From the NCBI GenBank assembly GCA_016209795.1, contig JACQVI010000079.1, positions 421-64,420 on the forward strand: a stretch of 64,000 nucleotides of DNA. The letters run 5' to 3'. A program made the translations under genes and the position numbers. Positions 1 through 64,000 of the stretch are shown here, one piece after another. Source of the DNA: Ignavibacteriota bacterium. Its GTDB lineage: Bacteria; Bacteroidota; Ignavibacteria; UBA10030; SZUA-254. Under the pieces are notes generated by a model. It saw nothing but the letters and a program-made list of their open reading frames with translations, was not told the DNA's origin and searched no databases. How positions within the stretch are numbered: position 1 is the first letter of the stretch; every line of letters starts with the position of its first letter.

Positions 1-140
1 TTACCGAGATGTGCGATACTATTACATCTTGGAAAAAGGAGAACTTTAGAGAAAAATTGTTTACACCAGTGAAATAAAAAAATACAACATCAAGATGGCA
101 ATTAATTGAAAGAATTTTAACAACAGCGAGGAATAAAGCT

Positions 141-635
141 ATGGAAATCTACATTGTACGGCACGCAGTCGCAGTCCCCCGTGGGACAGAAGGATATCCA
201 AATGATGATCGACCCCTTACAGAAGAGGGTATTCAAAAAATGAAGGCTACAGCGAGAGGGATTGCTGAAATCATTGGAAAAGTCGATGTGATCATTAGCA
301 GTCCACTCATCCGGGCACACGACACAGCGAAAATCGTTGCCAAGGCACTGAAGTACAAAAGTAAAATTGACCTGAGCAAAGAATTCCTTCCCGGGAATTC
401 TCAAAATAGTGTTCTCGACTTCCTAGTAAAATTCAAAAATAAGAAAAATATCATGCTTGTCGGTCATGAACCTGATGTAGGTGTGCTGGCTTCAACATTG
501 TTAGGTTCAAATAGACCTCTTATCGCAATGAAGAAAGGTGCAGTGTGTCGAATTGATGTGGCTGAACTGCCGCTTAAAGAACCGGGAAAACTCATTTGGC
601 ACCTCACGCCAAAACAACTGAGAGCGTTGGCATAA
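141..635 (+). CDS. SixA-like phosphohistidine phosphatase (histidine phosphatase superfamily)
   Basis: The N-terminal IVRHAVA (RHG-type catalytic motif) and overall similarity to E. coli SixA are read directly from the ORF translation. Length is 164 aa. Confidence 0.7.
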   Translation: MEIYIVRHAVAVPRGTEGYPNDDRPLTEEGIQKMKATARGIAEIIGKVDVIISSPLIRAHDTAKIVAKALKYKSKIDLSKEFLPGNSQNSVLDFLVKFKNKKNIMLVGHEPDVGVLASTLLGSNRPLIAMKKGAVCRIDVAELPLKEPGKLIWHLTPKQLRALA

Positions 636-679
636 GAAAAATAATGAGAAATTCTTTTTGCAGACTTTAAGGATGCACA

Positions 680-1888
680 ATGGTAAGCAACAGTGAAATT
701 ATTCGTAAAGCTTCAGAGTATGTTTTTACTCTGTTCAAAGAAAACAAATCCGATTGTTCTGTGTACCACAACTACAATCATACGATAGAAACCGTTGCGG
801 CATGTGAAGAGATTGGGGATGAATCGAACTTAAGTAAATCGGAACAGGAGATTGTCGCAGTCGCTGCATGGTTCCACGACACCGGCTATACGGAGGATTG
901 TGAGAATCATGAAGAGAAGAGCGTCGAGATTGCCACGCGCTTTTTACAGCAGAATAATTACCCGCAGGAAAAGATTGCTCAGGTAGCAAGCTGTATCAGA
1001 GCAACGAAAGTCCCACAGGACCCGAAGAATCTCTTGGAAGAAGTAATCTGCGATGCTGATATTCTCCATTTCGGAAAGAAAAAATTCTTCCAAAAGAGCG
1101 ATTTGATGCGGATGGAACTTGAGCGCAGAGCGGATCGACCGTTCTCAGATCTCGAATGGCTGCAGAAAAGTGTGGACTTCGTTACGCAGCATAATTTCCA
1201 TACACGCTACGCACAGTTAGACTTCAATAAACAACGAACCAAAAACCTTATCAAACTCCAGGAGCTTTTGCGTGAAGCCCAAAGCGATCACGAAGAAACG
1301 CTTTCTGATCGAAAACTCAAAGAAGAAAAGTTTACAGGCAAGCTTGAAAAAGAGAAGATTCCAGTGCGCGGTATTGAAACGATGTTTCGACTCACTTCCG
1401 GCAACCACATCGACCTCAGCTCCATTGCAGACCACAAAGCCAACATGATGATCAGCAGCAATTCTCTCATTTTAACACTTGTCGTGACTCTATTTGGACG
1501 AGACATTATCAGCAACACTAATTCAATCCTCATTATTCCGATTTTGATCTTACTTATCGTCTGCGTAACGACAATTATCTTTGCAATCCTTGCAACGAGA
1601 CCGAAGATCACCGAAGGTATATTTACGAAGGAGGATATTGAACAAAAACGTGCTAACCTTCTTTTCTTTGGGAACTTCTACAATATGAGGCTTGAGGATT
1701 ACGAATGGGGCGTTAAAGAAATGATGAACGATCGGGAGTACCTGTATGGCAACATGATAAGAGATATTTACTTCTTAGGAAAGGTACTGGCACGTAAGTA
1801 TCGCTATCTCAGGATCTGCTACAACGTCTTCATGTACGGTCTGATTGTTGCTGTCATTGCGTTTGCAGTCGCCTTCCTAATTCGTTAA
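680..1888 (+). CDS. HD-domain phosphohydrolase fused to a C-terminal two-TM domain resembling the Pycsar effector (DUF5706/PycTM) family
   Basis: The HD motifs are H..H (YHNYNHT), HD (WFHDTGY) and D (CDADILHFG). A central coiled/charged linker follows. The C-terminal ~150 aa holds two strongly hydrophobic helices (LILTLVVTLFG, IIPILILLIVCVTTIIFAIL; C-terminal GLIVAVIAFAVAFLI). The Pycsar-effector family assignment is from memory of family architecture, not a search. Confidence 0.6.
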   Translation: MVSNSEIIRKASEYVFTLFKENKSDCSVYHNYNHTIETVAACEEIGDESNLSKSEQEIVAVAAWFHDTGYTEDCENHEEKSVEIATRFLQQNNYPQEKIAQVASCIRATKVPQDPKNLLEEVICDADILHFGKKKFFQKSDLMRMELERRADRPFSDLEWLQKSVDFVTQHNFHTRYAQLDFNKQRTKNLIKLQELLREAQSDHEETLSDRKLKEEKFTGKLEKEKIPVRGIETMFRLTSGNHIDLSSIADHKANMMISSNSLILTLVVTLFGRDIISNTNSILIIPILILLIVCVTTIIFAILATRPKITEGIFTKEDIEQKRANLLFFGNFYNMRLEDYEWGVKEMMNDREYLYGNMIRDIYFLGKVLARKYRYLRICYNVFMYGLIVAVIAFAVAFLIR

Positions 1889-1948
1889 TAATTTCTCTTA
1901 TCGTTCCTGCAGAAACCTTTTCCAGCGTACAGACTTCTTGATCTTCCA

Positions 1949-2599
1949 CTACTCGAGTGGAGGAACAAGCCTGAGAAGAGGACTCAAGCTTACATACTTG
2001 TAGTGCACTGTCCCAAGGTGTTCGTAATCGATTGTTCCCTCTTTCACTTCCTCCCAATCAATAACAGACTTTAGATCCTGAATAGCTTGAGATCGAAGAT
2101 AATTCTCTGAGAGCAAGACGTATTCGTTTCCCTCTATGTTATTTTTCAGAAGCCGGTGAGCAAGAATAACATCGCTACCAAGGAGTTTCATGAAGTTTCT
2201 CACGGTGATCGTGCTGACGGTTCCATAGTGACAAATCAGCTTCAATGTAAGCCGAACAACCGAATCACATGCAGCACAATTGCATGTTCTTGTTTTATCG
2301 ATCACTTTCAGAAGATGATGGAACTTAAGAAACATCGTCTTTGATTGTTTGGCAACTTCTGGTAGAGATGGAGCACTCCCTATCTTATAAAATAGAACAG
2401 CATCTCCTTCGATCTCGGACACTGAAAGCCCAAGCTCATTTGATTCGAGAATAGCTTCCAGTAATTTCGATATTATCCCTTGACTGTGAGCGAGCTCGGT
2501 TTCATTCAAGAATTTCGTGAACCCACTAATGTCCGGGATGAAAATCAAAGCGGTATACGTACCAGTGGCTTGGCTTGGATGTGTGATTGTGGTCTCCAT
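1949..2599 (-). CDS. class III nucleotidyl cyclase homologue (DUF2652-type)
   Basis: The internal Met start (METTITHP...) gives ~216 aa. The track ORF extends further upstream but would collide with the divergent gene at 2685. Cyclase-like blocks: ALIFIPDISGFTKF (compare FxDIxGFT metal-binding Asp), EIEGDAVLF (second Asp), ICHYGTVSTITV and GSDVILAHRLLK (compare GdtVNlAsRlE). Confidence 0.55.
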   Translation of the reverse strand: METTITHPSQATGTYTALIFIPDISGFTKFLNETELAHSQGIISKLLEAILESNELGLSVSEIEGDAVLFYKIGSAPSLPEVAKQSKTMFLKFHHLLKVIDKTRTCNCAACDSVVRLTLKLICHYGTVSTITVRNFMKLLGSDVILAHRLLKNNIEGNEYVLLSENYLRSQAIQDLKSVIDWEEVKEGTIDYEHLGTVHYKYVSLSPLLRLVPPLE

Positions 2600-2684
2600 A
2601 TTGATATTTAGCGGAAAATTTCTTAATATAGCATGATTCCTTCGTCCCCTTCGGTAATCCAATAATACTGATTTTTTCATCAAA

Positions 2685-3182
2685 ATGAAAACACTATTGT
2701 TAGTACGGCATGCAAAATCGAGCTGGAAAAACCCAGAGCTTTCTGATCGTGAGCGACCCCTCAACAATCGAGGGAAAAGAGATGCCCCGTTTATGGGAAA
2801 ACTACTCTCGGAACGAGGCGTGAAACCCGATTTGCTCATTACCAGTCCAACAAACAGAGCAATGACCACCGCACGTTATGTGGCTCATGAACTTCAGTAT
2901 CGAATCTCTGAGATCGTCACTGATGAATCACTCTATGGACAAACGATGGATCACATTCTCCATGTTATCCAGGGTTTTGAAAATTCAATAAACACGGTAA
3001 TGATCATTGGACACAATCCAGAAATCACTCTGTGTGCAAATTACATCACAGCGAATACCATTGAAAATATCCCAACCTGTGGCATCGTCTGTGTGGACTT
3101 TTCTATTGAACTTTGGAACGAGATAGCAAGAGGAAACGGTGCGCTTCGGTACTTTGAATATCCTAAAAAATACTTCAAATAG
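2685..3182 (+). CDS. SixA-like histidine phosphatase
   Basis: LLLVRHAKSSW with the RHA catalytic motif and histidine phosphatase fold signature. Length 165 aa. It ends 6 nt before ppk1. Confidence 0.7.
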   Translation: MKTLLLVRHAKSSWKNPELSDRERPLNNRGKRDAPFMGKLLSERGVKPDLLITSPTNRAMTTARYVAHELQYRISEIVTDESLYGQTMDHILHVIQGFENSINTVMIIGHNPEITLCANYITANTIENIPTCGIVCVDFSIELWNEIARGNGALRYFEYPKKYFK

Positions 3183-3188
3183 AAGAAG

Positions 3189-5279
3189 ATGAAGAGAAAA
3201 GATTATCAATACTTCAACCGAGAGTTGAGCTGGCTCTCGTTTAGCTACAGGGTTCTACAGGAAGCAAAAGATCCCCGTGTCCCTTTGTATGAGAGGATAA
3301 AATTCCTTGCAATCTTCTCATCGAACCTTGATGAGTTCTTCCGTGTACGCGTTGCTTCCCTCAAAGGACTCCTGAACCTTAAGAAAAAAGCCAAGAAGAA
3401 ATTGGAAATCCACCCCGCTGACTTACTTAAGGAAATCAAAAAAACAGTTCATCGGCAGCAAGAAGAATTTGGCTCCATTTTTCGGAAACAAATCCTTAGC
3501 AAATTGAATGAACATGGTATTTACCTGATCAACGAAACGGAGTTGAATGAAGAACAGCGAGAGTTTGCACAGAGCTATTTTAGACAGTGCATTGAACCAA
3601 TTATTGCACCAATGTTCATCTCCAAAAATAAAGAAGCGCCATTCCTCCAGAACCAATCTCTCTACCTTGCAACAAAGCTATTACCCAAACGCATTATAGG
3701 CAATCCTGATATTCAAGCTGACGAAGATGTAGAGTACCGATACGCTATTGTTGAAATACCAAGTCAACAGCTGCCACGCTTTGTCACTCTTCCAAAGATC
3801 GACGGCAACAATTACATTATGTTTCTGGATGATATTGTACGGCTATCTCTCCCTGAGATATTTCCGAACCATGAGATTGTAACTGCGTATGCAATCAAAT
3901 TAACTCGTGATGCGGAGTTGTATATCGAGGATGAATTTACAGGCGATTTGTTGGAGAAAATTAAGATCGGTTTAGGTAAACGTAAGACTGGAATAGCATC
4001 TCGTTTCCTCTATGATACAGCAATGCCAAAAAACTTTCTCAAGCTCCTGCGAAAGACATTTTCATTCACAAAAGGAGATCTCGTCCCGGGTGCACGTTAC
4101 CACAACTTTAATGATTTCTTCAGCTTCCCGGATCCAAAATTTCCAGGACTGATGTTTGAACCACTGCCTCCTCTCCGTCATCGAGTGTTGGATGCACATA
4201 ACTCGATGTTCGATGCGATCCGAGCACGAGACTTCATGTTGTATTACCCCTACCATTCGTTTGACCATGTCCTAGAGTTTTTACAGGAGGCAGCGGACGA
4301 TCCCAATGTTACATCTATGAAGATCACCCTGTACCGGGTTGCAAATAACTCACTCATTGTTAAGCCACTTACTGATGCTGCTCTTCGAGGGAAAGCGGTC
4401 ACAGCGTTCGTCGAAGTGAAAGCGCGCTTTGATGAGGAGTCAAACCTCCGTTGGGCTGAAGAGTTGGAGAAAGCAGGGGTAAAAGTTTTATATAGCCTGC
4501 CGGGTTTGAAAGTTCACGCTAAGATGTGCCTCGTTTCTCGGAATGAAGGAAACCATGTGTACAATTACCTTTACCTGAGCACGGGAAACTTCAACGAAAA
4601 AACAGCACAAGTATACTGCGATTTGGGATTTTTCACAGCGGATCAAAGATTAACAAAAGATGCCGAACGTATTTTCGATTTCATTTCTGGCAATGGCAAA
4701 AACGTTGATGGTGATCATGTGATCGTCGCTCCCTTTACAATGCGTGAAACTTTTCTCGATCTCATTGACAATGAGATCAACCATGCTCGCCACAATAACG
4801 GTGGATATATGATATTGAAAATGAACAGTCTCGAAGATCGAGAAATCATGGAAAAACTGTACGATGCGAACAACGTTGGTGTAAAAATATGGCTCATCGT
4901 GAGAGGAATCTGCTGCCTGGTTCCAGGTGTAGAAGGAATGAGTGAGAATATCAAAGTGGTAAGCATTGTTGATCGCTTCCTTGAACATGCCCGAATTTAT
5001 ATTTTTCACAACGGAGGTGATGAAAAATACTTTCTTGCTTCAGCAGATTTGATGACGCGGAATCTCAGTCGAAGAATTGAAGTGGCATTCCCTGTTTTCA
5101 ACGAAGCGCTGAAGCACGAACTGAAGAAAATCATCGATCTCCAGCTTCAGGATGATGTCAAAGCAAGAATCATCGATAAAAAACAGTCTAACAAGTATAA
5201 GCGATCCAAATCCGACAATTGCATTAGCTCTCAAGTTGCAACATATGAATATCTAAGAGAAACGACAGGAACTCCTTAA
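3189..5279 (+). CDS. ppk: polyphosphate kinase 1
   Basis: 696 aa with a typical PPK1 N-terminus (FNRELSWLSFSYRVLQEA, IKFLAIFSSNLDEFF) and PLD-like C-terminal domains. Confidence 0.9.
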   Translation: MKRKDYQYFNRELSWLSFSYRVLQEAKDPRVPLYERIKFLAIFSSNLDEFFRVRVASLKGLLNLKKKAKKKLEIHPADLLKEIKKTVHRQQEEFGSIFRKQILSKLNEHGIYLINETELNEEQREFAQSYFRQCIEPIIAPMFISKNKEAPFLQNQSLYLATKLLPKRIIGNPDIQADEDVEYRYAIVEIPSQQLPRFVTLPKIDGNNYIMFLDDIVRLSLPEIFPNHEIVTAYAIKLTRDAELYIEDEFTGDLLEKIKIGLGKRKTGIASRFLYDTAMPKNFLKLLRKTFSFTKGDLVPGARYHNFNDFFSFPDPKFPGLMFEPLPPLRHRVLDAHNSMFDAIRARDFMLYYPYHSFDHVLEFLQEAADDPNVTSMKITLYRVANNSLIVKPLTDAALRGKAVTAFVEVKARFDEESNLRWAEELEKAGVKVLYSLPGLKVHAKMCLVSRNEGNHVYNYLYLSTGNFNEKTAQVYCDLGFFTADQRLTKDAERIFDFISGNGKNVDGDHVIVAPFTMRETFLDLIDNEINHARHNNGGYMILKMNSLEDREIMEKLYDANNVGVKIWLIVRGICCLVPGVEGMSENIKVVSIVDRFLEHARIYIFHNGGDEKYFLASADLMTRNLSRRIEVAFPVFNEALKHELKKIIDLQLQDDVKARIIDKKQSNKYKRSKSDNCISSQVATYEYLRETTGTP

Positions 5280-5378
5280 CACCTGCCTCCTGATTTCCAG
5301 TAAACACTTTAAGAGGCAACGTAAGAGAGCTCAGTTCAGAACTCTCCCTTCACAAAATAATTCATTGTTATATATCTC

Positions 5379-7979
5379 TTAAAACATGAACCCACCCGTA
5401 ACATAAACGCCTGTTAATTCAATTGACCGAGCTACTGAAATGCTCAAAGTATATCTTGGCTTGTACACAGAAATCCATATTCCAGCACCTATAGAACTGT
5501 GCCAAAGACTCGAAGTTTCACCTCTTAATAATACTCTACCTGCTTCACCAAGAAATGATAACCCATACCATCCAGGAAAAAGAAATGAAAATCTTCCCAG
5601 ACGCAACCGTAGCTCTCCATTCCCAAAGAATGATGCATCGCCCGCAAAGCGTTGAAATGCATATCCACGAAGTGTTCGGGAGCCGCCCAAGAACGAAGAT
5701 TCGAAGAAAGGAAAATCACCAAAAGTTTTCTCTCCTGCAGTCCTTAATGCTAACGTTACAAAGGATTCCTGAGCTGGAGATAAATATGTTCTTACTTCAC
5801 CTCGAAGTTTTCCAAACTGCCGTTTGTTATTGAATATAACAGGAAAGTAAGAGCCTCGTACATCAACCATCAATCCAGCAGTAGTAGCCGATGATTGATT
5901 TCGAGTATCTAGATGAATTCCCCCATGTAAACCACCAAGCGTTCGTTTTCTGTCATCCTCTGACGGTTGCGTCAGTTTGAGAAAGCTACCATCATCCAGA
6001 TCGCTTTCAACATATTTGATTGTGCCACCAACTGTCATTGTGATTGTATAATTTGTATCGCGATGAATGAAAAAATCAATCGATGGCTCAAACGAAAATT
6101 GTTCTAGCCGAACATTATAAAACCCGTTCCGGTGGAGATCGGCATCGAAAGGAGTTTCATTCCCAAAACCAAAAAACTTTAAATGATCGAGTTGAGAAAC
6201 TCTTGCATGTAACAACACATGAGCACCTTTAATAAGTGAATTGAACTCTCCGGTGTAGTCGACTCTGAACTTCCGTGCTGTAGTAGCATACCCTCCAACA
6301 AGCTGCATACGAAACATATAGGGTGCGACACGGAAACCATAATCGTACAAGATAGGTCCTCCACCTAAGAATAAACCATCGTCTGGATTAAATCCATACC
6401 AAGGAGTAAACCGCCACAGATGCCCGTAGTCTCGTACAACTGGTTCATACCGAAGAGAATCATCCTTTGGTACCGGATATTTTTCGTGATCGAGTGATGA
6501 ACTTGATCCAAGCATGTATTTTGTATTTTCACCACTATCATAGAATTGAGTTTCAACCCGAGAATTGTCAATAAATTCATCCTGACCTTCACCACCAATG
6601 ACACGTAGAGTTATGCCCGGATCATAATCACCATCGACCACAACTTTATCATCTCCATCGAGTAGAGAGAGACGTATATCTTTTGTATACTTTTCATTGA
6701 AAGTTCTCACATAATACGGCTCTCCTTTTTTCTCGCCCGATTGCTTATCACGCCGATACAGTGCAATCATGATTTGTGTATCATTAAGGCAACGAATCTC
6801 AGCGTAATCATCTTTATTTGTGCCATGGAGGTCTGGAAATCGAGCTGAGACTCTGTAATATTCATCCGAAACTTCACTCAATTTTTCTTTCCTTGCTTTC
6901 AATGTTCGCTTCATTTCCTCACCTTCCATAGCATACATTTCAGGAGGAAAGCGATGAACAGAGTAGTCGATGACAGAATCAGTTATCTTCTCCAGGATAA
7001 AATTTGTCACAGAATCCCATGCTGGTTTATCGAGAGATACGAGTGAGCGTCGGTCGACATATCGCGCATCCCATGTAAGTTCTTCCATTCCTGGATATAC
7101 TCGACCGAAACCCTTAAGCTGAGGACGCATCATAGTAACAATCCATGGAACGAACCCCTGGAATCGAGTAAATGCCCAATCCCTATCCAGAGGTATAGGT
7201 TTCCAGAGCCACTTGCCATTCTGCTTGAAGCCTGCCCAGCGCCACTGGTCTTTGTGGCGATCCCAATCACCCAAATAAACATCCATCAATCGTGCTTTGA
7301 GATATTCTCTTGCATCCACCTGTTCATCAGGATCATTTTCTAAACGTTCATACAGTTTAAATGTTTTTATCACCTGATCAGCACCTGCATATCCAGGTTC
7401 CTCATCAGTTCCACCGCTCGGATTTTCTTGTAACGTTCCCAACATACCTCCAAATTCCTTTTGGAATGGTCCAAGCCGCTGATCGTTTGGTAGGACAACA
7501 AGCAATGGTTCTGGACTGAGGACGCCGACAGCGTTGAGAAAAGGTGCAACTATAATTGGGGCGAGAGGATTCGAGGAACTGATTTGATCTTGCAAAAAAT
7601 CTCCAGCGATAGATTCCTGCAATGCTTGTGGAAGAAAGCGCTTTGCATCTTTATCGGTTGATCGAAATTTGTATTCTTTCCCATCCTTACCACGAAACTT
7701 GAGCCCTTTTGTTTGTTTACGCCCAGCGCTTTCAAACGGAGTAAGACCACCCGCAAAGTGATCGAGATCGAGTATTTTCACTTTGATAGGTGTAGTCCAA
7801 AGATTGCGCCAATTCGATCCCGTAAAAATTGTCTGCATCCACGATGCACCATACCGTTCGCCAGGTATGATAAGCGTATCTTTTGTTGTGTTTGGATTCA
7901 ATGGGTTTTCCAGTTGAACGGAAAACACACTTGAATAAACTATCAAAGTAAATCCTATGAGATGAGTTAGATATTTCAT
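5379..7979 (-). CDS. Omp85/BamA-TamA family outer-membrane protein with a large uncharacterised N-terminal domain
   Basis: Signal peptide MKYLTHLIGFTLIVYSSVFSVQ. The C-terminal beta-barrel region carries a surface-antigen motif (GGSRTLRGYAFQRFAGDASFFGNGELRL). No clear POTRA repeats were recognised by eye. Confidence 0.5.
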   Translation of the reverse strand: MKYLTHLIGFTLIVYSSVFSVQLENPLNPNTTKDTLIIPGERYGASWMQTIFTGSNWRNLWTTPIKVKILDLDHFAGGLTPFESAGRKQTKGLKFRGKDGKEYKFRSTDKDAKRFLPQALQESIAGDFLQDQISSSNPLAPIIVAPFLNAVGVLSPEPLLVVLPNDQRLGPFQKEFGGMLGTLQENPSGGTDEEPGYAGADQVIKTFKLYERLENDPDEQVDAREYLKARLMDVYLGDWDRHKDQWRWAGFKQNGKWLWKPIPLDRDWAFTRFQGFVPWIVTMMRPQLKGFGRVYPGMEELTWDARYVDRRSLVSLDKPAWDSVTNFILEKITDSVIDYSVHRFPPEMYAMEGEEMKRTLKARKEKLSEVSDEYYRVSARFPDLHGTNKDDYAEIRCLNDTQIMIALYRRDKQSGEKKGEPYYVRTFNEKYTKDIRLSLLDGDDKVVVDGDYDPGITLRVIGGEGQDEFIDNSRVETQFYDSGENTKYMLGSSSSLDHEKYPVPKDDSLRYEPVVRDYGHLWRFTPWYGFNPDDGLFLGGGPILYDYGFRVAPYMFRMQLVGGYATTARKFRVDYTGEFNSLIKGAHVLLHARVSQLDHLKFFGFGNETPFDADLHRNGFYNVRLEQFSFEPSIDFFIHRDTNYTITMTVGGTIKYVESDLDDGSFLKLTQPSEDDRKRTLGGLHGGIHLDTRNQSSATTAGLMVDVRGSYFPVIFNNKRQFGKLRGEVRTYLSPAQESFVTLALRTAGEKTFGDFPFFESSFLGGSRTLRGYAFQRFAGDASFFGNGELRLRLGRFSFLFPGWYGLSFLGEAGRVLLRGETSSLWHSSIGAGIWISVYKPRYTLSISVARSIELTGVYVTGGFMF

Positions 7980-8011
7980 AAGATACTCTCCTTGGAATTG
8001 TTGTATGATTG

Positions 8012-9226
8012 TTATTGTCTAATCCACATTGAAAACACCTCTTCGCTCTTCTCACCTTCACTTCTCGGTTCAATAACCCCTAAGCGTACCCTCTGATCAA
8101 TTAAGATATCTATTCGCATAAAACCAGTATGTCTATGTGCAAAAAGTGTATGGTCTGCATGTGTTAGAGAAGGATCATGTTTAGAAGTCCCATATCCACT
8201 GACAAGAATCAAATATTCATCATCACTTTCAAGTACCTCAAGGGTGTGCTCATGACCTGCTGCATATACTAACGGAGGATGTTGAGAAAACACATTTTCA
8301 AATGCGTGTTTCATTTCCTCATATTTCGAACCTGACATATCTTGGTTTGATATTCCAAGATTTCGTATTAGAGGATACATGGAGCCTACTACGGGAAGAG
8401 GTATCAGCAACCATGATTCTATTTCACGAAGTGGAAAAATATGATCTCTCCAATCAAAAAATCCACTGTGTGTCCCATGGGATTCTAAGGGATGATGACC
8501 AACAACAATCACGTAGCGATTACCAGCGCTCTTAAGCACTTTTTCCAAAGAATCTGTAATAGCTTTTTTTGTTTCATTCTCATCATGAGTATTTGGATAT
8601 AATGGTTTTGGATTACCATGCAACCACCATTCAGTATCCAGAACTACCAACCTGACATGGGCACCAATATCTATTATATCCGGTCCTGGAGTTCCCCCTT
8701 GAGGTGACATGCGAATTCTTGTATTTTTCTTTGCTTCAAGAAATTCATTCTGTCGCTTTACACTTTCTAAACCATCATCACTCCACTCACCCCAGTCGTG
8801 ATTCCCAGGAATAAAAATTCCCGTTGCACCACTCTGTTCTACAACGGAAACTAACTCATTCAGTCGTCGCTCCATAAAGGGTCGTTCATCATGCGATTCT
8901 TTTGGCATCCCTTTAGGGTAGACGTTATCTCCTAAGAAAACTATAACACCTCTTTCGCGATACTTCGACGCTTCTCTCTCAAGTGCTGCAAGCACTGGTT
9001 CTTTCTTTTCCAATGACGGTTTACCAGCGTCTCCGATAAGAAACACACTCTGTACGATATCATCCTTGTCGACGTTTTCGACATGAGAAGTAGCAAGCTT
9101 GTCATTTACAAAAACACCTTGGATGCTACATGAATTAAGAAATAGAAGAGATGCTAAAAAAGTGAAAAGAAAGATCACACGATGTCTATGTTCAAACTGA
9201 TGTAAAGGCATTAAAGTTTTTGTCAC
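8012..9226 (-). CDS. secreted calcineurin-like metallophosphoesterase
   Basis: Signal peptide present. Metallophosphatase motifs are GDAG, GDNVY, GNHDW, GHHP and GHEH. Confidence 0.75.
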   Translation of the reverse strand: MTKTLMPLHQFEHRHRVIFLFTFLASLLFLNSCSIQGVFVNDKLATSHVENVDKDDIVQSVFLIGDAGKPSLEKKEPVLAALEREASKYRERGVIVFLGDNVYPKGMPKESHDERPFMERRLNELVSVVEQSGATGIFIPGNHDWGEWSDDGLESVKRQNEFLEAKKNTRIRMSPQGGTPGPDIIDIGAHVRLVVLDTEWWLHGNPKPLYPNTHDENETKKAITDSLEKVLKSAGNRYVIVVGHHPLESHGTHSGFFDWRDHIFPLREIESWLLIPLPVVGSMYPLIRNLGISNQDMSGSKYEEMKHAFENVFSQHPPLVYAAGHEHTLEVLESDDEYLILVSGYGTSKHDPSLTHADHTLFAHRHTGFMRIDILIDQRVRLGVIEPRSEGEKSEEVFSMWIRQ

Positions 9227-9265
9227 AATGTTGGGAAACGATGTTATTCTTTCTGTTATCTATAC

Positions 9266-10126
9266 TTATTTCTTCAAGGGATATTTTACTACAAAACCGT
9301 GTCTGTGTCCTTCATTACTGATCAACAATGTCCCATCGGGAGAAAATGCAATACCCTCGGGTTGCCTATGGATCTCTGTAGGCAACCTAACACATCCCAA
9401 TATTTCTCCGGTTGAGGAAAGTTCTAAAATCGATGATTCGTTTGAAGAAAGAAGAAAGAACGTTCCAGTCATTGGATTGCGAGTAATACCCGTTGGCTGA
9501 AATTTTTTAATTCCAAATTTGTCTCGTAACTCTCTAAGCAACAAAACAAACCTTGGTTTTTTTTCAAGCTTTAAGTTCTTCAAGGAAAACGAATAGACAG
9601 CCCTTGCATTACCGAAACCTTTGCCTGGATATCCTTTACATGCTAAAAGAAGAGACTGCGAATCAGGATCAAAACACAATCCCTCAACTTCATATCGTGC
9701 TGAAAGTCCTGTTTCAAACAATTCAAACTTCACATGACTATTGTTTTCGCCCTCTGTAAATCGGTAGATTTTCCCGTCACTTGAAACAAGAAAAAACTGA
9801 TCCACGGCGACTGCAATGTCTTCAAAATCATCCTGGTTGCGTTTTTTCCCCAGCGAAAAATATTTTTCAATGGATCCAGTATGAAGATCAACCTGATAAA
9901 CGACTCCCAATTCATCATTATGTGCAAACAGTCGTTCTTCATCAATCACTACGATACCGGAAATCTCCCTCAATTCTTTAGGTAATTCGAGCACCACAGG
10001 TTTTTTATTCCAAAGATCGTACGATGACAATGAGGAAGAAGACAAGATTGCGGGTTGTTCATCCCTAACACAGCCACAAAAAAATATAACATAGGCTAAT
10101 GATTTTAACAATGAGATGAACTTCAT
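9266..10126 (-). CDS. lipoprotein with SdiA-regulated/phytase-like beta-propeller features
   Basis: Lipobox (IFFCGC). Repeated EGIAF/EGLCF-type blades. The family call is by resemblance only. Confidence 0.4.
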   Translation of the reverse strand: MKFISLLKSLAYVIFFCGCVRDEQPAILSSSSLSSYDLWNKKPVVLELPKELREISGIVVIDEERLFAHNDELGVVYQVDLHTGSIEKYFSLGKKRNQDDFEDIAVAVDQFFLVSSDGKIYRFTEGENNSHVKFELFETGLSARYEVEGLCFDPDSQSLLLACKGYPGKGFGNARAVYSFSLKNLKLEKKPRFVLLLRELRDKFGIKKFQPTGITRNPMTGTFFLLSSNESSILELSSTGEILGCVRLPTEIHRQPEGIAFSPDGTLLISNEGHRHGFVVKYPLKK

Positions 10127-10366
10127 GTAAGGTTATATTTTTTTAGCTACTGAACTTCTGCATTCATAAGGTACCCCCGAATAATCTGGGTACATTATAT
10201 GGAAAAAAATCCTAACAAAAAAGGAAATAATAATGAAGGAGTGAAACCCGGGTATTTCTTTTACTACTGAGCAATAAACAGAAAACACAAAAATCAATGT
10301 TTTTTGGACATTTTTGATGGGATGGTGAAATGTAAGACGACCTTGAAACTGTTATAGATTTCACGT

Positions 10367-10573
10367 ATGTTGAAATTAACCAAAAGTCAGTTTAATCTGT
10401 TAGCAGATGCGGCTAGTGAAGCGAGTGCCATTGTCTTTGGCGCATTACTCGTGAGTGGCGTTTTCTCTCAAGAGCCAGTAAGAGGGCATATCATTGTCAT
10501 CGGTATTATTCTTTACATTCTCTGTGTGAGTTTGGCATTATTTTTCAAAAAGAAAGGAAACTCAGATGACTAA
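10367..10573 (+). CDS. small two-TM membrane protein (hypothetical)
   Basis: 68-aa ORF with two hydrophobic helices. No homology recognised. Confidence 0.25.
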   Translation: MLKLTKSQFNLLADAASEASAIVFGALLVSGVFSQEPVRGHIIVIGIILYILCVSLALFFKKKGNSDD

Positions 10574-11056
10574 CGTTGTGATTATCAGTGCACTTGTAGT
10601 CTCATTTTTTGCTATCATAGCACTTTGGACGCGGGTTGCTCTTGTGCAAACTGTGACTGTCTGCACGTGTGACCTGATAGTCGAACGAAGGGCGCTGATC
10701 AAGCGTTCTTTCCTCCGCTCCCCTACCATGCCACACCTGCGGAGCGCATGCTTGCTGTACATTTTCTTAATCATTGTTTAACTGTTCTTGGAGGAGTTAT
10801 GAAACCACTGTATTCAACCGAGAGACGTGACACGGAGTTACCATACTCGCATACTGAGAAGTGCGGTTGGTTACAAGATTGGCTTTGAGCGCACGACCCA
10901 TCTTGCCTTCTCCAGGAACTTCATGGAAGTTCTACTTCAACGTTTATTTTCAGTAGCTTTCTCTAAACCGCATTCACCCCCAATCGAAATCAATCCACCA
11001 ACTATCAATATGCACCACCGAATTCACCAATCCCAACGACCAGAAAGGAGTTTTGT

Positions 11057-12390
11057 ATGAAAACAACAAATCTGTTTTTCATGCTTTTGCTGCTGAGCAT
11101 TATTAGCCTTGCTCAGGTACCGCAAATCATAACTCACCAAGGGTTTCTCACGCGTGCCAATGGTGAGCCGTACGATACCACAATTGCGATGACGTTCCGC
11201 TTGTTTACTGACCCGACTGGCGGAAGCCAAGTCAGCACAGACCAGACGTTCTCAAGCGTGACAGTAACCCGTGGTGTCTTTAACGTATCACTTTCTCTTA
11301 GCGGCGTTGCGTTCGATAAACAATACTGGCTTGAGGTTGTAGCAGGCGGACAAACGCTTAGCCCGCGCCGACTGTTGCTGCCGTCATTGAAAGCCTCAAG
11401 GGTGGAATAACGGCGAAGTTCGGCGATCTGTACGGAACCGCAATCGGCACCGCGCAACATGAAGTTACCAAACGGTATGACGTGCATCTTCCACTGCGTG
11501 ACACGCCCATCGGAAATCTTGTTACCGATGCATTCCGTGCAAAGACCGGAACGGATCTTGCCATCACTGCGCTTGGATTGATTTCGGAAAAAATATATAA
11601 AGGTCCCATTACGGGTGCGGATGTCTTTCGTGCAATGAGTTACGGGTTCGACGAAGCAACGGGGCTTGGCTTCCAACTCGCGACGCTTGACATTCTCGGT
11701 TCGGAATTGCTGAAGGGTCTCGAGATCGGACTCTCCCAGATCGAGGTGAGCGACGACTTCTTCCTGCAGGTTTCCGGGGCACGCTTCATCTACGATCCGG
11801 CTCAGCCAGTCGGTCGGCGAGTCAATGTGAAGTCGATTCGGCTCGAGAACGGAAAACGGTTCTCGCTCACCGACACCTACAGCGTCACGGTGAACACGGG
11901 CATCGTCGTACTCCTCGGCAGGCTCGGCATCGCAGTTGAAAACATCCGCGTGCTTCCGGACTTTGAGTATACGGTCATGCGTGATCACATTGTTGCGCTC
12001 GGGAGGATCAACTACCAATCGCAGGGTCGGCTGCGCGAACAGCCGAGGCGTCCAACAAAGGGGATGAACGTTTCTCTCAGATACGATGAGGGACAATCAA
12101 GAGAAGTGTTCGTGGAGAATTACCCAAATCCGTTCAATCCAACAACGAATTTCAGTTTTCGAGTTTCGGATTTCGGCTTTGTCAGCCTTAAAGTCTACGA
12201 TGTGCTGGGACGAGAAGTAGCAACGATTGTCAATGAGGAATTACAACCGGGTGAGTACACCAGAACGTGGGATGCGATCGGGTTGCCGAGCGGAGTGTCC
12301 TCCAAAGGCGGATACGCCTCTGGCGTATATATCTATCGGCTAATGGCTGGCGGTACGATTGAGACAAAGAAAGCCATTATAATGAGATAA
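11057..12390 (+). pseudogene. fragmented T9SS-sorted 5'-nucleotidase-like gene (signal peptide fragment, then 5'-nucleotidase C-terminal domain plus Por/T9SS sorting domain)
   Basis: ORF 11057-11410 (signal peptide, frame 2) and ORF 11482-12390 (frame 1, GTG-initiated) overlap in different frames around 11360-11410. The downstream part matches the 5'-nucleotidase C-domain ([18 protein letters not shown]..., [12 protein letters not shown]) and ends with a T9SS C-terminal sorting domain ([28 protein letters not shown]...GVYIYRL). The N-terminal metallophosphatase domain is absent. Confidence 0.4.
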
Positions 12391-12526
12391 TATCATCATA
12401 GGGAGAAGCCTTGCAACTCTCTCCGTTTTGTGGTATATTTTCAGTGCAAATCCCGCTTCATGAGCGGGATTGTTGTATTTATCAAAGGATTTACACTGAT
12501 CTAGCACTTGAAATAGCTACATCTCA

Positions 12527-14323
12527 ATGGATCATATCAGAAACTTCTGCATCATCGCTCACATCGATCACGGCAAATCGACCATTGCTGATCGACTGCT
12601 TGAGCGTACTGGCACAATCACCGAGCGTGAGATGAAGTTCAATCAGGTGCTCGATGACATGGAGCTTGAGCAAGAAAGAGGTATTACAATCAAGCTCCAC
12701 GCAATCCAGATGAAGTATCATGCGAAGGACGGTAAAACATACACGTTGAATCTCATCGATACGCCCGGTCATGTGGATTTCTCATACGAAGTTTCTCGTT
12801 CTCTTGCTGCCTGTGAAGGTGCTATTCTTGTTGTCGATGCATCTCAGGGAGTTGAAGCACAGACAATTAGCAATCTCTATTTAGCTATCGATGCAGGATT
12901 GGAGATCATTCCGGTCATCAATAAAATTGATTTGCCGAGTGCAATGATTGACACGGTAAAACACCAGATTATGGATTTGATTGGATGTAGAGAGCAAGAG
13001 ATTATCCTCGCAAGCGCCAAGATGAAGATTGGTGTCGATGAGGTGCTTGAAGCCGTTGTGAATCGTATCCCACCTCCAACGGGTGACCCGAGAGCGCCGC
13101 TGAAAGCCCTGATCTTTGATTCAATTTTTGATGGCTATCGTGGTTCGGTTGTCTATATTCGCGTCTTTGAAGGCACACTCAAAGAGAAAGACAAAATAAA
13201 GTTCTTTGCCACAAACAAAATCTTCGATGCAGAAGAAATAGGCATCCTCGAAATGCAGCGAGTACGAACTGGAATGTTATCAGCAGGTGATGTTGGGTAT
13301 CTCATTGCTGGTGCTAAGGATGTCCACGATACAAAAGTCGGTGACACCATCACTCACGCCGAACGACCTGCTGATGCCCCACTGCCTGGGTATAAAGAAG
13401 CTAAACCAATGGTGTTCGCTGGATTGTATCCGGTGAATGCCGATAACTTTACGGAGTTGAGAGATTCGCTTGAGAAACTGCGGATGAACGACGCCTCCCT
13501 GACATTTGAACCTGAAACTTCTGTCGCACTTGGATTTGGCTTTCGAGCGGGGTTTCTTGGGTTGCTTCATATGGAGATTGTTCAGGAGCGACTTGAGCGT
13601 GAGTACAAGCAGGAACTCATCACTACCGTCCCGAACGTAGAATATCGTGTTCTTACGCGTAGCAGCAACGTTGTCATGGTTGATAACCCTGCGTTGATGC
13701 CCCCACTTGGCGAGATCGAGTCTATCAAGGAGCCGTACGTGCGAGCACAAATCATCACACCATCAGAGTACATCGGCAATATCATGAAGTTGTGCACGGA
13801 ACGAAGAGGACTCTACAACAATACCACGTACCTTGACCCTACACGTGCCGATTTGCGGTATGAACTACCTTTGTCAGAGATCATTTTTGATTTCTATGAT
13901 AAGCTGAAGTCGACGTCCCGTGGGTATGCTTCGTTGGATTACGAATTTCTGGAATACCGAGATTCTGACTTAGTAAAGCTCGATATTTTACTGAATGGTG
14001 AGCCTGTCGATGCACTCTCGACGATTGTCCATCGAGAGAAAGCGTACGAATGGGGTAAGAAACTGTGCGCAAGATTACGCAAACTTATTCCTAGGCAGAT
14101 GTTTGAAGTTGTCATTCAGGCAGCAATCGGAAGTAAAGTCATCGCACGTGATTCTATCGCCCCACTGAGAAAAAATGTGTTGGCAAAATGCTATGGTGGC
14201 GACATCACCCGAAAACGAAAACTCCTCGAGAAACAAAAGGAAGGAAAGAAGCGTATGAAACAAGTTGGAAGAGTCGAGATACCGCAAGAGGCATTTCTTG
14301 CAGTGCTCGCCATGGAAGATTAA
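12527..14323 (+). CDS. lepA: elongation factor 4 (LepA)
   Basis: G-domain motif AHIDHGKST and full-length similarity. Length 598 aa. Confidence 0.95.
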
Positions 14324-14376
14324 CGTTGGAAAGATTCACCTAACTCATTAATCTTTTTCTATAGAGAGATAAAGAC

Positions 14377-15297
14377 ATGTCAAAAGTTTTTAAAACAGAG
14401 GGCAAAGGTATTCTGGAAAAAAAGAAAACTGGTTTTATAGCCTGGCTTAAAGAAATGGGTATCATTTTCGGGGCATTTCTTGTCTTGAATAGTTTTGTCC
14501 TTGCCTCATTCGAGGTACCGACTGGTTCAATGGAAGACGAGATCATGACGGGAGATTTCCTTCTTGTTAACAAGTTCATTTTTGGAGGGACAACGCCAAG
14601 GACGATACCATTCACAAGCACCAAAATTCCTTCATTCAAACTTCCCGCATTGTGGGATGTCGAAAGGGGAGACATCATTGTCTTTAACTTTCCCGGTTAT
14701 AGAGATGAAGTCGAACCAGCAGAGTTTGCATACTATTTGAAGCGGTGCATGGCACTTGCCGGAGATACCTTGCAGATTATCAACCGTGTGGTGTACGTCA
14801 ATGGTACAGCTGCACATGTGCCTCGGAACATGAAATTCAATTCAGCAATAGTCAAGCCTGCTGGATGGGCAGATCCAAGAATCTTTCCTGAAGGTGCAGT
14901 GTTCAATGAAGATAATTACGGACCGACTGTCGTCCCGAAAAAAGGTGATATGATTGAACTTTCTCCATCTAACTTTGAGCAATGGGAAATCTTCATCAAG
15001 CGCGAAGGTCATAGAATGGAACTGCTCAACGGTAAGGTTTATATTGATGGTGGTGAGAAAACAGCTTACACCGTCGAACGTGATTATGTGTTCGGGATGG
15101 GAGATAACAGGGACAATAGTCTGGATAGTCGGTTTTGGGGATTTATTCCGAAAGACGCCATCATTGGAACACCGGTGATTGTTTATTGGTCGTGGGATCC
15201 GGATCTTCCTCTACTTATTGGTGAGTTTCCATTCCTGAATATTGCACGGAAGCTTACCACGGTTCGATGGAGTCGGTTTGGAACACTGGTAAAATGA
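14377..15297 (+). CDS. lepB: signal peptidase I
   Basis: N-terminal TM helix. Catalytic Ser box GSMEDEI and Lys box GDNRDNSLDSRFWGFIP. Confidence 0.85.
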   Translation: MSKVFKTEGKGILEKKKTGFIAWLKEMGIIFGAFLVLNSFVLASFEVPTGSMEDEIMTGDFLLVNKFIFGGTTPRTIPFTSTKIPSFKLPALWDVERGDIIVFNFPGYRDEVEPAEFAYYLKRCMALAGDTLQIINRVVYVNGTAAHVPRNMKFNSAIVKPAGWADPRIFPEGAVFNEDNYGPTVVPKKGDMIELSPSNFEQWEIFIKREGHRMELLNGKVYIDGGEKTAYTVERDYVFGMGDNRDNSLDSRFWGFIPKDAIIGTPVIVYWSWDPDLPLLIGEFPFLNIARKLTTVRWSRFGTLVK

Positions 15298-15304
15298 CGA
15301 GAAA

Positions 15305-16123
15305 ATGAAAAGACATCAAGTGGAAACACAAGGACGACGACAGTTAGGGCGTCACAGACTGCGGGGTTCCATCCAAATTTTTGTAGTAGTGATTGTTCTT
15401 GCGACGATGTTGAAAATGTTTGTCGTTGACGCAGTGCACATTCCATCTCGCTCAATGGAGAACACGCTTCTTGCGGGGGATTTTGTGTTAGTCAGTAAAT
15501 TAGTTAGCGGTATGAGGATTCCCGCGCAGTATTCGTTTGCACGAACTGGATTCCCATTGTTCAGCTTACCAGGTGTGCAGGGAGTTGAACGTGGAGACAT
15601 TGTTGTCTTTACACTTCCTCTTGATGAATCAGAGCAAAAGTCAGTATATTTTGTAAAGCGCTGTGTTGCACTTGCTGGAGATATGGTTCATATTCAAGAT
15701 GGCTATCTCTATGTCAATGGTCAGTTGGTCAGAAACTATCGGAATCAAGAGACTGATTTTGGACCTATCACGGCTCCTAAGCAAGGTGATATCGTTCGGT
15801 TGAATGAAACAATGTATGCTGAGTTATCAACCTTTATCCATCGGGAAGGTCATACCATTCACCGAACTATCTCCTCTGGATTTCTCATTGATGGAAAACC
15901 AGCAACACATTACAGGGTTGAAAAAGATTATTGCTTTGTCCTTGGTGATAATCTTAGCGAAAGTTATGACAGCCGGTCGTGGGGTTTCCTTCCTGTCGAA
16001 TATGTCATAGGTAAAGCAATCATTGTCTATTGGTCAATGGATCCTTCGCTTGAAAAGGGAATCAGCACTATACCTTCGTCCATCCGCTGGGATCGTATTG
16101 GCACACTGCTAATTTCTCAGTAA
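15305..16123 (+). CDS. lepB: signal peptidase I (second tandem paralogue)
   Basis: SRSMENTL serine box and GDNLSESYDSRSWGFLP box. Confidence 0.85.
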   Translation: MKRHQVETQGRRQLGRHRLRGSIQIFVVVIVLATMLKMFVVDAVHIPSRSMENTLLAGDFVLVSKLVSGMRIPAQYSFARTGFPLFSLPGVQGVERGDIVVFTLPLDESEQKSVYFVKRCVALAGDMVHIQDGYLYVNGQLVRNYRNQETDFGPITAPKQGDIVRLNETMYAELSTFIHREGHTIHRTISSGFLIDGKPATHYRVEKDYCFVLGDNLSESYDSRSWGFLPVEYVIGKAIIVYWSMDPSLEKGISTIPSSIRWDRIGTLLISQ

Positions 16124-16134
16124 TTTTCTTTACG

Positions 16135-16908
16135 ATGAAAATTTCCACCAAACAGAAGTGGGAAACTCTCTGGCAGAAAAGAGAAAACGTCCATGATTAC
16201 TATTCTAATGGCGATAGAGTCCTGCGTCAGCTTGCCAGTGTTACCGATGTGCGAGGCAAGAGAGTCTTGGAGGTAGGTGCGGGAACTGGACGGGATAGCA
16301 TTGGTCTCGCAAGGCAGGGTGCCGATGTCTTTCAACTTGACTATGCAACCAATGCCTTAAAGTTAATGAGACAAGTTGCGGAAGAGAATGGTGTGAACGT
16401 TCATATTGTTGGCGGAGATGCATTTCACTTACCCTTTCCCAATGCTATCTTTGATATCATCTTCCACCAAGGCTTGTTGGAACATTTTCGAAAGCCTCAA
16501 GCAACACATCTCTTGAAAGAAAACATCCGTATTCTCAAGCCGGGAGGTTTACTCTTAGTCGATGTGCCTCAGCGGTACCATCTCTATACTGTGATGAAGC
16601 ATATTCTCATTGCACTGAATGCATGGTTCGCTGGATGGGAACGAGAGTTTAGCGTTGGGGAGTTAGAACAAAAGCTTCGAGGTTTAGGATTGACCCTAGT
16701 TCGATCCTACGGAGAATGGATGTATCCAAGCCTCTTCTACCGCCTTTTTCGTGAAGCAATGATGAAAATAGGAATCAAACTGCCACTCTACCCAAAACTG
16801 TTTTCACCATTAACTCACTTGCGAAGGAGGATTCGTGATACATTGCTGCAACTCAGGATTTCATTGTACACTTCGATCTCTATCGGAGTCATTGCCCAAA
16901 AACCATAA
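16135..16908 (+). CDS. class I SAM-dependent methyltransferase
   Basis: Motif I VLEVGAGTGRD. Confidence 0.7.
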   Translation: MKISTKQKWETLWQKRENVHDYYSNGDRVLRQLASVTDVRGKRVLEVGAGTGRDSIGLARQGADVFQLDYATNALKLMRQVAEENGVNVHIVGGDAFHLPFPNAIFDIIFHQGLLEHFRKPQATHLLKENIRILKPGGLLLVDVPQRYHLYTVMKHILIALNAWFAGWEREFSVGELEQKLRGLGLTLVRSYGEWMYPSLFYRLFREAMMKIGIKLPLYPKLFSPLTHLRRRIRDTLLQLRISLYTSISIGVIAQKP

Positions 16909-18086
16909 TGGCAAGCTTATATCTCCATATTCCCTTCTGCGAGCACAAGTGCATCTATTGTGACTTCTACTCGGTTGAGTCACTTGATTCGATGGACCGA
17001 TTTCTCTCTGCATTAAAGCAAGAAATCGAACTGTATGCTGATTACAGCATCAAGGAAGAGTTTGAGACGATCTTTTTTGGTGGTGGGACTCCATCACTCC
17101 TTAAACCGAAAACACTCCACGAGATCCTTGATCGGTTGTCTACAACGTTCACGATACGGAGAGATGCAGAAGTGACGGTAGAAGCAAATCCCGGAACAGT
17201 TGACAGAGCAAAGCTGAGATCATACCGTGAGGCTGGTGTGAACCGTTTGAGTTTTGGCGTACAGTCGTTTCACGATGATGAGCTGAAGTTTTTGACACGT
17301 ATCCATTCTTCGGAACAAGCTAAAGTATCTGTGCTCATGGCAAAAGACGTTGGCTTTAATAATGTCAATATCGATCTCATTTTTTCTCTACCGAATCAAA
17401 CGCTCCAGCGATGGGAAGAGAACCTGCGCCAGGCAGTTGAATTGGAGCCACAACATATCTCGGCATATAGTTTAATAGTGGAGAAAGGAACCCCCCTTGC
17501 CGACATGGTCGCTGCAAAGCTTGTCTCTCCACTGCCCGTTGAGACAGAAGCCGAGATGTATGAATTCACTATGGCGTATTTACGGAGTGCAGGTTTTCAG
17601 CACTATGAAGTTTCCAATTATGCAAAGCCAGGCTTTCGCTCAAGGCACAATAGTAATTATTGGAATCACTCGAACTACCTTGGCTTCGGTCCCTCTGCTC
17701 ACTCGTTTTGGTCTGCGACCCCGTTGGGGGACAGGAGGCGATGGTGGAACGTTCGAAGCATTGATGGGTATTGTGAGAAGATTCTCAATCGACAACTTCC
17801 TCTCGCTGGTCAAGAAGTGTTGACAGAAGAGCAACTGGTTGAAGAAGCGATAATGTTGGGCTTGAGAAGCGATGGCATTGACCTGTATAGACTGAGCAGT
17901 GAGTTTGGTGTTGATCTTCTCACCGCTGCGCGTTCAACGATTGAGCAATTGACTGCAGAACATCTTACCACTCTCAATGATCACACACTCCGACTGACTG
18001 ATAAAGGATACTTGCTGTGCGATGAGATAAGTGAGGTGATGATCTCGAGTATCTCACTTGCACACACTTCTTGCGAATCTGTCTAA
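16908..18086 (+). CDS. hemW: radical SAM family haem chaperone HemW (coproporphyrinogen oxidase-like)
   Basis: LYLHIPFCEHKCIYCDF CxxxCxxC motif and a HemN-like C-terminal domain. Confidence 0.85.
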   Translation: MASLYLHIPFCEHKCIYCDFYSVESLDSMDRFLSALKQEIELYADYSIKEEFETIFFGGGTPSLLKPKTLHEILDRLSTTFTIRRDAEVTVEANPGTVDRAKLRSYREAGVNRLSFGVQSFHDDELKFLTRIHSSEQAKVSVLMAKDVGFNNVNIDLIFSLPNQTLQRWEENLRQAVELEPQHISAYSLIVEKGTPLADMVAAKLVSPLPVETEAEMYEFTMAYLRSAGFQHYEVSNYAKPGFRSRHNSNYWNHSNYLGFGPSAHSFWSATPLGDRRRWWNVRSIDGYCEKILNRQLPLAGQEVLTEEQLVEEAIMLGLRSDGIDLYRLSSEFGVDLLTAARSTIEQLTAEHLTTLNDHTLRLTDKGYLLCDEISEVMISSISLAHTSCESV

Positions 18087-18167
18087 TTTCTTCTATATTA
18101 AAGCCGCATTAGCTCATTTTTGACTTTCTGCAATTGATGTACTGTTACAATTAACTCTGAGGATTGA

Positions 18168-20915
18168 ATGACTGAGCGAAAGATTAATCGCATCGTCGTA
18201 CTTGGTGTCTTTTTCGTCTCACTCGTTGTGTACGTTATGACGCTTCCCGTAACCGTTGTTTTCTGGGATGTGGGCGAATTCTGTGCCTCTGCATGGCTGC
18301 TGCAAGTTCCGCATCCGCCCGGCTCGCCGTTATTCATCTTGATTGCCCGTGTTGTTGCCATGGTGCCATTCCTTCCTGATATTGCGGCTCGGATGCACGC
18401 CATCTCGGCTGTAGCTTCGGCGCTTGGGGTTACTTTCCTGTACCTTGTCGCTGTGAAAATCATCGGCAGGTTTCGAGGATCGCCTCAAACGTTCTTTGAT
18501 AGATTTATTGTTTATGGCTCATCAGTTGTTGGAGCTTTTGCCTTAGCACTCTCCCCGTCGTATTGGGATAATGCAACAGAAGCTGAGGTGTATGCCCTGA
18601 GCATGTTATTCGTGTCCTTTGTCCTCTGGCTTGCCTTCCGATGGTGGGAGCGTGCAGATGAACCGCACAATGAGAAGTATATGCTGCTCATCGCATATCT
18701 CATCGGTCTTTCAGTCGGCATTCACCTGCTTGCCTTGCTGGCGCTGTTTTCTATTCTCATGCTCGTGTACTTCCGCCGGTACGAAGTGAATCGTCGAAAC
18801 ACGATCCGTCTTGCTCTTATTTCTGTTGTTGTGTTTTTTGTTATCTATCCCGGTGTCGTTCAGTATCTCCCCTCGATGCTCGATGGTGAGTTTAAGGGGA
18901 TGAAAAGTGGTTTACTGACACTAATTCCCCCGCTTATCTTAATGGTTGCGGGATATGGTGCCTATCGGACGAGCAAAACCAGACAGAAGATGCTCCATAT
19001 CGCATGTCTCTCATTTTTACTCATTGTCATCGGCTACACGACGTATATTGTCGTGCTGATGCGTTCCAACGTTGATAATCTCCCGATGAATGAAAATAAT
19101 CCCAACAACCTTGCTCGTTTGACAAGCTATCTCGGTCGTGAACAATATGGTGAGGCACCATTGCTGAAAGGACCAAGCTGGGATAACGAGCTTCAGGGTT
19201 ATCGAGAGAAGCTCTTCCCCAGGAGACGCTCAGAAGAAGCAATGCATGATCCGACGCGTGTGAATTATACAAGTGACACCGATTTTTTCCTGAGGTATCA
19301 AATGTACCACATGTTCATCCGCTATCTGCTCCAAAATTTCGTCGGCGCAGAAGGTGATTGGCAAGATGCTGGATGGAGCGGGAAAGAGACGTTTGGCATT
19401 CCCTTGCTTATTGGACTCATAGGATTGTATTACCATACCCGTCGAGATGTCAAGAACTCTCTTGTGATTATAGTGTTGTTTGTGGTGATGGGTCCGGCGT
19501 TCATGTTCTATGCAAACATGCAAGAACCGCAGCCCCGTGAGCGTGATTATTTTTATGTCGGCGCATTCTATGCTTTTTGTATCTGGATTGCTATTGGGGT
19601 TGTGGCAATTCTTGATTTTTTAAAAATGAAACTGAAACAGGAAGGAGCGTATAAAGTTGCAGCATTTACTGCCTTATCAATCTGTACAGCAGTTATTCCA
19701 ATCAACTTAGCACGAACTAATTGGTTTGAGCATGATCGCAGCCAACTTTATATCGCGTGGGATTACTCATATAACCTTTTGCAAAGCTGTAAGCCAAACT
19801 CTATTCTTTTTACAAATGGTGATAATGATACATTTCCACTCTGGTATTTACAAGATGTCGAAGGAGTGCGAAGGGACATTCGTATCGCCAATCTTAGTCT
19901 CATCAATACGAACTGGTATATCCTTCAATTGAAAAACCAGACGCCCCATGAGGCCCAAAAAGTTCCAATCTCGCTTACTAATCAGCAGATTGAGCGAATT
20001 CAACCAGTTCGGTGGACACAGCGTGACATGGAACTCCCTGTGCCAAAAGATGTTTATGAGCGGTTTGGTATTACGGACACAGGCGTTATTAATAAAGGGA
20101 AAATCACGTGGACAATGACTGGAAGACAGTTCTCTCAAGATGTACGTTTTTTGCAAGTACAAGACATCATGGTCAGAGACATCGTCTTAACGAATAAATG
20201 GGAGAGACCAATTTACTTTGCGACCACGGTCTCACCCGATGCAAAGATTGGTCTTGATAATTATCTCTGGATGCAAGGATTAGCGTGGGAACTGAAGCCT
20301 ATTAAAGTGCCATCTGTAGAAGCTGGTGTTGATCCAGAGATCATGGAAGCAAATGTCATGGCTCAAAACGTCGTGCCATCAAAGGAACTTCAGTACGGTT
20401 TCCTCTATCGCAATCTTGACAATCCGAATGTGTATTACGATGAGAACGCTCGCCGAACGATGATGATGAATTATCGAGCAACATTTATGCGGGTAGCGTT
20501 CTATGCCATGAAGGTTGAGAATAACATGGAAAAAGCCAGGAAGGCAATGGCGAGGATGGAAGAGGTTATGCCGATCAATATTGTCCCGATTCAAGATTGG
20601 CGTTTGACTGCTGACATTATGCGGATTTACCACCAGGTCGGTGATACGGCACGATTCGAGATTTATGCGAACATTGTCGAAAAAGCTTGTCTTGATTTGC
20701 TCTATTCAGGCAACTTCGATCCCACAGGAAGTTTCAGTCCATACGGCTATCTCTTGGATATCTACGATACCCGTAAAGATTACGTCAAAGCTCTCGACAT
20801 TTTAAAACGGGCGAGCGTTCAGTTCCCAAACGATCCGACAGTAAAGTCTCGCATCCAATTTTATGAACAACAATTGAAGGGAAGTTCTCCAGGGGACACA
20901 ACGACATCTCAATGA
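18168..20915 (+). CDS. DUF2723-type large polytopic membrane protein (PMT-like glycosyltransferase fold) with C-terminal TPR-like region
   Basis: 915 aa with about 11 N-terminal TM helices and a long soluble C-terminal domain. The family call is by resemblance to FCB-group DUF2723 proteins. Confidence 0.55.
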   Translation: MTERKINRIVVLGVFFVSLVVYVMTLPVTVVFWDVGEFCASAWLLQVPHPPGSPLFILIARVVAMVPFLPDIAARMHAISAVASALGVTFLYLVAVKIIGRFRGSPQTFFDRFIVYGSSVVGAFALALSPSYWDNATEAEVYALSMLFVSFVLWLAFRWWERADEPHNEKYMLLIAYLIGLSVGIHLLALLALFSILMLVYFRRYEVNRRNTIRLALISVVVFFVIYPGVVQYLPSMLDGEFKGMKSGLLTLIPPLILMVAGYGAYRTSKTRQKMLHIACLSFLLIVIGYTTYIVVLMRSNVDNLPMNENNPNNLARLTSYLGREQYGEAPLLKGPSWDNELQGYREKLFPRRRSEEAMHDPTRVNYTSDTDFFLRYQMYHMFIRYLLQNFVGAEGDWQDAGWSGKETFGIPLLIGLIGLYYHTRRDVKNSLVIIVLFVVMGPAFMFYANMQEPQPRERDYFYVGAFYAFCIWIAIGVVAILDFLKMKLKQEGAYKVAAFTALSICTAVIPINLARTNWFEHDRSQLYIAWDYSYNLLQSCKPNSILFTNGDNDTFPLWYLQDVEGVRRDIRIANLSLINTNWYILQLKNQTPHEAQKVPISLTNQQIERIQPVRWTQRDMELPVPKDVYERFGITDTGVINKGKITWTMTGRQFSQDVRFLQVQDIMVRDIVLTNKWERPIYFATTVSPDAKIGLDNYLWMQGLAWELKPIKVPSVEAGVDPEIMEANVMAQNVVPSKELQYGFLYRNLDNPNVYYDENARRTMMMNYRATFMRVAFYAMKVENNMEKARKAMARMEEVMPINIVPIQDWRLTADIMRIYHQVGDTARFEIYANIVEKACLDLLYSGNFDPTGSFSPYGYLLDIYDTRKDYVKALDILKRASVQFPNDPTVKSRIQFYEQQLKGSSPGDTTTSQ

Positions 20916-20951
20916 GTTCCTCATGCAAATGAACAACATCCAACACATTGT

Positions 20952-21932
20952 ATGAAAGAGTCTAATGCAGTGAAGCGAGCGTTGATCACGGGAATTACTG
21001 GACAAGATGGTTCATATCTTGCTGAGTTTCTTCTTCGGAAGGGATATGAAGTGTATGGCATGGTGCGTCGTGCCAGTACAGAGAACTTTGAACGTATCGA
21101 ACATATCCGCCACAAAATTCAGCTTCACCAAGCGGATTTGTTGGATCAGCTTTCACTCATTGAACTCATCAAAGAGGTAAAGCCGCAAGAAGTGTATAAT
21201 TTAGCATCGCAGTCGTTTGTTCCCACGTCATGGATCCAGCCGGCACTGACAGGTGAATTCACAGCTCTTGGCGTGACGAAGATGCTCGAGGCAATTAAGC
21301 TTGTTGACCCTAAGATTAAATTCTATCAAGCCAGCAGCAGCGAGATGTTTGGTGATGTTCGTGAGACTCCACAGAATGAGAATACACCGTTTTATCCTCG
21401 CAGCCCCTACGGTGTCGCGAAAGTCTATGGCCACTTTATTACGATTAACTACCGTGAGAGTTACAAGATTTATTGTGTGTCGGGAATTCTGTTCAACCAT
21501 GAGTCTCCACGGCGTGGGAAGGAATTTGTTACGAGGAAGATTTCTGATGGTGTTGCTCGCATCAAACTGAAGCGTTCAAAAGAATTGCGGCTTGGCAACC
21601 TTGACGCACAGCGCGATTGGGGATATGCCGGCGATTACGTGAAAGCAATGTGGATGATGCTCCAAAACAACCAGGCAGAAGACTACGTTATTGCAACAGG
21701 GGAATCTCACAGTGTACGGGAATTTGTCGAACTCGCCTTTAAGCATGTCGGCTTAGACTGGAGGAAATATGTCGTTGTCGATAAATCTCTCTATCGTCCA
21801 GCAGAAGTTAACCATCTTCGTGGAGATTCTTCAAAGGCGAGAAAACAACTTGGCTGGAAACCTGAGGTCTCCTTTAAAGAACTCGTCATCATGATGGTTG
21901 ACGCCGATATAGAGCGACTCCACAACGAATGA
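20952..21932 (+). CDS. gmd: GDP-mannose 4,6-dehydratase
   Basis: ALITGITGQDGSYLAEFLL Rossmann motif and SDR catalytic region typical of Gmd. Confidence 0.85.
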   Translation: MKESNAVKRALITGITGQDGSYLAEFLLRKGYEVYGMVRRASTENFERIEHIRHKIQLHQADLLDQLSLIELIKEVKPQEVYNLASQSFVPTSWIQPALTGEFTALGVTKMLEAIKLVDPKIKFYQASSSEMFGDVRETPQNENTPFYPRSPYGVAKVYGHFITINYRESYKIYCVSGILFNHESPRRGKEFVTRKISDGVARIKLKRSKELRLGNLDAQRDWGYAGDYVKAMWMMLQNNQAEDYVIATGESHSVREFVELAFKHVGLDWRKYVVVDKSLYRPAEVNHLRGDSSKARKQLGWKPEVSFKELVIMMVDADIERLHNE

Positions 21933-21948
21933 CCCCCCTCTGTCATCT

Positions 21949-22917
21949 ATGAATGTTCTAGTGACGGGTATCGATGGATTTGTTGGTAGCCACCTTGCTG
22001 AAGCCCTCCTGAAGCTCCCTGCGGTACAACTGTTCGGCATAGTTCGTGACCAGTCTTCTCTTGGACATATCGAGCATATCAAAGAGAAGATAACCTGTAT
22101 CGAATGCGATATTACAAGTAGTCGTCAAGTTGAACAAACGATTGCTTCCGTCAGACCAAGCAAAATCTTTCACCTGGCGGGTCAAGCATTTGTTCCATTT
22201 TCAAAGGAGCACCCTTACGAAACATTCCAGGTGAACATCATGGGTGTCGTTAATATTCTTGAAGCGGTACATCATTTGTCATCCAGTGACCGTGCATCGT
22301 GTTCCGTGCTCGTCGTTGGTAGCGCTGAAGTCTATGGTGCAGTTCCAGTTGATCGATTACCGATAGAGGAAACAATGCCTTTGAATCCTGCAAATCCGTA
22401 TGCTGCCAGTAAAGCCTGTGCTGATTTACTTGCGCAGCAGTATCGCACTGCATTTAATCTTGATGTTGTCGTTGTTCGACCCTTCAATCATCTTGGTCCA
22501 CGGCAGAGCGAACTCTTTGTAGGCTCTGCCTTAGCAAAACAAATTGCAGAGATTAAAATTGGAAAAAGCCCACCCACATTGCTTGTTGGGAACATAGATC
22601 CAGAGAGAGATTTCACTGACGTCAGAGATGTTGTGCAAGCGTATATTATGCTTCTTAATGCTCAGCGCTCTCATGCGGTCTATAACGTTTCTTCCCAAAA
22701 AGCAATCTCAATACGAGAACTCATTCATTCACTCTGTGAGACTGGCGGAGTCAACGTAAACATTGTGTTGGATAAGAATCGCCAGCGAGCTAATGACATA
22801 CCAAAAATTCTTGGTAGTGCACAGAGGCTCAGGTTAGAAACCGGGTGGAGACCGCAGATTTCTCTACAGGAGACACTTCGGGATCTTCTGCGCTATTGGG
22901 AGGAGCGGGTCGGTTAA
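21949..22917 (+). CDS. NAD-dependent epimerase/dehydratase, probably GDP-4-keto-6-deoxy-D-mannose reductase (Rmd-like) or GDP-fucose synthase
   Basis: VLVTGIDGFVGSHL Rossmann motif. It lies directly downstream of gmd. Confidence 0.6.
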   Translation: MNVLVTGIDGFVGSHLAEALLKLPAVQLFGIVRDQSSLGHIEHIKEKITCIECDITSSRQVEQTIASVRPSKIFHLAGQAFVPFSKEHPYETFQVNIMGVVNILEAVHHLSSSDRASCSVLVVGSAEVYGAVPVDRLPIEETMPLNPANPYAASKACADLLAQQYRTAFNLDVVVVRPFNHLGPRQSELFVGSALAKQIAEIKIGKSPPTLLVGNIDPERDFTDVRDVVQAYIMLLNAQRSHAVYNVSSQKAISIRELIHSLCETGGVNVNIVLDKNRQRANDIPKILGSAQRLRLETGWRPQISLQETLRDLLRYWEERVG

Positions 22918-22977
22918 CCATCATGAGTAATCCATCTTATCCGTTATAAGAATACCGTTATCCTCACTAGTCAGAAG

Positions 22978-23961
22978 ATGAAATCTGATATTACAATAGC
23001 GTTCATCTCGGCATTTCATACTCCATTCATTCAGGACGATCTGGAGATATTGGAAAAACATTTCCATGTTCGTAAACTGATCGGCAGTGGTATTCTTCAT
23101 GTGTTCAGAATCATTTTAGGCGTTCTGCGGTCTGATGTCGTTTTTTGCTGGTTTGCATCGGTCTATGCATTTATGGGTGTTGTAGCTGGAAAGGTCTTTG
23201 GTGTGAAGTCAATCGTTATCGTTGGAGGTGTCGATGCAGCGAAAGACAAAGAGTTAGACTATGGTATCTGGTTAAGCCCATGGAGAGCGGTTTTAGTGCG
23301 GTATGTTTTTAGAAACGCAGAAAAAGTTCTTGTCGTTGATCCATGTCTGAGGGATGAAGCAATACGTCTTGCTTCATACGATGGGAACAATATTATGTAT
23401 GTCCCCACTGGGTATGATAGTAATTTTTGGAAGTTTATTGGAGAGAAACAGCCGTTTGTGTTGACGGTTGCTGTCGTGCGTGACAACAGAAACATTCTTC
23501 GGAAGGGGATTGATCTTTTGATAGAAGCAGCGCGTCAACTTCAGCAAATTCAGTTTACCGTCATTGGTGTAGAACCTAACATTGTACTTCCCTTACGCCC
23601 CCCATTGAATGTAACCTTTCACGCTCTCATGCCGCGCAGTGATCTGTTGCCTTTTTACCAACAGGCGAAAGTGTATTGTCAGCCTTCACGGCGAGAAGGG
23701 TTACCCAATTCGCTTTGTGAGGCAATGTTATGTGGCTGCATTCCTGTTGCAACTAATGTGAGTGGTAATCCCACTGCAATCGGTGATGCCGGTATTCTTA
23801 TCTCATCAGGTGATATTCAAGCTCTTGTCAGTGCTCTTCAGTTTGCGATGACTTTAGATGATAGTATTGCAACTAAAGCACGAATGCGTGCGGTCTCTCT
23901 TTTTTCCCAACAGAAGCGTGTCAATGAATTGCTTCGACTCGTTAAGGAATTAACTCGGTGA
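22978..23961 (+). CDS. glycosyltransferase family 4 (GT-B)
   Basis: C-terminal EGLPNSLCEAMLCGCIPVAT E-x7-E-like motif. Confidence 0.7.
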   Translation: MKSDITIAFISAFHTPFIQDDLEILEKHFHVRKLIGSGILHVFRIILGVLRSDVVFCWFASVYAFMGVVAGKVFGVKSIVIVGGVDAAKDKELDYGIWLSPWRAVLVRYVFRNAEKVLVVDPCLRDEAIRLASYDGNNIMYVPTGYDSNFWKFIGEKQPFVLTVAVVRDNRNILRKGIDLLIEAARQLQQIQFTVIGVEPNIVLPLRPPLNVTFHALMPRSDLLPFYQQAKVYCQPSRREGLPNSLCEAMLCGCIPVATNVSGNPTAIGDAGILISSGDIQALVSALQFAMTLDDSIATKARMRAVSLFSQQKRVNELLRLVKELTR

Positions 23962-25352
23962 AACGCTTTTCTCAGAATTTTCTTTCCATCATCTCCAGTG
24001 ACATTGGTCGGCGATTGTTAGGCTTTCTCGCCGTCACGTATCTTGCTCGCACAGTAGGAACTGCGAATTTTGGCGCAATCAATGTTGGATTTACTGTTCT
24101 TTCGTATGCCCTGATGGCAAGCTCTGGAGGGCTGAATTCTTTCGGAACCCGTTCAGTAGCTCAAGGTGCGCTACCAACAATCGTTAATGATATTCTTAGT
24201 GTCCGCCTCATTACCTCAAGTCTATCCTTTGGAATTGTTGCATTCATTGCTTTTTACTTTGTTCCGAATAAGCTCACTGCAACGTTAATCGTTCTCTTCA
24301 ATGTGTCACTTTTTGTTCAGGCAGTTCTTTTAGAATGGTACTTTCAAGGTCGAGAAGAGATGACGATGATAGGATTTAGCAGAGTAGCCTCTGCAGTTCT
24401 CTATCTTTTCCTCCTTCTGCTTGTTGTCCAATCTGCAGAAAACCTTTTGTGGGTCGCACTTGCATCTGTTGCCGGTGATACGCTTGCGGCTGCTATCTTG
24501 TATTTTACCTTCAAACGAAAGCAGTCTGATTTTCATTTTATCTTCAACCTTTCACGTTGGAAATCGTTATTCATAGAAGCTTTTCCAATTGGACTTGGAT
24601 CGATGATGGCACATTTCAGTGTAAACTTGGCGCCGCTTGCGTTAGGGATCCTCATGACAAATTCAGATGTTGGAATCTACAGTGCAGCCTCTAAATTAAT
24701 CTTTTTCCTCTTGATGTTTGATCGAGTGCTGTCAACGCTGCTTTTGCCAGCATCATCACGGCTTCACATCTATTCACCAGATCAACTCTCACGGGTGCTG
24801 AGCACAGCAATGAAATGGATTATCCTGATTGCATTGCCCGTGTGTATTGGTGGAACTCTCCTTGCGGATACCATAGTTCCGTTGGTCTACGGCCGACAAT
24901 ATCTCCCCGCAGTTGATATCTTTCGCATCCTTATTTGGTACCTCTTGTTCACAATGCTCCACACAATGTACAGTATTGGACTTTTAGCCATTGGAAAAGA
25001 AAAAATTTACAGTAAGGTAATGGTCATAAGCATGATGCTGTACGGAGGGACAATCATCTTGGGTATCATGTTTTTCGGTGTTGCAGGTGCTGCTCTTGGT
25101 GTGATGGTGTCTGAGTTTGTTACACTCTGCTTGATGCGTCTTGAGTTTGAACGCTTAGTAACGCTGTCGCTGCCTGAAGGTACTGCCAATGTAGTCGCAG
25201 CGACATTGCTAATGGGTGTTGTGCTTCTTGTTTTACCTTCAATTCACATCGTTCTCTCGATACTGATCGGCAGTACGATTTACTTCGTTACATTATTTGC
25301 AACGCGAGCTATCACGTTTGAGGAGATTACTACTCTACTAAGGCGTGTCTGA
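23958..25352 (+). CDS. wzx: polysaccharide/O-unit flippase (Wzx, MOP superfamily)
   Basis: 464 aa with about 12 TM helices. GTG start overlaps the upstream stop. Confidence 0.6.
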   Translation: MKRFSQNFLSIISSDIGRRLLGFLAVTYLARTVGTANFGAINVGFTVLSYALMASSGGLNSFGTRSVAQGALPTIVNDILSVRLITSSLSFGIVAFIAFYFVPNKLTATLIVLFNVSLFVQAVLLEWYFQGREEMTMIGFSRVASAVLYLFLLLLVVQSAENLLWVALASVAGDTLAAAILYFTFKRKQSDFHFIFNLSRWKSLFIEAFPIGLGSMMAHFSVNLAPLALGILMTNSDVGIYSAASKLIFFLLMFDRVLSTLLLPASSRLHIYSPDQLSRVLSTAMKWIILIALPVCIGGTLLADTIVPLVYGRQYLPAVDIFRILIWYLLFTMLHTMYSIGLLAIGKEKIYSKVMVISMMLYGGTIILGIMFFGVAGAALGVMVSEFVTLCLMRLEFERLVTLSLPEGTANVVAATLLMGVVLLVLPSIHIVLSILIGSTIYFVTLFATRAITFEEITTLLRRV

Positions 25353-26908
25353 TGGTTCTGAAGGTTGGTATTATGGGGAACGGCAAAGGTTGGGAACTGC
25401 TCCTGCAGCAGGAGGGAATTCCGTATGAGCGTATCGTCGATTTCCCGTTGTCCCGAGAGACGTTCAGTGTTATTGTTGTAGGTGATCAAATTACACCAAG
25501 CTCACTGGAGGCGGTTCGAAGGTATTTGACAGGGGGTGGTGCGATATTGTGCTCAGGTAGAGTATATGCTCTCTTATGCAACGAGCGTTCTACCGAAACG
25601 TTCGTGAGGTATCTCTGCGAAGAGCCTCATTCTCATTTTCAGGGTGTTGGGTTGGTAAATCTCCAAAAAGTCTGTCATCTTCCTTGGAATGGAAGTGACC
25701 TGCGAACAGACGCTGGAGCGTTTTCGGCATTCATCGGCACATATGGAGAGGGTGCGATCATTGCTCTACCGTTTGATGCTGCTGAATTCATTGTTGACCG
25801 GCGGACTGCGATGAAATCGTTTTATGCACACTCAAAACGGCTCCCGTTTGAAAAAGTTTCCCTGGTGCCTAAGCGCGGCATCAGGAGGCTTGTGAGACGC
25901 TCGCTCGAAATTCTTCACCATCGCCGAGGTCTTCCTTATGTCCACAAATGGTTTTATCCGGACGATCAACGAACAATTTTTGTTTTCCGTATCGACACTG
26001 ATTGTGCTACCCGAGAGGAAACGGCGGAACTGTACAAACTCTCTCGAACATACAACATACCCTGCACGTGGTTTGTGGATGTCAAAAGTCAGGAACACCA
26101 TCTTTCAGTTTACCGTGAAATGGAAGGTCAAGAAATTGGCATCCACTGTTTTGATCACCACCTCGCCAACGATGCAAAAAGCTACAACCAGGATATCCGG
26201 ACAGCGATAGAGATCTTTCATTCTAGGAATTTGAAAGCCATGGGATACGCTGCTCCATATGGTTTTTGGAGTGAGAGCCTTGCAAACGTCATTGAGACGT
26301 TCGGTTTTGATTATTCCTCAGAATTTTCTTATGACTATGATAATGTTCCATCATATCCAATTGTTAACAACGAGTTCTTGCAGACATTGCAAATCCCGGT
26401 GCATCCAATTAGTATCGGGAGCCTTCGTCGTCAAAGCTTTACCGAGCAAGAGATGGTAACTTACTTTCACGAGCACCTGCACGCAGCAATCAGTGCACGA
26501 GAACCGCTCATTATCTATCATCATCCTAAGAATAATTACCTTCGAGTCGTGGAATCCATCTTCAAGTATATCCAGGAACATCACATCCGTTCCATGAGGA
26601 TGATTGATTTTGCTCTCTGGTGGAAACAGAGAAATGGCTCCCAATTGCATGTTGAAGCAGAAAATGCAAGCCTCCATATTAATGCGGACACACCTTGTGA
26701 CAATATTGCACTGCGGATAACAAGAGGAGACGGAACAGAAGCCTTTACATCAATTTGCTCAACGATTCACCTCGAAAACCTGATCTGGCAACCGATTCCA
26801 AAGCCTCTGCCAGTTCCAGACGATGTGGTGAGAGTAACAAAATTCAATCCCTGGATTCTGGTAAACCACTTTGAAGATTTTATCTTCAAACTTCTAAGAT
26901 CGAGGTAG
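25352..26908 (+). CDS. polysaccharide deacetylase (CE4/NodB-like) family protein
   Basis: NodB-like motifs FRIDTD, IHCFDHH and AAPYGFW. Confidence 0.5.
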   Translation: MVLKVGIMGNGKGWELLLQQEGIPYERIVDFPLSRETFSVIVVGDQITPSSLEAVRRYLTGGGAILCSGRVYALLCNERSTETFVRYLCEEPHSHFQGVGLVNLQKVCHLPWNGSDLRTDAGAFSAFIGTYGEGAIIALPFDAAEFIVDRRTAMKSFYAHSKRLPFEKVSLVPKRGIRRLVRRSLEILHHRRGLPYVHKWFYPDDQRTIFVFRIDTDCATREETAELYKLSRTYNIPCTWFVDVKSQEHHLSVYREMEGQEIGIHCFDHHLANDAKSYNQDIRTAIEIFHSRNLKAMGYAAPYGFWSESLANVIETFGFDYSSEFSYDYDNVPSYPIVNNEFLQTLQIPVHPISIGSLRRQSFTEQEMVTYFHEHLHAAISAREPLIIYHHPKNNYLRVVESIFKYIQEHHIRSMRMIDFALWWKQRNGSQLHVEAENASLHINADTPCDNIALRITRGDGTEAFTSICSTIHLENLIWQPIPKPLPVPDDVVRVTKFNPWILVNHFEDFIFKLLRSR

Positions 26909-26917
26909 TTAATCGTC

Positions 26918-27793
26918 ATGGAAGTCTTAGCACATTGTCCCATCTGCAATTCCGAGCGACAGAAACCTTTTCTTACATGTATTGATCATCTTGTCTCCAA
27001 AAAGGAGTTTCCTATTGTTCAATGTGTTGAGTGCGGTTTTAGATTTACCAATCCAAGACCGAGTAGGAACGAAATAGGTGAGTACTATAGATCAGAAAAA
27101 TACATTCCACATTCAACCATGAAAAAAGGATTCCTGACCTACGCTTATCACCTTGTACGAAGATATACCCGCACTAAAAAGCTTCGATTGATTTCTACCT
27201 ATTACAAACAAGGAAACCTTCTTGATATTGGATGTGGCACGGGAGAGTTCCTTGATCGTTGTCGGAAAGCAGGCTTTACAACCGTAGGAATAGAACCCAA
27301 TCTTGAAGCGCGAAATTACGCGATGAAGGTTTATAAACTGGATGTTCGTGACGAAGGAGCTCTCAACGACCTCAACAACTCTTCGTTTGAGGTCATTACA
27401 ATGTGGCACGCCTTGGAACACATGCACAAGCTGAATGAAATGGTCATCGAGATCTGTCGGCTACTCAAACCTAACGGAACGCTCTTTATTGCCGTACCGA
27501 ATTGCACCTCAATGGATGCAGCAATTTACAAAACATATTGGGCAGCCTACGATGTACCGAGGCATCTGTATCACTTCACTCCAGCGGACATCACGAAGTT
27601 ATTCGAAAAACATTCCATGAGGATTGAGTCAATTCTTCCAATGTGGTTCGATAGCTTCTACGTCTCCATGATGAGCGAAAAATATAAGAAGGGCATGATG
27701 ATACGAGCATTGTGGAATGGGTTTCGTTCCAATCTGGCAGCTCTCAGAACACGCCAGACGTTTTCAAGCCAGCTGTATGTGATAAAGAAATGA
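26918..27793 (+). CDS. class I SAM-dependent methyltransferase with N-terminal zinc ribbon
   Basis: CPICNS...CVECGF zinc ribbon. LLDIGCGTGEF motif I. Confidence 0.7.
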   Translation: MEVLAHCPICNSERQKPFLTCIDHLVSKKEFPIVQCVECGFRFTNPRPSRNEIGEYYRSEKYIPHSTMKKGFLTYAYHLVRRYTRTKKLRLISTYYKQGNLLDIGCGTGEFLDRCRKAGFTTVGIEPNLEARNYAMKVYKLDVRDEGALNDLNNSSFEVITMWHALEHMHKLNEMVIEICRLLKPNGTLFIAVPNCTSMDAAIYKTYWAAYDVPRHLYHFTPADITKLFEKHSMRIESILPMWFDSFYVSMMSEKYKKGMMIRALWNGFRSNLAALRTRQTFSSQLYVIKK

Positions 27794-28808
27794 ACGCCTT
27801 GATTTCTGAAAATGTTTTCTTTCTTCGAACATAGTACAAAAGAACAATATTTTTTTGAAGTACTCCTGTGATATTAGGAGTTCTCACCTTATGGATAATC
27901 TCTTTCCTTTTTTTGAATGTGTGCCTCAGGTGAACAACGACATAAGCGTAAGCTTTCATGACACTAACATAATCAGCGAAATGACCCTCGAACGCAAACT
28001 TCAACCCTGCTAAGCTGTCCAACAGTATTCTTGAAGCGATGACAAACATCAAGCGGTATGCGGGGACATTCTTCAAAAGCAGTGTTATGCTGTTTCTGAA
28101 GTTGAGATATGTCTTTTGTGGATTGGTCTTAGAAAGCGTTCCTCCGCCGATATGGTACACAGTAGAACGAGGGCAGACCATGATCTTATATCCCATGTTT
28201 TTCCAGCGCCAACACAAATCGATTTCCTCCATGTGTGCAAAGAAATCGTTATCAAACCCCCCCGACTCGTTGAATACATTTGCTCGTATAACCATGCAAG
28301 CACCACTTGCCCAAAAGACTTCCTTAGAATCATCGTACTGCCCTTTATCTTCTTCGACAGTGTTAAATATTCTGCCCCTGCAAAAAGGATAACCATATTT
28401 GTCAATGTACCCACCCGAAGCACCTGCATATTCGAATTTTTCTCTATGGGTATACGATTTGATTTTTGGTTGACAAGCAGCTACTGTAGGATCATTATCC
28501 AAAAGCTCAATGAGTGGCTCAATCCATTCTGGTGTGACTTCGACATCAGAATTGAGCAATACGTAGTATTCGTAGTCGAGTTGTTGTAAGGCATCGTTGT
28601 ATCCCTGAGCAAAGCCAAGATTTTCAGGAAATCTTATAATCTTCACTTCTTTGAAATTTGTTTGAATGAAACTGACGGAATCATCATGGGAACCATTATC
28701 CACGACGACGATATCTGCAATGCGGTGACTGTGAGTGATGACGGAAGGAAGGAATTGCTTGAGATATTCCTTTCCATTCCAGTTTAGAATGACGACTGCA
28801 ACTCTCAT
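27744..28808 (-). CDS. glycosyltransferase family 2
   Basis: VVILNWNGKEYL and DNGSHDDS (GT-A DXD region). Confidence 0.8.
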   Translation of the reverse strand: MRVAVVILNWNGKEYLKQFLPSVITHSHRIADIVVVDNGSHDDSVSFIQTNFKEVKIIRFPENLGFAQGYNDALQQLDYEYYVLLNSDVEVTPEWIEPLIELLDNDPTVAACQPKIKSYTHREKFEYAGASGGYIDKYGYPFCRGRIFNTVEEDKGQYDDSKEVFWASGACMVIRANVFNESGGFDNDFFAHMEEIDLCWRWKNMGYKIMVCPRSTVYHIGGGTLSKTNPQKTYLNFRNSITLLLKNVPAYRLMFVIASRILLDSLAGLKFAFEGHFADYVSVMKAYAYVVVHLRHTFKKRKEIIHKVRTPNITGVLQKNIVLLYYVRRKKTFSEIKAFISLSHTAGLKTSGVF

Positions 28809-28996
28809 TGAATGTTAGCCCAATATAACGAGAGGTGCTACAATTTGCAACACTATGATATTGGTAGAATGATTGGTAATTTTTATCTTATGTCACTATA
28901 TTCATGACAACATGGTGACTCTATAAAAGGTAACAACGATGAGCTTATTTATTGTCTATTCAAATCTAAAATCCCAAATCGCAAATCAAAAATAGA

Positions 28997-30034
28997 GTGA
29001 ACATCTGTCTTGCTACATACCAATCTGCCGTTTTGCTCAAAGGAGGACCTCGTACACAAATTTTTCAGACGAAGCGTTGTCTGGAAGAGCTTGGTGTCAA
29101 CGTTACACTCTTCGAGTCCTGGCAAGAATTTCGTGCGGATAAGGTTGACTTGATTCATTTGTTCGGTGCTAACATCGGTACGTACCATTTGGCACGTGAA
29201 ATACACAAGCTCGGTGTTCCGATGGCAGTGACGCCGATTTTTTTTAGTAGGCATGCTGTGCCATTTCTTCGAGTTGTTACTGGCATTGATGGACTTGTAC
29301 GACGATTTGTAAGAGGCACCTGGATAGATTATGGTCTAGTTGCTGATATCTGTTCGTGGGCAAGAGTGGTACTTCCGAACACGAAGCGGGAAGCTTATCT
29401 TCTGGAGAAGGGACTCGGTGTTGATAAGGATAAGATTACTGTTATTCCTAACGGTGTGGAAGAGCGATTTTACTATGGCGATCCAGCACTTTTCAAACAA
29501 CAGTATGAAGTTGATAATTTTGTTCTCAATGTAGGGCATATTGGTCCGGGAAGAAAAAATGTACTCCGCTTGATCCGCGCATTAGAAAAAATCAATGTAT
29601 CCGCTGTCATCATCGGGAGGATTGAACATAATGAGTATGGTCGCCGGTGTTGTGAAGAAGCAAAGAAAAACCCACGTGTGCTCATCTTGGATACCATTCC
29701 CAATGAATCCGATCTTCTTCCATCAGCCTATGCTGCCTGTGATGTGTTTGTTCTGCCTTCGCTGTTTGAAACCCCCGGAATTGCAGCACTCGAAGCAGCC
29801 CTAGCCGGTGCTAAAATCGTGATCTCAAAACATGGTGGAACGGAGGAATACTTCGGTTCACACGCAGAGTATGTTGAACCGACATCAGTTGAGCTGATTC
29901 ATCATGGCATTGTTACAGCACTTAACAAGAAAAGGGACGGCACTCTTCGCGAACGTATGAGAAAAGAATTTCTATGGGAGCGAGTAGCCGCACAAACAAG
30001 GGATGTGTATGAAAACGTTCTTACTTCCAGATAA
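28997..30034 (+). CDS. glycosyltransferase family 4
   Basis: C-terminal FVLPSLFETPGIAALEAALAGAKIV motif. Confidence 0.7.
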   Translation: MNICLATYQSAVLLKGGPRTQIFQTKRCLEELGVNVTLFESWQEFRADKVDLIHLFGANIGTYHLAREIHKLGVPMAVTPIFFSRHAVPFLRVVTGIDGLVRRFVRGTWIDYGLVADICSWARVVLPNTKREAYLLEKGLGVDKDKITVIPNGVEERFYYGDPALFKQQYEVDNFVLNVGHIGPGRKNVLRLIRALEKINVSAVIIGRIEHNEYGRRCCEEAKKNPRVLILDTIPNESDLLPSAYAACDVFVLPSLFETPGIAALEAALAGAKIVISKHGGTEEYFGSHAEYVEPTSVELIHHGIVTALNKKRDGTLRERMRKEFLWERVAAQTRDVYENVLTSR

Positions 30035-30818
30035 TCGACACCGGAGAAAGTTTGTCGTCTTCATTTCGACGCTGTTGATAGCCGGATGTGGGTCTTCGCC
30101 GCTCTCACGCTATCCAGATTTTCCTGAGCGGAAAAAGAGTATACAAATAGCTACTGTTATGATAGATTGCAGCATCGTGGAAGCGATCCTTGGGGATACA
30201 GATAAAGTAGATCTTCCGAGGAATCGAGAGATTGGAACGATGTGCCTAAATTTATTTGCAGGAATGCTCAACCAAAAGGACTATCATGTAGAAAAAACAT
30301 TCCTCTCTTCAATAGGCATGCTTATGAAACCCGACCGCGTCAGCAGAGTCGTGCGAACTCAAGAAGATCAACACCTTGATAATGAATTACTCCCGATCAG
30401 TTCTCCTCCGTTCTATATACATGAAGCGTATGGCAAAGATTCCCTTGGTAAACGTGCTCTTGCGGCGGTATATATATCATTGATAGGGACAATGAAGCAG
30501 GAAGGGGAAGCCAATCCCATTATTCCTGAAGCCACTCTTTTTCAGAATGAAGCAGGGGACGGTGTGCTGTTCATCGTGATGGTTGGAGGCATTGAGGTAC
30601 CAGCAAGCAAACAATTTGGTGAGAGAACTGTTTCCAGGAGCCAAACAGAACCTGCAGTAGCGATCCAGCCGATCACGCAAGTTTCGGTGTTCTTGTTTGT
30701 TATTGATACAAAAAATGGTGAAGTCATATGGGATGACCATATCTTCAAGAAGGGCGGTACAATTTATCCGGAAAAGATTCTCAAAATGGCGGGTCATCTT
30801 ATTGAAAATTTACCTTGA
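30003..30818 (+). CDS. hypothetical lipoprotein
   Basis: Lipobox LLIAGCGSS. No homology recognised. Confidence 0.4.
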   Translation: MCMKTFLLPDNRHRRKFVVFISTLLIAGCGSSPLSRYPDFPERKKSIQIATVMIDCSIVEAILGDTDKVDLPRNREIGTMCLNLFAGMLNQKDYHVEKTFLSSIGMLMKPDRVSRVVRTQEDQHLDNELLPISSPPFYIHEAYGKDSLGKRALAAVYISLIGTMKQEGEANPIIPEATLFQNEAGDGVLFIVMVGGIEVPASKQFGERTVSRSQTEPAVAIQPITQVSVFLFVIDTKNGEVIWDDHIFKKGGTIYPEKILKMAGHLIENLP

Positions 30819-30950
30819 CCCGATGTTGTAATGGTTTAATGTTGTATTGATATTGATGTTCTTCATTTGTATATTGCAATTCAGCTATTCACTATCATTT
30901 TAATATAATCCATGATATGTTAAACCAATCCATAAGGAAAGGAGAGTATT

Positions 30951-31409
30951 ATGGAAAACAATCGGACACAGTCAGCGTCAAAGAGTAGACCTACAACAAG
31001 GACTACCTCCACCAAAACAAAAACAATCAAACAGAAAGAATACATTGCCGCTCCACCTCAGGAAATTTATGATGCCCTCCTCGATGAAGAAAAACACTCA
31101 GCGTTTACTGGTGCACGAGCAACCTGTGATCGACGTGTCGGTGGAAAGTTCACTGCATGGGATGGCTATATTTTTGGAACCAACATGGTCCTTGAACATG
31201 GTCATCGTATTGTCCAGGAGTGGAAGACGACTGAGTGGCCCAACGGATACGGACCATCTATCATAGAATTTACGTTCAAGCCAAAAGTTAATGGTACGGA
31301 GATTCGCATTGTGCAGACAAACGTCCCCGCTTCTCAAGCTGCGTTATACAAACAAGGGTGGGCCGAACATTACTGGACACCGTTGAAAAAGTATTTTACA
31401 CGAAAGTAA
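30951..31409 (+). CDS. SRPBCC/AHSA1 (Aha1-like) domain protein
   Basis: Low-complexity N-terminus then an AHSA1-like fold (FTAWDGYIFGTNMVLEHGHRIVQEW). Confidence 0.55.
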   Translation: MENNRTQSASKSRPTTRTTSTKTKTIKQKEYIAAPPQEIYDALLDEEKHSAFTGARATCDRRVGGKFTAWDGYIFGTNMVLEHGHRIVQEWKTTEWPNGYGPSIIEFTFKPKVNGTEIRIVQTNVPASQAALYKQGWAEHYWTPLKKYFTRK

Positions 31410-31482
31410 ATCGAAAGAAAAAATTTTTATTTGCTATAGCTTGAGTTGGTAAGGAAGGCACTTAGTAACTTTTAGGTGTTGC

Positions 31483-32643
31483 ATGAATAGCGAGGGAAGT
31501 TTCACACCCGGAGGCTCCTATGATGTCGTTGTGGTTGGGAGCGGACCTGCTGGTTCATCAGCGGCGCTCATATTAGCACAGAATGGTGTGAGCGTTATTC
31601 TCGTTGAGAAGGCTTCACTGCCTCGTTACAAAACATGTGGTGGCGGCATTGTTGGAAGAGCACTGAAATTACTTCCATTCAGTGTGTCACAAGCCATCAA
31701 GCACTATTGCTACACTGCTCATCTTAATCTTGTGGATGCAAATCTCAGTTTCTCCTCATCGAGACAAGAGCCAATTGTTGCAATGACAATGCGTGACAAT
31801 TTTGATTCACTTCTTCTTTTTGCGACACGAGATGCGGGAGCTATCGTTAAATCGGAATGCGAGGTAGTAGATATCCAGCAACAACCTGGTTCTGTGAAGT
31901 TGGTCACTACGCTTGGAACTATTCAAGCAAAATTTATCATCGCTGGGGATGGTGCGTTAAGTACAGTCGCTCGAAAAGCTGGTTGGCGAGAAACACGTAA
32001 GCTCATGCCAGCAGTGGAGTACGAGGTTTTTGTACAAGAGAACGAGTTACGGCGATGTCATCATACAGCAAGGTTTGATTTTGGAATTGTGCCACATGGC
32101 TATGCTTGGATGTTTCCCAAAAAAGAGCATCTCTCCATCGGTGTTTTAACCACGAGGAAGAACTCTGCTAACCTCCATCATGTCGTGAAGAACTACCTTA
32201 AGCTACTGGGCATCGTAAGAATTCCGAGAATTGAAAAACATGGTTTTGTGATTCCGATGGGTCTGAGAAAAGATGGGTTTGCAAGAAATAGAGTACTATT
32301 AGTGGGGGATGCTGCAGGATTTGTTGACCCAGTTACAGGTGAAGGGATTACCTTTGCAATCCTCAGTGGACAGCTTGCTGCGAGAGCAGTTATTGAAGGA
32401 AATTTTGATGAACAAAGCGTTAGACAGAATTACCTGACAACATTACAAGAGCGTATTCTTCCTGAACTAAGGATAGCTTCGTTTCTTTCAAACTTTCTTT
32501 ATCATCCGCAATCTCGGAATTGGTTATTTCGCAGGTATGGACGGAAATTTGCCGACGCTGTTACTGATGTGATGATGGGTGAAAAAACATATAAACATAT
32601 TGTTAGTACACCGCGGAGTTATCTACAACTGATCGGGGTTTAA
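31483..32643 (+). CDS. geranylgeranyl reductase family FAD-dependent oxidoreductase
   Basis: YDVVVVGSGPAGSSAA dinucleotide-binding motif. GDAAGFVDPVTGEGI. Confidence 0.75.
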   Translation: MNSEGSFTPGGSYDVVVVGSGPAGSSAALILAQNGVSVILVEKASLPRYKTCGGGIVGRALKLLPFSVSQAIKHYCYTAHLNLVDANLSFSSSRQEPIVAMTMRDNFDSLLLFATRDAGAIVKSECEVVDIQQQPGSVKLVTTLGTIQAKFIIAGDGALSTVARKAGWRETRKLMPAVEYEVFVQENELRRCHHTARFDFGIVPHGYAWMFPKKEHLSIGVLTTRKNSANLHHVVKNYLKLLGIVRIPRIEKHGFVIPMGLRKDGFARNRVLLVGDAAGFVDPVTGEGITFAILSGQLAARAVIEGNFDEQSVRQNYLTTLQERILPELRIASFLSNFLYHPQSRNWLFRRYGRKFADAVTDVMMGEKTYKHIVSTPRSYLQLIGV

Positions 32644-32725
32644 TGAATAAACAGCGACAGAGGTTGTTATCCATACCAAAAGTATGTATCTTAGATTGAA
32701 AACTTTTTGACCTAGTGGGGTAAGG

Positions 32726-33124
32726 ATGGTCATGATAGAAAAGGACCGGGAGATCAGGGTTGCTCGAGAATTTGCAATCTCTCTCGCCATGCCCGTTTTT
32801 ATTGTTGATCCAGAAGGCTCGCTGCTTTTTTACAATAAGGCTGTGGAGAAAATTCTCGGGCGACGTTTTGAAGAAACGGGTACGATGGGAGCCAGTGTCT
32901 GGTCGCGACTGTTTTATCCGACTGACGCAGATGGTGCTCCAATCTTTCCTGAAAAGTTACCACTTATGATTGCGCTTCATGAGCATCGCCCGGCTCACGA
33001 TCAATTCTGGATTCGTGGATTAGATAACGTTGCACGCGAAATTGAGGTGACAGCATTTCCACTTATCACTCAGAACAATGAATTCGTCGGAGCCATTGCG
33101 ATCTTCTGGGATGTCAAGCATTGA
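32726..33124 (+). CDS. PAS-domain protein
   Basis: 132 aa with PAS-like fold features. Weak call. Confidence 0.45.
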   Translation: MVMIEKDREIRVAREFAISLAMPVFIVDPEGSLLFYNKAVEKILGRRFEETGTMGASVWSRLFYPTDADGAPIFPEKLPLMIALHEHRPAHDQFWIRGLDNVAREIEVTAFPLITQNNEFVGAIAIFWDVKH

Positions 33125-33572
33125 AACCAACTCCACTGTGAACAAAAACACCATTGTTTCCCGTGTCTTGCTTGTTGATGGTATTCTGCTGCTCATCCTG
33201 GCGTTCATTCATCTCTTTTCAACTCCGCTTATCAGTAAGTGGCTTTCGCGAGAACTCACTGCCGAATCACTGAGCAATATCTCACCTCCATTCTTGTTGA
33301 ACCATTTAGTTGTCGGAGTTCTTCTTATTCCGTTTGGCATTAGCACGATGTATAGTGCATCCGGCGTACGTGCAGGTCATCCATGGGCTCGAGGCATTGC
33401 GATCACAAATGCCCTTGCTGTTCTGATCTTACCGTTGATCGTGGTTGTGTTGATGGGGCCGGAGTATTTTAATTCAAAACCATTTCTTGCAGCAACGGTG
33501 TTGATTACGGTGATAGGGTTGTCAATGTTTCTCACGCTCATCTGGTTAGCAGGAAAATCAAAAAATACATGA
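33111..33572 (+). CDS. hypothetical polytopic membrane protein
   Basis: Four predicted TM helices. Start chosen at an internal Met to limit overlap with the upstream gene. Confidence 0.35.
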   Translation: MSSIETNSTVNKNTIVSRVLLVDGILLLILAFIHLFSTPLISKWLSRELTAESLSNISPPFLLNHLVVGVLLIPFGISTMYSASGVRAGHPWARGIAITNALAVLILPLIVVVLMGPEYFNSKPFLAATVLITVIGLSMFLTLIWLAGKSKNT

Positions 33573-33630
33573 AGTAGATGATAAGATGTTTATCATCCTT
33601 TCAACAAACCTTATCAAGAAAGGACATACT

Positions 33631-34215
33631 ATGAACAAATCTTTCATTTTCGTCTTGATGAGTGTTCTGGTAACACTCCTCAGTCTGTCTCAGGAGAAAG
33701 GAAAAGAGGCGAATGCCAAAATGCCCTCTGGTTTCCGGGGAGAATTTCTCTATCAGCTCGATGATGTTTCAAAGAAAATCGTCGATCTGGCAGAGGCGGT
33801 GCCGACAGAAAAGTATACATGGCGCCCAATGGAAGGCGTGCGTTCGATTAGTGAAGTCTACATGCATATTGCCGGTGCGAATTACTTGCTCCCCTCGTTT
33901 GTAGGCTTCAAACCTCCGGCAGGAATGAATCGTGACATGGAAAAAACGGTAACTGAAAAAGCGAACGTTGTCAAGTTTCTGAAGCAATCCTTCGAGTTCA
34001 TTCGAAAGGCAATTATGGAAACATCGGATAGTGATCTCGATAAACCTGCGAAGATATTCGGCCGTGAAACGACGATGAGAGGAGTATTCTTTGAAATTGC
34101 CAATCACATGCACGAGCATCTTGGGCAATCGATTGCGTATGCGAGGATGAACAAAATTGTTCCACCGTGGACTGCCGCCGAGCAAGCCCAGCAGAAGCAA
34201 AATTCTAAAAAGTAA
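33631..34215 (+). CDS. DinB/YfiT-like (DinB_2) metal-dependent hydrolase family protein with signal peptide
   Basis: Start chosen at the Met preceded by AAGGA. His-triad region YMHIAGANYL...HMHEHLGQ. Confidence 0.6.
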   Translation: MNKSFIFVLMSVLVTLLSLSQEKGKEANAKMPSGFRGEFLYQLDDVSKKIVDLAEAVPTEKYTWRPMEGVRSISEVYMHIAGANYLLPSFVGFKPPAGMNRDMEKTVTEKANVVKFLKQSFEFIRKAIMETSDSDLDKPAKIFGRETTMRGVFFEIANHMHEHLGQSIAYARMNKIVPPWTAAEQAQQKQNSKK

Positions 34216-34237
34216 TTTCTTTATGGATGCTTTTATG

Positions 34238-34441
34238 GCCCCACGATTCATCGTGGGGGAAAATAAAAACCCATCAACGAACAGGGCTTTAGCCCTTGAA
34301 TAGGGTTTGCGGATTAAGGATTCCCCAAAGTGAAGAGGCTGTGTGAAAACGCCTAACTCACCCTGAATCCCTCTCTTGAAAAGAGAGGGACTCGTCGAAT
34401 TTGCTGCAGATGTTCCCCTTCTCTTTTTAAGAGAAGGGGCG
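34238..34441. repeat. cluster of short GA/CT-rich palindromic hairpins in the intergenic region
   Basis: Four hairpins: ccccacga-ttca-tcgtgggg (34240-34259), agggc-ttt-agccct, ccctctct-tgaaa-agagaggg (34369-34390) and ccccttctc-tttttaa-gagaagggg (34415-34440). Confidence 0.35.
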
Positions 34442-34531
34442 CGGGGATGAGTTCCGACAATAATCACACAAGCTCTGAAGTTTGGGCTAGGAAAGAACAA
34501 TAAACAATTTGTCTCACGTCAGTTAGTAGAC

Positions 34532-35365
34532 ATGACCCCAAATGTACGTCGTAACGAATATGACGTTCACGATTTTGAAACAGAAGTCATCAAGCGAAGT
34601 TTTGACATTCCGGTGCTCGTCGATTTTTGGGCTGAGTGGTGTGCACCATGTCGAATACTCAGTCCAATTTTAGAACGATTAGCCGAACAGAATAAAGACA
34701 AATGGGTTCTTGCAAAAGTTAACACGGAAGAGCATCAGGATGTAGCTGTACAATATGGAGTTCAGGGAATTCCGAATGTCAAGCTGTTCTTTGAAGGGAA
34801 AATCATCGGCGAGTTTGTTGGTGCGCTGCCGGAGTATGTCGTTGTCCAGTGGCTTCGTGAGAACGTTCCCAGCAGACATCGAACGAAAATCGAGCTTGCG
34901 AAAACATTGATTGCAGACCAACGGTTATCCGATGCTCAGCAGCTTCTGGAAAATATACTCACGGTAGAAGTGGAGAATCAGGAAGTCAAAGTTCTCCTCG
35001 CCCGAGTGCATCTGTTTACTGATCCGACCAAAGCAGCAGACTTGCTCAGGGACGTGGATGATCCACGACATGCCGAGCTTTCTGAGGCTCTCAGGACGTT
35101 GACTCGACTGTTTGATCTTCATAATCGCCTGGACGAGCTGCCTGAAGGGCTTTCCAAACAGACATATCTCAATGCTATTGCCGATATCCGTGCCCAAAAG
35201 TTTGACGCAGCGCTGGAGAAGCTCATCGAGATCATCCGCACTGACCGGTACTACGATGACGATGGGTCGCGCAAAGCGTGTATTGCGATTTTTAAGTTGT
35301 TGGGGGAAGAGCATCCCACGACACAAAAGTACAGAAGAGATTTCAGCAGCGCGCTCTACGTGTGA
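34532..35365 (+). CDS. thioredoxin-TPR protein (YbbN/CnoX-like)
   Basis: WAEWCAPC active site followed by a TPR-like C-terminal half. Confidence 0.8.
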   Translation: MTPNVRRNEYDVHDFETEVIKRSFDIPVLVDFWAEWCAPCRILSPILERLAEQNKDKWVLAKVNTEEHQDVAVQYGVQGIPNVKLFFEGKIIGEFVGALPEYVVVQWLRENVPSRHRTKIELAKTLIADQRLSDAQQLLENILTVEVENQEVKVLLARVHLFTDPTKAADLLRDVDDPRHAELSEALRTLTRLFDLHNRLDELPEGLSKQTYLNAIADIRAQKFDAALEKLIEIIRTDRYYDDDGSRKACIAIFKLLGEEHPTTQKYRRDFSSALYV

Positions 35366-35570
35366 GTTGACATTCATTCCACAAGCGAGTATATTTCTAA
35401 CAGTAAAGTAAGACCAATGAGAGCTGTGAATGGTCGGTTTGTATCTTGCCTCTATAAAAGAAATAAACGCAATAGCTCGTTAACACAATAGTTAGAAGGC
35501 GGCATTTTGCTCCAGCACAGAAGATTCGACACCAGATGATCAATCAATTACAAGCGTAAATCAAGCATTC

Positions 35571-37205
35571 ATGATGACACAGACATATATTCCGAGAGCG
35601 AACGGATGGAGGCAAACGTTACTGATATTTTGGTTTGTTTCTATCTTTCTTGAGTCCGAAGGAGCCCGTTCTCAGGACATCATCGTTGAAGAACACCCGA
35701 ATCATTACATACTTCTTGTAGATGCTTCCGGTTCAATGCTGTCCACAAAGGCGAAGGCTAATGCGCTTCGAAATATTTTGTTTGATACACTAAGCAATCG
35801 ACTTTTTCGTTTGGGTTTCGGCGAGAATATACCGCCTCTTGATCTCAATCGAGATTTCATCACCATGCATACTTTCGGAATCGTGGAGAAGGACTCTTCG
35901 CCAGCATATTTGCGACTCAAGGGTTATGATTTCCAGAAAGACTTTGTTCATACCATCATCTTGAGGGAGAGGTTAGTATCACCCCAGTACTTAACAGCAC
36001 GATTGTATCCGAATCGTTTTTTCGAATTGACAGTTCTTGGCTGGGCGAAGCAGTTAGGATTATCGGCATCCCGACCAGATTCACTAAATACGACCGCAAA
36101 CCGTACGTTCCTCATATTCATTCACGATGCAGAAACCAACGAAAGCTCTCTTGCTGAGGAGCTAATAATGGCCGAACGATGGTCCAACTCAGCAAGTTTT
36201 GAGCAAGCAAAGAGAATTGTCCGTGATATTGACCGCGACTACGGGTTTTATGATGCACAGGGGGAAAGACGGTGGGCTTGGCAACTGAGGTATCATTTGC
36301 CCAATCAACCAAGTCAAACCATATATCTCGAAGCGTACGAAGTTATTGCAGCTAATCTCCTGAAACTTCAAGGCGAGTCAAGATCAATACGTCCCTTCGC
36401 CGATATGAGGGTCAGATGGGTCAACGAGAAAAAAACGAATTCAGAAGGGATATTGAGCTACTCATTTGAAGAAACTTTTTTGACTTGGATTAACTCATTT
36501 CATCCGACCGAGATGACTGTTCACTTCAATTTCACGCGCAATACGACCTCATCTGTACAGCCATTTATCCCCTCAGCTGAGACTCCCTTTAAGTATTCTG
36601 ACACTCTCTCCTGTGATACGAGGGAGGTTAATATCGCATTCCAGGTTCCACTGCATCAATTGGACGCGTTGCTGGGAACGAGAAATATGCAGTTCGTCGT
36701 TGACCATTCACTCACGTTGCCTAAGCCTTTCCGATGCACGATAGAGTTCTTCCTGTTCACGTTGTCCACTGCCACAATTTCAATACTGCTGTTGACCACC
36801 ATAATTTATACAATCTACTTCAGATTCTTCGCAACCCATGTATTTCTTGAACTCCCTGGACTTGTGAAACCAATTCGAATTCGACGGAATACAGTCCTGA
36901 CCCAGGCAATCACCATTGCACCACAAACAAACTTAGAAGTCTTCTCCGTGCTCTTACCTCCCCAATTGATACAGAGACTTTTCTACCGACATGCTTCGTT
37001 ACTTATAAAGACCACCAATCAAGGTCTCTGCAAATGGCAAGATGAGGGAAGCGATTCAACAGTGATTAGACTACCACATAATAAGAAGCGAGTTAATGCT
37101 CTCTGGACTAATCTACCAAGCGGGCCAACAGTTGTTGCTTTGCTTTTTCGGCAGGCCCATTCTGAGTCACAACTCCACGTCGAATATCCAAAAGGAACTA
37201 ATTGA
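35571..37205 (+). CDS. membrane-anchored vWA-like domain protein
   Basis: N-terminal signal/anchor. MIDAS-like YILLVDASGSM (DxSxS). One strong TM helix (FFLFTLSTATISILLLTTIIYTIYF) before a ~130-aa C-terminal tail. Confidence 0.45.
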   Translation: MMTQTYIPRANGWRQTLLIFWFVSIFLESEGARSQDIIVEEHPNHYILLVDASGSMLSTKAKANALRNILFDTLSNRLFRLGFGENIPPLDLNRDFITMHTFGIVEKDSSPAYLRLKGYDFQKDFVHTIILRERLVSPQYLTARLYPNRFFELTVLGWAKQLGLSASRPDSLNTTANRTFLIFIHDAETNESSLAEELIMAERWSNSASFEQAKRIVRDIDRDYGFYDAQGERRWAWQLRYHLPNQPSQTIYLEAYEVIAANLLKLQGESRSIRPFADMRVRWVNEKKTNSEGILSYSFEETFLTWINSFHPTEMTVHFNFTRNTTSSVQPFIPSAETPFKYSDTLSCDTREVNIAFQVPLHQLDALLGTRNMQFVVDHSLTLPKPFRCTIEFFLFTLSTATISILLLTTIIYTIYFRFFATHVFLELPGLVKPIRIRRNTVLTQAITIAPQTNLEVFSVLLPPQLIQRLFYRHASLLIKTTNQGLCKWQDEGSDSTVIRLPHNKKRVNALWTNLPSGPTVVALLFRQAHSESQLHVEYPKGTN

Positions 37206-37220
37206 CATTAGAGGGATTAT

Positions 37221-39278
37221 ATGCAGGAAGCCAATTCAGACAAAACGGAAAAGCAAAGGACAAACGAAATCTCCTACTATGTAGCGCTCGATTTGGGGTC
37301 TGAGTCAATGTCTGCTTACTTTGAAGAGAAGGACTATTCTAAGTTCGATATGGTGGACTTGCAAGCACATGCAAAGACCTTGCTCGGACAAGATCCTGAA
37401 TACCTGATGGAAGAAGTTGAGAATCTTCAGAAGAAAAGTCCACGCCTGAGAACACGGATATTCATTCGCGACAGGAAACAGCCTTCAAGCCTATCGCTCA
37501 ATCATGCAAAATTAGATTTCATCCATAAGAACGGAACGAAACTCCCTGGTTACGATGAATCGCTCTTTGGTCTTTTCGCTGCACCGAACACATGGGTACT
37601 TGGAGGAATGATGCCCAATCCTAAAATCCCATTCCAATATGGTGCCCAAGAAATCATCCCGGAAGTGGAACCACAAGGCGGTGGAATAAAGGTGAAGCAT
37701 AACCCCGAGGTACTGATACAGCATCTCACTGCGCAGATTGTGCGTAATCTTGTGCTGTTGTCTCCCGAATTGCAAAACGTCGACCCTTCAAGCATTGAGC
37801 TTTTGCTGACAGTTCCGAATGTATATAGCTTACCTCATGTGGAAAGCCTCTGCTCATTCCTGCAAACGAACAGTGGCGTGAAAACCGTAAGGGCAGTAAG
37901 CGAGTCAGATGCTGCTGTGTACTTCGTGCTTGACCTTCCTCGAAATACCGATCTCACGGAGGTCAGCGAATTCAAAGGCAGAATCAGGAACAGGAAGGAC
38001 AAGGATTACTTGAGAATTGTTTCTATTGACATTGGACGTGGCACTACCGACTTGAGTGCTATTGAAGTGAAGCCACCACTCAACTCTCAAAGCCCACAAA
38101 ATCTGGTACGCTTGGCAGTCGTTGGCAAGAGTGATGGAGGAAATCGACTGAGTTACATTTTAGCTGAATACTTCAACAAACAGTTTATACATTTTCGACC
38201 AAGGATCGAATCGACCCTGGGAAAGAGTGTGCGATTCTCATTCCTTGAAAAGGAGCCGACCATTCCGACACCTTGGTCCGAGGCCATAGTAGCCTTAGAA
38301 ACCCTGATAGAAAGAATCAAGCGTTCTATCACAGAAAAACATTATGTGGGTTTGCAATCTGACCAGACAATTACAAACAGAATTCTCTCCAAGATCTGTC
38401 AACTAACTGATCCGAATTGGCAAGACAATAACGCTGACAAGTTCCAGGCACTTTTGGATGAGCTAACTGACCAAGGTTTTCTATCTCTGCCAGATTATTT
38501 ACCGCGGGGACTGCGCAGATGGTGGTGGCAAATTTTTTACAAGTCAAATAGGCTGAAACAGATACAATGTGACCTATCTATTGCAATTGAGAAATATGTG
38601 CAAGAAAATGTCTCAGAACTTCTTTCGCAATTAGTTCAAATGTACGCGGCTCGAGATGCTCGCTATACTTCCAAGGTTAGGTCTGCAGGCAAGGACCTCT
38701 TCGATCATAGGTGCACATTCGTAGTTATCTTGGGACAAGCAGCTCAGCTCGCTCCTATCCGATCGGCGATTCGCAGTAAGTTGTCTGAATTTGACTTCCC
38801 ATGGGAAACGAACATGCTTTGCTTGGACGGTCCGATTGCCAAGGAGGCTTGTTGTAAGGGTGCAGTTAGCTACGCCCGTTCGAAAGCAAAACTGACCAAT
38901 GATGACGAACTGATGGGTACATTTGGTATGCTTTCCCGTGTCACTCCGTTTGGGTCTGAGCAAAGTTTCAAAATGTTCAACATGTCAGAAATAAATAGCG
39001 CTAGATCAAGCAGTCAGGTAAGTTTCCCCGCTAAGTCCGAGGCCCTTCTATTCTATTCGTCACGTTTGTATACCAACGGTGAATCGCCAGGCCTGTTTGA
39101 TGGCTATACGGCGATCATCAAGACATTTGAAGGCAGCGAGTTTACATTCAGATATGACCGGCCAAATCGGAAGATTTATGTGAACGATATTCTCGTGGAT
39201 AAGCTTGCAACATACGGAGACATTCAAGAGTCAATCTACTATAAGGTCTGGCCGGAAGTGTTAAAACCGATGCAGTAG
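37221..39278 (+). CDS. Hsp70/actin-fold (ASKHA) ATPase, cytoplasmic, divergent
   Basis: Phosphate-1-like VALDLGSESMSAYF, connect-1-like VSESDAAVYFVLD and phosphate-2-like IVSIDIGRGTTDLSAIEV. No TM segments. Confidence 0.55.
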   Translation: MQEANSDKTEKQRTNEISYYVALDLGSESMSAYFEEKDYSKFDMVDLQAHAKTLLGQDPEYLMEEVENLQKKSPRLRTRIFIRDRKQPSSLSLNHAKLDFIHKNGTKLPGYDESLFGLFAAPNTWVLGGMMPNPKIPFQYGAQEIIPEVEPQGGGIKVKHNPEVLIQHLTAQIVRNLVLLSPELQNVDPSSIELLLTVPNVYSLPHVESLCSFLQTNSGVKTVRAVSESDAAVYFVLDLPRNTDLTEVSEFKGRIRNRKDKDYLRIVSIDIGRGTTDLSAIEVKPPLNSQSPQNLVRLAVVGKSDGGNRLSYILAEYFNKQFIHFRPRIESTLGKSVRFSFLEKEPTIPTPWSEAIVALETLIERIKRSITEKHYVGLQSDQTITNRILSKICQLTDPNWQDNNADKFQALLDELTDQGFLSLPDYLPRGLRRWWWQIFYKSNRLKQIQCDLSIAIEKYVQENVSELLSQLVQMYAARDARYTSKVRSAGKDLFDHRCTFVVILGQAAQLAPIRSAIRSKLSEFDFPWETNMLCLDGPIAKEACCKGAVSYARSKAKLTNDDELMGTFGMLSRVTPFGSEQSFKMFNMSEINSARSSSQVSFPAKSEALLFYSSRLYTNGESPGLFDGYTAIIKTFEGSEFTFRYDRPNRKIYVNDILVDKLATYGDIQESIYYKVWPEVLKPMQ

Positions 39279-39294
39279 CAGAAAGGAGTTCGAG

Positions 39295-41220
39295 ATGCAA
39301 ATCACCAAGCTGGTAGTATTAATTCTATTCTTGGCTATCGGGAACGTTTGTAGAGCGAGTCAAGACGAAGGCAGCCCCATCCTCTACAATTTTATGAGCG
39401 AGACCAATGTTTATCTCTGGGTCTCTCGAGCTGACCAACAACCAACAATCGCAACCATAAACAACGGGAAGTGGGACATCCCGAATACAGCACTGAATAA
39501 TCCTCGATGGAAGCAGCTGATTTCTTCGATTGTAAGCGGCGATTTTTCCTACCAAGATAAGTGGGCAAAATTCCTTGAGAAACTGCGCCTTGAGTATCCT
39601 GACACTACGTGGGCTAAACCGAGATTCCCGAACATTGAGATGTATGTTCGCATTCGTAGTAAGGATTCTGTTGCTGTTCAGATTCTGATGAGGCCTGACT
39701 TCTATGCCGAGTATGCTTTTGTCAAGAAGGAGACATGGGCAAAATCTGCAGATATCCCGACAGACAAAATATTGAACCTTCCGTACCGAGATCCGAATCT
39801 AACGAACATCTTCAACAAGGAAGCAACCGCACACAAGTGGGTGGATTCATGGCACAAATGGATAGAGTCCCGGATCGAGGAGCAAGACTCTATTCGTTCC
39901 ATAATGTATGCGGATAAAGATGGTAAATCCCTTTGGATCATCCAGGAACGGGTCACAGAAAGCAACTGGGTCTCCCGCTCAATGCGAAAGATGCCACCTA
40001 AACCAATTCTCATTGAAAAAACAGACGTTGTTGAAGTGAAGAAGACGGATGTTCTCATGTTACTTATTGTTGCTGCGTTTTCATTACTCTTAGGATTCGT
40101 TTCGCCGTGGCGCCTTTCTTTTATCCAACGTCTCATACCACTCCTATATCGAAGGAAGAAGCCCCAGATTCCAAACGTCGATGATGTCTCTTCGGGGCAT
40201 TTTGAGCAGCGTCTCACTGGGGTAAACAGGACTCGTCCAATTGTCGCAGAGAACAAGATTCAGAAGATCATATCCTCACAAGCTAACATAGAAAAGCTTT
40301 ACCAAATTTTCACAACGTATGAGAAACGCCAAGAGACCTTTTTGATTAATCTCCACGAGCAATTGGAGTCATTGTTCACCGAACTCCACACTAACACCTT
40401 GGAAGAATATGGTGTAGATGGACTTCAGTCTGATGAAGCTAAGCTGCTTCTAAGCTTAGGAACCTCCGCCAAAGAATGTCTTAGGAAATTGGATAGCTTT
40501 ATTGCCCAGGATCGTTTCCCAGCCAATCTGTTTTCGAATGATGCACATGCAACCTGGCTAAACGAGATTCCAGTGGTGTTGGTTTCGCTTAACGATCAAT
40601 TATCTAAAGCAAAACATCAATCCTCAGCGACCAGAGACAAGTTATTAGCGACTTCAGAAGAACTGAACCAAACGAAGAACCAGCTGCGAGAATTACAGGA
40701 TGTGAATAACCAGCTCGTTACTAAAGTCAGTAAGCTCGAACAGGAATATGGTAACATTCGCCGCCAACAGGAAGAATTGAATAGCCGCATGGAAGACCTA
40801 CACAAGGTAGAAAGCCTTGCTGTCTATTTAGAACAAGGCGAAGGGTATGTGCTCGCCCAGACGGATAACCCTGAGCAAGCTGCTATCGTCAGCTTTCTCT
40901 CCACGTACGCACTATTTCATCTTTGGGGGGCTACACTTAACAAACATTCAGAGAAAAGAGAAGTCATGCTTGCTAACATCTACTCTATTGCAGATAAGCT
41001 CAGATCATATCGTGGTTTTGATGTTGTTCTCAATGAGGTTGATACGACTGCACGAGCAGTGAATGAACTAGAGACATTACTGGGGAAGTCCCAAGAGAAA
41101 CATCATATTGCGCATCTGTTCCAAGTCTTACTGAGACGGCTAAGAGATATCAGTTCAGTTGACTTAGCTCCATATTACATAGGTCTTGATAAGTATGGGA
41201 AGTTATTCAAAGTAGCATGA
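39295..41220 (+). CDS. bitopic membrane protein with periplasmic N-domain and long cytoplasmic coiled-coil
   Basis: Signal peptide. Single TM (VLMLLIVAAFSLLLGFVSPW). Heptad-rich segment KAKHQSSATRDKLLATSEELNQTKNQLRELQDVNNQLVTKVSKLEQEYGNIRRQQEELNSRMEDL. Confidence 0.45.
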   Translation: MQITKLVVLILFLAIGNVCRASQDEGSPILYNFMSETNVYLWVSRADQQPTIATINNGKWDIPNTALNNPRWKQLISSIVSGDFSYQDKWAKFLEKLRLEYPDTTWAKPRFPNIEMYVRIRSKDSVAVQILMRPDFYAEYAFVKKETWAKSADIPTDKILNLPYRDPNLTNIFNKEATAHKWVDSWHKWIESRIEEQDSIRSIMYADKDGKSLWIIQERVTESNWVSRSMRKMPPKPILIEKTDVVEVKKTDVLMLLIVAAFSLLLGFVSPWRLSFIQRLIPLLYRRKKPQIPNVDDVSSGHFEQRLTGVNRTRPIVAENKIQKIISSQANIEKLYQIFTTYEKRQETFLINLHEQLESLFTELHTNTLEEYGVDGLQSDEAKLLLSLGTSAKECLRKLDSFIAQDRFPANLFSNDAHATWLNEIPVVLVSLNDQLSKAKHQSSATRDKLLATSEELNQTKNQLRELQDVNNQLVTKVSKLEQEYGNIRRQQEELNSRMEDLHKVESLAVYLEQGEGYVLAQTDNPEQAAIVSFLSTYALFHLWGATLNKHSEKREVMLANIYSIADKLRSYRGFDVVLNEVDTTARAVNELETLLGKSQEKHHIAHLFQVLLRRLRDISSVDLAPYYIGLDKYGKLFKVA

Positions 41221-41252
41221 TAATAGTTTATTAGATTTAACAAGAACTGGGA

Positions 41253-44200
41253 ATGGAATTCTTCATCATACCTCAGCTTACTTTGACTTTTGCGTTAGCT
41301 CTTCTGATATCGAGAAGTAGCCAAGAGACATTAGTCGGAGTATCAAAGTACTTCTTCATAGCATATTCTTGGTTCACGTGCGGATTACTCGTTTGGATGA
41401 TAACTTATTTCATTGGATTGGGCGACAACGGGACACCAAGGTTGTCGCTGGAGGAGCAACGACGAATTGTACACTTGGGTTACTATGTAGATCCGGATAG
41501 TTCAATTACTTTCAGTGGAGAGGGTTTTGAGAATTCCTTTCCTCACCAAGTCCTAAGTAACAACGATCGGATAAGACTAACACCTCTCTTTGGCCCTAGT
41601 ACTCTCAGAGCGACGAAATGGTTGGTTGAACATGAGATTCGCAGCCAACCCTTGAGACTCGATGATTCATGCGTAAACATCTCTCAACAAATGTGGCTGG
41701 CTCCAGGAGATACCTTCTCTGCTTATATCTACAGGGAGAGCGGCCCGCTTTTTTTCCGTCTCAGATGGGTAGTTGACACAACGTGGTGGGGTAGAGTCCA
41801 AAACAAATACTATTATACACAAGGTGTCTTCAGAAATGGGCTGGCAAATTACGAAATACGTGATACGGTGTTTTCAAAAAGCGCGCTGAGAGAAGGCCGC
41901 AAGCTGAGCGTAATGATGAGTTTGTGGGCTCAAAGAGAAAAAGAAGTATCTCAGCGTATTAACTCAACTTTATGGAATATCTTTCGAGGCATTACTTTCG
42001 TACGCGAGAAAAGAAATGACATTCTATCCAGGATAGGCCTGCTCATTGCTGATTCTTTGCTAGAAGAGTCCAATATTACGTTATACAAGAACTCTTCACG
42101 CCTTACCCGAGAAAGTGCCAACAGGGTAATAGAAATTCCTTTTTCTACCCATGTCGAGTGTGGGCTTGGGGCAAGCGATAAGCTCTCCCTTGTTCTTACA
42201 GATACGTTATCAAACGATAGCTACTTGGGCAATGTCCTCGAAGTCCGGTTTGAAAAACCCTATCGCTGGCCGCTGCCTCCAAAGCCTGACCAATATTTTA
42301 TCACAACCACCACCGATGATTTCATCCCTAGAGATGGCTATCGGATAAGCCTCGGACAATCAACAAATCCACTGTACGCGAAGTGTGTTCTGAATCGGGC
42401 AAGAGACACCATCGAAATAACTGATGGCAGGAGTGTCAGAGCTTTTCCATTGGGCGGTGTTATTAGGCTAGGGGACTTCCAACGTGGAGCAATCCTCTCT
42501 CTAGGGTCTGTAAACACTTTCGCAACTCTCCCATTGATTAGTAGCCAGCTGTACAATATTGGAGTTACAGCAACCTTGTTTCTTTTGATTTTGACTCTAT
42601 TAGTTACTTGGCTTCATTTTACAGAGAAGTACTCCCGTCCGAGGCTCGATGTTGGTTGGGTCGTGGTTTGGGGAGTAATGCTCACGATACTTACAGTGCG
42701 CCTTGTCTTATCGTATCGGGCAAGCTTATTGGCTCCAGAAGATGCGACACCGCGTGAGGTATTGGAAGTCTTTAGAAAGAGCCTCGATCTGAGCCTACTT
42801 GGCCTGCTCTTGATCCCATTATTGTTCATAGTCACACGTTGGTGTTGCCGAGATCACATAGAAGGTTTGTTTAGCAAAACCATTGCCGTTCTCAGGAAAC
42901 ATAAAACCATTGTATTACTGACATCGGCCATTGGGGCAGTTGCAATCTTCTCATGGCACATCCATTTCCAAAAACTCATTCAGGAAGCCTCTGAAGTCGA
43001 ATGGTTTCATTGGATCATGATTGGGGTATTACTTTTCGTCTGCAGTCTAGTTTGGATTCTGATGCGCAAGTGGAGAATCTACCTTGGGTGGGCCGCTGTT
43101 ATCCTTGCGTGGGTCCTTGTCGCCCATTTTTTTGGTATTGGTGAATCATTCTTCGGCCGCGTGAATATCGCAACGCACGTCTTCATGATAGTAGCCCTTC
43201 TCTCAGTGTCCAAACGAATCGTCGCTAATGCCAGCGTTATCGATTATACCATGGGCTTTTTGATTATCGTCGTTGGAATAGTGGCGGTCGTGGTTATCAT
43301 AGGTGATCGGGGGTTCATAATCTATACTCCGTCTTTGGTAACATTCCCGTTGTTGTGTCTTTTCTGGAATCGCCAATCAATCAACAACATCGTCTCTGAC
43401 GGACGTATCTACATCAGTTCACGATTACCTTTGGTTTTAGCTGGAATCATCAGTTTCGTTCTGCTCGTGGCGCTTCTCTCACAACTCGAGTGGAGGAGCC
43501 AAGTAATAAATCCTCGTAATCTTGAATCGCTCCATTACCGTTTAGCGAGCTTCACTGACACAGAAGAGTCTATTCTTCTCGCTCGTGAGGAAGATAGAAA
43601 CTTCAATCTGGATATGCTGCTCAGAAACTCGCATCAAGATTGGCAGATGAAGTTGTATGCGTCCGAAGGTGCTGATAGCGCGAGAGGATACGGAAAAGCG
43701 CCTCCGTCTGACATAGGAATGACTTATGCGACCTCATCTTCAGATTGCGTTTTCTCAACTTACTTGCTTGCAGAACACGGCTCCTTTGCGGCGCTGTCAG
43801 TTGTATTGTTGTATTTAACCCTAGCTATTGTTGTTTGCTTTGCTGCCTTGCATTTTCCAATCGACTACCAGCATCGTCTACTAACGTTGATCGCAATTGC
43901 ATCTTTCTTCGTGGCTAATTGTTTGTACATGGCAAGTACCAATGTTGGCTTGGCTCCCTTCACGGGTCAAAACATACCGTTACTTTCACTTCACTCTGGA
44001 TCAGATCTTGTGCAAGGATGTTTGCTTTTGCTTCTTCTCTCAGTTCTTCTATCCAAAGGGGTACATACGAGCACAGGTGTTGCACTTCCGGGGAACCCCA
44101 TCGTACGCAAGGTCGTTTTCTTTGTGATCATCCTGATCATTTTCTGGTTTGTGGCTCTCACCTTCTCTATCATTAATGTTGCTGCTAAAGACGATTATAG

Positions 44201-46466
44201 AAAAGACCATGACTTCCGCAGCACCTACCCCGGCCTTAAAGAATCTCTGCCTGACATTGATAACCCGGAGCGTGCCACACGCTGGAAATTGGTCGGTGAG
44301 AATTTGTTGCGACGCGCGGGCAGCTTCGCCATTCCGGGAATCGATGCTCTCATTGCGCAATTTAACGAAAAAGCCAACAAGTACGATGCTAACAATAACC
44401 TGATTTATCTCGCAGTCCACCCGACGAAAGGAGATACGGTCGTCGCAGTCAACCGAAATTATTTTAGACTTCGTTCTCCGTTCAGAATCGATTCGATCTG
44501 GACCGGAATAATCCTTTCGAGGTCGGATCCTGCCGCACCTACTATCAGTGGATTGGGGGGATCGTTCAGAATCAGTCTCCGCGATAGAGGACATGCTGAG
44601 AAGATTTCTTTGGGCGAGTCACCACCATTAATTACGACAAGGGCAGTGCAGATCACTGATCCAGGACGTAACGATGCATTCTTTGAGTTGATCCGCAGAG
44701 GTGAGGAGCTATTCCTTGAACGAAAAATAGGAGACTGGGAGATTTCGGTTAACGGGTCTAGGGTGACCTCACCGGTGAGGTTAAATCCATTCGATATTAT
44801 TTCCTTGGCAAGAAAGCAAAGACCATCCCACCAAGTACAATCTCGTTATAGGCTGACCACATTTTACTACTTAGGAATACAACATCCCATCTTCGCTTTT
44901 ACACAATGGAGAAATGGCAGGACCCGTCGGCTGTTTCCAGAAGGCGAAGTGTTCCCGCTCTCGTACGCTTTGGCGAAAAGCATGGACGAACTCCCACACC
45001 GACCTGATACCTTGGCTATTTCGCTCAACTTGTCACTACACACTTCTCTACAAAATGAGATAGCTGCGTTTGCAAGCAGATATCCACAGTACTCAGATAA
45101 TGAACCTCTCTCCACTCGCAAGCTCGCAGTGACATTAATCGATGCTTTTTCAGGCAAATTGCTTGCCATTCCATCGTGGCCCTTCATTAGTCCAAACCAA
45201 TTCGATTTTGAGGAAAAACTAGTACGGGCAACACCTACTGAGCAAATGCGGCTGGTCAACAATCATAATTTCACGAATCATCCCATTGGTTCAACTATCA
45301 AACCGCTCGTGTTGGCTTCATTAGCAACGATGTTGTGGCCAGAGGTTGACGTGTCGAGGATCTCTGTTTCAAATATTGCGGATAATACCACAGGTCACGA
45401 AACTGGAAACCGTGAGTACCGACATCCTCATGTGCGAGTTGGAAGTCATGAGCTAGAAGCGATTTGGGATTGCAATAGTGAACAGTCCTCGATCAACGCC
45501 CATGATTTTATCATCCATTCGAGAGACTATTACATAGGCATGATAGGGGTCCTCGGAATGCTCACGGATAGGAGTGACTGGACCAGAGTACTCAACCAGG
45601 AAGGAACAGGAAACAGGATAATATATGGTAACAGAACATACTCAATCAATATGTACAACGCCCGCATGTCGCCCTTTGTTTGGGACGGTACTCGAATTAC
45701 TGGTCTCCGTACTCAATCGAGCATGGACAGTACCTTCCTTTTTAAGGGGCTTTCTTCCGCCTTCGGGGCAGGTCTCTCAACCAGTTACAAATTAATGTTG
45801 AATCGATCTGTTGCTGACTTCTTCCCTTCCTTGCATAGGATGAATCTGCCCGTCATTGATAGCTTAGAGTCAATGTATCTAGATAACGTCGTTCCCGAGC
45901 CAGTATTACTTCACTTTGGAGAAACTTCCCAACTTCTGCGTCGCGATTTGATTACTTTCTTACTCGGGGCAGGCCAGTGCCGATGGAACAACGTAATCAT
46001 GGCCCAATCTGCTGCCCGTGTTGCGACTGGTAGAGCAGTAACTGCAACCTTGGAGTTAGATAATGTGGAAGAAAATCCGCGCGCGTTTCCTCTCTTACAC
46101 CCACCAATGGATAATAGACAATGGCGCTATGACAACCTGATCACACCTATGAGGCTTGTTGGAGTGCGAGGTACAGCTGATTCATTGAGGAATCTAGTTC
46201 AATCACCATTCGTTGCCATTTACAAAACTGGCACAATTGAAGAGAGGGAACGTGGACCGGAAAGCGAGTGGCTTCTTTTTGTAGTCGGTAGATTACAGAA
46301 TGACAGTTTCGTTCCTGGTGAAACAGTAGCGGGCTTCTTCTATATGCAGGAGTCAAAAGACCGATACGGGCCTATGAAGAAGTTCGAACTTGCACGCCCG
46401 ATTATCACTCGTGTCGTTGATTATCTTAAGCGCGTTTCAACAGTGTCACAACATTACGATGAATGA
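41253..46466 (+). CDS. giant (1737 aa) SEDS (FtsW/RodA/SpoVE-like) glycosyltransferase fused to a class B penicillin-binding protein transpeptidase, with a ~420-aa N-terminal extracytoplasmic extension and extra TM helices
   Basis: SEDS blocks: SSSDCVFSTYLLAEHGSFAALSVVLLYL (compare SDFIFsvigEELGfiG; D831 at nt 43743) and GLAPFTGQNIPLLSLHSGSDL (compare GllPvTGvPLPFiSYGGSS). Transpeptidase motifs: SxxK = STIKP (S1347, nt 45291), SxN = SIN and KTG = KTGT (K1658, nt 46224). Confidence 0.7.
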   Translation: MEFFIIPQLTLTFALALLISRSSQETLVGVSKYFFIAYSWFTCGLLVWMITYFIGLGDNGTPRLSLEEQRRIVHLGYYVDPDSSITFSGEGFENSFPHQVLSNNDRIRLTPLFGPSTLRATKWLVEHEIRSQPLRLDDSCVNISQQMWLAPGDTFSAYIYRESGPLFFRLRWVVDTTWWGRVQNKYYYTQGVFRNGLANYEIRDTVFSKSALREGRKLSVMMSLWAQREKEVSQRINSTLWNIFRGITFVREKRNDILSRIGLLIADSLLEESNITLYKNSSRLTRESANRVIEIPFSTHVECGLGASDKLSLVLTDTLSNDSYLGNVLEVRFEKPYRWPLPPKPDQYFITTTTDDFIPRDGYRISLGQSTNPLYAKCVLNRARDTIEITDGRSVRAFPLGGVIRLGDFQRGAILSLGSVNTFATLPLISSQLYNIGVTATLFLLILTLLVTWLHFTEKYSRPRLDVGWVVVWGVMLTILTVRLVLSYRASLLAPEDATPREVLEVFRKSLDLSLLGLLLIPLLFIVTRWCCRDHIEGLFSKTIAVLRKHKTIVLLTSAIGAVAIFSWHIHFQKLIQEASEVEWFHWIMIGVLLFVCSLVWILMRKWRIYLGWAAVILAWVLVAHFFGIGESFFGRVNIATHVFMIVALLSVSKRIVANASVIDYTMGFLIIVVGIVAVVVIIGDRGFIIYTPSLVTFPLLCLFWNRQSINNIVSDGRIYISSRLPLVLAGIISFVLLVALLSQLEWRSQVINPRNLESLHYRLASFTDTEESILLAREEDRNFNLDMLLRNSHQDWQMKLYASEGADSARGYGKAPPSDIGMTYATSSSDCVFSTYLLAEHGSFAALSVVLLYLTLAIVVCFAALHFPIDYQHRLLTLIAIASFFVANCLYMASTNVGLAPFTGQNIPLLSLHSGSDLVQGCLLLLLLSVLLSKGVHTSTGVALPGNPIVRKVVFFVIILIIFWFVALTFSIINVAAKDDYRKDHDFRSTYPGLKESLPDIDNPERATRWKLVGENLLRRAGSFAIPGIDALIAQFNEKANKYDANNNLIYLAVHPTKGDTVVAVNRNYFRLRSPFRIDSIWTGIILSRSDPAAPTISGLGGSFRISLRDRGHAEKISLGESPPLITTRAVQITDPGRNDAFFELIRRGEELFLERKIGDWEISVNGSRVTSPVRLNPFDIISLARKQRPSHQVQSRYRLTTFYYLGIQHPIFAFTQWRNGRTRRLFPEGEVFPLSYALAKSMDELPHRPDTLAISLNLSLHTSLQNEIAAFASRYPQYSDNEPLSTRKLAVTLIDAFSGKLLAIPSWPFISPNQFDFEEKLVRATPTEQMRLVNNHNFTNHPIGSTIKPLVLASLATMLWPEVDVSRISVSNIADNTTGHETGNREYRHPHVRVGSHELEAIWDCNSEQSSINAHDFIIHSRDYYIGMIGVLGMLTDRSDWTRVLNQEGTGNRIIYGNRTYSINMYNARMSPFVWDGTRITGLRTQSSMDSTFLFKGLSSAFGAGLSTSYKLMLNRSVADFFPSLHRMNLPVIDSLESMYLDNVVPEPVLLHFGETSQLLRRDLITFLLGAGQCRWNNVIMAQSAARVATGRAVTATLELDNVEENPRAFPLLHPPMDNRQWRYDNLITPMRLVGVRGTADSLRNLVQSPFVAIYKTGTIEERERGPESEWLLFVVGRLQNDSFVPGETVAGFFYMQESKDRYGPMKKFELARPIITRVVDYLKRVSTVSQHYDE

Positions 46467-48017
46467 ACTACTAAGCAAAACGCCGCCTAACAACAGCAAA
46501 AAACGATTCGGGCAAAAAGCGCCCTCACCCAAATTGCGGCACTCTCGCAATCTTCCCACTCCCCACAGAATCAAACTAACCGCCAATCCCGGATACATCG
46601 GCTCAATCCCAAGGGGATAATTTCCTGTTGCTCCATTCACATGTCCAGCAATAAGCCACCCCAGAGATGTTAGCCAGCCGAGCAGCATCGAGAGAAATGC
46701 ATAGCGTGCCGAGATTTTCAATCGCTCAAAGTAACTTGCCATTAACGGCACAAGCAAGCCTGGAATCACAACCGTCCCAATCGTGTACCAGAGTTTGATG
46801 ACGCTGGGGATGGCAAGTCCGAGAAGAGCAGAAAATACGAAAGAGACAATCAAACCGAGTTGCGTATACTTTGTTAAAGACTGGTTTGAGTTTGCAGGTT
46901 CGAGATGTGAGTAACCCTCTCCCCTCTTGTTCCCCTCTCCCAAATTTGGGAGAGGGGATGCAGGGGTGAGGGTATTACTCAATCCTCTAACCTCTAACCG
47001 CATCGCTACATCTCTTCCCAACGTTTGTGCTGAGACAAATGCTAAAGTGTTCAACGTCGACATAATCGTTGCGAGCATGCCGACGTAAAACAATCCTTTG
47101 GCAACGGGTGGAAGAATGGTTTCCGCAAGCATTGGGTATGCTGCGATTGGATTCTGAAGATTTGGAAGTGCGGCACGAGCATACAGTCCTGCCGTTGCTG
47201 TCATACAATCAAAGATGAACCAGAAGATAATTGAAACGAGAATCCCCTTTTGCGCCGTCGTGCCGTCCTTTGCTGCGTAGCACCGTTGATGAAATGCAGG
47301 ATCGACTAACGTCCAGAGTGCTATGAAAAACCAGACAAGGATGTACTGGATGGAATGCCCGCCATGCCATGCCAAGTGCAGCGGTGGGAGGCTCGATTGC
47401 AGATACTCAAATCCTCCGTAACTCGTAATGCAAAAAGGAATAATGATAAGAAAGCCAAGGAACATCAGGATGAATTCAAGAACATCAGTCTGGACATCGG
47501 AACGAAATCCACCAAAATACAAGTAGGGAAGTATTACAATCGCAGTTACTATGACGCTCAGGAGCATACTCCATCCAAAAAGCATTTGGAGAAAAACGCT
47601 GAGCATCAGAATATATGGTGCCGGCGTCATCAGAATGAACGTGAGAACTGAGCCAAGCAGTGCTGTTTTGTTGTCGTAGGCGTGTGCGAGTTTATCCGGG
47701 ATCGAGTACAGGTTTGTTGCTCGGATTTTCTTTGCAAGGAAGAATGCGAAGACTGCAGCGAAAACATAATAAGGCAGCCCCTGCACAACCCAATTTGAGA
47801 TACCATGCCGGTATGAAAACTCTCCCACACCTAAAATACCGCCATACCATGTTGAGACCAGCGTCATCACAAACACAGGAAGCGTCAGCGAGCGTCCCGC
47901 TAAGAGATAATCTTCTTCGGACCTGGTGGTTTTCCTTGCTGATCGAAAGCCGATATAGAGAACTGCCGCAAAGTAAAAGAGAATAATGAAGATGTCGATG
48001 AAGGAGAGATTAATCAT
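46446..48017 (-). CDS. sodium:solute symporter (SSS family) transporter, probable vitamin (thiamine-related) uptake
   Basis: 523 aa with about 13 TM helices and SSS-type N-terminal helices. It is the last gene of the riboswitch-TonB-receptor-TPK operon. It contains an in-frame palindromic insertion (see repeat feature). Confidence 0.75.
   Translation of the reverse strand: MINLSFIDIFIILFYFAAVLYIGFRSARKTTRSEEDYLLAGRSLTLPVFVMTLVSTWYGGILGVGEFSYRHGISNWVVQGLPYYVFAAVFAFFLAKKIRATNLYSIPDKLAHAYDNKTALLGSVLTFILMTPAPYILMLSVFLQMLFGWSMLLSVIVTAIVILPYLYFGGFRSDVQTDVLEFILMFLGFLIIIPFCITSYGGFEYLQSSLPPLHLAWHGGHSIQYILVWFFIALWTLVDPAFHQRCYAAKDGTTAQKGILVSIIFWFIFDCMTATAGLYARAALPNLQNPIAAYPMLAETILPPVAKGLFYVGMLATIMSTLNTLAFVSAQTLGRDVAMRLEVRGLSNTLTPASPLPNLGEGNKRGEGYSHLEPANSNQSLTKYTQLGLIVSFVFSALLGLAIPSVIKLWYTIGTVVIPGLLVPLMASYFERLKISARYAFLSMLLGWLTSLGWLIAGHVNGATGNYPLGIEPMYPGLAVSLILWGVGRLRECRNLGEGAFCPNRFLLLLGGVLLSSSFIVML
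46915..46990. repeat. nested GA/CT-rich palindromic element inserted in-frame in the SSS transporter CDS
   Basis: Perfect 10-bp stem cccctctccc-aaattt-gggagagggg, flanked by an outer imperfect stem gagtaaccctc...gagggtattactc. It translates to the loop insertion NLGEGNKRGEGYSHLEP. Confidence 0.4.
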
Positions 48018-48071
48018 TGGTTCTGAGTTGTGAGTAGTTACTGGTTAGTAGTTAGTATCCAGCATCGTGGA

Positions 48072-48692
48072 TCACTGATTAATTCGATAGAGCAGGAGCG
48101 TTCCTTTTTTCACTGTAATGGTAACCATCGATGCTGTTGCTTCATTACTAATTCCCTCTCGCACGCCAAGCTCAAGCGTTTCGTTCTGCAAGCCATATTT
48201 TAAGTTCTTTGTTGTAACGCCGCTGCATCGCTCTAAGGGAATCAAGGAAAGCCGCTCACCTTTTCTCGTTTTGAAGCGGCTCCGTTTTTGAATCAAGGTT
48301 ACTTCTCCAACGGAATCCACTAAGCGCAGTCTTACGTTGCTTCCATATTTTTTGAAACAGCCAAGACTCCCAGTTGTGTGATCAATCCGATCGCCCGACC
48401 AGCCGATGACATCAATGGATGCTGCTTTTCGCTGGATACAGAATTCAATCGCTTTCTCCAGATCGGTGCTGTTCTCGTCTTCGATGAACAACTGTGGGAT
48501 GGATTTGAAAAAAGCTTTTGTGGGAGATGTGACTGAATCCATGTCGCCAAGGATGACGTCCGGCTTGATTTTCAGCCTTCGGGCATGGTTTGCTCCTCCA
48601 TCTGCACACACGATCAAGTCGGCATGCTTAAGAAGCTTACGAACAAGTTGAGGAGAAGGGGATCTTCCATTCGCTATGATGAGGGCGTGCAT
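48072..48692 (-). CDS. thiamine pyrophosphokinase
   Basis: CADGGANH and ILGDMDSV motifs typical of TPK. Length 206 aa. Confidence 0.8.
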   Translation of the reverse strand: MHALIIANGRSPSPQLVRKLLKHADLIVCADGGANHARRLKIKPDVILGDMDSVTSPTKAFFKSIPQLFIEDENSTDLEKAIEFCIQRKAASIDVIGWSGDRIDHTTGSLGCFKKYGSNVRLRLVDSVGEVTLIQKRSRFKTRKGERLSLIPLERCSGVTTKNLKYGLQNETLELGVREGISNEATASMVTITVKKGTLLLYRINQ

Positions 48693-48697
48693 GGGTC

Positions 48698-51043
48698 TTA
48701 CAAGTTTGCGGTTATGCCAACGAGATAATTCCGTTCCGCTGCAGGGAAGAATGCATTCCCTTCACCGCTCATAAAGTAGAGGTTGTTAAAGATATTCCGA
48801 ACTTCTCCACGTAGTGTGAAGGTCGTTCCAGCTATCTCGGGTGTTTGATAGATGATCTCAGCGTTTAACACTGTGTAGGCATCGTTTTTGTTGTCTTCAT
48901 TTTTGAAATTATCAGTATAGAAAGCTCCAACATATTTTGCAAGCACGGAAAGCGTTATTGGATGTTGACGATACGTTACCCGCACATTGCCAAGTGCATT
49001 TGGAAAACCTGCAATCGGATTGCCATCCAGGCTGGTAGGGACAACAATTGTGTTTCCAGCGGAGTCTGCTGATTCCAAGTATACACGATGCTTGACGAGT
49101 TCATTCTGAGAAAGCGAAAAATTACCGCTGAGTGTCAATGCTTCGACGATGTTGAAAGATCCATCAAGCTCTACACCGATGTGTCGAGTCCGTTCTGCAT
49201 TGCCAGTCACTGGCTGTCCAAAGATATCCACTTGACCGCTTTTTACCAGTTCATCAGTAAATTCCATCCAAAACACATTTGCAGAAAGACGAGCGATGGA
49301 ATTACGGAAGCCAGCACCGGCTTCGAGATCAAGCAGATGCTCTGGCTTGGCAAGCGGCTCACCAAAGTCGTATTTCACTACTCCACCTGTCGTGTCAGCT
49401 TTGAACTGTGGCGTTGCTCCGAAGTACGAATCTTCAGCAGCATATAAGTTGCGAAGTCGTGGCTCCCGTGATGTATACGCAAGGGAGAGATAAGCATTCC
49501 ATTCGTCCGTAATGTTATAGTTCAAGCCAACTCTTGGGTTGACGAAGATATATGGCAGGCTGAATGTGTTGTTCAGATATTTTTCATTCTTGATTCCATA
49601 GCGATTTCTCACAAGCTGTAAGTCAGCCATCAATGTGGTGTTCTCTGCCAGTCGATAAAGCTCGTGAGCATAGGCAGAAAGAATATCCTTCTCACCGTTG
49701 TATTCATAGAAGTGATAATCAGGATCAAAATTGGTCGGAAGTCCTTCGGCAAATTGGATTTTACCCCAATGGGTTGATCGGTGGATGCGCAGCTCAGCAC
49801 CCAATGTGAGGCTGCCATCGCCATGATCATATTCTATTCTCGGCAGCCATCCCCATTGCTTGTTGCCGACAAAAGCACGTACCAGCGTGTTGGTTGGATT
49901 CTGAGAGGTTGGAATTCCATAAGCATAACCGATTCTTAGTAGTGATGTATCTGCCCATGAGGCATCATAATCAAAGAAGCCATCGCCGGTATAGTAAAAT
50001 ATCGTGTTATGGAGAGTAGTTGTAGGGGAAAGCTGCCACTCATTCAAGAGCTCGTAGTGAGGCTGTGAGAAGTTTTCGATCTCTTGTGTTCTTCGCGCCT
50101 GGGTGTAGCCATATCCTTTGCCAGTCGAATCAACTTCCCAGTAGACGAGGTTTTGTCGGCGAAAAGTTTTATTATCGTTAACAAACTTTGGAAGACCATA
50201 GTATGCGAGGCCATCTGCGATAGGACCGCCGAAAATATGAATGCGTGTCATCATCTCTTTATCAAAACGGACTGCACCAAGGAAATACGAGTTGAAATCC
50301 ACCCAGGAATTTTCACGGTATCCGTTGCTCAGAATTTTTCCGAGTCTCCCATACACCATGTATTGCTGTTCGATCAATCCTGAGTTAATGGTTGCCGTAT
50401 ACTTTCTTGTGTTGAGTGAAAGCGTTCTTTCATCATCTCCAAACTCCTGAAATCCAAGCATCGTTTCCAGCGTGATTCCCGGCTTACGGCTGAAGGGGTT
50501 CGTGGTTAGATTAATCGAGCCGCCGATTGCTGGAGGTCCGTAGAATGCACTTCCGGCACCACGTTGCACTTGAACGATGCCAGTGCTTGCAATAAGATCG
50601 GGGAAATCTATCCAATACACATTATGATCTTCCGGATCGTTTTGAGGAACACCGTTGATCATTACCGAAAGCCGACGCTGATCAAATCCACGCAGGTTGA
50701 TGTAATTGTAGCCGATGCCGTTGCCGTTCTCCGAGTAGTATGTGATTGAAGGAAGCTCTGAGAGTAGGACCGGTATATCTTGAGTAGAGTATCGCTCCGA
50801 GAGTTCTTGCTGAGTAAGATTGGAAAATGTCACAGGCGATTCGCGCTCGGTTGCTTGAGTGGCTGTGATGATTACAGGTGATAAATAGTACGTTGTCGTA
50901 TCGGCAGGACTATCTTGGTTTTGTTGAGCAACGGATAAATGTACACTACAAATCAGATAGAGTGAAATCAATGTTAGAATCGTTTTCATTGCAAATCCTT
51001 TCATAAAAGTCTCTAAAATACAAACGCCGCTTTCCTGATCCAT
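48698..51043 (-). CDS. TonB-dependent outer-membrane receptor (probable thiamine transporter)
   Basis: Signal peptide, plug domain with TonB-box-like region and 22-strand barrel length (781 aa). TPP riboswitch immediately upstream. Confidence 0.85.
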   Translation of the reverse strand: MDQESGVCILETFMKGFAMKTILTLISLYLICSVHLSVAQQNQDSPADTTTYYLSPVIITATQATERESPVTFSNLTQQELSERYSTQDIPVLLSELPSITYYSENGNGIGYNYINLRGFDQRRLSVMINGVPQNDPEDHNVYWIDFPDLIASTGIVQVQRGAGSAFYGPPAIGGSINLTTNPFSRKPGITLETMLGFQEFGDDERTLSLNTRKYTATINSGLIEQQYMVYGRLGKILSNGYRENSWVDFNSYFLGAVRFDKEMMTRIHIFGGPIADGLAYYGLPKFVNDNKTFRRQNLVYWEVDSTGKGYGYTQARRTQEIENFSQPHYELLNEWQLSPTTTLHNTIFYYTGDGFFDYDASWADTSLLRIGYAYGIPTSQNPTNTLVRAFVGNKQWGWLPRIEYDHGDGSLTLGAELRIHRSTHWGKIQFAEGLPTNFDPDYHFYEYNGEKDILSAYAHELYRLAENTTLMADLQLVRNRYGIKNEKYLNNTFSLPYIFVNPRVGLNYNITDEWNAYLSLAYTSREPRLRNLYAAEDSYFGATPQFKADTTGGVVKYDFGEPLAKPEHLLDLEAGAGFRNSIARLSANVFWMEFTDELVKSGQVDIFGQPVTGNAERTRHIGVELDGSFNIVEALTLSGNFSLSQNELVKHRVYLESADSAGNTIVVPTSLDGNPIAGFPNALGNVRVTYRQHPITLSVLAKYVGAFYTDNFKNEDNKNDAYTVLNAEIIYQTPEIAGTTFTLRGEVRNIFNNLYFMSGEGNAFFPAAERNYLVGITANL

Positions 51044-51084
51044 CCAGCGTAGAAGAATCAGAAAAACGGCGTTCGAGAAGTTGT

Positions 51085-51175
51085 TACTCCGTTTCCCTAC
51101 GCTGGTATGATCCAGATCAGGTTCCCAGGGTATTCTCTCAGTCCAGCCTGAGGCGGGACACCCCTAACGGATTTC
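51085..51175 (-). promoter_or_regulatory. TPP (thiamine pyrophosphate) riboswitch, THI-box
   Basis: The minus-strand RNA reads ccguuaGGGGUGucCcgccucaGGCUGAGAGaauACCCUgGGAACCUGAUCUGGAUcAUaCCAGCGUAGGGAAacgg. The P1 stem is ccguu/aacgg. The conserved CUGAGA, ACCCU..GAACCUGAUCUGGAUAAUGCCAGCGUAGGGAA core matches almost base-for-base. Confidence 0.8.
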
Positions 51176-51402
51176 ACACTCAATATAATACCCCAAGCTC
51201 AAGAAAGCAAATCGATGATTGGTCTATGGAAAGCTCAATACTCCTGTTGGTGTTATGGGTGATTTTCTGATTATTCTCTGGATAGTTTTTTTGTTTTCAA
51301 AGAAAAAGCTGCTAAGCACCTGTAACTTCTGGTTGCTCATCTCATGGATTTTACTTATATTGGTGGTGCATTTTTCAATTCTTTTGGAAGGAACTCAATA
51401 CA

Positions 51403-51657
51403 ATGGCTCAACACCTCTCGGCAGAACGACAAGCACGAAAGGCGCTTCGCCATCGCGAGCGCAATCGACGCTATCTGTCTATGATGAAAACTGCAATCAA
51501 GCGGGTTCGTGAAGCGAAGGAAAAAGATAAAGCGGCGATTGCTCTGAAGCGAGCGATGAAGTTATTGGATCAAATGGCGGCGAAAGGAATTATCCACCGC
51601 AACAACGCTGCCAATAAAAAGTCTAGCCTGGCAAAATTTATCGCTGCATTGAAATAA
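51403..51657 (+). CDS. rpsT: 30S ribosomal protein S20
   Basis: 84 aa, MAQHLSAERQARKALRHRERNRRY..., typical of S20. Confidence 0.9.
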   Translation: MAQHLSAERQARKALRHRERNRRYLSMMKTAIKRVREAKEKDKAAIALKRAMKLLDQMAAKGIIHRNNAANKKSSLAKFIAALK

Positions 51658-51695
51658 GCTTTTCTTTGTTAGACCAAAACATATAAAGAGAAGAT

Positions 51696-51737
51696 GGCTC
51701 CATAACGACTACCGTACCATGGAGCTTTTTTATTTTT
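51696..51737. terminator. bidirectional rho-independent terminator between rpsT (+) and the convergent TPR gene (-)
   Basis: Stem ggctccat...atggagc followed by tttttt on the + strand. On the - strand the same stem is followed by a U-rich stretch. Confidence 0.45.
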
Positions 51738-52842
51738 GATCTTCTTGAAGAGGTTTTGACTGAAGCTTAAGCTGTAATTCTTGAATACGTTGGTCGTATT
51801 CATCTGCGTTGTGAGGTTGTTGGTGTTTCAATAGTTGGTACGTTAATATTGCCTCGTTGTATGCACCCTGCATAGCGTAAATTTCAGCAAGTGTTTTACT
51901 AACGATCCTGCTATCGTCACTCAAATCCACAGATTGATCATAGTGGGGTTGAGGTTCTTGGGGTGGTGTAGTACTCGTCTCACTTACTGAACCGATCACA
52001 GGTTCATCCAGAGAGAGATTTTCTACGTTCTCACCTGGTGTTTCCAATGAATGTTGTGATATTTCCTGTACCGGCGCAGAAACTGTCGTAACATCAACGG
52101 GACTTGCCAATTCAGGCTCGGTAGGAGCGATGGTTTCAGAACTTGCATGCAGTATTTCTGAAGAATCTTGTTCTAACTCCTGCACTGACGCAACGGATGT
52201 CTCGAGTTCAGTTGTGTCCACGATCTCAGGTTCTGTCGGATAAGCTATCGCAAAATCCTCGGCAGTCTTCTCAGATGAATCCTGCGCAATCTCTTCTATT
52301 GTCGAAGGAGTAATCTCTGCTTCGATACCTTCTTGGTCGGTGTCCGCAGCGATTTTAGGTTCGGTTAAAGAAATTGTCTCTAAGCCCTCAACAGACTCTT
52401 CAGGTGCATCTTGTGTTATTTCCTGCTCAGTCGAAGGAATCGTCTTTGCCTCAAACGTTTTATGTTCAGTCTCCTCAATAACTTCATGCAATGTCTCAAC
52501 ATCTTCAAAGGGATCGGTTGGTGAGGATTCATTTCTGCGGAGTTGTTGTAGCGCAAAGTTCTCCCAGTCTGCGCGTAGTGCTTTAAGTGTTTGGGCGTCA
52601 GGATTATAATGAAGTGTTTGATGAAGATGTAATAGCGCTGAAATGTAATCCTTTTCTGCTTGAAAGCATCGTGCGAGTATCAGGTGTGCTGTCGGATATG
52701 ATGGATGTTCTTCCAAGCCAGCACGACATAGTTCTTTTGCTTGATCGATTCTGCCTAAACTAAGATATTCGCTAGCAAGTCGTACAGATAAAGGAGATCG
52801 TGGGAAAGAGGAAAGTTTAGATTCAAGCTGAACTAAATCCAT
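51730..52842 (-). CDS. TPR-domain protein with acidic tandem-repeat linker
   Basis: N-terminal and C-terminal TPR-like helices. The central ~180 aa is E/T/P/S-rich with ~33-aa tandem repeats (..PSTEQEITQDAPEES.., ..PSTIEEIAQDSSEKT.., ..SVQELEQDSSEIL.., ..APVQEISQHSLETP..). Confidence 0.55.
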   Translation of the reverse strand: MDLVQLESKLSSFPRSPLSVRLASEYLSLGRIDQAKELCRAGLEEHPSYPTAHLILARCFQAEKDYISALLHLHQTLHYNPDAQTLKALRADWENFALQQLRRNESSPTDPFEDVETLHEVIEETEHKTFEAKTIPSTEQEITQDAPEESVEGLETISLTEPKIAADTDQEGIEAEITPSTIEEIAQDSSEKTAEDFAIAYPTEPEIVDTTELETSVASVQELEQDSSEILHASSETIAPTEPELASPVDVTTVSAPVQEISQHSLETPGENVENLSLDEPVIGSVSETSTTPPQEPQPHYDQSVDLSDDSRIVSKTLAEIYAMQGAYNEAILTYQLLKHQQPHNADEYDQRIQELQLKLQSKPLQEDQK

Positions 52843-54395
52843 TAGGGAACCTCAATCAATGACTGATGCTCTAGTTTCTTTTGGAATGAAACATGAAGTG
52901 GTTGTTTTCTTGATGAAATACTCCTTCGCGTGAGTGCTACCTTTCTGGCGAGCCAGGCATGTTTAACCGAAAGCCATCCTACTAATCCAAAGCCCATCGA
53001 GAAAAGAAGCTGGAATGGGACAGCTGCGAGTTCCACGTAATAGAGTGAAGCTGCGACTCCAAAGAGACAGTAAATTGCCAGAACTACCTCGATGATGACG
53101 GTGTAGTTCACTTTGATCATTGCGTACTTCTTATCGAGCCAGTTATCTTTTCTACTGATAACGGAGTACTTGGGTGTGCGCACGAACTCAGATTTTTTCT
53201 TGATTAACCCCTCAACGACTGCTCTTGTGTTATTAACCGCTAATCCCATACTCCCTGCCAAGAACAATGGAAACAGTAACATCCGTTTCTGCCAGTCAGG
53301 ATAAACATCTTTCTGTGAATAGAGATAAAAGAGAAATGACCCGATGAAAGCAAAAACAAATCCCGCCATGATCGTAAAGTACGATTCATAGCCACCCTGA
53401 TGTTTGATGAAGATCAGTGGTACATTTAAAATACCCGCTATCAAGATAAAGGGAAAAACAATATTGCCAGAAAGGTGGAAGGTCGCATTGATCTTTTTCT
53501 CCAATGGAAGATCGGACTTCCACACCTTTGGAAGAATTTTACGCGCAGTTTCAATAGCGCCTTTTGTCCATCGGAATTGTTGAGACTTGAGAGCGTTTAT
53601 TTCTGAGGGTAGCTCTGCCGGTGAGGTGACATCGTTTAAGAATTTAAACTTCCACCCACGTAATTGCGCCCTGTAGCTTAAGTCTAAATCCTCTGTGAGT
53701 GTATCAGATTCCCAGTTGCCCGCATCAATGATGCATGCCTTCCTCCAGATACCACCTGTGCCATTAAAGTTGATGAAAAAGCCAGCTTTGTTCCGAACAC
53801 TTTGTTCGATAACGAAGTGCCCATCTAATGCCATTGCCTGAACCCGTGTTAAGAATGAATAATCACTGTTCAAATGTTCCCAACGAGTTTGAATGAGGCC
53901 TATTTTTTCATCGAGGAAGAAATACGGCAGCGTCTGATAGAGGAACTCGCGTTTTGGGATGAAATCTGCATCGAACATAGCAATGAACTCGCCGTGAGCT
54001 GTCATTAAGCCTTCTCTGAGAGCACCGGCTTTAAAACCCTGACGTGATCCTCTTCGAATATGTTCAATATCAAAACCTTGCTCACGGTAGTGTGCGACCC
54101 GTTCAGCGATAATCTCGGTTGTTTCATCAGTGGAATCATCCAAAACCTGGATTCCCAACTTGTCTATGGGATAGTCAATCTGACATGCAGCATCAATCAG
54201 TCGTCCAACGACGTAGTACTCATTGTAAACAGGCAATTGGATTGTCACGAGAGGAAATTGTGTAAGCTCCCCAGCTTTCTCGATTTTCTTATCACGATGC
54301 TTCATGTAATAATAAATCATGATGAAGCCACTTGATCCAAAGAAGAAAAGAATTGTTAACGAAGTGAAATATGTGCCGATGATGAGATCTTGCAT
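52842..54395 (-). CDS. processive family-2 glycosyltransferase (cellulose/chitin/PNAG-synthase-like)
   Basis: D,D,D,QxxRW signature: VLDDSTDE, FDADFIP, TEDLDLSYR and QQFRWTKG. N- and C-terminal TM helices. Confidence 0.75.
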   Translation of the reverse strand: MQDLIIGTYFTSLTILFFFGSSGFIMIYYYMKHRDKKIEKAGELTQFPLVTIQLPVYNEYYVVGRLIDAACQIDYPIDKLGIQVLDDSTDETTEIIAERVAHYREQGFDIEHIRRGSRQGFKAGALREGLMTAHGEFIAMFDADFIPKREFLYQTLPYFFLDEKIGLIQTRWEHLNSDYSFLTRVQAMALDGHFVIEQSVRNKAGFFINFNGTGGIWRKACIIDAGNWESDTLTEDLDLSYRAQLRGWKFKFLNDVTSPAELPSEINALKSQQFRWTKGAIETARKILPKVWKSDLPLEKKINATFHLSGNIVFPFILIAGILNVPLIFIKHQGGYESYFTIMAGFVFAFIGSFLFYLYSQKDVYPDWQKRMLLFPLFLAGSMGLAVNNTRAVVEGLIKKKSEFVRTPKYSVISRKDNWLDKKYAMIKVNYTVIIEVVLAIYCLFGVAASLYYVELAAVPFQLLFSMGFGLVGWLSVKHAWLARKVALTRRSISSRKQPLHVSFQKKLEHQSLIEVP

Positions 54396-54435
54396 GTATG
54401 TTCTATCGATTAATTCGTTCTATCACAATTGCTTC

Positions 54436-54936
54436 TTACCACCCTGATACGGTCTCAATCAAAATATCCTCAGTTAATTTTTCGATTGCTGCATCGATAC
54501 CCGTCTGGCGTTGAAGTGCACCGCCGCTGATTTCATAATCTCCCCAGTTAGAAAACTGCTTTTCATAAACCCTCTTTTTTAGTTTCATATCCTGATACGT
54601 TACTTTTACTGTAAGTGTAATGCGCCGTTTAGTAACTGTTTCTCCTTGGGCAACAACCAACGGCTCGTCAGGCATGGAAACAATAACACCTTCGAGGATT
54701 GAATCCGCGTTTGATCGATCTGCTACTCCAAGGCTATTGTCGCGGCGGAAGCGATCAATAAGTTTGTTTGTCAAATTTTCCCGAAGTCCCGGTTCACCTG
54801 ATCCGCTCTGGTCGTCAAAGAGTGGGATTGCTATCGTCTTGAGATGAGGAGGAACCGAAGAACCTGTAAACGTATAACAGCCTGCAAAGATCAGGATCAA
54901 AACAAACAGAAGTAGGCGACAGGTCGCCTTTATCAT
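54436..54936 (-). CDS. LptE-like lipoprotein
   Basis: Start chosen at MIKATCRLLLFVLILIFAGC (lipobox). The track ORF extends to 54990. Resemblance to LptE is weak. Confidence 0.4.
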   Translation of the reverse strand: MIKATCRLLLFVLILIFAGCYTFTGSSVPPHLKTIAIPLFDDQSGSGEPGLRENLTNKLIDRFRRDNSLGVADRSNADSILEGVIVSMPDEPLVVAQGETVTKRRITLTVKVTYQDMKLKKRVYEKQFSNWGDYEISGGALQRQTGIDAAIEKLTEDILIETVSGW

Positions 54937-54943
54937 GGACCTT

Positions 54944-56110
54944 TTAGTCCAGGGCATATTCTTTAATTTTCCGATAGAGCGTTCGTTCACTAATATTCAA
55001 AGCTTTGGAAGCAAGTCGGCGATTGCCATTGAATCGTTCCAGTGCACTGATAATCATTCGGCGCTCCATCTCATCCAATGGAATGAACCGTTCTCCAGTC
55101 TCGTGGTCTGCTGTATCAACGTTTGCTTCAACGTAATGTGGTGCGACAGTCTCAGCGGGTACTTGTCGCTGGGTCAATATGGTTTTGAGCTCCATGATGT
55201 CACTCTTCATCTCGAGCAGTGCACGATAGATCAGTTCACGTTCAGCCTGTTCGGGTGTCTTGTGGGTATAGACTGGTAAATTCCGATGATTATCTTGGAA
55301 CTCTCGAAGGTATTTCTGGATACTGTTTGCATCGATCCGTTTACCCCGCTCGATGATGAGCATGCTCTCGACCACATTGCGCAACTCACGCACGTTGCCG
55401 GGCCAGAAGTAATTCTTCAACATTTCCATTGCCTCGTCGGTGATGCCTCCGAATGTGATGTTGTTTTTCTCGGAGATTTGCCGTGTAAATTCATGGACGA
55501 AGAGAGGGATATCCTCACGACGTTCACGGAGCGGAGGAACGCGGATGTTCACGGAACGGAGCCGGAAGAACAAATCAGTTCGAAAGTTTCCATTGCGCAC
55601 TTCAGACTCTAAATCTTTATTCGTAGCTGCAATGACCCGTACATTGACTTTTTTTGGAACTGCAGAACCGACACGCATAAATTCACCGCTCTCCAGTACT
55701 CGTAAAAACTTCACTTGAGTACCAATGGGCAACTCTCCAATTTCATCGAGAAAGATCGTGCCGCCATCGGCGAGCTCGAAGTAACCCTTGCGTGTCTCAC
55801 TAGCACCAGTGAAAGCACCCTTTTCATGGCCAAACAATTCACTCTCAATAATGCCTTCCGGAATAGCGCCTGCATTCACTGAGATCATAGGCTTATGAGT
55901 GCGTTGGCTCGCATGATGAATTGCTTTGGCGACGACTTCCTTTCCAACACCGCTCTCGCCAGTAATCAGGACTGTGATGTCGGTCGGTGCAATTTGTTGA
56001 ATGACCTCAACAATCTCTTTGATTTCTACTGATTCACCAATAATATCGTGTTGTTGTTGAAATTGATCTTGATCCATCGTCTCAATACCTCTCAACCACA
56101 ATTGAATCAA
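54944..56110 (-). CDS. sigma-54-dependent transcriptional activator (bEBP) lacking an N-terminal sensor/receiver domain
   Basis: AAA+ Walker A GESGVGKE, GAFTGA loop and C-terminal Fis-type HTH. Only ~20 aa precede the AAA+ core. Confidence 0.85.
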   Translation of the reverse strand: MIQLWLRGIETMDQDQFQQQHDIIGESVEIKEIVEVIQQIAPTDITVLITGESGVGKEVVAKAIHHASQRTHKPMISVNAGAIPEGIIESELFGHEKGAFTGASETRKGYFELADGGTIFLDEIGELPIGTQVKFLRVLESGEFMRVGSAVPKKVNVRVIAATNKDLESEVRNGNFRTDLFFRLRSVNIRVPPLRERREDIPLFVHEFTRQISEKNNITFGGITDEAMEMLKNYFWPGNVRELRNVVESMLIIERGKRIDANSIQKYLREFQDNHRNLPVYTHKTPEQAERELIYRALLEMKSDIMELKTILTQRQVPAETVAPHYVEANVDTADHETGERFIPLDEMERRMIISALERFNGNRRLASKALNISERTLYRKIKEYALD

Positions 56111-56861
56111 TGTTGTACTTTATCCTCACCTCGTTACCAAACTCTCGTGCCCTGTCTGCTGTCTTAAAATTTCCAACCCACACCAGGAATAAACTCCGCC
56201 CGCCACGGACTTTGTTAGTGATTTCCACAGCGTAGCCCAAATCTTCAAAGAAACTTTTCTGTTTCTCAGCATTTGCAACAGTCGAAAACGCACCAACTTG
56301 TAAGGTGTAAGGCTCGTTTGTGGGGGCAGGGTTTGTTTCCTCGGACTGTGATGTATCGACAGGAAGCGGACTTTCTTTCGGTGGGAGATTAACAACTGCT
56401 TCATCTTTCTCCGGGAACTTGACAACAGGCTTTCCCGTAACGTAGGGAGAGTTTGGGTATTCTTTTTTCAACTGCTGAAGCTTTAAGTCTGCTGTTCGAT
56501 AAAGCCCGAGTGCATAGTAGTATTGGTGGATGCGGTATAATGCGTCGTCCGCCCAGTCGCTTTTGGGAAAATTATCGACAACGCTCTGGTAGAATTTTAC
56601 AGCTTCGATACCATCCGTTGCTAATCGTCCTTGCAGGTAAAGAATCCCAGGATCGTTCTGATATTTTGCGACTAAGTCGGGGAGTGCTTTTTTGACTTCT
56701 TCTGTTTGGCCACTCTCCAATTTTTCGATGTAGGCTTGCAGCTCACCCGTTTGCGTGTAGAGGCGTGAGTTAACAACGAAGACAAAAGCGAGGACAATCA
56801 TTACTTTTCGCCACACCCTCCAATCGCAAATCGCCAACCGTAAATCTACAATCACTTTCAT
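56082..56861 (-). CDS. membrane-anchored TPR protein with C-terminal SPOR (peptidoglycan-binding) domain
   Basis: N-terminal TM helix and TPR-like helices. The C-terminal YTLQVGAFSTVANAEKQKSFFEDLGYAVEI...LFLVWVGNFKTADRAREF is a typical SPOR domain. Confidence 0.65.
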   Translation of the reverse strand: MKVIVDLRLAICDWRVWRKVMIVLAFVFVVNSRLYTQTGELQAYIEKLESGQTEEVKKALPDLVAKYQNDPGILYLQGRLATDGIEAVKFYQSVVDNFPKSDWADDALYRIHQYYYALGLYRTADLKLQQLKKEYPNSPYVTGKPVVKFPEKDEAVVNLPPKESPLPVDTSQSEETNPAPTNEPYTLQVGAFSTVANAEKQKSFFEDLGYAVEITNKVRGGRSLFLVWVGNFKTADRAREFGNEVRIKYNIDSIVVERY

Positions 56862-58234
56862 GCCGCAACCTCAATAGGCAGTTCTACATCGACGTTCTTA
56901 GGAATATTCTCCTCCGCCATCCCAAATAATGTCGCTGAATTCGCACGCTGGATCGTTACGTTGATGTAATCACCAATCGTAAAGTTTCTACGAGGGAAGA
57001 TGACGGTTTTATTACCGTCCGTCCGTCCATGCCACTCACTTGATGACTTCTTGCTTTCACCTTCGACAAGTACCTGAACGGTTTCGCCAACATGTTGCTG
57101 ATTTTTTTTGTACGAGATTCTATTCTGAAGCTGTATGATCTCATTGATGCGACGAGTTTTCACTTCATCAGAGATACCATCATGCATTTTGTAAGCAGGG
57201 GTATGTTCTCGTGGTGAATATTTGAACATGAATGCACCATCATATTGAACTTCTTGCATCAACTCTAATGTTCGCTCATGATCTTCTTCTGTCTCTGTTG
57301 GAAAACCAACAATGATATCGGTTGATAAACAAACATCCGGTATCGCTCTCCTGATTTTTTCTACAAGTAGAAGATAGTGAGCACTGTCGTATGTCCTGTT
57401 CATTAGTTCAAGGATGCGATCCGATCCCGACTGCACGGGCAAGTGGATGTACTTGCAAAGATTTGGATATGTTGCAATAGTTTCAATGAGTTTATCCGAC
57501 ATATCCTGTGGATGAGATGTTGTAAATCGAACACGGATCGATCGATCGATCTCAGCAACTGCTTTTAGCAAATCAGCAAAATCATATTCACCATCTCGAT
57601 ATGAGTTAACGTTCTGTCCAAGCAGTGTCACTTCTTTGAATCCGCGAGACGATAGAACCGCCACTTCTTTCACAATGCTTTCAAGCGAGCGGCTTCGTTC
57701 TCGCCCACGGGTAAAAGGCACAACGCAGAACGTGCAGAACTTGTCGCACCCTCGCATCACAGAAATCCATGCGCTAATACCGTCTGTGCGCAGTGGAGTA
57801 ATATCATCGTACGTTTCCACTCTTGAAAGTTGTACTGCGATACCTTTTTCCCCCTGCCATGCCTTGGTAACAAGCTCTGGCACTTTGCGGTATTCATCTG
57901 GTCCCACAATGAGATCGACAATCTGACCGACGCCATTTGCTTTTTCTCCCATCAGTTTTGTGCGTAATCGCTCAGCCATGCAGCCCAAAACGCCAATGAT
58001 GACTTCGGGTTTCTTTTTTTTCAAATGCTTAAACGCTCCAAGCCTACCGTAGACTCGCCGCTCAGCGTTTTCACGCACGCTGCAAGTATTGACCAGAACG
58101 ATGTCTGCTTCAGTAATACGGTTGGTGACTTCGTAGCCTTGATTCGTCAACAGTGCAAGGACTACCTCTGAGTCAGCGACGTTCATCCGGCAGCCGTATG
58201 TTTCGATGTAAACCTGTTTTTTCTGCTCAAACAT
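56858..58234 (-). CDS. miaB: tRNA-2-methylthio-N6-isopentenyladenosine synthase
   Basis: UPF0004 N-domain (YIETYGCRMNVADSE), radical SAM CDKFCTFC and C-terminal TRAM domain. Confidence 0.9.
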   Translation of the reverse strand: MFEQKKQVYIETYGCRMNVADSEVVLALLTNQGYEVTNRITEADIVLVNTCSVRENAERRVYGRLGAFKHLKKKKPEVIIGVLGCMAERLRTKLMGEKANGVGQIVDLIVGPDEYRKVPELVTKAWQGEKGIAVQLSRVETYDDITPLRTDGISAWISVMRGCDKFCTFCVVPFTRGRERSRSLESIVKEVAVLSSRGFKEVTLLGQNVNSYRDGEYDFADLLKAVAEIDRSIRVRFTTSHPQDMSDKLIETIATYPNLCKYIHLPVQSGSDRILELMNRTYDSAHYLLLVEKIRRAIPDVCLSTDIIVGFPTETEEDHERTLELMQEVQYDGAFMFKYSPREHTPAYKMHDGISDEVKTRRINEIIQLQNRISYKKNQQHVGETVQVLVEGESKKSSSEWHGRTDGNKTVIFPRRNFTIGDYINVTIQRANSATLFGMAEENIPKNVDVELPIEVAA

Positions 58235-58468
58235 AAAAATGATATGAAAAAGTCAATTCTTTCTGAAAAGTTTGACTAAAGATACCTAAAAGCTGACAAA
58301 TAGTCAAGGAAAGCAAATGTTATTCAGAAATTTAGTTAAGAAATAAAGAGTTGGGGACACCATAATGATTATATCAATTTGACAAGAAGGCAGAGCGTTA
58401 AACATCTGGTACAAAGATAACGGTACTTTTTATCCACGTTAACTTCTTGCCGCGTGTGATAAAGATTC

Positions 58469-58924
58469 TTGCTTTTCTCTCAAAAAAAAGCGAATTTGCA
58501 ACTGCATTATTCTTCACACTGTTCAAAGGAATACATAATGGATCACCTTCAAACAAAGCAAAAAGATGATAAGCTTTTACTATTAACATCGGAGAATTCT
58601 ATGCAACCAAATATTTGGATGTACCTCTTCTTCTCGCTCCTTATTATTTCTGTGATCGTGATAGCTTACCAGGATATGCGCCGTGCTGATGAGCCGTTGA
58701 TTTACTACAAAGAGAAATATGAGGAGTTGGAGCGTTCCTACATCGAATTGGCAAAATCACATTCCTACGTTCTCGAGACCATCATGAACAACGATATCGA
58801 CCTCCAACCGTATTGGCACGAGTTTGCCAACAAACCGAAAGAACAATACATCGAATATCTCCGTCGTCGTATTGTTGCCATGCAGGTCGAGATTGAACGA
58901 CTCGATCGTGAACACCGGAAGTAG
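58469..58924 (+). CDS. hypothetical single-TM protein with C-terminal coiled-coil
   Basis: One TM helix. Charged helical C-terminus. No homology recognised. Confidence 0.35.
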   Translation: MLFSQKKANLQLHYSSHCSKEYIMDHLQTKQKDDKLLLLTSENSMQPNIWMYLFFSLLIISVIVIAYQDMRRADEPLIYYKEKYEELERSYIELAKSHSYVLETIMNNDIDLQPYWHEFANKPKEQYIEYLRRRIVAMQVEIERLDREHRK

Positions 58925-58927
58925 TCC

Positions 58928-59911
58928 ATGGTTCCTTCTCAACTCCTCACGCATCTCAAAGAACAAGCGAGACGATTAAAGCGGACAGTCGTTTTGCCCG
59001 ACGCTCTGGATGAGCGAATGCTCAAGGCGTCTCGTATCGTCGCTGACGAAAATATTGCACATCCAATGTTGATAGGCGATGAACAACACATTCGGACCAA
59101 AGCTCAGTCTCTGCAGCTACAGTTGAATGGGCTGCGGGTTGTTGATCCAAGAACATCGGACAAGCTCAGTGATTTTTCCCATATCTTCTTTAACCTTCGC
59201 AAGAGTAAGGGCATCGAATTCACAGAAGCCCAAAAGGCAATGACAAATCCGCTTTACTTTGGAGCAATGATGGTGCGAGAAGGCTTGGCTGACGGGAGTG
59301 TTGCTGGATCGCTCTCCACAACCGCTGATGTTCTTCGTGCAGGTATTCAAGTGATCGGATTGAAAGAGGGCATCGGTGTCGTGTCGAGTTTCTTCCTGAT
59401 GGTATTTCCCCATAAGGTGTTCTCCTTTGCCGATGGTGCAGTCATCCCCGATCCGACTGTCGAGCAGCTTGCCGATATTGCTCTTACGACGGCGGAGAGT
59501 CACAGGAAGCTTACTGGCGAAGAACCACGTGTGGCACTGCTGTCATTTTCCACCAAGGGTAGCGCCAGTCATCCATTTGTTGAAAAAGTACAGCAAGCCA
59601 CGGAGATTGTAAGACGGAAAGCACCGAACCTTGTAGTCGATGGAGAGTTGCAAGTCGATGCAGCGATTGTGCCGAGTGTTGCTCGCTCGAAAGCGCCGGG
59701 AAGTCCACCTGAAGGCAATGCGAACGTTTTGATTTTTCCAGACCTCAATGCTGGCAACATTGGCTACAAATTGGCTGAACGACTTGGAGGAGCGCAGGCA
59801 CTGGGACCGATTGTCCAGGGACTTCGCAAGCCCGCCTTCGATCTCTCTCGTGGCTGCAGTGTGAACGATATCGTAAACACGGTGGCAATCAATTGTGTCC
59901 TTGGCGCCTAA
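58928..59911 (+). CDS. pta: phosphate acetyltransferase
   Basis: Collinear with B. subtilis Pta ([43 protein letters not shown]). Confidence 0.9.
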
Positions 59912-61094
59912 TGCTGGTGCACAGCCTCCAGTGACAAGTGGAGTCACGGCTCTTCCAAAGCAGCGATATCTTTTCATAGACCTTTACCGCAGCGCTGTTA
60001 TTTTCTTCATGTTGGAAGGACATGTTCTGCGCGCTGTCCTGACAAGTGAGATTCAACAAACACCGATCTTTCAGCTCCATGAGCTATTCCATGGTTTGAG
60101 TGCGCCTGCTTTCTTGTTTGGAGCCGGATTAACCTTTGTCATCTCAACGCGGAAACGGTGGGGGGATTACCATCATTGGGGTCCACCACTCGCTCGACGA
60201 ATTCGCCGATTGCTCTTTGTCATATTGCTTGGACTTTTTCTTAATCTCCCATTTTTTTCGATTCGAAAGATCATTATCGAGGGAACAACCGATACCTCCC
60301 TTCAGCTTTTTCAGTGCGAAGTCCTAACATGCATCGGGATTGGATTGCTTGCTCTTCACGGGCTTGTCTTTTTTTTCAAAACGGAAGCGCGCTTTTATGG
60401 TGTAGTGATCGCACTAACAGCTGCTGTTTGTTTCCTTACCCCGATTGTCTGGGATATTGATTTTCTCAGTTACACGCCTTCATTCATTGCGCAGTTATTC
60501 AATAGTACACACGGTTCGCCGTTTCCGTTGTTCCCGTTTGTAGGATTTCTCTTTGCCGGAGTTCTTGTTTCGTGGGAGTTTCTCGTTGCAATGGAGAAGC
60601 AGCAAGCGCATCGCTTCATACGAAATCTTACTTTGTTTGGAGTGATCTTTATAGCTAGTGGCATCATGTTCGATGCACTACCTATTCGTATTTACCGTAC
60701 TTATGACTTCTGGTATACGAGTCCGAATTATTTCTTGATTAGGTTAGGAGCATTGATGTTGTTGACTGGTGGAGCCTGGTATATGGCTCGTAAACGAACT
60801 CGCGTCAATCCTCTTTTGACTGTTTTTGGGAAGGAATCATTGTTTGTCTATGTGCTGCACCTCGTTGTTTTATATGGTTCTGCTGCCAATCCTGAAATGA
60901 ATGTTCAGACAGTGCTCGGGATTAATCTTCCTTTGTTGCAATCCATTGGACTATTCGTTCTGTTCACATTGGTTATGCTATTGGCGACACTCGTTTGGAA
61001 TTACCTCAAGGAGAAACGCTTCCATTGGTATCGATTAATCCAGCTTACCGGGAGTGCAGTTTTTCTCTACTACTTTTTTACAAGAGATTATTAG
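59895..61094 (+). CDS. polytopic membrane protein (possible acyltransferase-3/HGSNAT-like family)
   Basis: About 10 TM helices. The family call is by weak resemblance only. Confidence 0.45.
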
Positions 61095-61103
61095 CTTTGG
61101 AGT

Positions 61104-62285
61104 TCACGGCAAGCACATCACACCGAGAGGTGTTAGTCTACGAGCGCCAGTTGCGCCGGTGACGTTTCCCGGATGTCCCGCAACCGTTTCATTTGCCAGC
61201 AGGGCAAAACAGAGTGCTTCCTTTGCATCCGCTGAAAGGTTCTTTTGATCGGTAGTGAGAATTTTCACGCGATGAAAGTATCGCTGAAGTGCACCCATGA
61301 TGTAACGGTTATGGACACCTCCGCCACTCACAATGAGTTCACCGAATGTTGTTTTTTTTCGGATGAACCTCACATACTGTTGGTAGATGCTTAATGCTGT
61401 AAACTCCGATGCTGTTGTGATGATGCCCTCCTTGTTGCTTTTTCCTGCTTTTTGAAGAACGTTCTTAATGAACTCCTCTCCAAACATTTCTCGTCCTGTC
61501 GATTTTGGTGGAGGGATTTTGAAATAAGGATGCTTATACATCCACCTCAAGAGAGACGGAATGATCCTTCCACGTTGAGCAACCATCCCATCTTTATCGT
61601 AAGGCTTATTGAATAGCGCCAGCATGAGTTGATCGATAACCATGTTACCCGGACCAGTATCGAAAGCCACCACATCGTGAAGCGAGCACTGTTTTGGTAG
61701 TATGGTGATATTCGCAATCCCACCAATGTTCAAAACACCGCGGTTCACATGATCGGAGCGAAATGTGAGGTAATCGAACAGCGGTACAAGCGGAGCGCCA
61801 GAGCCGCCAACAGCTATATCCCCCAGACGGAAGTCTCCAATAGTGACTACTCCTGTAAGTTTTGCTATCACGGATGGACTGCCAAGTTGTAACGTAGCTC
61901 TAACGCTTTTGCCAAACATCTTCTTCCACTCTGGAAGATGGTATATTGTCTGACCATGCGATCCAATGAGATCAATCTCACTCATTCGCTTTCCAGCCTT
62001 TCGAGCAACTCGCTGAGCAGCATCGGCGAAGAACATTGCAATGAGGACATTGAGTCGTGTAATATCATCGAGTCGAGCGGTTGTTACATTAGAATTTTTG
62101 AACAACAATTCCTTAAAGCCAGCAGGATAAGGATATGTTTGAAAAGCGAGCTGACGGAAGGATGTGCTCAATCCAGAACCTTTCACTTCAACAAGCAAGG
62201 CATCAATTCCATCTACTGAAGTGCCAGACATCAGTCCAACGATCAACTTTTTCTTTTTTCTGAATAGCTTTTCTACAATTTCCAT
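61104..62285 (-). CDS. anmK: anhydro-N-acetylmuramic acid kinase
   Basis: N-terminal LIVGLMSGTSVDGIDALLVEV typical of AnmK. Confidence 0.85.
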   Translation of the reverse strand: MEIVEKLFRKKKKLIVGLMSGTSVDGIDALLVEVKGSGLSTSFRQLAFQTYPYPAGFKELLFKNSNVTTARLDDITRLNVLIAMFFADAAQRVARKAGKRMSEIDLIGSHGQTIYHLPEWKKMFGKSVRATLQLGSPSVIAKLTGVVTIGDFRLGDIAVGGSGAPLVPLFDYLTFRSDHVNRGVLNIGGIANITILPKQCSLHDVVAFDTGPGNMVIDQLMLALFNKPYDKDGMVAQRGRIIPSLLRWMYKHPYFKIPPPKSTGREMFGEEFIKNVLQKAGKSNKEGIITTASEFTALSIYQQYVRFIRKKTTFGELIVSGGGVHNRYIMGALQRYFHRVKILTTDQKNLSADAKEALCFALLANETVAGHPGNVTGATGARRLTPLGVMCLP

Positions 62286-62325
62286 TCTTTGCTCTTGATT
62301 CCAATCTTTTTATATTCAATGACGC

Positions 62326-63225
62326 ATGAAACACAATCTCAAAACCCATCCCGACAAGGTCGGGACGAACTCCGAACCTCTGATCGGCGCCCATGAGTCC
62401 ATCGCCGGCGGCATCCACAAAGCATTCGAGCGAGCGGAGAGTGTTGGTTGTCGAGTGCTTCAAGTCTTCACCAAGAACTCAAACCAGTGGAGTGCCAAGC
62501 CGCTGACCGACGAAGACATCGCAAACTACAAAACTACTGCATCGAAGTCAAGCATTAAACATGTCATCGCTCATGATAGCTATCTCATCAATTTGTGTGC
62601 AAAAGACAGAAGTATTCTCCGTAAATCTCGTGAGGCTCTCCTTGATGAGCTGAATCGATGCGAAATGCTTGGTATCAAGTATTTGAACTTTCATCCCGGT
62701 TCACACATGGGTGCGGGAGAAAAGGAGGGAATTCGAATGATCGTCGACTCATTGAGCTGGGTGCACCAGCAAGCAAATGGATATCAGGTAAAGAGTGTAC
62801 TTGAAACAACAGCAGGTCAGGGATCTGCTGTTGGACACCGATTTGAGCATCTCAGAGAAATCATCGATGGTGTTGATGAGCCAGAACGAATGGCGGTCTG
62901 TATCGATACGTGCCATATCTTTGCAGCGGGATATGACATCAGAACTGAAGAGGTATATGAACGAACAATGAAGGAGTTTGATGACATCGTTGGTTTAGAG
63001 AGACTTGTTGCATTTCATGTCAACGACTCGAAGAAGCCGTTAGGCTCTCGTGTGGATCGGCATGAGCATATTGGCAATGGAGCCATCGGTGAAATAGGAT
63101 TCAGATGCTTGATGCTTGATACTCGAGTACAGGAGATTCCGAAAATCCTTGAAACACCAAAAGGGAAAGATCTCAAAGAGGACAGAATGAATTTGAGAAT
63201 CCTGGAGAAACTGGCAAAGACGTAG
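62326..63225 (+). CDS. nfo: endonuclease IV (AP endonuclease, Nfo)
   Basis: Collinear with E. coli Nfo (GAHES.AGG, HDSYLINL, NFHPGSH, ETTAGQGS, CIDTCHIFAAGYD, HVNDSK). The true start may lie ~50 nt downstream at a non-ATG codon. Confidence 0.9.
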   Translation: MKHNLKTHPDKVGTNSEPLIGAHESIAGGIHKAFERAESVGCRVLQVFTKNSNQWSAKPLTDEDIANYKTTASKSSIKHVIAHDSYLINLCAKDRSILRKSREALLDELNRCEMLGIKYLNFHPGSHMGAGEKEGIRMIVDSLSWVHQQANGYQVKSVLETTAGQGSAVGHRFEHLREIIDGVDEPERMAVCIDTCHIFAAGYDIRTEEVYERTMKEFDDIVGLERLVAFHVNDSKKPLGSRVDRHEHIGNGAIGEIGFRCLMLDTRVQEIPKILETPKGKDLKEDRMNLRILEKLAKT

Positions 63226-63237
63226 AATCGAAAATCT

Positions 63238-63267
63238 AAAATCAAAAAACCTGTGGTGAGCACGGGC
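63238..63267 (-). terminator. rho-independent terminator downstream of the small zinc-ribbon ORF
   Basis: Minus-strand cccgug-cucac-cacagg hairpin followed by uuuuuugauuuu. Confidence 0.4.
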
Positions 63268-63294
63268 GAACCATCGCAAATCGAAAGCACGAGA

Positions 63295-63450
63295 TCACTC
63301 TCCTGCTCCCGTCTCACACTCACAGATAATCTTGCCGCAAATGGGGCACTTGACGAGGTCTTTTTCCTCCTTACACCGTTCACAGAATTCCTCTTCCGGC
63401 TCGATTTCAACACCACACAGAGCACAATGATTCATGATTGTCTTTTCCAT
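63295..63450 (-). CDS. small zinc-ribbon protein (51 aa, below the ORF-track size cutoff)
   Basis: Hand translation: MEKTIMNHCALCGVEIEPEEEFCERCKEEKDLVKCPICGKIICECETGAGE. Two CxxC pairs plus CxC. A terminator hairpin follows. Confidence 0.4.
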   Translation of the reverse strand: MEKTIMNHCALCGVEIEPEEEFCERCKEEKDLVKCPICGKIICECETGAGE

Positions 63451-63617
63451 AGCTACGTCTGCTTAGTCAGAATTGATCCCTTCGGGAGAAGCATATGTAA
63501 TGTAAGATAGTTAGAGGAAAAAGACAAACGTTGAACCTTTGTAACCTTCGCAAGGGTTACAAATTTGACATCCTCATAATTTGGTTTATATTATATATAG
63601 TAAAGTAAAGGTCTTCC

Positions 63618-64000
63618 ATGCCAGAAACGCAAGTTTTAACCTTAAAAGAGCTTCTTGCCCAACACACCAAAGAAGGTAAGCTCTACCGTGAGCTTCCGGA
63701 CGGAAAGTTAGAATGCTTTGCTTGTGGGCATCGGTGTGTTATCGGTGAAGGTCGGGATGGCATCTGCCGTGTCCGATTCAATCTCGGAGGCAAGCTCTAT
63801 GTGCCCTGGGGATACTTCGGCTCTCTCCAGCTTGATCCTGTTGAAAAGAAACCTTTCTTCCATGCACTACCCGGTAGTCTTGCCATGAGTTTCGGCATGC
63901 TCGGCTGTGATTATCATTGCTCATACTGTCAGAATTGGGTCACATCGCAAGCTCTCCGCGATCCTAATGCCATTACACCGCCTGACCTTCTTACGCCCGA
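63618..64000 (+). CDS. AmmeMemoRadiSam-system radical SAM enzyme (AmrS-like), 5' partial (runs off the window end)
   Basis: Hand translation from ATG 63618: MPETQVLTLKELLAQHTKEG...CFACGHRC (zinc ribbon)...GCDYHCSYCQNW (radical SAM Cx3Cx2C). Confidence 0.7.
   Translation, partial: MPETQVLTLKELLAQHTKEGKLYRELPDGKLECFACGHRCVIGEGRDGICRVRFNLGGKLYVPWGYFGSLQLDPVEKKPFFHALPGSLAMSFGMLGCDYHCSYCQNWVTSQALRDPNAITPPDLLTP

Follow-up and report, generated by a model that had tools for sequence, protein, structure and literature searches.

The window analysed here is a 64,000-nt stretch of DNA from an Ignavibacteriota bacterium, in which four adjacent and co-oriented genes, designated A to D, are separated by gaps of 15, 16 and 32 nt. 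All of the features described below lie on the + strand. Gene A (35571..37205) encodes a bitopic protein of 544 aa with a signal-like N-terminus, a transmembrane (TM) helix at aa ~390-421 and a cytoplasmic tail of ~125 aa. The product of gene B (37221..39278; 685 aa) is predicted, from its motifs, Pfam HSP70 matches and hhalign comparisons, to be a cytoplasmic Hsp70/YegD-like ASKHA ATPase. Gene C (39295..41220) encodes a second bitopic protein of 641 aa, in which a signal-like N-terminus and a periplasmic part of ~230 aa are followed by a TM helix at aa 253-271 and a cytoplasmic coiled coil of ~370 aa. The last gene, D (41253..46466), encodes a giant protein of 1737 aa.

The reading frame of gene D opens with the ATG at 41253 and runs uninterrupted to the stop codon ending at 46466, which bears out the single 1737-aa polypeptide described in the first-pass annotation of this DNA. 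The public annotation, P0001, is 1689 aa long and starts 48 aa downstream of this ATG. The longer frame is preferred, because the two TM helices predicted by hydropathy at its N-terminus (aa 5-20 and 33-55, within aa 1-55; 41253..41417) are present in the homologues as well.

The number of those homologues depends strongly on the method of searching. A word-indexed homologue search returned only four members and understated the size of the family, whereas many more relatives emerged from the exhaustive search and from a scan of GTDB. At E<=1e-10 the family comprises 241 clusters (50% identity), with ~100 of the best 150 being full length, and its median length is 1763 aa. Such numbers bear directly on the reality of the gene. 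The source is a MAG, and at one locus (L008) the homologue of gene D is split into three ORFs, so that frameshifted or chimeric joining of SEDS, PBP and unrelated genes could be suspected. However, more than 100 full-length collinear homologues occur in independent assemblies and sources, and every junction is spanned by conservation. Because at least 100 of these independent, collinear proteins reach full length (1560-2017 aa), a frameshift or an assembly join is excluded, and an artefactual origin of gene D deserves practically no credence.

The penicillin-binding part of gene D

The C-terminal part of gene D is, as classified from its sequence, a class B PBP (bPBP). The penicillin-binding transpeptidase domain, delimited by the PDB profile, hhalign and motif conservation, covers aa 1291-1737 (45123..46463). 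In a search of the PDB with a profile of 13 family sequences, PBP2 of T. thermophilus was matched at 8e-6 (6pl5_B), together with ~35 class B PBPs at E<0.1. The hhalign comparison with E. coli FtsI gave a probability of 97% (P=1.2e-10), with the SxxK and SxN motifs of both proteins in register (S307 and S359-S-N of FtsI). Matches to the Pfam transpeptidase model PF00905 were obtained for 4 of 13 members (best 8.5e-4), the gene D protein itself being unmatched.

The three motifs of the transpeptidase are S1347-T-I-K1350 (45291-45302), S1423-R-D1425 (45519-45527) and K1658-T-G-T1661 (46224-46235). Their order and spacing are those of bPBPs, and SxxK, S-x-N/D/T and KTGT are conserved at 98-100% in the 109 members over which all conservation counts for gene D were taken. 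Within the second motif, S1423 is found in 109/109 sequences, while the third position is occupied by N (64), D (29) or T (16). The STIK and KTGT motifs, like the SEDS residue D831 discussed below, are located where the first-pass annotation had placed them and are conserved family-wide. The 'SIN' that it proposed as the second motif (aa 1412-1414) falls in a gappy, unconserved stretch and has to be replaced by S1423-R-D1425.

The transpeptidase domain is preceded by a periplasmic linker (aa 975-1290; 44175..45122), which had been described as ~350 aa of extra sequence. This description holds for the first ~240 aa, which are beta-rich and family-specific, and for which aa 975-1215 found no match in the PDB. 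It does not hold for the last ~75 aa, which can be aligned with the final part of the bPBP pedestal (FtsI 194-237): the hhalign alignment to FtsI starts at aa ~1214, and the alignments to bPBPs of the PDB begin near the same point. The pedestal model itself, PF03717 (PBP dimerisation), was never matched in Pfam scans of the gene D family.

AlphaFold2, run with 4-sequence alignments, returned a mean pLDDT of 44.5 for aa 1-985 and 42.6 for aa 940-1737. Because of this low pLDDT, the models are unusable as evidence on the SEDS fold or the SEDS-PBP interface. In a Foldseek search the top 50 matches are all PBP2 or PBP3, with E-values down to 7e-8 over ~500-600 columns, at a query pLDDT of 42.6 and TM-scores of 0.2-0.3.

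The membrane part and its SEDS-like core

Hydropathy and the positive-inside rule predict 16 TM helices in gene D, in agreement with the more than 15 noted earlier. Besides the two N-terminal helices, ten are located within aa 436-743 and the others at aa 848-866, 876-894, 919-937 and 956-974. Three parts are predicted to be periplasmic: a domain of 380 aa, a loop of 104 aa (aa 744-847) and the C-terminal 763 aa. The first of these corresponds to the N-terminal extracytoplasmic domain of the first-pass annotation and covers aa 56-435 (41418..42557); it is beta-rich and family-specific, and no known match was found for it. The 16th helix (aa 956-974; 44118..44174), assigned from hydropathy and loop charges, is predicted to run from inside to outside at the position expected of a bPBP membrane anchor. 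Two internal relationships were considered and rejected on hhalign scores, namely a kinship between the N-domain and the linker (P=0.083) and a duplication within the membrane block, as in the two-GTase protein of Pedobacter (aa 430-610 against aa 605-945, P=0.28).

The TM part of gene D is SEDS-like, and the clearest resemblance lies in aa 790-942 (43620..44078), which comprise the end of loop 4 and the counterparts of SEDS helices 8-10, as judged from PF01098, the PDB profile and hhalign. This stretch carries the motif N897..F-T-G-Q-N-x-P-L-L-S and matches PF01098 (FTSW_RODA_SPOVE) at E=3.2e-5, with 23.5 bits against a gathering cutoff of 26.4; of the 356 profile positions it covers only 250-348, which form the C-terminal third. 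Matches to this model were obtained for 18 of 45 family members (best 1.8e-13); each of the other families was matched by one member at most. In the PDB, the family profile found FtsW (1.1e-4) and RodA (3e-4) as its sole matches, while a TM profile of four sequences found nothing. The hhalign comparison with SEDS proteins gave P=4e-4; the homologue search from E. coli RodA and FtsW had returned only near-identical enterobacterial SEDS proteins, and the reference profile is therefore shallow.

Scanned alone, aa 790-942 stay slightly under the cutoff of PF01098, and the match is missed in scans of the TM region and of the full-length protein, the latter having no Pfam match at all. The gene D family sits below the Pfam cutoffs and is an undescribed family.

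The residues of the SEDS active site are retained to a large extent. The large periplasmic loop (aa 744-847; 43482..43793), the counterpart of SEDS extracellular loop 4, contains W797, D831 and E841-H-G843. By phmmer, hmmsearch and hhalign, D831 (codon 43743-43745) aligns to the Asp of HTDFVF in FtsW and RodA, the catalytic loop 4 residue (HTDFIF) known as D255 in T. thermophilus RodA and D262 in E. coli RodA. This position is Asp in 106 and Glu in 3 of the 109 members, and E841, belonging to the SEDS E-x-G motif, is present in 109/109. A second acidic site is D685-x-G687, with D685 in 109/109 and G687 in 107/109 sequences. In FtsW homologues its HMMER counterpart is 'aqPDLGT', in an alignment that is weak when taken alone (10.8 bits); the site corresponds to the SEDS 'PDLG' loop between helices 5 and 6, with D159 in E. 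coli RodA. Both Asp residues and the PBP part are predicted to lie on the same, periplasmic side of the membrane. The TM4 motif 'QPSE..K' is lost: gene D R636 'RINIATH' aligns to SEDS 'RIQPAEF', and over the 109 members the stretch R636-I-N-I-A-T-H has no conserved acidic residue or Lys in place of the Glu-Lys pair.

The ten helices of aa 436-743 (42558..43481) are assigned, by hydropathy and a weak collinear HMMER alignment to FtsW homologues, to a diverged N-terminal SEDS core with inserted helices. The 'additional helices' recognised earlier at aa ~420-780 are therefore real only in part. Inserted helices exist, and the pair at aa 552-603 is missing in some homologues, but by the collinear motifs most of this region represents the SEDS core's own N-terminal helices. 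The broader proposal of a SEDS-class B PBP fusion with ~700 aa of extra sequence is upheld by significant profile matches to both families and by catalytic residues that are near-invariant in the 109 members. On such sequence grounds, the balance leans towards gene D being a single-chain, highly diverged peptidoglycan synthase and the characteristic subunit of a conserved module of four genes.

A different substrate has to be weighed against this assignment. SEDS, Wzy and WaaL proteins are thought to be distant relatives, and the SEDS-like part might polymerise or ligate another undecaprenyl-linked glycan, with the PBP-like domain serving as a hydrolase or using an acyl substrate other than peptidoglycan. 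The loss of the QPSE motif, the strong divergence of the N-terminal half of the core, one member with a weak match to Wzy_C (0.0088) and the large novel periplasmic domains, which could bind another polymer, all fit such a function. However, the best-kept motifs are SEDS-specific ('TDxxF..E.G' and 'P.TGq.lPllS'), and the PDB yields SEDS chains only. The partner domain, including the junction from pedestal to transpeptidase, is specifically class B PBP-like, and the coupling of SEDS and bPBP is the known logic of peptidoglycan synthesis. Another glycan as the substrate is rather unlikely, and peptidoglycan is the favoured one.

Partner genes and known wall-synthesis systems

Across at least three phyla, 14 loci hold both gene B and gene D; gene A was recovered in 10 and gene C in 9 of them. 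The module is seen in MAGs of Acidobacteriota, Armatimonadota and the Ignavibacteria type, the chromosome OY969418.1 being one carrier, and in the loci of Armatimonadota the slot of gene C is filled by unrelated genes. In one locus (L006), genes A and B are fused as one ORF.

The gene B proteins contain the invariant motifs D24-L-G, E228-S-D230, D270-x-G-x-G-T-x-D277 and G505-Q, and topology prediction finds no TM helix in gene B. Pfam HSP70 matches 4 of 13 members (best 2.4e-5), and DnaK is matched in the PDB at E~0.01. The hhalign P values rise from YegD (3.6e-6) and DnaK (6.7e-6) to MreB (1.6e-4) and FtsA (7.8e-3). This greater proximity to Hsp70/YegD than to MreB/FtsA weakens the analogy with the elongasome. 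Gene B shares its ASKHA nucleotide-binding motifs with E. coli YegD, an Hsp70-family protein of unknown role. It differs from YegD in the greater length of its family (685-850 aa), in its insertions and conserved beta-rich C-terminal part, and in being genomically tied to a putative wall-synthase gene and once fused to a membrane protein with a MIDAS motif.

The latter protein, gene A, has a periplasmic domain with an invariant, MIDAS-like D51-x-S53-x-S55; T179 and D186 are invariant as well in the nine aligned members. It has no match in Pfam, and its comparison with MreC gave P=0.84. Its similarity to the vWA proteins ViaA and YfbK of E. coli is limited to the beta1-MIDAS strand, with 15-19 aligned columns (P=0.004). 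Gene C yields only coiled-coil type matches in Pfam and NCBIfam. A role of the module in anti-phage defence was considered and rejected, as a PADLOC scan of the four genes gave nothing for A, B and D; gene C had only coiled-coil level matches to LmuB and PbeC (E 2e-4 to 1e-3).

A cytoplasmic ATPase with two adaptors has a regulatory appearance, and gene D could accordingly be imagined as a sensor. In such an arrangement, muropeptides or beta-lactams would be the ligands of the PBP-like domain, in the manner of BlaR1/MecR1, and the signal would pass by way of the membrane block to the module of the Hsp70-like ATPase. PBP-fold sensors on polytopic membrane parts are indeed known (BlaR1; PMC12516126). 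Against a sensor, the conservation of D685 and E841 (both invariant) and of D831 (97%) speaks for a retained glycosyltransferase site in the SEDS-like part. The domain scans revealed neither a protease nor a kinase as an output domain, and the best matches are biosynthetic bPBPs rather than proteins of the BlaR type. A sensor is an improbable alternative to the putative synthase.

The closest described counterparts of gene D are the natural SEDS-bPBP chimeras, or 'bifunctional class B synthases', such as the 947-aa protein of Rhodococcus jostii (GTase-pedestal-TPase) and the 1341-aa protein of Pedobacter ginsengisoli (PMC12516126). Gene D resembles them in placing a SEDS-type membrane glycosyltransferase, a TM helix, a pedestal region and a transpeptidase in one polypeptide, with the catalytic Asp and the SxxK/SxN/KTG motifs retained. 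In contrast to the published set, which was gathered by InterPro domain architecture, measures ~950 aa and adjoins mreB, rlmH or Ser/Thr kinase genes (PMC12516126), the gene D family is about twice as long (median 1763 against ~950 aa) and resides in its own four-gene module. The difference in length comes with an N-domain of ~380 aa, two leading TM helices, inserted helices and a novel linker of ~240 aa. The position of the family below the Pfam domain cutoffs may be a reason why such a domain-based survey would miss it.

RodA-PBP2 and FtsW-FtsI (PDB 6PL5, 8TJ3, 8BH1 and 8P1U) are the best and only relatives of both halves of gene D in the structural database, and the active sites are predicted to face the same side of the membrane. 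Gene D might accordingly be one of these housekeeping pairs, merely fused, and an orthologue of a known machine. The top PDB matches (PBP2, FtsI, FtsW and RodA) and the order of glycosyltransferase, TM helix, pedestal end and transpeptidase, identical to that of the natural chimeras (PMC12516126), are compatible with this possibility. Unlike the housekeeping pairs, however, gene D is covalently fused, lacks a conserved QPSE in TM4 and has a mostly unrecognisable pedestal, and its divergence is so extreme that the full-length protein escapes Pfam. The family is distributed patchily over phyla and occurs in MAGs only. The neighbourhood of gene D is not of the dcw or mre type: genes of the thioredoxin-like and symporter kinds flank it, and the window ORFs examined included no mreB/C/D, ftsL/Q or mur gene. 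In place of MreBCD/RodZ or FtsA/QLB/N, gene D has an ATPase of the Hsp70-like type and a pair of bitopic proteins as its conserved partners; they are unrelated to MreC, MreD and RodZ, and genes A-C match no Mre or Fts family in Pfam. There is little chance that gene D is such a housekeeping pair.

The proposed wall-synthesis machine

SEDS-bPBP pairs are central to wall growth and division in bacteria and are prime antibiotic targets. To our knowledge, two regulatory settings have been described for such pairs, the elongasome guided by MreB and the divisome guided by FtsZ/FtsA. The gene D family represents a sizeable group of fused synthases, as they are read here, with their own unrelated set of partners.

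In the proposed mechanism, the SEDS-type core would act as a lipid II glycosyltransferase, with the catalytic-type residues D685 and D831 facing the periplasm. The TM helix after this core would lead to the pedestal remnant and to a D,D-transpeptidase with S1347 as its nucleophile, and the polymerisation of glycan and the cross-linking of peptides would thus be coupled within one gene D polypeptide. The two beta-rich periplasmic parts (aa 56-435 and ~975-1215) and the extra TM helices would represent additions to this core. On the cytoplasmic side, the ATPase encoded by gene B may engage the tails of the bitopic proteins A and C, the periplasmic domains of which may contact or regulate the synthase. 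If these proteins do form a physical complex, genes A-D would encode a self-contained accessory wall-synthesis machine, apart from the housekeeping elongasome and divisome.

A further step can be proposed only tentatively. Genes A-D could constitute a third kind of SEDS-bPBP wall machine, in which control of the synthase is exerted from the cytoplasm by an Hsp70-like ATPase instead of a homologue of actin or tubulin, by way of two bitopic adaptors and the novel periplasmic domains of the synthase itself. The task of such a third machine might be a specialised process of the envelope in Acidobacteriota, Armatimonadota and Ignavibacteria. If gene D is active, it would provide a natural single-chain model for coupled glycan polymerisation and cross-linking. 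An active enzyme would also put to the test which SEDS motifs are indispensable, since QPSE has been lost while both Asp residues are kept, and it might reveal a new mode of control over wall synthesis in phyla of soil and sediment that have been little studied. As regards the expression of the module, promoter-like sites are in total not above the shuffled expectation, and a TTGACA-17-TATATT sequence (11/12) at 35367..35395, 176 nt upstream of gene A, is given purely as a lead to what may be the operon promoter.

A single open reading frame and a sizeable family

The giant gene (gene D) runs uninterrupted from the ATG at 41253 to a stop codon ending at 46466 (+), which bears out the single 1737-aa polypeptide proposed in the first-pass annotation. 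The base composition across the frame shows nothing unusual. Of the rival readings, an artefact alone is firmly excluded. Hydropathy and loop charges predict 16 TM helices, in keeping with the earlier count of more than 15, and place the N-domain (aa 56-435, 380 aa), a loop (aa 744-847, 104 aa) and the last 763 aa in the periplasm. By this predicted topology, the active sites of both halves lie on the same side of the membrane. In the public annotation (P0001, 1689 aa, from a MAG labelled Ignavibacteriae), this protein begins 48 aa downstream of the ATG at 41253. That start is probably too late, because the two TM helices of the extra stretch (window 41253-41396) are likewise found N-terminal to that Met in the homologues. 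At its own 3′ end, the giant gene shares 21 nt (46446-46466) with the 3′ end of a convergent sodium:solute symporter gene (46446..48017, -).

A word-indexed homologue search returned four members only. At E<=1e-3, the exhaustive profile search with aa 1-1090 gave 572 cluster representatives, of which 241 score <=1e-10 and 79 <=1e-30; the best 150 of the 572 were inspected, and the lower-scoring matches may include ordinary SEDS proteins. Roughly 100 of these 150 have lengths of 1560-2017 aa. The 109 aligned members share one architecture throughout; the median length is 1763 aa for the whole protein, and 377, 103 and 777 aa for the N-domain, loop 4 and the PBP part, respectively. In GTDB species genomes, a pattern scan found 12 loci, all in MAGs, from Acidobacteriota (including Pyrinomonadaceae and Ca. 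Angelobacter), Ca. Aminicenantes, Armatimonadota/Fimbriimonadales and one unclassified bacterium. The sources checked name the family proteins nothing beyond 'hypothetical protein'. At one Acidobacteriota MAG locus (L008, 9899-15173), three consecutive ORFs of 260, 1026 and 476 aa stand in place of an intact giant gene, reflecting either a pseudogene or assembly indel errors.

The two enzyme-related halves and the added domains

The earlier proposal of a diverged SEDS core and a PBP transpeptidase in one chain holds at the sequence level, as both homologies are recovered by profile methods. For the SEDS half, single-sequence phmmer gives a weak FtsW match (E=0.036, aa 829-931), aligning SSDCVF with HTDFVF and NVGLAPFTGQNIPLLS with NVGLLPTKGLTLPFLS. 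The SEDS Pfam model PF01098 is missed when the full-length protein or the whole TM region is scanned; aa 790-942 alone match its positions 250-348 of 356 at E=3.2e-5 (23.5 bits, just below the 26.4-bit cutoff). In the scan of this stretch, PF01098 is matched by 18 of 45 family members, at best 1.8e-13, and no other Pfam family by more than one. Up to E=10, the 45-sequence profile of the stretch retrieves FtsW and RodA alone from the PDB, six sequences in total (best 1.1e-4 and 3e-4). Some more distant relatives score higher on the full model, e.g., P0092 at 6.1e-6, while P0148 reaches 1.5e-4, under the cutoff, together with an above-cutoff match to the PBP transpeptidase model PF00905. A local HMM built from close enterobacterial RodA/FtsW homologues matches the member P0041 at 6.9e-6. 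Upstream of aa 790-942, weak but collinear HMMER alignments pair the family 'LRINIxxH' with SEDS 'LRIQPAEF', and 'kDaGfliy' with 'qPDLGTvvv'; D685 of the latter family motif is invariant (109/109). On account of the profile matches, the collinear alignments and this invariance, we read the SEDS core as complete, with its first two thirds very diverged. The SEDS TM4 Glu/Lys motif is lost in the family, and a rival reading takes the SEDS-like part for a polymerase of another glycan. The AlphaFold model of aa 1-985 (mean pLDDT 44.5) is too poor for a check of the SEDS fold.

For the transpeptidase half, Pfam gives no match to the full-length protein, whose sole NCBIfam match is a weak one to PBP2 (1.6e-4). 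A 13-sequence family profile finds Thermus thermophilus PBP2 in the PDB (6pl5_B, 8e-6) and about 35 class B PBPs at E<0.1, aligned from the pedestal end through the SxxK motif. The hhalign comparison of Escherichia coli FtsI with the 109-sequence profile (97% probability, P=1.2e-10) pairs S1347-T-I-K with S307-T-V-K and S1423-R-D with S359-S-N. The STIK and KTGT motifs were rightly described as preserved: S1347, K1350, S1423, K1658 and G1660 are 100% conserved in the 109 full-length members, and T1659 and T1661 98-99%. The 'SIN' at 1412-1414, also listed as a PBP motif, does not stand, as this stretch is gappy and unconserved and S1423-R-D takes its place in the alignment. The top 50 Foldseek hits of the low-confidence C-terminal model are exclusively PBP2/PBP3 chains; with TM-scores of 0.2-0.3, this ranking is at most supportive. 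A BlaR-like sensor is a further rival reading of the protein.

The N-domain (56-435) and aa 975-1215 of the linker have no PDB match by profile and no Pfam match. In the AF2 model, aa ~100-320 are mostly strands (pLDDT 60-83). The helix pair 552-603 is an insertion, since it is missing from some homologues. Neither an internal duplication of the membrane block nor a kinship of the N-domain with the linker left any sign in hhalign.

Partner genes and relation to known SEDS-bPBP systems

The giant gene closes a row of four genes that share its orientation, with gaps of 15, 16 and 32 nt between them and a promoter-like site upstream of the first, gene A. Gene B encodes an Hsp70/YegD-like ATPase with all nucleotide-binding motifs invariant and is found together with the giant gene in 14 loci. 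The bitopic product of gene A (10 loci) carries a MIDAS-like DxSxS motif that is invariant, a motif-level lead only to a possible vWA domain; gene C (9 loci) encodes a bitopic coiled-coil protein. In an Acidobacteriota chromosome (L006, OY969418.1, 3650-7471), genes A and B form a single 1273-aa ORF, a hint that both proteins work jointly. The third partner is lineage-specific, because unrelated conserved genes (424+194 aa or 576 aa) occupy the gene C position in the Armatimonadota loci L014-L017 (about 5750-7650). No further conserved genes surround the module among the loci compared, and PADLOC gives no defence-system match.

The sequences show that the giant protein is homologous to both enzyme families and that its catalytic residues are conserved, as is the operon; genes A and B are fused in one locus. 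The giant protein is predicted to polymerise lipid II and then cross-link the product in cis, and ATPase B may act on this putative synthase via the parts of A and C that lie in the cytoplasm, their tails. The suggested analogy with the elongasome or divisome is functional only: in hhalign, Hsp70 is a closer match to gene B than MreB or FtsA, and genes A and C gave no relation to MreC/MreD/RodZ or FtsQLB in any test run. Alternatively, the protein could be the housekeeping SEDS/bPBP pair in fused form. A 2025 survey, retrieving by InterPro domain architecture, listed 117 proteins combining SEDS and bPBP domains, most of ~950 aa, including a Pedobacter chimera of 1341 aa with two GTase domains; their neighbours are mreB, rlmH or Ser/Thr kinase and phosphatase genes (PMC12516126). 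In contrast to these chimeras, the giant family scores under the Pfam cutoffs and reaches almost double their length; its added domains and partner genes are its own. A full-text literature search found no description of the family, although its coverage was incomplete and such absence is no proof of novelty.

Several neighbouring features were also noted. In Ca. Aminicenantes (L009, 15083-18142), a second Hsp70-like ATPase of 1019 aa with a ~335-aa N-terminal extension immediately follows the giant gene. In a metagenomic locus (L002, 15581-17602), a lytic transglycosylase gene (SLT + LysM) lies convergent with the giant gene, the end of which it overlaps; such a peptidoglycan-related neighbour was seen at this locus only. 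The window flanks carry ordinary chromosomal genes (ppk, an Omp85-family gene, lepA, polysaccharide genes, an SSF symporter). Envelope/polysaccharide genes at 18168-28808 and 52842-54395, outside the conserved module, encode a TMEM260-like O-mannosyltransferase-type protein, a Polysacc_synt flippase-type protein, a polysaccharide deacetylase and family 2 glycosyltransferases. A 243-aa ORF with a TTG start (33769-34500, -) overlaps a 209-aa ORF (33586-34215, +) and is probably a spurious shadow ORF.

Follow-up and report, generated by a model that had tools for sequence, protein, structure and literature searches.

A TPP-riboswitch operon linking a TonB-dependent receptor and thiamine diphosphokinase to a distinct SSS-family transporter: a predicted thiamine scavenging unit of Ignavibacteria and related bacteria

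The leader and the three genes

The window analysed here, a 64 kb stretch of an Ignavibacteriota genome (contig JACQVI010000079.1), carries on its minus strand a TPP riboswitch aptamer and, between this aptamer and a convergent downstream gene, only three genes, which encode a TonB-dependent outer-membrane receptor, a thiamine diphosphokinase (TPK; ThiN/Tnr3-type) and an inner-membrane symporter of the SSS family. The gaps between them are 5 nt (receptor-TPK) and 54 nt (TPK-SSS), just as an earlier note on this DNA, made from the letters alone, had claimed. The TPP riboswitch proposed in the same note is confirmed: with Infernal the THI element (51077..51175, minus strand) matches RF00059 at 74.3 bits (E = 9e-13; gathering score 54.3 bits) over model positions 1-105 of 105, and it is the sole Rfam match within the window. 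With a custom model (R1) the aptamer scores 95.5 bits. The riboswitch as such is ordinary.

The aptamer is followed by an intrinsic terminator (51015..51075, minus strand), a hairpin of about 25 bp and then UAUUUU. This hairpin has a folding energy of -38.4 kcal/mol (z = -7.3 in comparison to shuffles) and forms together with the aptamer in the fold of the full leader. When the terminator 3' strand is omitted, the minimum-free-energy fold of the leader contains a hairpin of -12.4 kcal/mol, the predicted antiterminator (51059..51098, minus strand), in which AGGGAAACGG of the P1 3' strand would pair with CCGUUUUUCU of the terminator 5' strand. All 61 of 61 related leaders have a hairpin plus U-tract 3' of the aptamer, about 56 of them convincing and about 5 weak. 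The terminator arms GCCGTTTTCC/GGAAAACGGC are present in most of these leaders, and in most related loci the P1 3' strand GGGAAACGG is a near-duplicate of the terminator 3' strand GGAAAACGGC. Folding and conservation point, on computational grounds, to a terminator and a competing antiterminator that uses the P1 3' strand as the expression platform of the aptamer.

Upstream of the aptamer a putative sigma-70-like promoter can be read from the sequence (51182..51210, minus strand), with the -35 hexamer TTGCTT (51210-51205), a 17-nt spacer and the -10 hexamer TATATT (51187-51182). It lies between the aptamer and the divergent rpsT (51403-51657, plus strand) and is weak, as the -35 hexamer agrees in 3/6 positions and the promoter is absent from the consensus-scan list.

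The receptor (48698..51004, minus strand; 768 aa from the ATG at 51004) consists of a PF07715 Plug (58 bits) and a PF00593 barrel (99.5 bits) and is predicted to take up thiamine. Its longest open reading frame covers 48698-51043, but the ATG at 51043 sits in the terminator stem and a signal peptide is found after M14 of this longer frame. The likely start is therefore the ATG at 51004, opening with MKGFAMKTILTLISLYLICSVHLSVAQQ, a signal peptide. Measured from this ATG, the distance to the THI element is 72 nt; the earlier note had the element and the order right, but not the distance, which it gave as about 45 nt. Compared with all named NCBIfam equivalogs for TonB-dependent receptors the protein stays below every cut-off. 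Receptor homologues at the same position in related loci are 47-73% identical, and a Calditrichaceae receptor located behind a TPP riboswitch shares 33.5% identity. The TPK (48072..48692, minus strand; 206 aa) contains PF04263 and PF04265 and belongs to the TIGR01378 equivalog with 166.4 bits at a cut-off of 76.4.

The SSS protein (46446..48017, minus strand; 523 aa), predicted to import thiamine with Na+, matches PF00474 with 102.9 bits (gathering score 22.8). Its conserved part stops near residue 495. In the non-conserved 3' tail of the gene a consensus scan finds terminator-like hairpins (46481..46534, minus strand), which possibly mark the end of the operon, although such hairpins are region-wide not more numerous than in shuffles. 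Within the operon itself no terminator was predicted. The convergent open reading frame of 1737 aa overlaps the SSS stop codon by 21 nt. Thiamine biosynthesis genes were not found among the open reading frames scanned in the 64 kb window; a sub-threshold Thi4 match at 31483-32643 was rejected, as it reflects generic FAD-Rossmann similarity of a geranylgeranyl-reductase-like protein.

Related loci

The sample used for comparison consists of 80 related genome loci, all from Ignavibacteria-type MAGs, with 54-72% SSS identity. The gene immediately before SSS is TPK in 76 of the 80 loci, 78 of which are informative, with a median gap of 11 nt, and in 26 of 75 pairs the start and stop codons overlap. 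The SSS gene is thus not a separate and unrelated unit, in agreement with the earlier note. Exactly one TPP aptamer is located upstream of the receptor, on the same strand, in 62 of the 80 loci, and in the remaining 18 the contig end cuts off all but three. These 62 were found by a covariance model from 36 sequences; a THI-box regular expression found the aptamer in 41 of the 80 loci. Because the arrangement recurs in 62 independent genome loci it is far beyond chance.

The operon ends with the SSS gene: 59 of 73 related loci have a convergent gene behind it, and no conserved gene was found downstream of SSS, the following gene, usually convergent, varying among the loci. From the riboswitch through to the last codon of SSS the related loci contain no genes but the receptor or receptors, TPK and SSS, and in a single locus (L022) additionally a TenA-like pyrimidine-salvage gene, placed between riboswitch and receptor. 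This TenA-like gene is a hint that precursors or degradation products may be substrates of some members. ThiD, ThiE and ThiM are encoded in none of the related operons. Likewise a PnuT gene is absent from the operon in the window as well as from the related operons, which supports the proposal that an SSS transporter stands here in place of PnuT.

The linkage extends beyond the Ignavibacteria. A Calditrichaceae MAG (L091), from a different phylum, has riboswitch, receptor, TPK and SSS in a layout identical to that of the window; its SSS protein is 47-50% identical to the window protein, and its receptor carries an extra N-terminal carboxypeptidase-regulatory-like domain. A partial version, receptor and SSS, occurs in Zixibacteria, and in Eisenbacteria (L081) the riboswitch lies immediately before the SSS gene, which is followed by the receptor. 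In the case of a 34%-identical SSS relative TPK overlaps the SSS gene. In total the linkage to TPK, receptor or riboswitch persists while SSS identity falls from 72% to about 33%, in at least four phylum-level lineages and with differing gene orders. Members without thiamine context are three of the 80 close homologues (L010, L026, L053) and, among the sampled distant relatives, L084, L087, L089 and L090.

The layout is conserved across several related phyla, and it has a precedent in Caldithrix abyssi from 2017 (PMC5317091). In this organism a riboswitch/receptor/SSS/TPK locus (Cabys_3975-3977) was noted, whose receptor closely resembles BT2390 (Kublanov et al. 2017, PMC5317091). The window likewise has a TPP riboswitch upstream of the receptor, with SSS and TPK in the same unit; for C. 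abyssi we rely on the published description. The locus is mentioned there in one sentence and the receptor is discussed, while the SSS protein is neither named nor classified (PMC5317091). This was the only earlier description of the combination of riboswitch, receptor, TPK and SSS that we found in the literature. Of the earlier suggestion of a new SSS-type thiamine importer the distinct subfamily and the synteny in the TPP regulon stand, but the idea is not new, as this type of locus had been reported for C. abyssi in 2017 (PMC5317091).

Family and residues of the SSS transporter

Ser320-Thr321 of the SSS protein align with the MST motif of PutP and PanF at the Na2 site, a pair which we take to be S340/T341 in the PutP numbering. 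This conserved site suggests that transport is coupled to Na+. An AlphaFold model (pLDDT 80, pTM 0.82) displays the SLC5/LeuT fold, with low confidence at residues 54-58 and 234-239. With this model Foldseek returns probability 1.0 for CHT1, SGLT, vSGLT and SiaT, with CHT1 as top match, but CHT1, SGLT, NIS and SiaT score about equally, so that the structural comparison does not tell the families apart and says nothing on the substrate.

As references SAR11_0811, SSSP (from Phaeodactylum), SSSQ (from Candida), PanF, PutP and SiaT were taken from the supplement of PMC11452348 and compared by BLASTP, phmmer and HMM. Membership in the ThiV/SSSP clade has to be rejected: phmmer gives 26 bits to the SAR11 ThiV versus 69 to PanF, and SSSP and SSSQ are undetectable. 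By the same method the scores amount to 100-141 bits within the ThiV/SSSP clade and to 218-438 bits within the subfamily of the window protein. The HMM of this subfamily scores PanF with 132, PutP with 99 and ThiV with 71.5. Neither is the protein a PanF (97.5 bits versus the TIGR02119 cut-off of 328) or a PutP (61 bits versus the TIGR02121 cut-off of 515.5). The best named matches are PanF (84 bits by BLASTP, 25% identity) and the bacterial choline transporter sfCHT (62 bits). PanF, the nearest characterised relative by sequence score, is an anion transporter.

Among characterised proteins PanF and the CHT-type proteins (sfCHT, PDB 9RWS; human CHT1) come closest in sequence and structure, and the Ser-Thr pair of the Na2 site is common to all of them. 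With CHT the window protein shares the T-W-x-G-G motif of the unwound helix (W57, corresponding to W99 of sfCHT and W62 of CHT1), and with sfCHT in addition Y83 (Y126), R42 (R84) and Q244-R245 (Q303-R304). In contrast, W176 of sfCHT corresponds to Thr131, and the region around W298 of sfCHT is unaligned. The sfCHT residues equivalent to TWxGG, Y83 and Q244-R245 line the path of the substrate choline, an organic cation (PMC13220886). Different from PanF and CHT, the window protein has the extra conserved acidic residues E66, D239 and D270 and remains below every equivalog cut-off. These three acidic residues are conserved in the subfamily and have no counterpart in PanF and PutP, and the same is true for the aromatic residues W57, Y58, Y83, Y84, Y135, W229, F242 and F269.

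Judged by its sequence, the SSS protein forms a subfamily of its own, marked by a TWYGG/QR signature like that of choline transporters. At E values below 1e-30 this subfamily comprises about 300 clusters at 50% identity. No residues were found that separate members with thiamine context from members without it, the signature residues being conserved in both groups.

Proposed function, known systems and alternatives

SSS proteins under the control of TPP riboswitches are not without example. ThiV, SSSP and SSSQ (Dur31) are PF00474 proteins under TPP riboswitches which have been assigned to thiamine or HMP uptake (Rodionov 2002; Carini 2014; McRose 2014, PMC4260697; PMC11452348; PMC5997356), and they demonstrate that proteins with the SSS fold can have a role in B1 metabolism, although their clade differs from that of the window protein. 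The partners differ as well: ThiV is accompanied by ThiE, ThiM, ThiD, TenA or ThiG and is associated with HMP, whereas the subfamily of the window protein is accompanied by TPK and the TonB-dependent receptor. The comparative search which the earlier note had in mind does find SSS genes in TPP regulons; as a phenomenon this was already known from ThiV/SSSP/Dur31, though for a different SSS clade.

Another closely related system is that of Bacteroides, where TPP riboswitches stand over a TonB-dependent outer-membrane thiamine transporter, an inner-membrane transporter and thiamine pyrophosphokinase (Costliow and Degnan; bioRxiv 10.1101/867226). In B. uniformis all three are encoded in the single operon OMthi-pnuT-tnr3 (bioRxiv 10.1101/867226), in contrast to the order receptor-TPK-SSS in the window. 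PnuT is a Pnu-family facilitator that relies on trapping by phosphorylation, whereas the window encodes an SSS symporter, presumably driven by Na+. Moreover, the transport riboswitches of B. thetaiotaomicron act on translation, whereas in the window a terminator is predicted.

We consider it quite probable that the operon serves the scavenging of thiamine (vitamin B1) and is repressed by TPP, the SSS protein being a Na+-coupled importer of intact thiamine which TPK traps as TPP. Transcription would start just upstream of the aptamer. At low TPP the P1 3' strand GGGAAACGG would pair with the 5' arm of the downstream hairpin, so that the antiterminator forms and the polymerase reads through; with TPP bound P1 would be closed, the 25-bp terminator would form and transcription would halt before the first gene. 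The TonB-dependent receptor would carry thiamine, free or phosphorylated, through the outer membrane, and the SSS protein, filling the role that PnuT has in Bacteroides, would move free thiamine across the inner membrane, driven by the Na+ gradient. TPK would convert thiamine to TPP in one step and thereby both trap it and yield the ligand of the riboswitch. It is the genomic context that suggests thiamine as the substrate of the SSS protein, and intact thiamine is favoured because free thiamine is what TPK uses and because ThiD, ThiE and ThiM are missing from the operon. The Chlorobi-affiliated bins CHB1 and CHB2 are without ThiE and ThiL (Lawson et al., PMC5460018), and organisms of this kind would therefore be limited to intact thiamine. 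C. abyssi, which has the same type of locus, has an incomplete thiamine pathway (PMC5317091).

It also seems reasonably probable that these proteins represent an unnamed subfamily of Na+/thiamine symporters, related to PanF/CHT and independent of both ThiV/SSSP/Dur31 and PnuT, which would be the main inner-membrane B1 importer of thiamine-auxotrophic lineages of the FCB group, by which we mean Ignavibacteria, Calditrichota, Zixibacteria and Eisenbacteria. A predicted acidic and aromatic pocket (W57, Y58, E66, Y83, D239, D270) could recognise the thiazolium cation. Numerous environmental bacteria are unable to synthesise vitamin B1, and the transporters have to be recognised if B1 exchange is to be surveyed. 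In a coastal study several populations of Bacteroidota and Actinobacteriota had none of the described systems for synthesis or transport (PMC10881298). If the proposed function is true, the subfamily could be used to recognise B1 uptake in Ignavibacteria, Calditrichota and neighbouring phyla, groups that are frequent in sediments, groundwater, wastewater and anammox reactors. Current surveys of B1 auxotrophy would miss this route, because they score thiT, thiBPQ, pnuT, thiV and omr1. The replacement of PnuT by an SSS protein would then be a further non-orthologous displacement in vitamin transport, and the Na+-driven, probably high-affinity symporter would be a counterpart to the PnuT facilitator for a comparison of mechanisms.

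Other substrates have to be weighed against intact thiamine. A precursor or breakdown product (HMP, AmMP/FAMP, thiazole) might be imported instead, as proposed for ThiV in SAR11, where the SSS-family ThiV/SSSP is linked to HMP uptake (PMC11452348); precursor transporters often stand under TPP riboswitches, and the TenA-like gene in the operon of L022 would fit. However, with 26 bits to the SAR11 ThiV the window protein stands outside the ThiV/SSSP clade, and the one partner that never varies, TPK, takes intact thiamine as its substrate; none of the operons contains ThiD, ThiE or ThiM. Furthermore, precursors would be useless to the Chlorobi-affiliated bins, for which ThiE and ThiL are reported missing (PMC5460018). 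We therefore regard precursor import as unlikely. We regard it as very improbable that the SSS gene is a mere passenger which closes the operon and encodes a transporter for a solute unrelated to thiamine, for example pantothenate, proline or choline. It is true that the best named matches are PanF (84 bits in BLASTP, 97.5 bits with TIGR02119) and a bacterial choline transporter (62 bits), and that some family members are found without thiamine context. But all named equivalogs remain far below their cut-offs (97.5 versus 328 for PanF), and a passenger would hardly stay linked to thiamine genes down to about 33% identity, in at least four phylum-level lineages and in varied gene orders, with frequent overlaps of start and stop codons and, in L081, with the riboswitch immediately before it.

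Hardly any weight is given by us to transport of TMP or TPP, or to a protein which mainly exports or equilibrates thiamine for vitamin sharing. Community sharing has been suggested for secondary vitamin carriers (PMC6593275), and the outer-membrane receptor could admit phosphorylated forms. Yet TPK would be superfluous if TPP were imported, and repression by TPP suits uptake, because the genes are then expressed only at low TPP. An anionic substrate, finally, fits badly with the conserved acidic residues.

Composition and conservation of the operon

The earlier note had claimed that a TPP riboswitch, a TonB-dependent receptor, a thiamine pyrophosphokinase and an SSS transporter follow each other on the minus strand, and all elements of this layout are confirmed. 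The riboswitch (51077-51175, -) matches Rfam RF00059 over the full model length (74.3 bits; gathering score 54.3; E = 9e-13), and is the sole Rfam match at gathering threshold in the whole 64 kb window. The receptor ORF (48698-51043, -) carries Plug and beta-barrel domains, the thiamine diphosphokinase (TPK; 48072-48692, -) belongs to the equivalog TIGR01378 (166 bits, cut-off 76), and the transporter (46446-48017, -) is a PF00474 sodium:solute symporter (103 bits) that scores far under the PanF and PutP equivalog cut-offs. The gaps among the three ORFs measure 5 nt and 54 nt, as had been stated. The ATG at 51043 of the receptor ORF sits within a hairpin; a start at ATG 51004, which yields MKGFAMKTILTLISLYLICSVHLSVAQQ, a typical signal peptide, is plausible instead.

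On the upstream side lies the divergent rpsT gene for ribosomal protein S20 (51403-51657, +), between the thiamine operon and TPR and GT2 glycosyltransferase genes, which shows that the operon has a promoter region of its own. At the other end the SSS gene meets a convergent ORF of 1737 aa, with an overlap of 21 nt that includes the SSS stop codon. Because of these two borders we regard riboswitch, receptor, TPK and SSS as one transcription unit.

Scanning species-representative genomes gave 80 loci whose SSS proteins share 54-72% identity with that of the window, all of them from Ignavibacteria-type MAGs. By tblastn, TPK lies directly upstream of SSS in 76 of them, a linkage which supports the reading as a thiamine operon with an SSS member. 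Two of the other four have less than 200 nt of upstream sequence, which leaves L010 and L026 as real exceptions. Between TPK and SSS the median gap is 11 nt, with 26 of 75 pairs overlapping, and a receptor is found upstream of TPK in every locus whose contig extends that far. A covariance model made from 36 aptamers of related loci detects exactly one aptamer in 62/80 loci, always on the coding strand and upstream of the receptor; in the remaining 18 the contig stops short of the aptamer position, except for L010, L026 and L053. The gene after SSS is not conserved (convergent in 59/73 loci).

The operon type had already been noticed. The genome paper of C. abyssi, the only publication on the riboswitch/receptor/SSS/TPK combination found by our literature search, had noted such a locus, in which the TPP riboswitch lies 163 nt ahead of the gene for a TonB-dependent receptor (PMC5317091), and therefore the window operon is not the first of its type. 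Bacteroides OMthi-PnuT-Tnr3 is its functional analogue. The novelty is modest: our analysis adds how the operon is distributed across lineages, the distinction between its SSS protein and ThiV, a conserved, putative terminator mechanism and the residue signature of the SSS subfamily.

The riboswitch leader

Directly 3' of the aptamer lies a predicted terminator hairpin (51075-51015) with about 25 bp and, behind it, UAUUUU; its free energy is -38.4 kcal/mol (z = -7.3 versus dinucleotide shuffles). The minimum-free-energy structure predicted for the whole leader contains both the terminator and the folded aptamer. When the terminator 3' arm is left out of the fold, mimicking the nascent transcript, the 3' strand of helix P1, AGGGAAACGG, pairs with the terminator 5' arm CCGUUUUUCU in the minimum-free-energy fold; this switch of pairing in the shortened leader is a classical antiterminator competition. 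A hairpin and then a U tract stand right behind the aptamer in 61/61 related leaders tested (about five are weak), most of which contain the hairpin arms GCCGTTTTCC and GGAAAACGGC, the second nearly duplicating the P1 3' strand. Because of the terminator and antiterminator folds and the hairpin-U-tract kept in related leaders, we infer a transcriptional OFF switch.

Spread, predicted substrate and affiliation of the SSS subfamily

When 1.84 billion cluster representatives were searched exhaustively with HMMER, 314 had E < 1e-30, and genomic context was sampled for members of falling identity. In a Calditrichaceae MAG (about 47-50% SSS identity) RF00059 (71 bits) is followed by receptor, TPK and SSS. 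A relative at 43-45% has receptor-TPK-SSS, a Zixibacteria MAG and one other contig have receptor-SSS without TPK, and in an Eisenbacteria MAG (L081) RF00059 (66 bits) immediately precedes SSS. At 33-34% identity TPK overlaps SSS with no riboswitch, and four other sampled relatives (30-39%, tblastn) show no thiamine context. Since varied thiamine contexts persist at decreasing SSS identity, this subfamily's association with thiamine genes is old and was rearranged time and again, which argues strongly against SSS being a passenger gene.

TPK, which turns free thiamine into TPP in one step, is the constant partner of SSS, and none of ThiD, ThiE and ThiM occurs in the riboswitch/TPK/SSS operons. 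ThiE and ThiL are missing from two Chlorobi-affiliated bins of anammox granules, CHB1 and CHB2 (PMC5460018), and the thiamine pathway of C. abyssi is incomplete (PMC5317091). Only intact thiamine is of use to such organisms. The SSS protein is thus predicted, with good confidence, to import thiamine with Na+. That it imports a thiamine precursor or degradation product instead is unlikely, a reading kept alive by a variant locus (L022) with a TenA/THI-4 family (thiaminase II-like) gene inserted between riboswitch and receptor (4104-5003), which suggests that this lineage salvages thiamine breakdown products. The remaining rival readings have small probabilities.

SSS transporters under TPP riboswitches were already known as ThiV/SSSP, examples being those of Methylobacillus, the SAR11 gene SAR11_0811, algal SSSP and fungal SSSQ/Dur31. 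Using the reference sequences deposited with PMC11452348, phmmer scored the window SSS at 26 bits against SAR11 ThiV and detected no match to the reference SSSP and SSSQ proteins, versus 100-141 bits for ThiV, SSSP and SSSQ against one another, and membership in this clade was rejected. Scores were 69 bits against PanF and 218-438 bits against members of its own subfamily. Because of the low scores against ThiV, SSSP and SSSQ we infer that the SSS fold was recruited separately in the window protein.

Among solved structures, that of the bacterial choline transporter sfCHT (9RWS; 62 bits) is nearest in sequence. The unwound-helix motif T-W-x-G-G is kept, W57 of the window protein corresponding to sfCHT W99 and human CHT1 W62, and Y83, R42 and Q244-R245 to sfCHT Y126, R84 and Q303-R304; these residues line the substrate site or intracellular path of sfCHT (PMC13220886). 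In contrast, sfCHT W176 is Thr131 in the window protein. Conserved across the subfamily are W57, Y58, E66, Y83, Y84, Y135, W229, D239, F242, Q244, R245, F269, D270 and S320-T321; PanF and PutP lack the acidic ones. Judged from sequence, this signature would fit an organic cation such as thiamine, as a lead rather than a test. The AlphaFold model has the SLC5 fold (pLDDT 80, pTM 0.82); Foldseek matches it about equally well to CHT1, SGLT, NIS and SiaT.

Variant loci and neighbouring genes

Two segments of the window SSS are missing in homologues: a tail of about 28 aa at the C-terminus (46446-46533, -) and a loop of low complexity, about 45 aa long (residues ~343-385, ~46860-46990, -; pLDDT <50). 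Terminator-like hairpins lie inside the tail (46534-46481, -), and the gene may have lost its ancestral stop codon.

Six loci contain a second, shorter receptor of 615-638 aa. It stands between TPK and the first receptor in L059, L062, L065, L067 and L076 (~5380-7320), while in L074 (165-2012) it is the sole receptor visible before the contig end. This lineage may possess two outer-membrane receptors that differ in vitamer specificity. TPK and SSS form a single 683-aa ORF without intervening stop codon in L032 (7356-9407), either a true fusion or the product of misassembly or of a lost stop; a true fusion would be topologically odd, since the N-terminus of SSS normally faces the periplasm. In L081 one called 1238-aa gene (5855-9717) comprises the SSS domain and then a complete Plug and barrel receptor, probably through a lost stop or frameshift; gene order is opposite to the window and TPK is absent. 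L010, L026 and L053 hold close SSS homologues (60-67% identity) without canonical context and may be paralogues or rearrangements: SSS is preceded by an aminotransferase gene with neither TPK nor riboswitch in L010 (201-3062), and L053 has TPK-SSS with no receptor within 1.2 kb upstream.

Beside the operon, four consecutive large ORFs of 544, 685, 641 and 1737 aa (35571-46466, +) match no Pfam family above curated cut-off; the only match of the 641-aa ORF is a sub-threshold coiled coil, and that of the 1737-aa ORF an NCBIfam model far below cut-off. A further gene of the window (680-1888, +) encodes a protein of 402 aa with an HD domain and, at the C-terminus, a PycTM (Pycsar effector transmembrane) domain (124 bits); this protein may be a cyclic-nucleotide-activated defence effector.

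Follow-up and report, generated by a model that had tools for sequence, protein, structure and literature searches.

Within the coding sequence of a transporter gene of the SSS family, the 64-kb window (the whole stretch of DNA that was analysed, 64,000 nucleotides) carries a long palindrome, and the locus raises the question of what this element is, how it came to lie in a gene for a membrane protein and whether it has a role there. The initial annotation had reported a perfect 10-bp inverted repeat with a 6-bp loop, inside a longer imperfect palindrome, in an SSS open reading frame whose frame it did not break. Both the sequence and a palindrome search agree with this description, and the minus-strand reading frame is intact (Table 1).

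The host gene encodes a genuine member of its family, combining a Pfam SSF domain with LeuT-fold architecture. A total of 4,725 homologues was retrieved, the best 120 of which are 64–78% identical to the protein, with no exact match to it on record, and in a 30-sequence alignment that includes the query about 150 columns are invariant, with all of those residues kept by the query. The AF2 model of the protein (pTM 0.83) was matched by Foldseek to SGLT2, CHT1, SiaT and vSGLT, with TM-scores of 0.66–0.75. The gene is the last one of a thiamine operon (Table 1), in which the order of TonB-dependent receptor (TBDR), thiamine pyrophosphokinase (TPK) and SSS genes is kept at six other loci (L002, L003, L004, L197, L198 and L199), and that of TPK and SSS at a seventh (L001).

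Table 1. Transporter gene, operon context and nested palindromic features, with positions in the 64-kb window.
Feature	Position	Strand	Description
SSS-family (LeuT-fold) transporter	46446..48017	(-)	Intact, 523 aa; Pfam SSF PF00474, 102.9 bits, 2.4e-29
Operon context upstream of SSS gene	48072..51175	(-)	TPP riboswitch, TonB-dependent receptor, thiamine pyrophosphokinase
TPP riboswitch	51077-51175	(-)	Rfam RF00059, 74.3 bits vs gathering score 54.3
TonB-dependent receptor	48698-51043	(-)	In thiamine operon upstream of SSS gene
Thiamine pyrophosphokinase	48072-48692	(-)	In thiamine operon upstream of SSS gene
Imperfect palindrome, ~116 nt	46887-46944 / 46945-47002		Arms of 58 nt, 72% complementary
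Backbone palindrome, upstream (sense) arm	46974..47002	(-)	GGTTAGA GGTTAGA GGATTGA GTAAT; period-7 array; encodes ...LEVRGLSN
Backbone palindrome, downstream (sense) arm	46887..46913	(-)	TACTCACAT CTCGAAC CTGCAAA CTCAAAC; encodes YSHLEPANSN
BoxC/PIT/TM-type repeat, 60 nt	46914..46973	(-)	Family similarity and absence from orthologue DNA
Inner arms of the 60-nt element	46914-46925 / 46962-46973		92% complementary
Core hairpin	46932..46957	.	Pyrimidine block CCCCTCTCCC, loop AAATTT, purine block GGGAGAGGGG
Third-strand block	46962..46973	(+)	A-GGGGTGAGGG-T; 5 nt past purine block; 10/10 allowed triads
Third-strand block	46914..46925	(-), mRNA-sense	A-GGGGAGAGGG-T; 7 nt past purine block; 10/10 allowed triads

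The palindrome is built in layers. Its core is a perfect 10 + 6 + 10 hairpin that is identical on both strands, and this forms the middle of a 60-nt element reading ACCCTCACCCCT-GCAT-CCCCTCTCCCAAATTTGGGAGAGGGG-AACAAG-AGGGGAGAGGGT on the sense strand. The element corresponds to exactly 20 sense codons, which encode TLTPASPLPNLGEGNKRGEG (residues 349–368 of the SSS protein), and is free of stop codons in five of the six reading frames. The imperfect palindrome of about 116 nt in which it is nested is the longest one in the window. The element itself occurs there as a single copy, no second copy of the 26-mer being found in the 64 kb with up to three mismatches allowed, and none of 100 shuffled sequences contained it.

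That the segment is atypical for SSS proteins, as had been supposed, is borne out by the homologues, since the element is missing in every one of the 109 whose loop could be scored. When the DNA was aligned with that of three orthologues in which the heptamer arrays on either side are retained (P0053, P0038 and P0014), a clean extra block of 60 nt emerged in the window gene, with collinear flanks on either side; the boundaries of the insertion, like the call that it lacks a duplication, rest on orthologues that are about 70% identical. The inserted peptide had been read as NLGEGNKRGEGYSHLEPANSNQ and estimated at about 25 residues. The residues are correct (358–379), but the length is not: the insert spans 20 residues, and the tail ...SHLEPANSNQ belongs to the native loop, where orthologues have NLEPQT.NQS (P0053, P0038 and P0012).

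Outside the element, the downstream heptamer array mirrors the upstream one in inverted form. Equivalents of both are present in the orthologues, upstream as AGGTTGG GGATTAG... (P0053) or AGGTTAC AGGTTAG... (P0014), and downstream as CTCGAAC CGCAAAC CGCAAAC and similar heptamers. Removal of the element leaves a junction of TGAGTAAT and TACTCA that is a perfect 14-nt palindrome, and the empty site would be expected to read ...GGATTGAGTAAT joined directly to TACTCACATC.... From these alignments, the heptamer-array palindrome is common to the orthologues and older than the element. A conserved mRNA hairpin formed by this heptamer backbone was also considered and set aside, the fold z-scores of the orthologues being mostly non-significant.

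The side of the membrane on which the insert lies had been proposed as a check, and three lines of evidence describe the loop that bears it. Lysine and arginine residues number 26 in the odd loops of the protein and 4 in the even ones, and by the positive-inside rule the insert is placed in loop 9, between TM9 and TM10, on the predicted cytoplasmic side. Values of pLDDT below 50 are confined to residues 346–376 and the C-terminal tail, the former being flanked by two confident helices and constituting the sole disordered internal segment of the AF2 model. Finally, the TM9–TM10 loop is hypervariable, its length ranging from 17 to 62 aa among the homologues.

Judged by its sequence, the element belongs to a repeat family already described as BoxC, PIT or “TM”, a G/C-rich intrastrand triplex motif (Hoyne et al., 2000; Holder et al., 2015, PMC4666352). 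The same blocks follow one another in both, namely CCC(C)TCTCCC, a loop, GGGAGAGGG(G), a short spacer and GGGGTGAGGG, and the window copy agrees block for block with the TM consensus CCCTCTCCC ... GGGAGAGGG .. GGGGTGAGGG (PMC4666352, Table 1), the E. coli K-12 hrpB-mrcB copy having served in this comparison as well. Copies elsewhere share with the described family a multi-copy, dispersed and mainly intergenic occurrence across phyla, cyanobacteria included, and E. coli is known to have “palindromic” pairs in inverted arrangement. The exact 26-nt core was found at 72 loci in GTDB representative genomes and at 65 in metagenome contigs, in several phyla and mainly between genes, whereas about 1e-4 occurrences would be expected by chance in 596 Gb (own estimate). 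Genomes with multiple copies include Nostoc (7), a Chloroflexota MAG (6), Calothrix (4) and Bacteroidota SPRUCE567 (3), and multi-copy status in the source genome is probable by comparison with such relatives. Literature matches to the bare GGGAGAGGGG and CCCCTCTCCC were eukaryotic and viral only.

Among the exact-core loci are five from Ignavibacteriota and three from Bacteroidota. Copies from these two phyla have the 12-nt outer arms and the overall architecture in common with the window copy and lie in unrelated flanks; across eight of them and the window copy, 47 columns are invariant and similarity runs from ACCCTC to GAGGGT. The nearest family copies measure 58 nt against the 60 nt of the window copy, so the frame could be preserved only through a variant of 60 nt or through a change that compensated for the difference.

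The triplex rule asks for a pyrimidine block, a purine block complementary to it by Watson-Crick pairing, and a third block that forms purine-motif triads (G·G:C, A·A:T and T·A:T being allowed). Size criteria are a stem of 6–15 nt with loops of 1–6 nt in ITxF, and loops of 0–10 nt in Hoyne et al. On the plus strand, CCCCTCTCCC, GGGAGAGGGG and GGGGTGAGGG conform to the class II purine-motif intrastrand rule with loops of 6 and 5 nt, and on the minus strand GGGGAGAGGG supplies the third block of a second motif on the shared hairpin, with loops of 6 and 7 nt. The stem is of 10 nt; the plus-strand loops lie within the ITxF range, the minus-strand ones (7 nt) within the Hoyne criteria only. As single-stranded DNA, the window copy is predicted from this block rule to be able to adopt an intrastrand triplex. 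The fold of the E. coli K-12 hrpB-mrcB TM reference pair is similar to that of the window copy, and TM_ECO oligonucleotides form a triplex in vitro, its formation in vivo not being shown in that work (PMC4666352). A G-quadruplex was also considered for the G-rich strand and set aside; NMR on TM_ECO had excluded G4 in favour of the triplex (PMC4666352).

The window copy also departs from the described elements. It lies in frame within a gene, whereas in MG1655 the location of TM_ECO is described as “always located intergenically” (PMC4666352); it carries the motifs of both strands on one hairpin, whereas a palindromic pair comprises two hairpins about 17 nt apart; and its second loops are of 5 and 7 nt, compared with 2–3 nt in TM.

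The reading that we favour, with a probability of roughly 80%, is that the element is an intragenic, frame-preserving BoxC/PIT/TM copy that arrived in an older palindrome of a variable loop and is a tolerated passenger there; family membership, absence from the orthologues, position, frame, and the topology and disorder of the loop are the observations behind it. In an Ignavibacteria-like lineage, a compact and symmetric copy, whose single hairpin is flanked on both sides by third-strand blocks, would have arrived at the centre of an older and weaker palindrome of inverted heptanucleotide arrays, in the cytoplasmic TM9–TM10 loop. The route may have been insertion into the existing hairpin or template switching at it. 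The copy would have been tolerated because its 60 nt make 20 codons without a stop in the frame used, because the encoded peptide is Pro/Gly-rich and flexible, and because the disordered loop was already free in length. The insert is most likely harmless for the transporter, and we infer that it is a passenger without a required role in the protein. Its main consequence would be a very stable mRNA or DNA hairpin, possibly accompanied by local instability. The earlier suggestions of a recombination hotspot or of an mRNA structural element may also apply.

This hairpin could instead be under selection as a cis-acting element of the mRNA or DNA, a role for which the repeat was co-opted. It might act as a translational pause, placed between TM9 and TM10, that assists insertion into the membrane, as an RNase III/E site for processing or stabilisation, or as an internal attenuator. 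Its stability is considerable, with about 29 bp and a predicted RNA folding energy of −55.9 kcal/mol (z = −7.45; 0/200 shuffles equally stable), a DNA fold with z = −6.75, and outer arms that pair together in both predictions. Structure could also be wanted at the site, where orthologues have inverted heptamer arrays and the fold of one of them is significant (P0014, z = −3.5). The strong fold is, however, due to the insert, since z falls to −1.5 once the element is removed. Significant structure is not consistent among the orthologues, whose regions range from −0.9 to −3.5, three of them having z of −0.9, −1.4 and −0.87, and the GC-rich hairpin is confined to this lineage. Nor does it have a T-run for intrinsic termination or match an Rfam family, the only matches being sub-threshold ones to miRNA hairpins, and PIT/TM elements acted neither as promoters nor as terminators in E. 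coli, going by the summary of Hoyne and Maher (2002) in PMC4666352. On this evidence we regard a selected role of the hairpin as unlikely.

Evolution of the loop in place, through heptamer slippage and quasi-palindrome correction, with a merely convergent match to BoxC/TM, is highly improbable. Template-switch correction can lengthen palindromes, and heptamer arrays with small hairpins of differing sequence do occur in the loop of many orthologues. Such an origin would nevertheless need 50 of the 60 positions to converge with other Ignavibacteriota and Bacteroidota copies, over three blocks (12 + 26 + 12 nt) that include the structurally irrelevant AAATTT loop, and GC content steps from 0.47 in the rest of the SSS gene to 0.60 exactly at the block. 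Least credible, and very unlikely because of the block-for-block match to an independent repeat family, is an error of sequencing or assembly, for instance a fold-back chimera or a repeat joined wrongly. Palindromes invite errors of this kind and the judgement was made from the assembled sequence, but the insert does not repeat adjacent DNA in inverted form, its 60 nt keep the reading frame exactly between flanks collinear with the orthologues, and comparable in-frame copies occur in many unrelated assemblies.

How a tolerated BoxC/PIT/TM copy relates to other small repeats bears on the earlier proposal of a MITE- or REP-like insertion in a loop. The REP-like part of this proposal is upheld by the 109 loops without the element, the 60-nt block, the dispersed family and the disordered loop, whereas the MITE part fails on target-site duplication: none was found at the window copy, whose flanks (GAGTAAT and TACTCAC) are inverted and not direct, nor at the eight aligned copies. 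We know of no parent insertion sequence with ends matching the element, and to our knowledge no mobilising enzyme has been described for the BoxC/PIT/TM family. Holder et al. saw no mobility genes near the E. coli TM copies (PMC4666352). MITEs are likewise small and non-autonomous, have terminal inverted repeats (here ACCCTC...GAGGGT) and can make in-frame gene fusions (PMC10969869), but at 60 nt the element is below typical MITE length. Membership was rejected on the lack of target-site duplication and of any transposase link found. REPs and REPINs, which RAYT transposases mobilise, resemble it as GC-rich palindromes of small size that lie outside genes and only occasionally inside them, occur in many copies, frequently as inverted pairs, and lack target-site duplication (PMC3116915, PMC3733652). 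REP families are, however, usually species- or genus-specific, whereas the 26-nt core is identical across phyla. The ends of the element, ACCCTC and GAGGGT, are without the GTAG or CGTC tag and no RAYT gene was noted, so that it was not assigned to RAYT-linked REPs or REPINs.

The closest parallel in behaviour is with the Rickettsia palindromic elements (RPEs; Ogata et al., 2000, as presented in PMC10969869), which likewise lie in frame inside unrelated genes, as the present repeat does in at least 14, and which are described there as adding a peptide where fold and function permit. In the same account RPEs are about 150 bp long, restricted to Rickettsia and genic in nearly half of their copies; the window family has copies of 58–60 nt, crosses phyla and is genic in roughly 10%. 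The likeness is in behaviour only, the host phylum being different, and the RPE parallel is best taken as a functional analogy, not as family membership.

For about 30 years the BoxC/PIT/TM family has been on record without an established function or mode of spread. In the window, a copy lies in frame in an essential-looking membrane transporter, although work on E. coli described the family as strictly intergenic; an intragenic in-frame copy centred on an older, orthologue-shared heptamer palindrome appears to be new. Its position at the palindrome centre, and a 26-nt core that is identical in different phyla even in its loop, offer handles on whether and how these elements move. Tentatively, TM repeats may be more than inert remnants between genes and still be mobile across phyla, targeting the apices of existing hairpins or palindromes and being repeatedly fixed in frame like RPEs, with a preference for the benign Pro/Gly-rich linker frame ..PLPNLGEG... 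This is a doubtful proposition, under which the window copy would be a snapshot of the insertion mechanism that has been missing for the family since the 1990s.

Genic copies are not a one-off, since about one in ten exact-core copies lies in a real gene. In-frame exact-core copies with Pfam support were found in at least 13 other genes of other phyla, which also appears to be new. Their hosts are a PBP1 linker, PEP carboxylase, a multihaem cytochrome, an aminotransferase, a PKS, an F420 ligase, and CHAT/TPR, HerA-like, GT9, GH35, MobA-like, FhaA and PrpD proteins, and the genomes with genic copies are from Chloroflexota, Armatimonadota, cyanobacteria-like and Ignavibacteria-like lineages. “GEG/PLP” low-complexity inserts in proteins are thus to be expected in annotation as repeat-derived, and the family lends itself, as RPEs did, to study as a cause of length variation in proteins. 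A protein-level search with the 48-aa loop gave no candidate that shared three 5-mers with it. The PLPNLGEG frame was used by all five internal copies of a first sample and by five of nine in an independent metagenome sample (p about 0.15), which combine to 10/14 (p about 0.004; both p values from our own binomial calculations); a reading-frame bias toward PLPNLGEG is suggestive only and not established. In viral contigs, which are GC-rich and have overlapping stop-free frames that make frame statistics there unreliable, the general motif with any loop gave, among the matches listed, Pfam-supported genic copies that lie mostly in the C-terminal tails of portal proteins and in assorted frames.

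The hairpin claimed in the initial annotation was found as a perfect 26-mer core, lying within a longer, imperfect palindrome with inner 12-nt arms of 92% complementarity, and it leaves the ORF of the SSS-family transporter uninterrupted, as had also been stated. This palindrome is the longest of the 64-kb window, in which the 26-mer occurs once at up to 3 mismatches; 100 shuffles gave 0 matches. The region is predicted to fold as RNA into a hairpin of ~29 bp (-55.9 kcal/mol, z = -7.45), the corresponding DNA fold having z = -6.75.

Exact look-up returned no identical 523-aa protein on record. SSS homologues numbered 4725, the majority in MAGs of Ignavibacteria and Bacteroidota, and the best 120 of the 4725 share 64-78% identity; a 30-sequence alignment including the query contains ~150 invariant columns, with a length-variable stretch after the invariant SAQTLGRD motif. 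Counted without TM10, the loop spans 17-62 aa over 109 scorable homologues (47 aa in the query), and the GEG palindrome was found in 0 of these 109 loops, consistent with the annotated absence of the segment from typical SSS proteins. Comparison with orthologue DNA from three fetched loci (L197, L198, L199), in which the flanking loop residues (RL.VRG... and NLEPQT.NQS.TK) are kept and the middle is absent, revealed a common backbone, in which a short centre separates the heptamer array (AGGTTNG)n from an inverted array (CNNAACC)n; at this centre the window gene has a single clean extra block. By this alignment an insertion is indeed present, but of exactly 20 codons (TLTPASPLPNLGEGNKRGEG, residues 349-368) rather than the ~25 aa first estimated. 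The block has a GC content of 0.60 versus 0.47 in the remainder of the gene and contains no stop in five of its six frames; its removal leaves TGAGTAAT joined to TACTCA, a perfect 14-nt palindrome. Since folding is weak both at the reconstructed block-free site (z = -1.5) and in the loops of the orthologues (z = -0.9 to -3.5), the strong hairpin is due to the inserted block.

The AF2 model of the transporter, a confident one (pTM 0.83, mean pLDDT 82.6), matches SGLT2, CHT1, SiaT and vSGLT in fold, its sole internal segment with pLDDT <50 being 346-376, flanked by helices 306-346 and 378-402. Fourteen hydrophobic segments were predicted, with K+R counts of 26 in odd-numbered versus 4 in even-numbered loops, which places the insert-bearing loop 9 (residues 329-388) in the cytoplasm rather than the periplasm, the two locations previously left open. 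Tolerance of the block can be attributed to its length in multiples of three, the lack of a stop in the used frame, its flexible Pro/Gly-rich peptide and its site in a disordered, length-tolerant, cytoplasmic loop.

Positions of the features discussed, in the window or in loci (L numbers) fetched from other genomes and contigs
Feature	Sequence	Position	Strand	Details
SSS transporter ORF	window	46446-48017	minus	523 aa; Pfam SSF, 2.4e-29
Core hairpin (26-mer)	window	46932-46957		CCCCTCTCCC-AAATTT-GGGAGAGGGG
Longer imperfect palindrome	window	arm ends 46887 and 47002		58-nt arms, 72% complementarity
Additional 60-nt block	window	46914-46973		ACCCTCACCCCT-GCAT-CCCCTCTCCCAAATTTGGGAGAGGGG-AACAAG-AGGGGAGAGGGT
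SSS ORF end (tail)	window	46446-46540		~30 aa beyond homologue ends (…GRLRECRNLGEGAFCPNRFLLLLGGVLLSSSFIVML)
Convergent 1737-aa ORF	window	41253-46466		3' end overlapped by SSS ORF tail, 21 nt
TPP riboswitch	window	51077-51175		74 bits
Riboswitch to SSS gene cluster	window	46446-51175	minus	
Heptanucleotide arrays	window	28959-28996, 48020-48057, 56820-56850, 63223-63251		
Heptanucleotide arrays	L003	e.g. 11012-11160, 14126-14198		11 in 21 kb
Period-14 DNA repeat	window	12140-12180		CGAATTTCAGTTTTCGAGTTTCGGATTTCGG; coding region
TM9-TM10 loop hairpins	L002	11000-11250		CCCGCC..GGCGGG and GCCCGCCTGCC..GGCGGGCAGGG
TM9-TM10 loop hairpins	L004	11010-11250		two direct 42-nt units, each with TGCGCC.GGCGCA and TCCGCC.GGCGGA hairpins
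TM9-TM10 loop hairpins	L001	2030-2220		
Arm-core spacer hairpin	L128	7905-7937		
Arm-core spacer hairpin	L174	1160-1195		TCCCGCTCTTCGAGCGGGA
Arm-core spacer hairpin	L126	3725-3758		

Its sequence identifies the repeat as 'TM', the G/C-rich intrastrand triplex motif of Holder et al. 2015 (PMC4666352), which was initially noticed in the 1990s under the name BoxC and which Hoyne et al. 2000 described anew as the PIT element. The consensus reads CCCTCTCCC-loop-GGGAGAGGG-NN-GGGGTGAGGG, and the motif occurs in >260 genomes, very abundantly in some cyanobacteria; the isolated strand forms a stable triplex in vitro, with none detected in vivo, and promoter or terminator activity was not seen (PMC4666352). 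In the window element the purine-motif triad rule holds at 10/10 on each strand; the plus-strand loops measure 6 and 5 nt, those of the minus strand 6 and 7 nt. At hrpB-mrcB in E. coli K-12, the copy is made up of two TMs in inverted orientation with one hairpin apiece, whereas the window element is compact and symmetric, a single hairpin being common to the motifs of both strands. The E. coli form, TM_ECO, is 'always located intergenically' in MG1655, mobility genes were not found near it, and TM loci vary more among E. coli strains than control loci do (PMC4666352); the window copy, in contrast, is intragenic and in frame. In this behaviour it parallels the in-frame genic Rickettsia palindromic elements (PMC10969869), to which it is probably unrelated.

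A search for further copies, as the initial annotation had proposed, recovered the exact 26-mer with its loop at 72 loci in GTDB representative genomes and 65 further loci in metagenome contigs, against ~1e-4 matches expected by chance in our arithmetic. Copies occur in Cyanobacteria (seven in Nostoc sp. P9639, four in Calothrix), Chloroflexota (six in one MAG), Ignavibacteriota (five loci) and Bacteroidota (three in one MAG), and also in Armatimonadota, Deinococcales and Longimicrobiaceae. The hairpin motif alone, whatever its loop, is very common, with >120 stretches among the matches listed in viral contigs, its usual one-sided companion being CCCTC[A/T]CCCC across a 2-nt spacer. The 12-nt outer arms of the window copy also flank the core in Ignavibacteriota and Bacteroidota copies, where similarity starts at ACCCTC and ends at GAGGGT, with 47 invariant columns and unrelated flanks; no direct duplication was found beside the repeat at any aligned copy of these two phyla. 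Of the MITE/REP-like insertion first envisaged, the tolerated repeat in a loop stands, MITE identity being rejected for lack of a target duplication and tagged REP identity for lack of a GTAG or CGTC tag. Three Ignavibacteria copies carry an extra small hairpin in the arm-core spacer, so that repeats nest in one another.

The intragenic position of the window copy is no one-off. Exact-core copies are for the most part intergenic or at gene ends, and ~1/10 are genic, counted as those in stop-free segments where Pfam matches point to a real gene; where the element lies with respect to the matched domains differs from gene to gene. The window copy uses the commonest frame (SPLPNLGEGN). This ..PLPNLGEG.. 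frame was read in a class A PBP linker (L127), PEP carboxylase (L146), a multihaem cytochrome (L178), a class V aminotransferase/kynureninase (L182), a PKS after the AT domain (L264), F420-0:gamma-glutamyl ligase (L250), a CHAT/TPR protein (L265), a HerA-like protein (L233) and GT9 (L223); the PLSQIWERG frame in GH35 beta-galactosidase (L231), a YqeC-MobA fusion (L255) and FhaA (L213); and the PSPKFGRG frame in PrpD (L224). A bias toward the PLPNLGEG frame is suggestive, since 5/5 in the first sample dropped to 5/9 in an independent metagenome sample. In phage contigs, broader-family copies occupy the C-terminal tails of portal proteins, in various frames. Four portal-protein ORFs of viral contigs (L005, L021, L036, L075; families Phage_portal, SPP1_portal and Portal_Mu) have a TM-type hairpin in the tail, just after the portal domain, a recurrence that may simply reflect how dense such repeats are at phage gene ends.

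The best-supported reading of the window element is a lineage-specific in-frame BoxC/PIT/TM copy. Its central place in an older palindrome would fit two routes of arrival: it may have inserted into the hairpin apex of that palindrome, or may have arisen by template switching at the quasi-palindrome. The mRNA hairpin is very stable and might have a cis-regulatory role, although conservation gives such a role no support, the hairpin being absent from orthologues. The assembly artefact also contemplated earlier is very unlikely, as the block matches an independent repeat family and not the DNA beside it, preserves the reading frame and has collinear flanks. Both the repeat family and the in-frame fixation of palindromic repeats in genes are already known; beyond the descriptions in the literature searched are the family's in-frame intragenic occurrence, spanning phyla and at least 14 genes, the compact and symmetric build of the element and its apex-of-palindrome context.

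In the window, the TPP riboswitch is followed by a TonB-dependent receptor, thiamine pyrophosphokinase (TPK) and the SSS transporter; of the seven orthologous loci fetched (L001-L004, L197-L199), six keep the order receptor-TPK-SSS and one keeps TPK-SSS. This conserved cluster suggests that in these Ignavibacteria-like organisms the SSS protein imports thiamine, or a precursor of it, across the inner membrane; an SSS-family 'ThiV' was reportedly predicted by Rodionov et al. in 2002. The tail of the SSS ORF, which crosses a GGGGC-TTTTT-GCCCC hairpin, has pLDDT <50, holds the hydrophobic stretch predicted as the 14th segment, and is probably read-through into a shared terminator region, not a functional extension.

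Other orthologues carry different small GC-rich hairpins in the TM9-TM10 loop, which thus seems repeatedly to take up palindromic repeats of several unrelated kinds, the TM element among them. These genomes commonly carry imperfect tandem heptanucleotide arrays, such as (AAATCNN)n, (AGTTAGT)n, (GGTTACA)n and (GAAATCC)n, both intergenically and within coding regions, where they yield 7-aa periodic peptides, e.g. SEIRNPKSEIRNPK. The period-14 repeat encodes a peptide that we take to resemble a T9SS C-terminal sorting domain. The TPK-SSS intergenic array reads TAACTAC TAACCAG TAACTAC on the sense strand and resembles the TAACTGA direct repeats described for Beggiatoaceae and cyanobacteria (PMC4679880).
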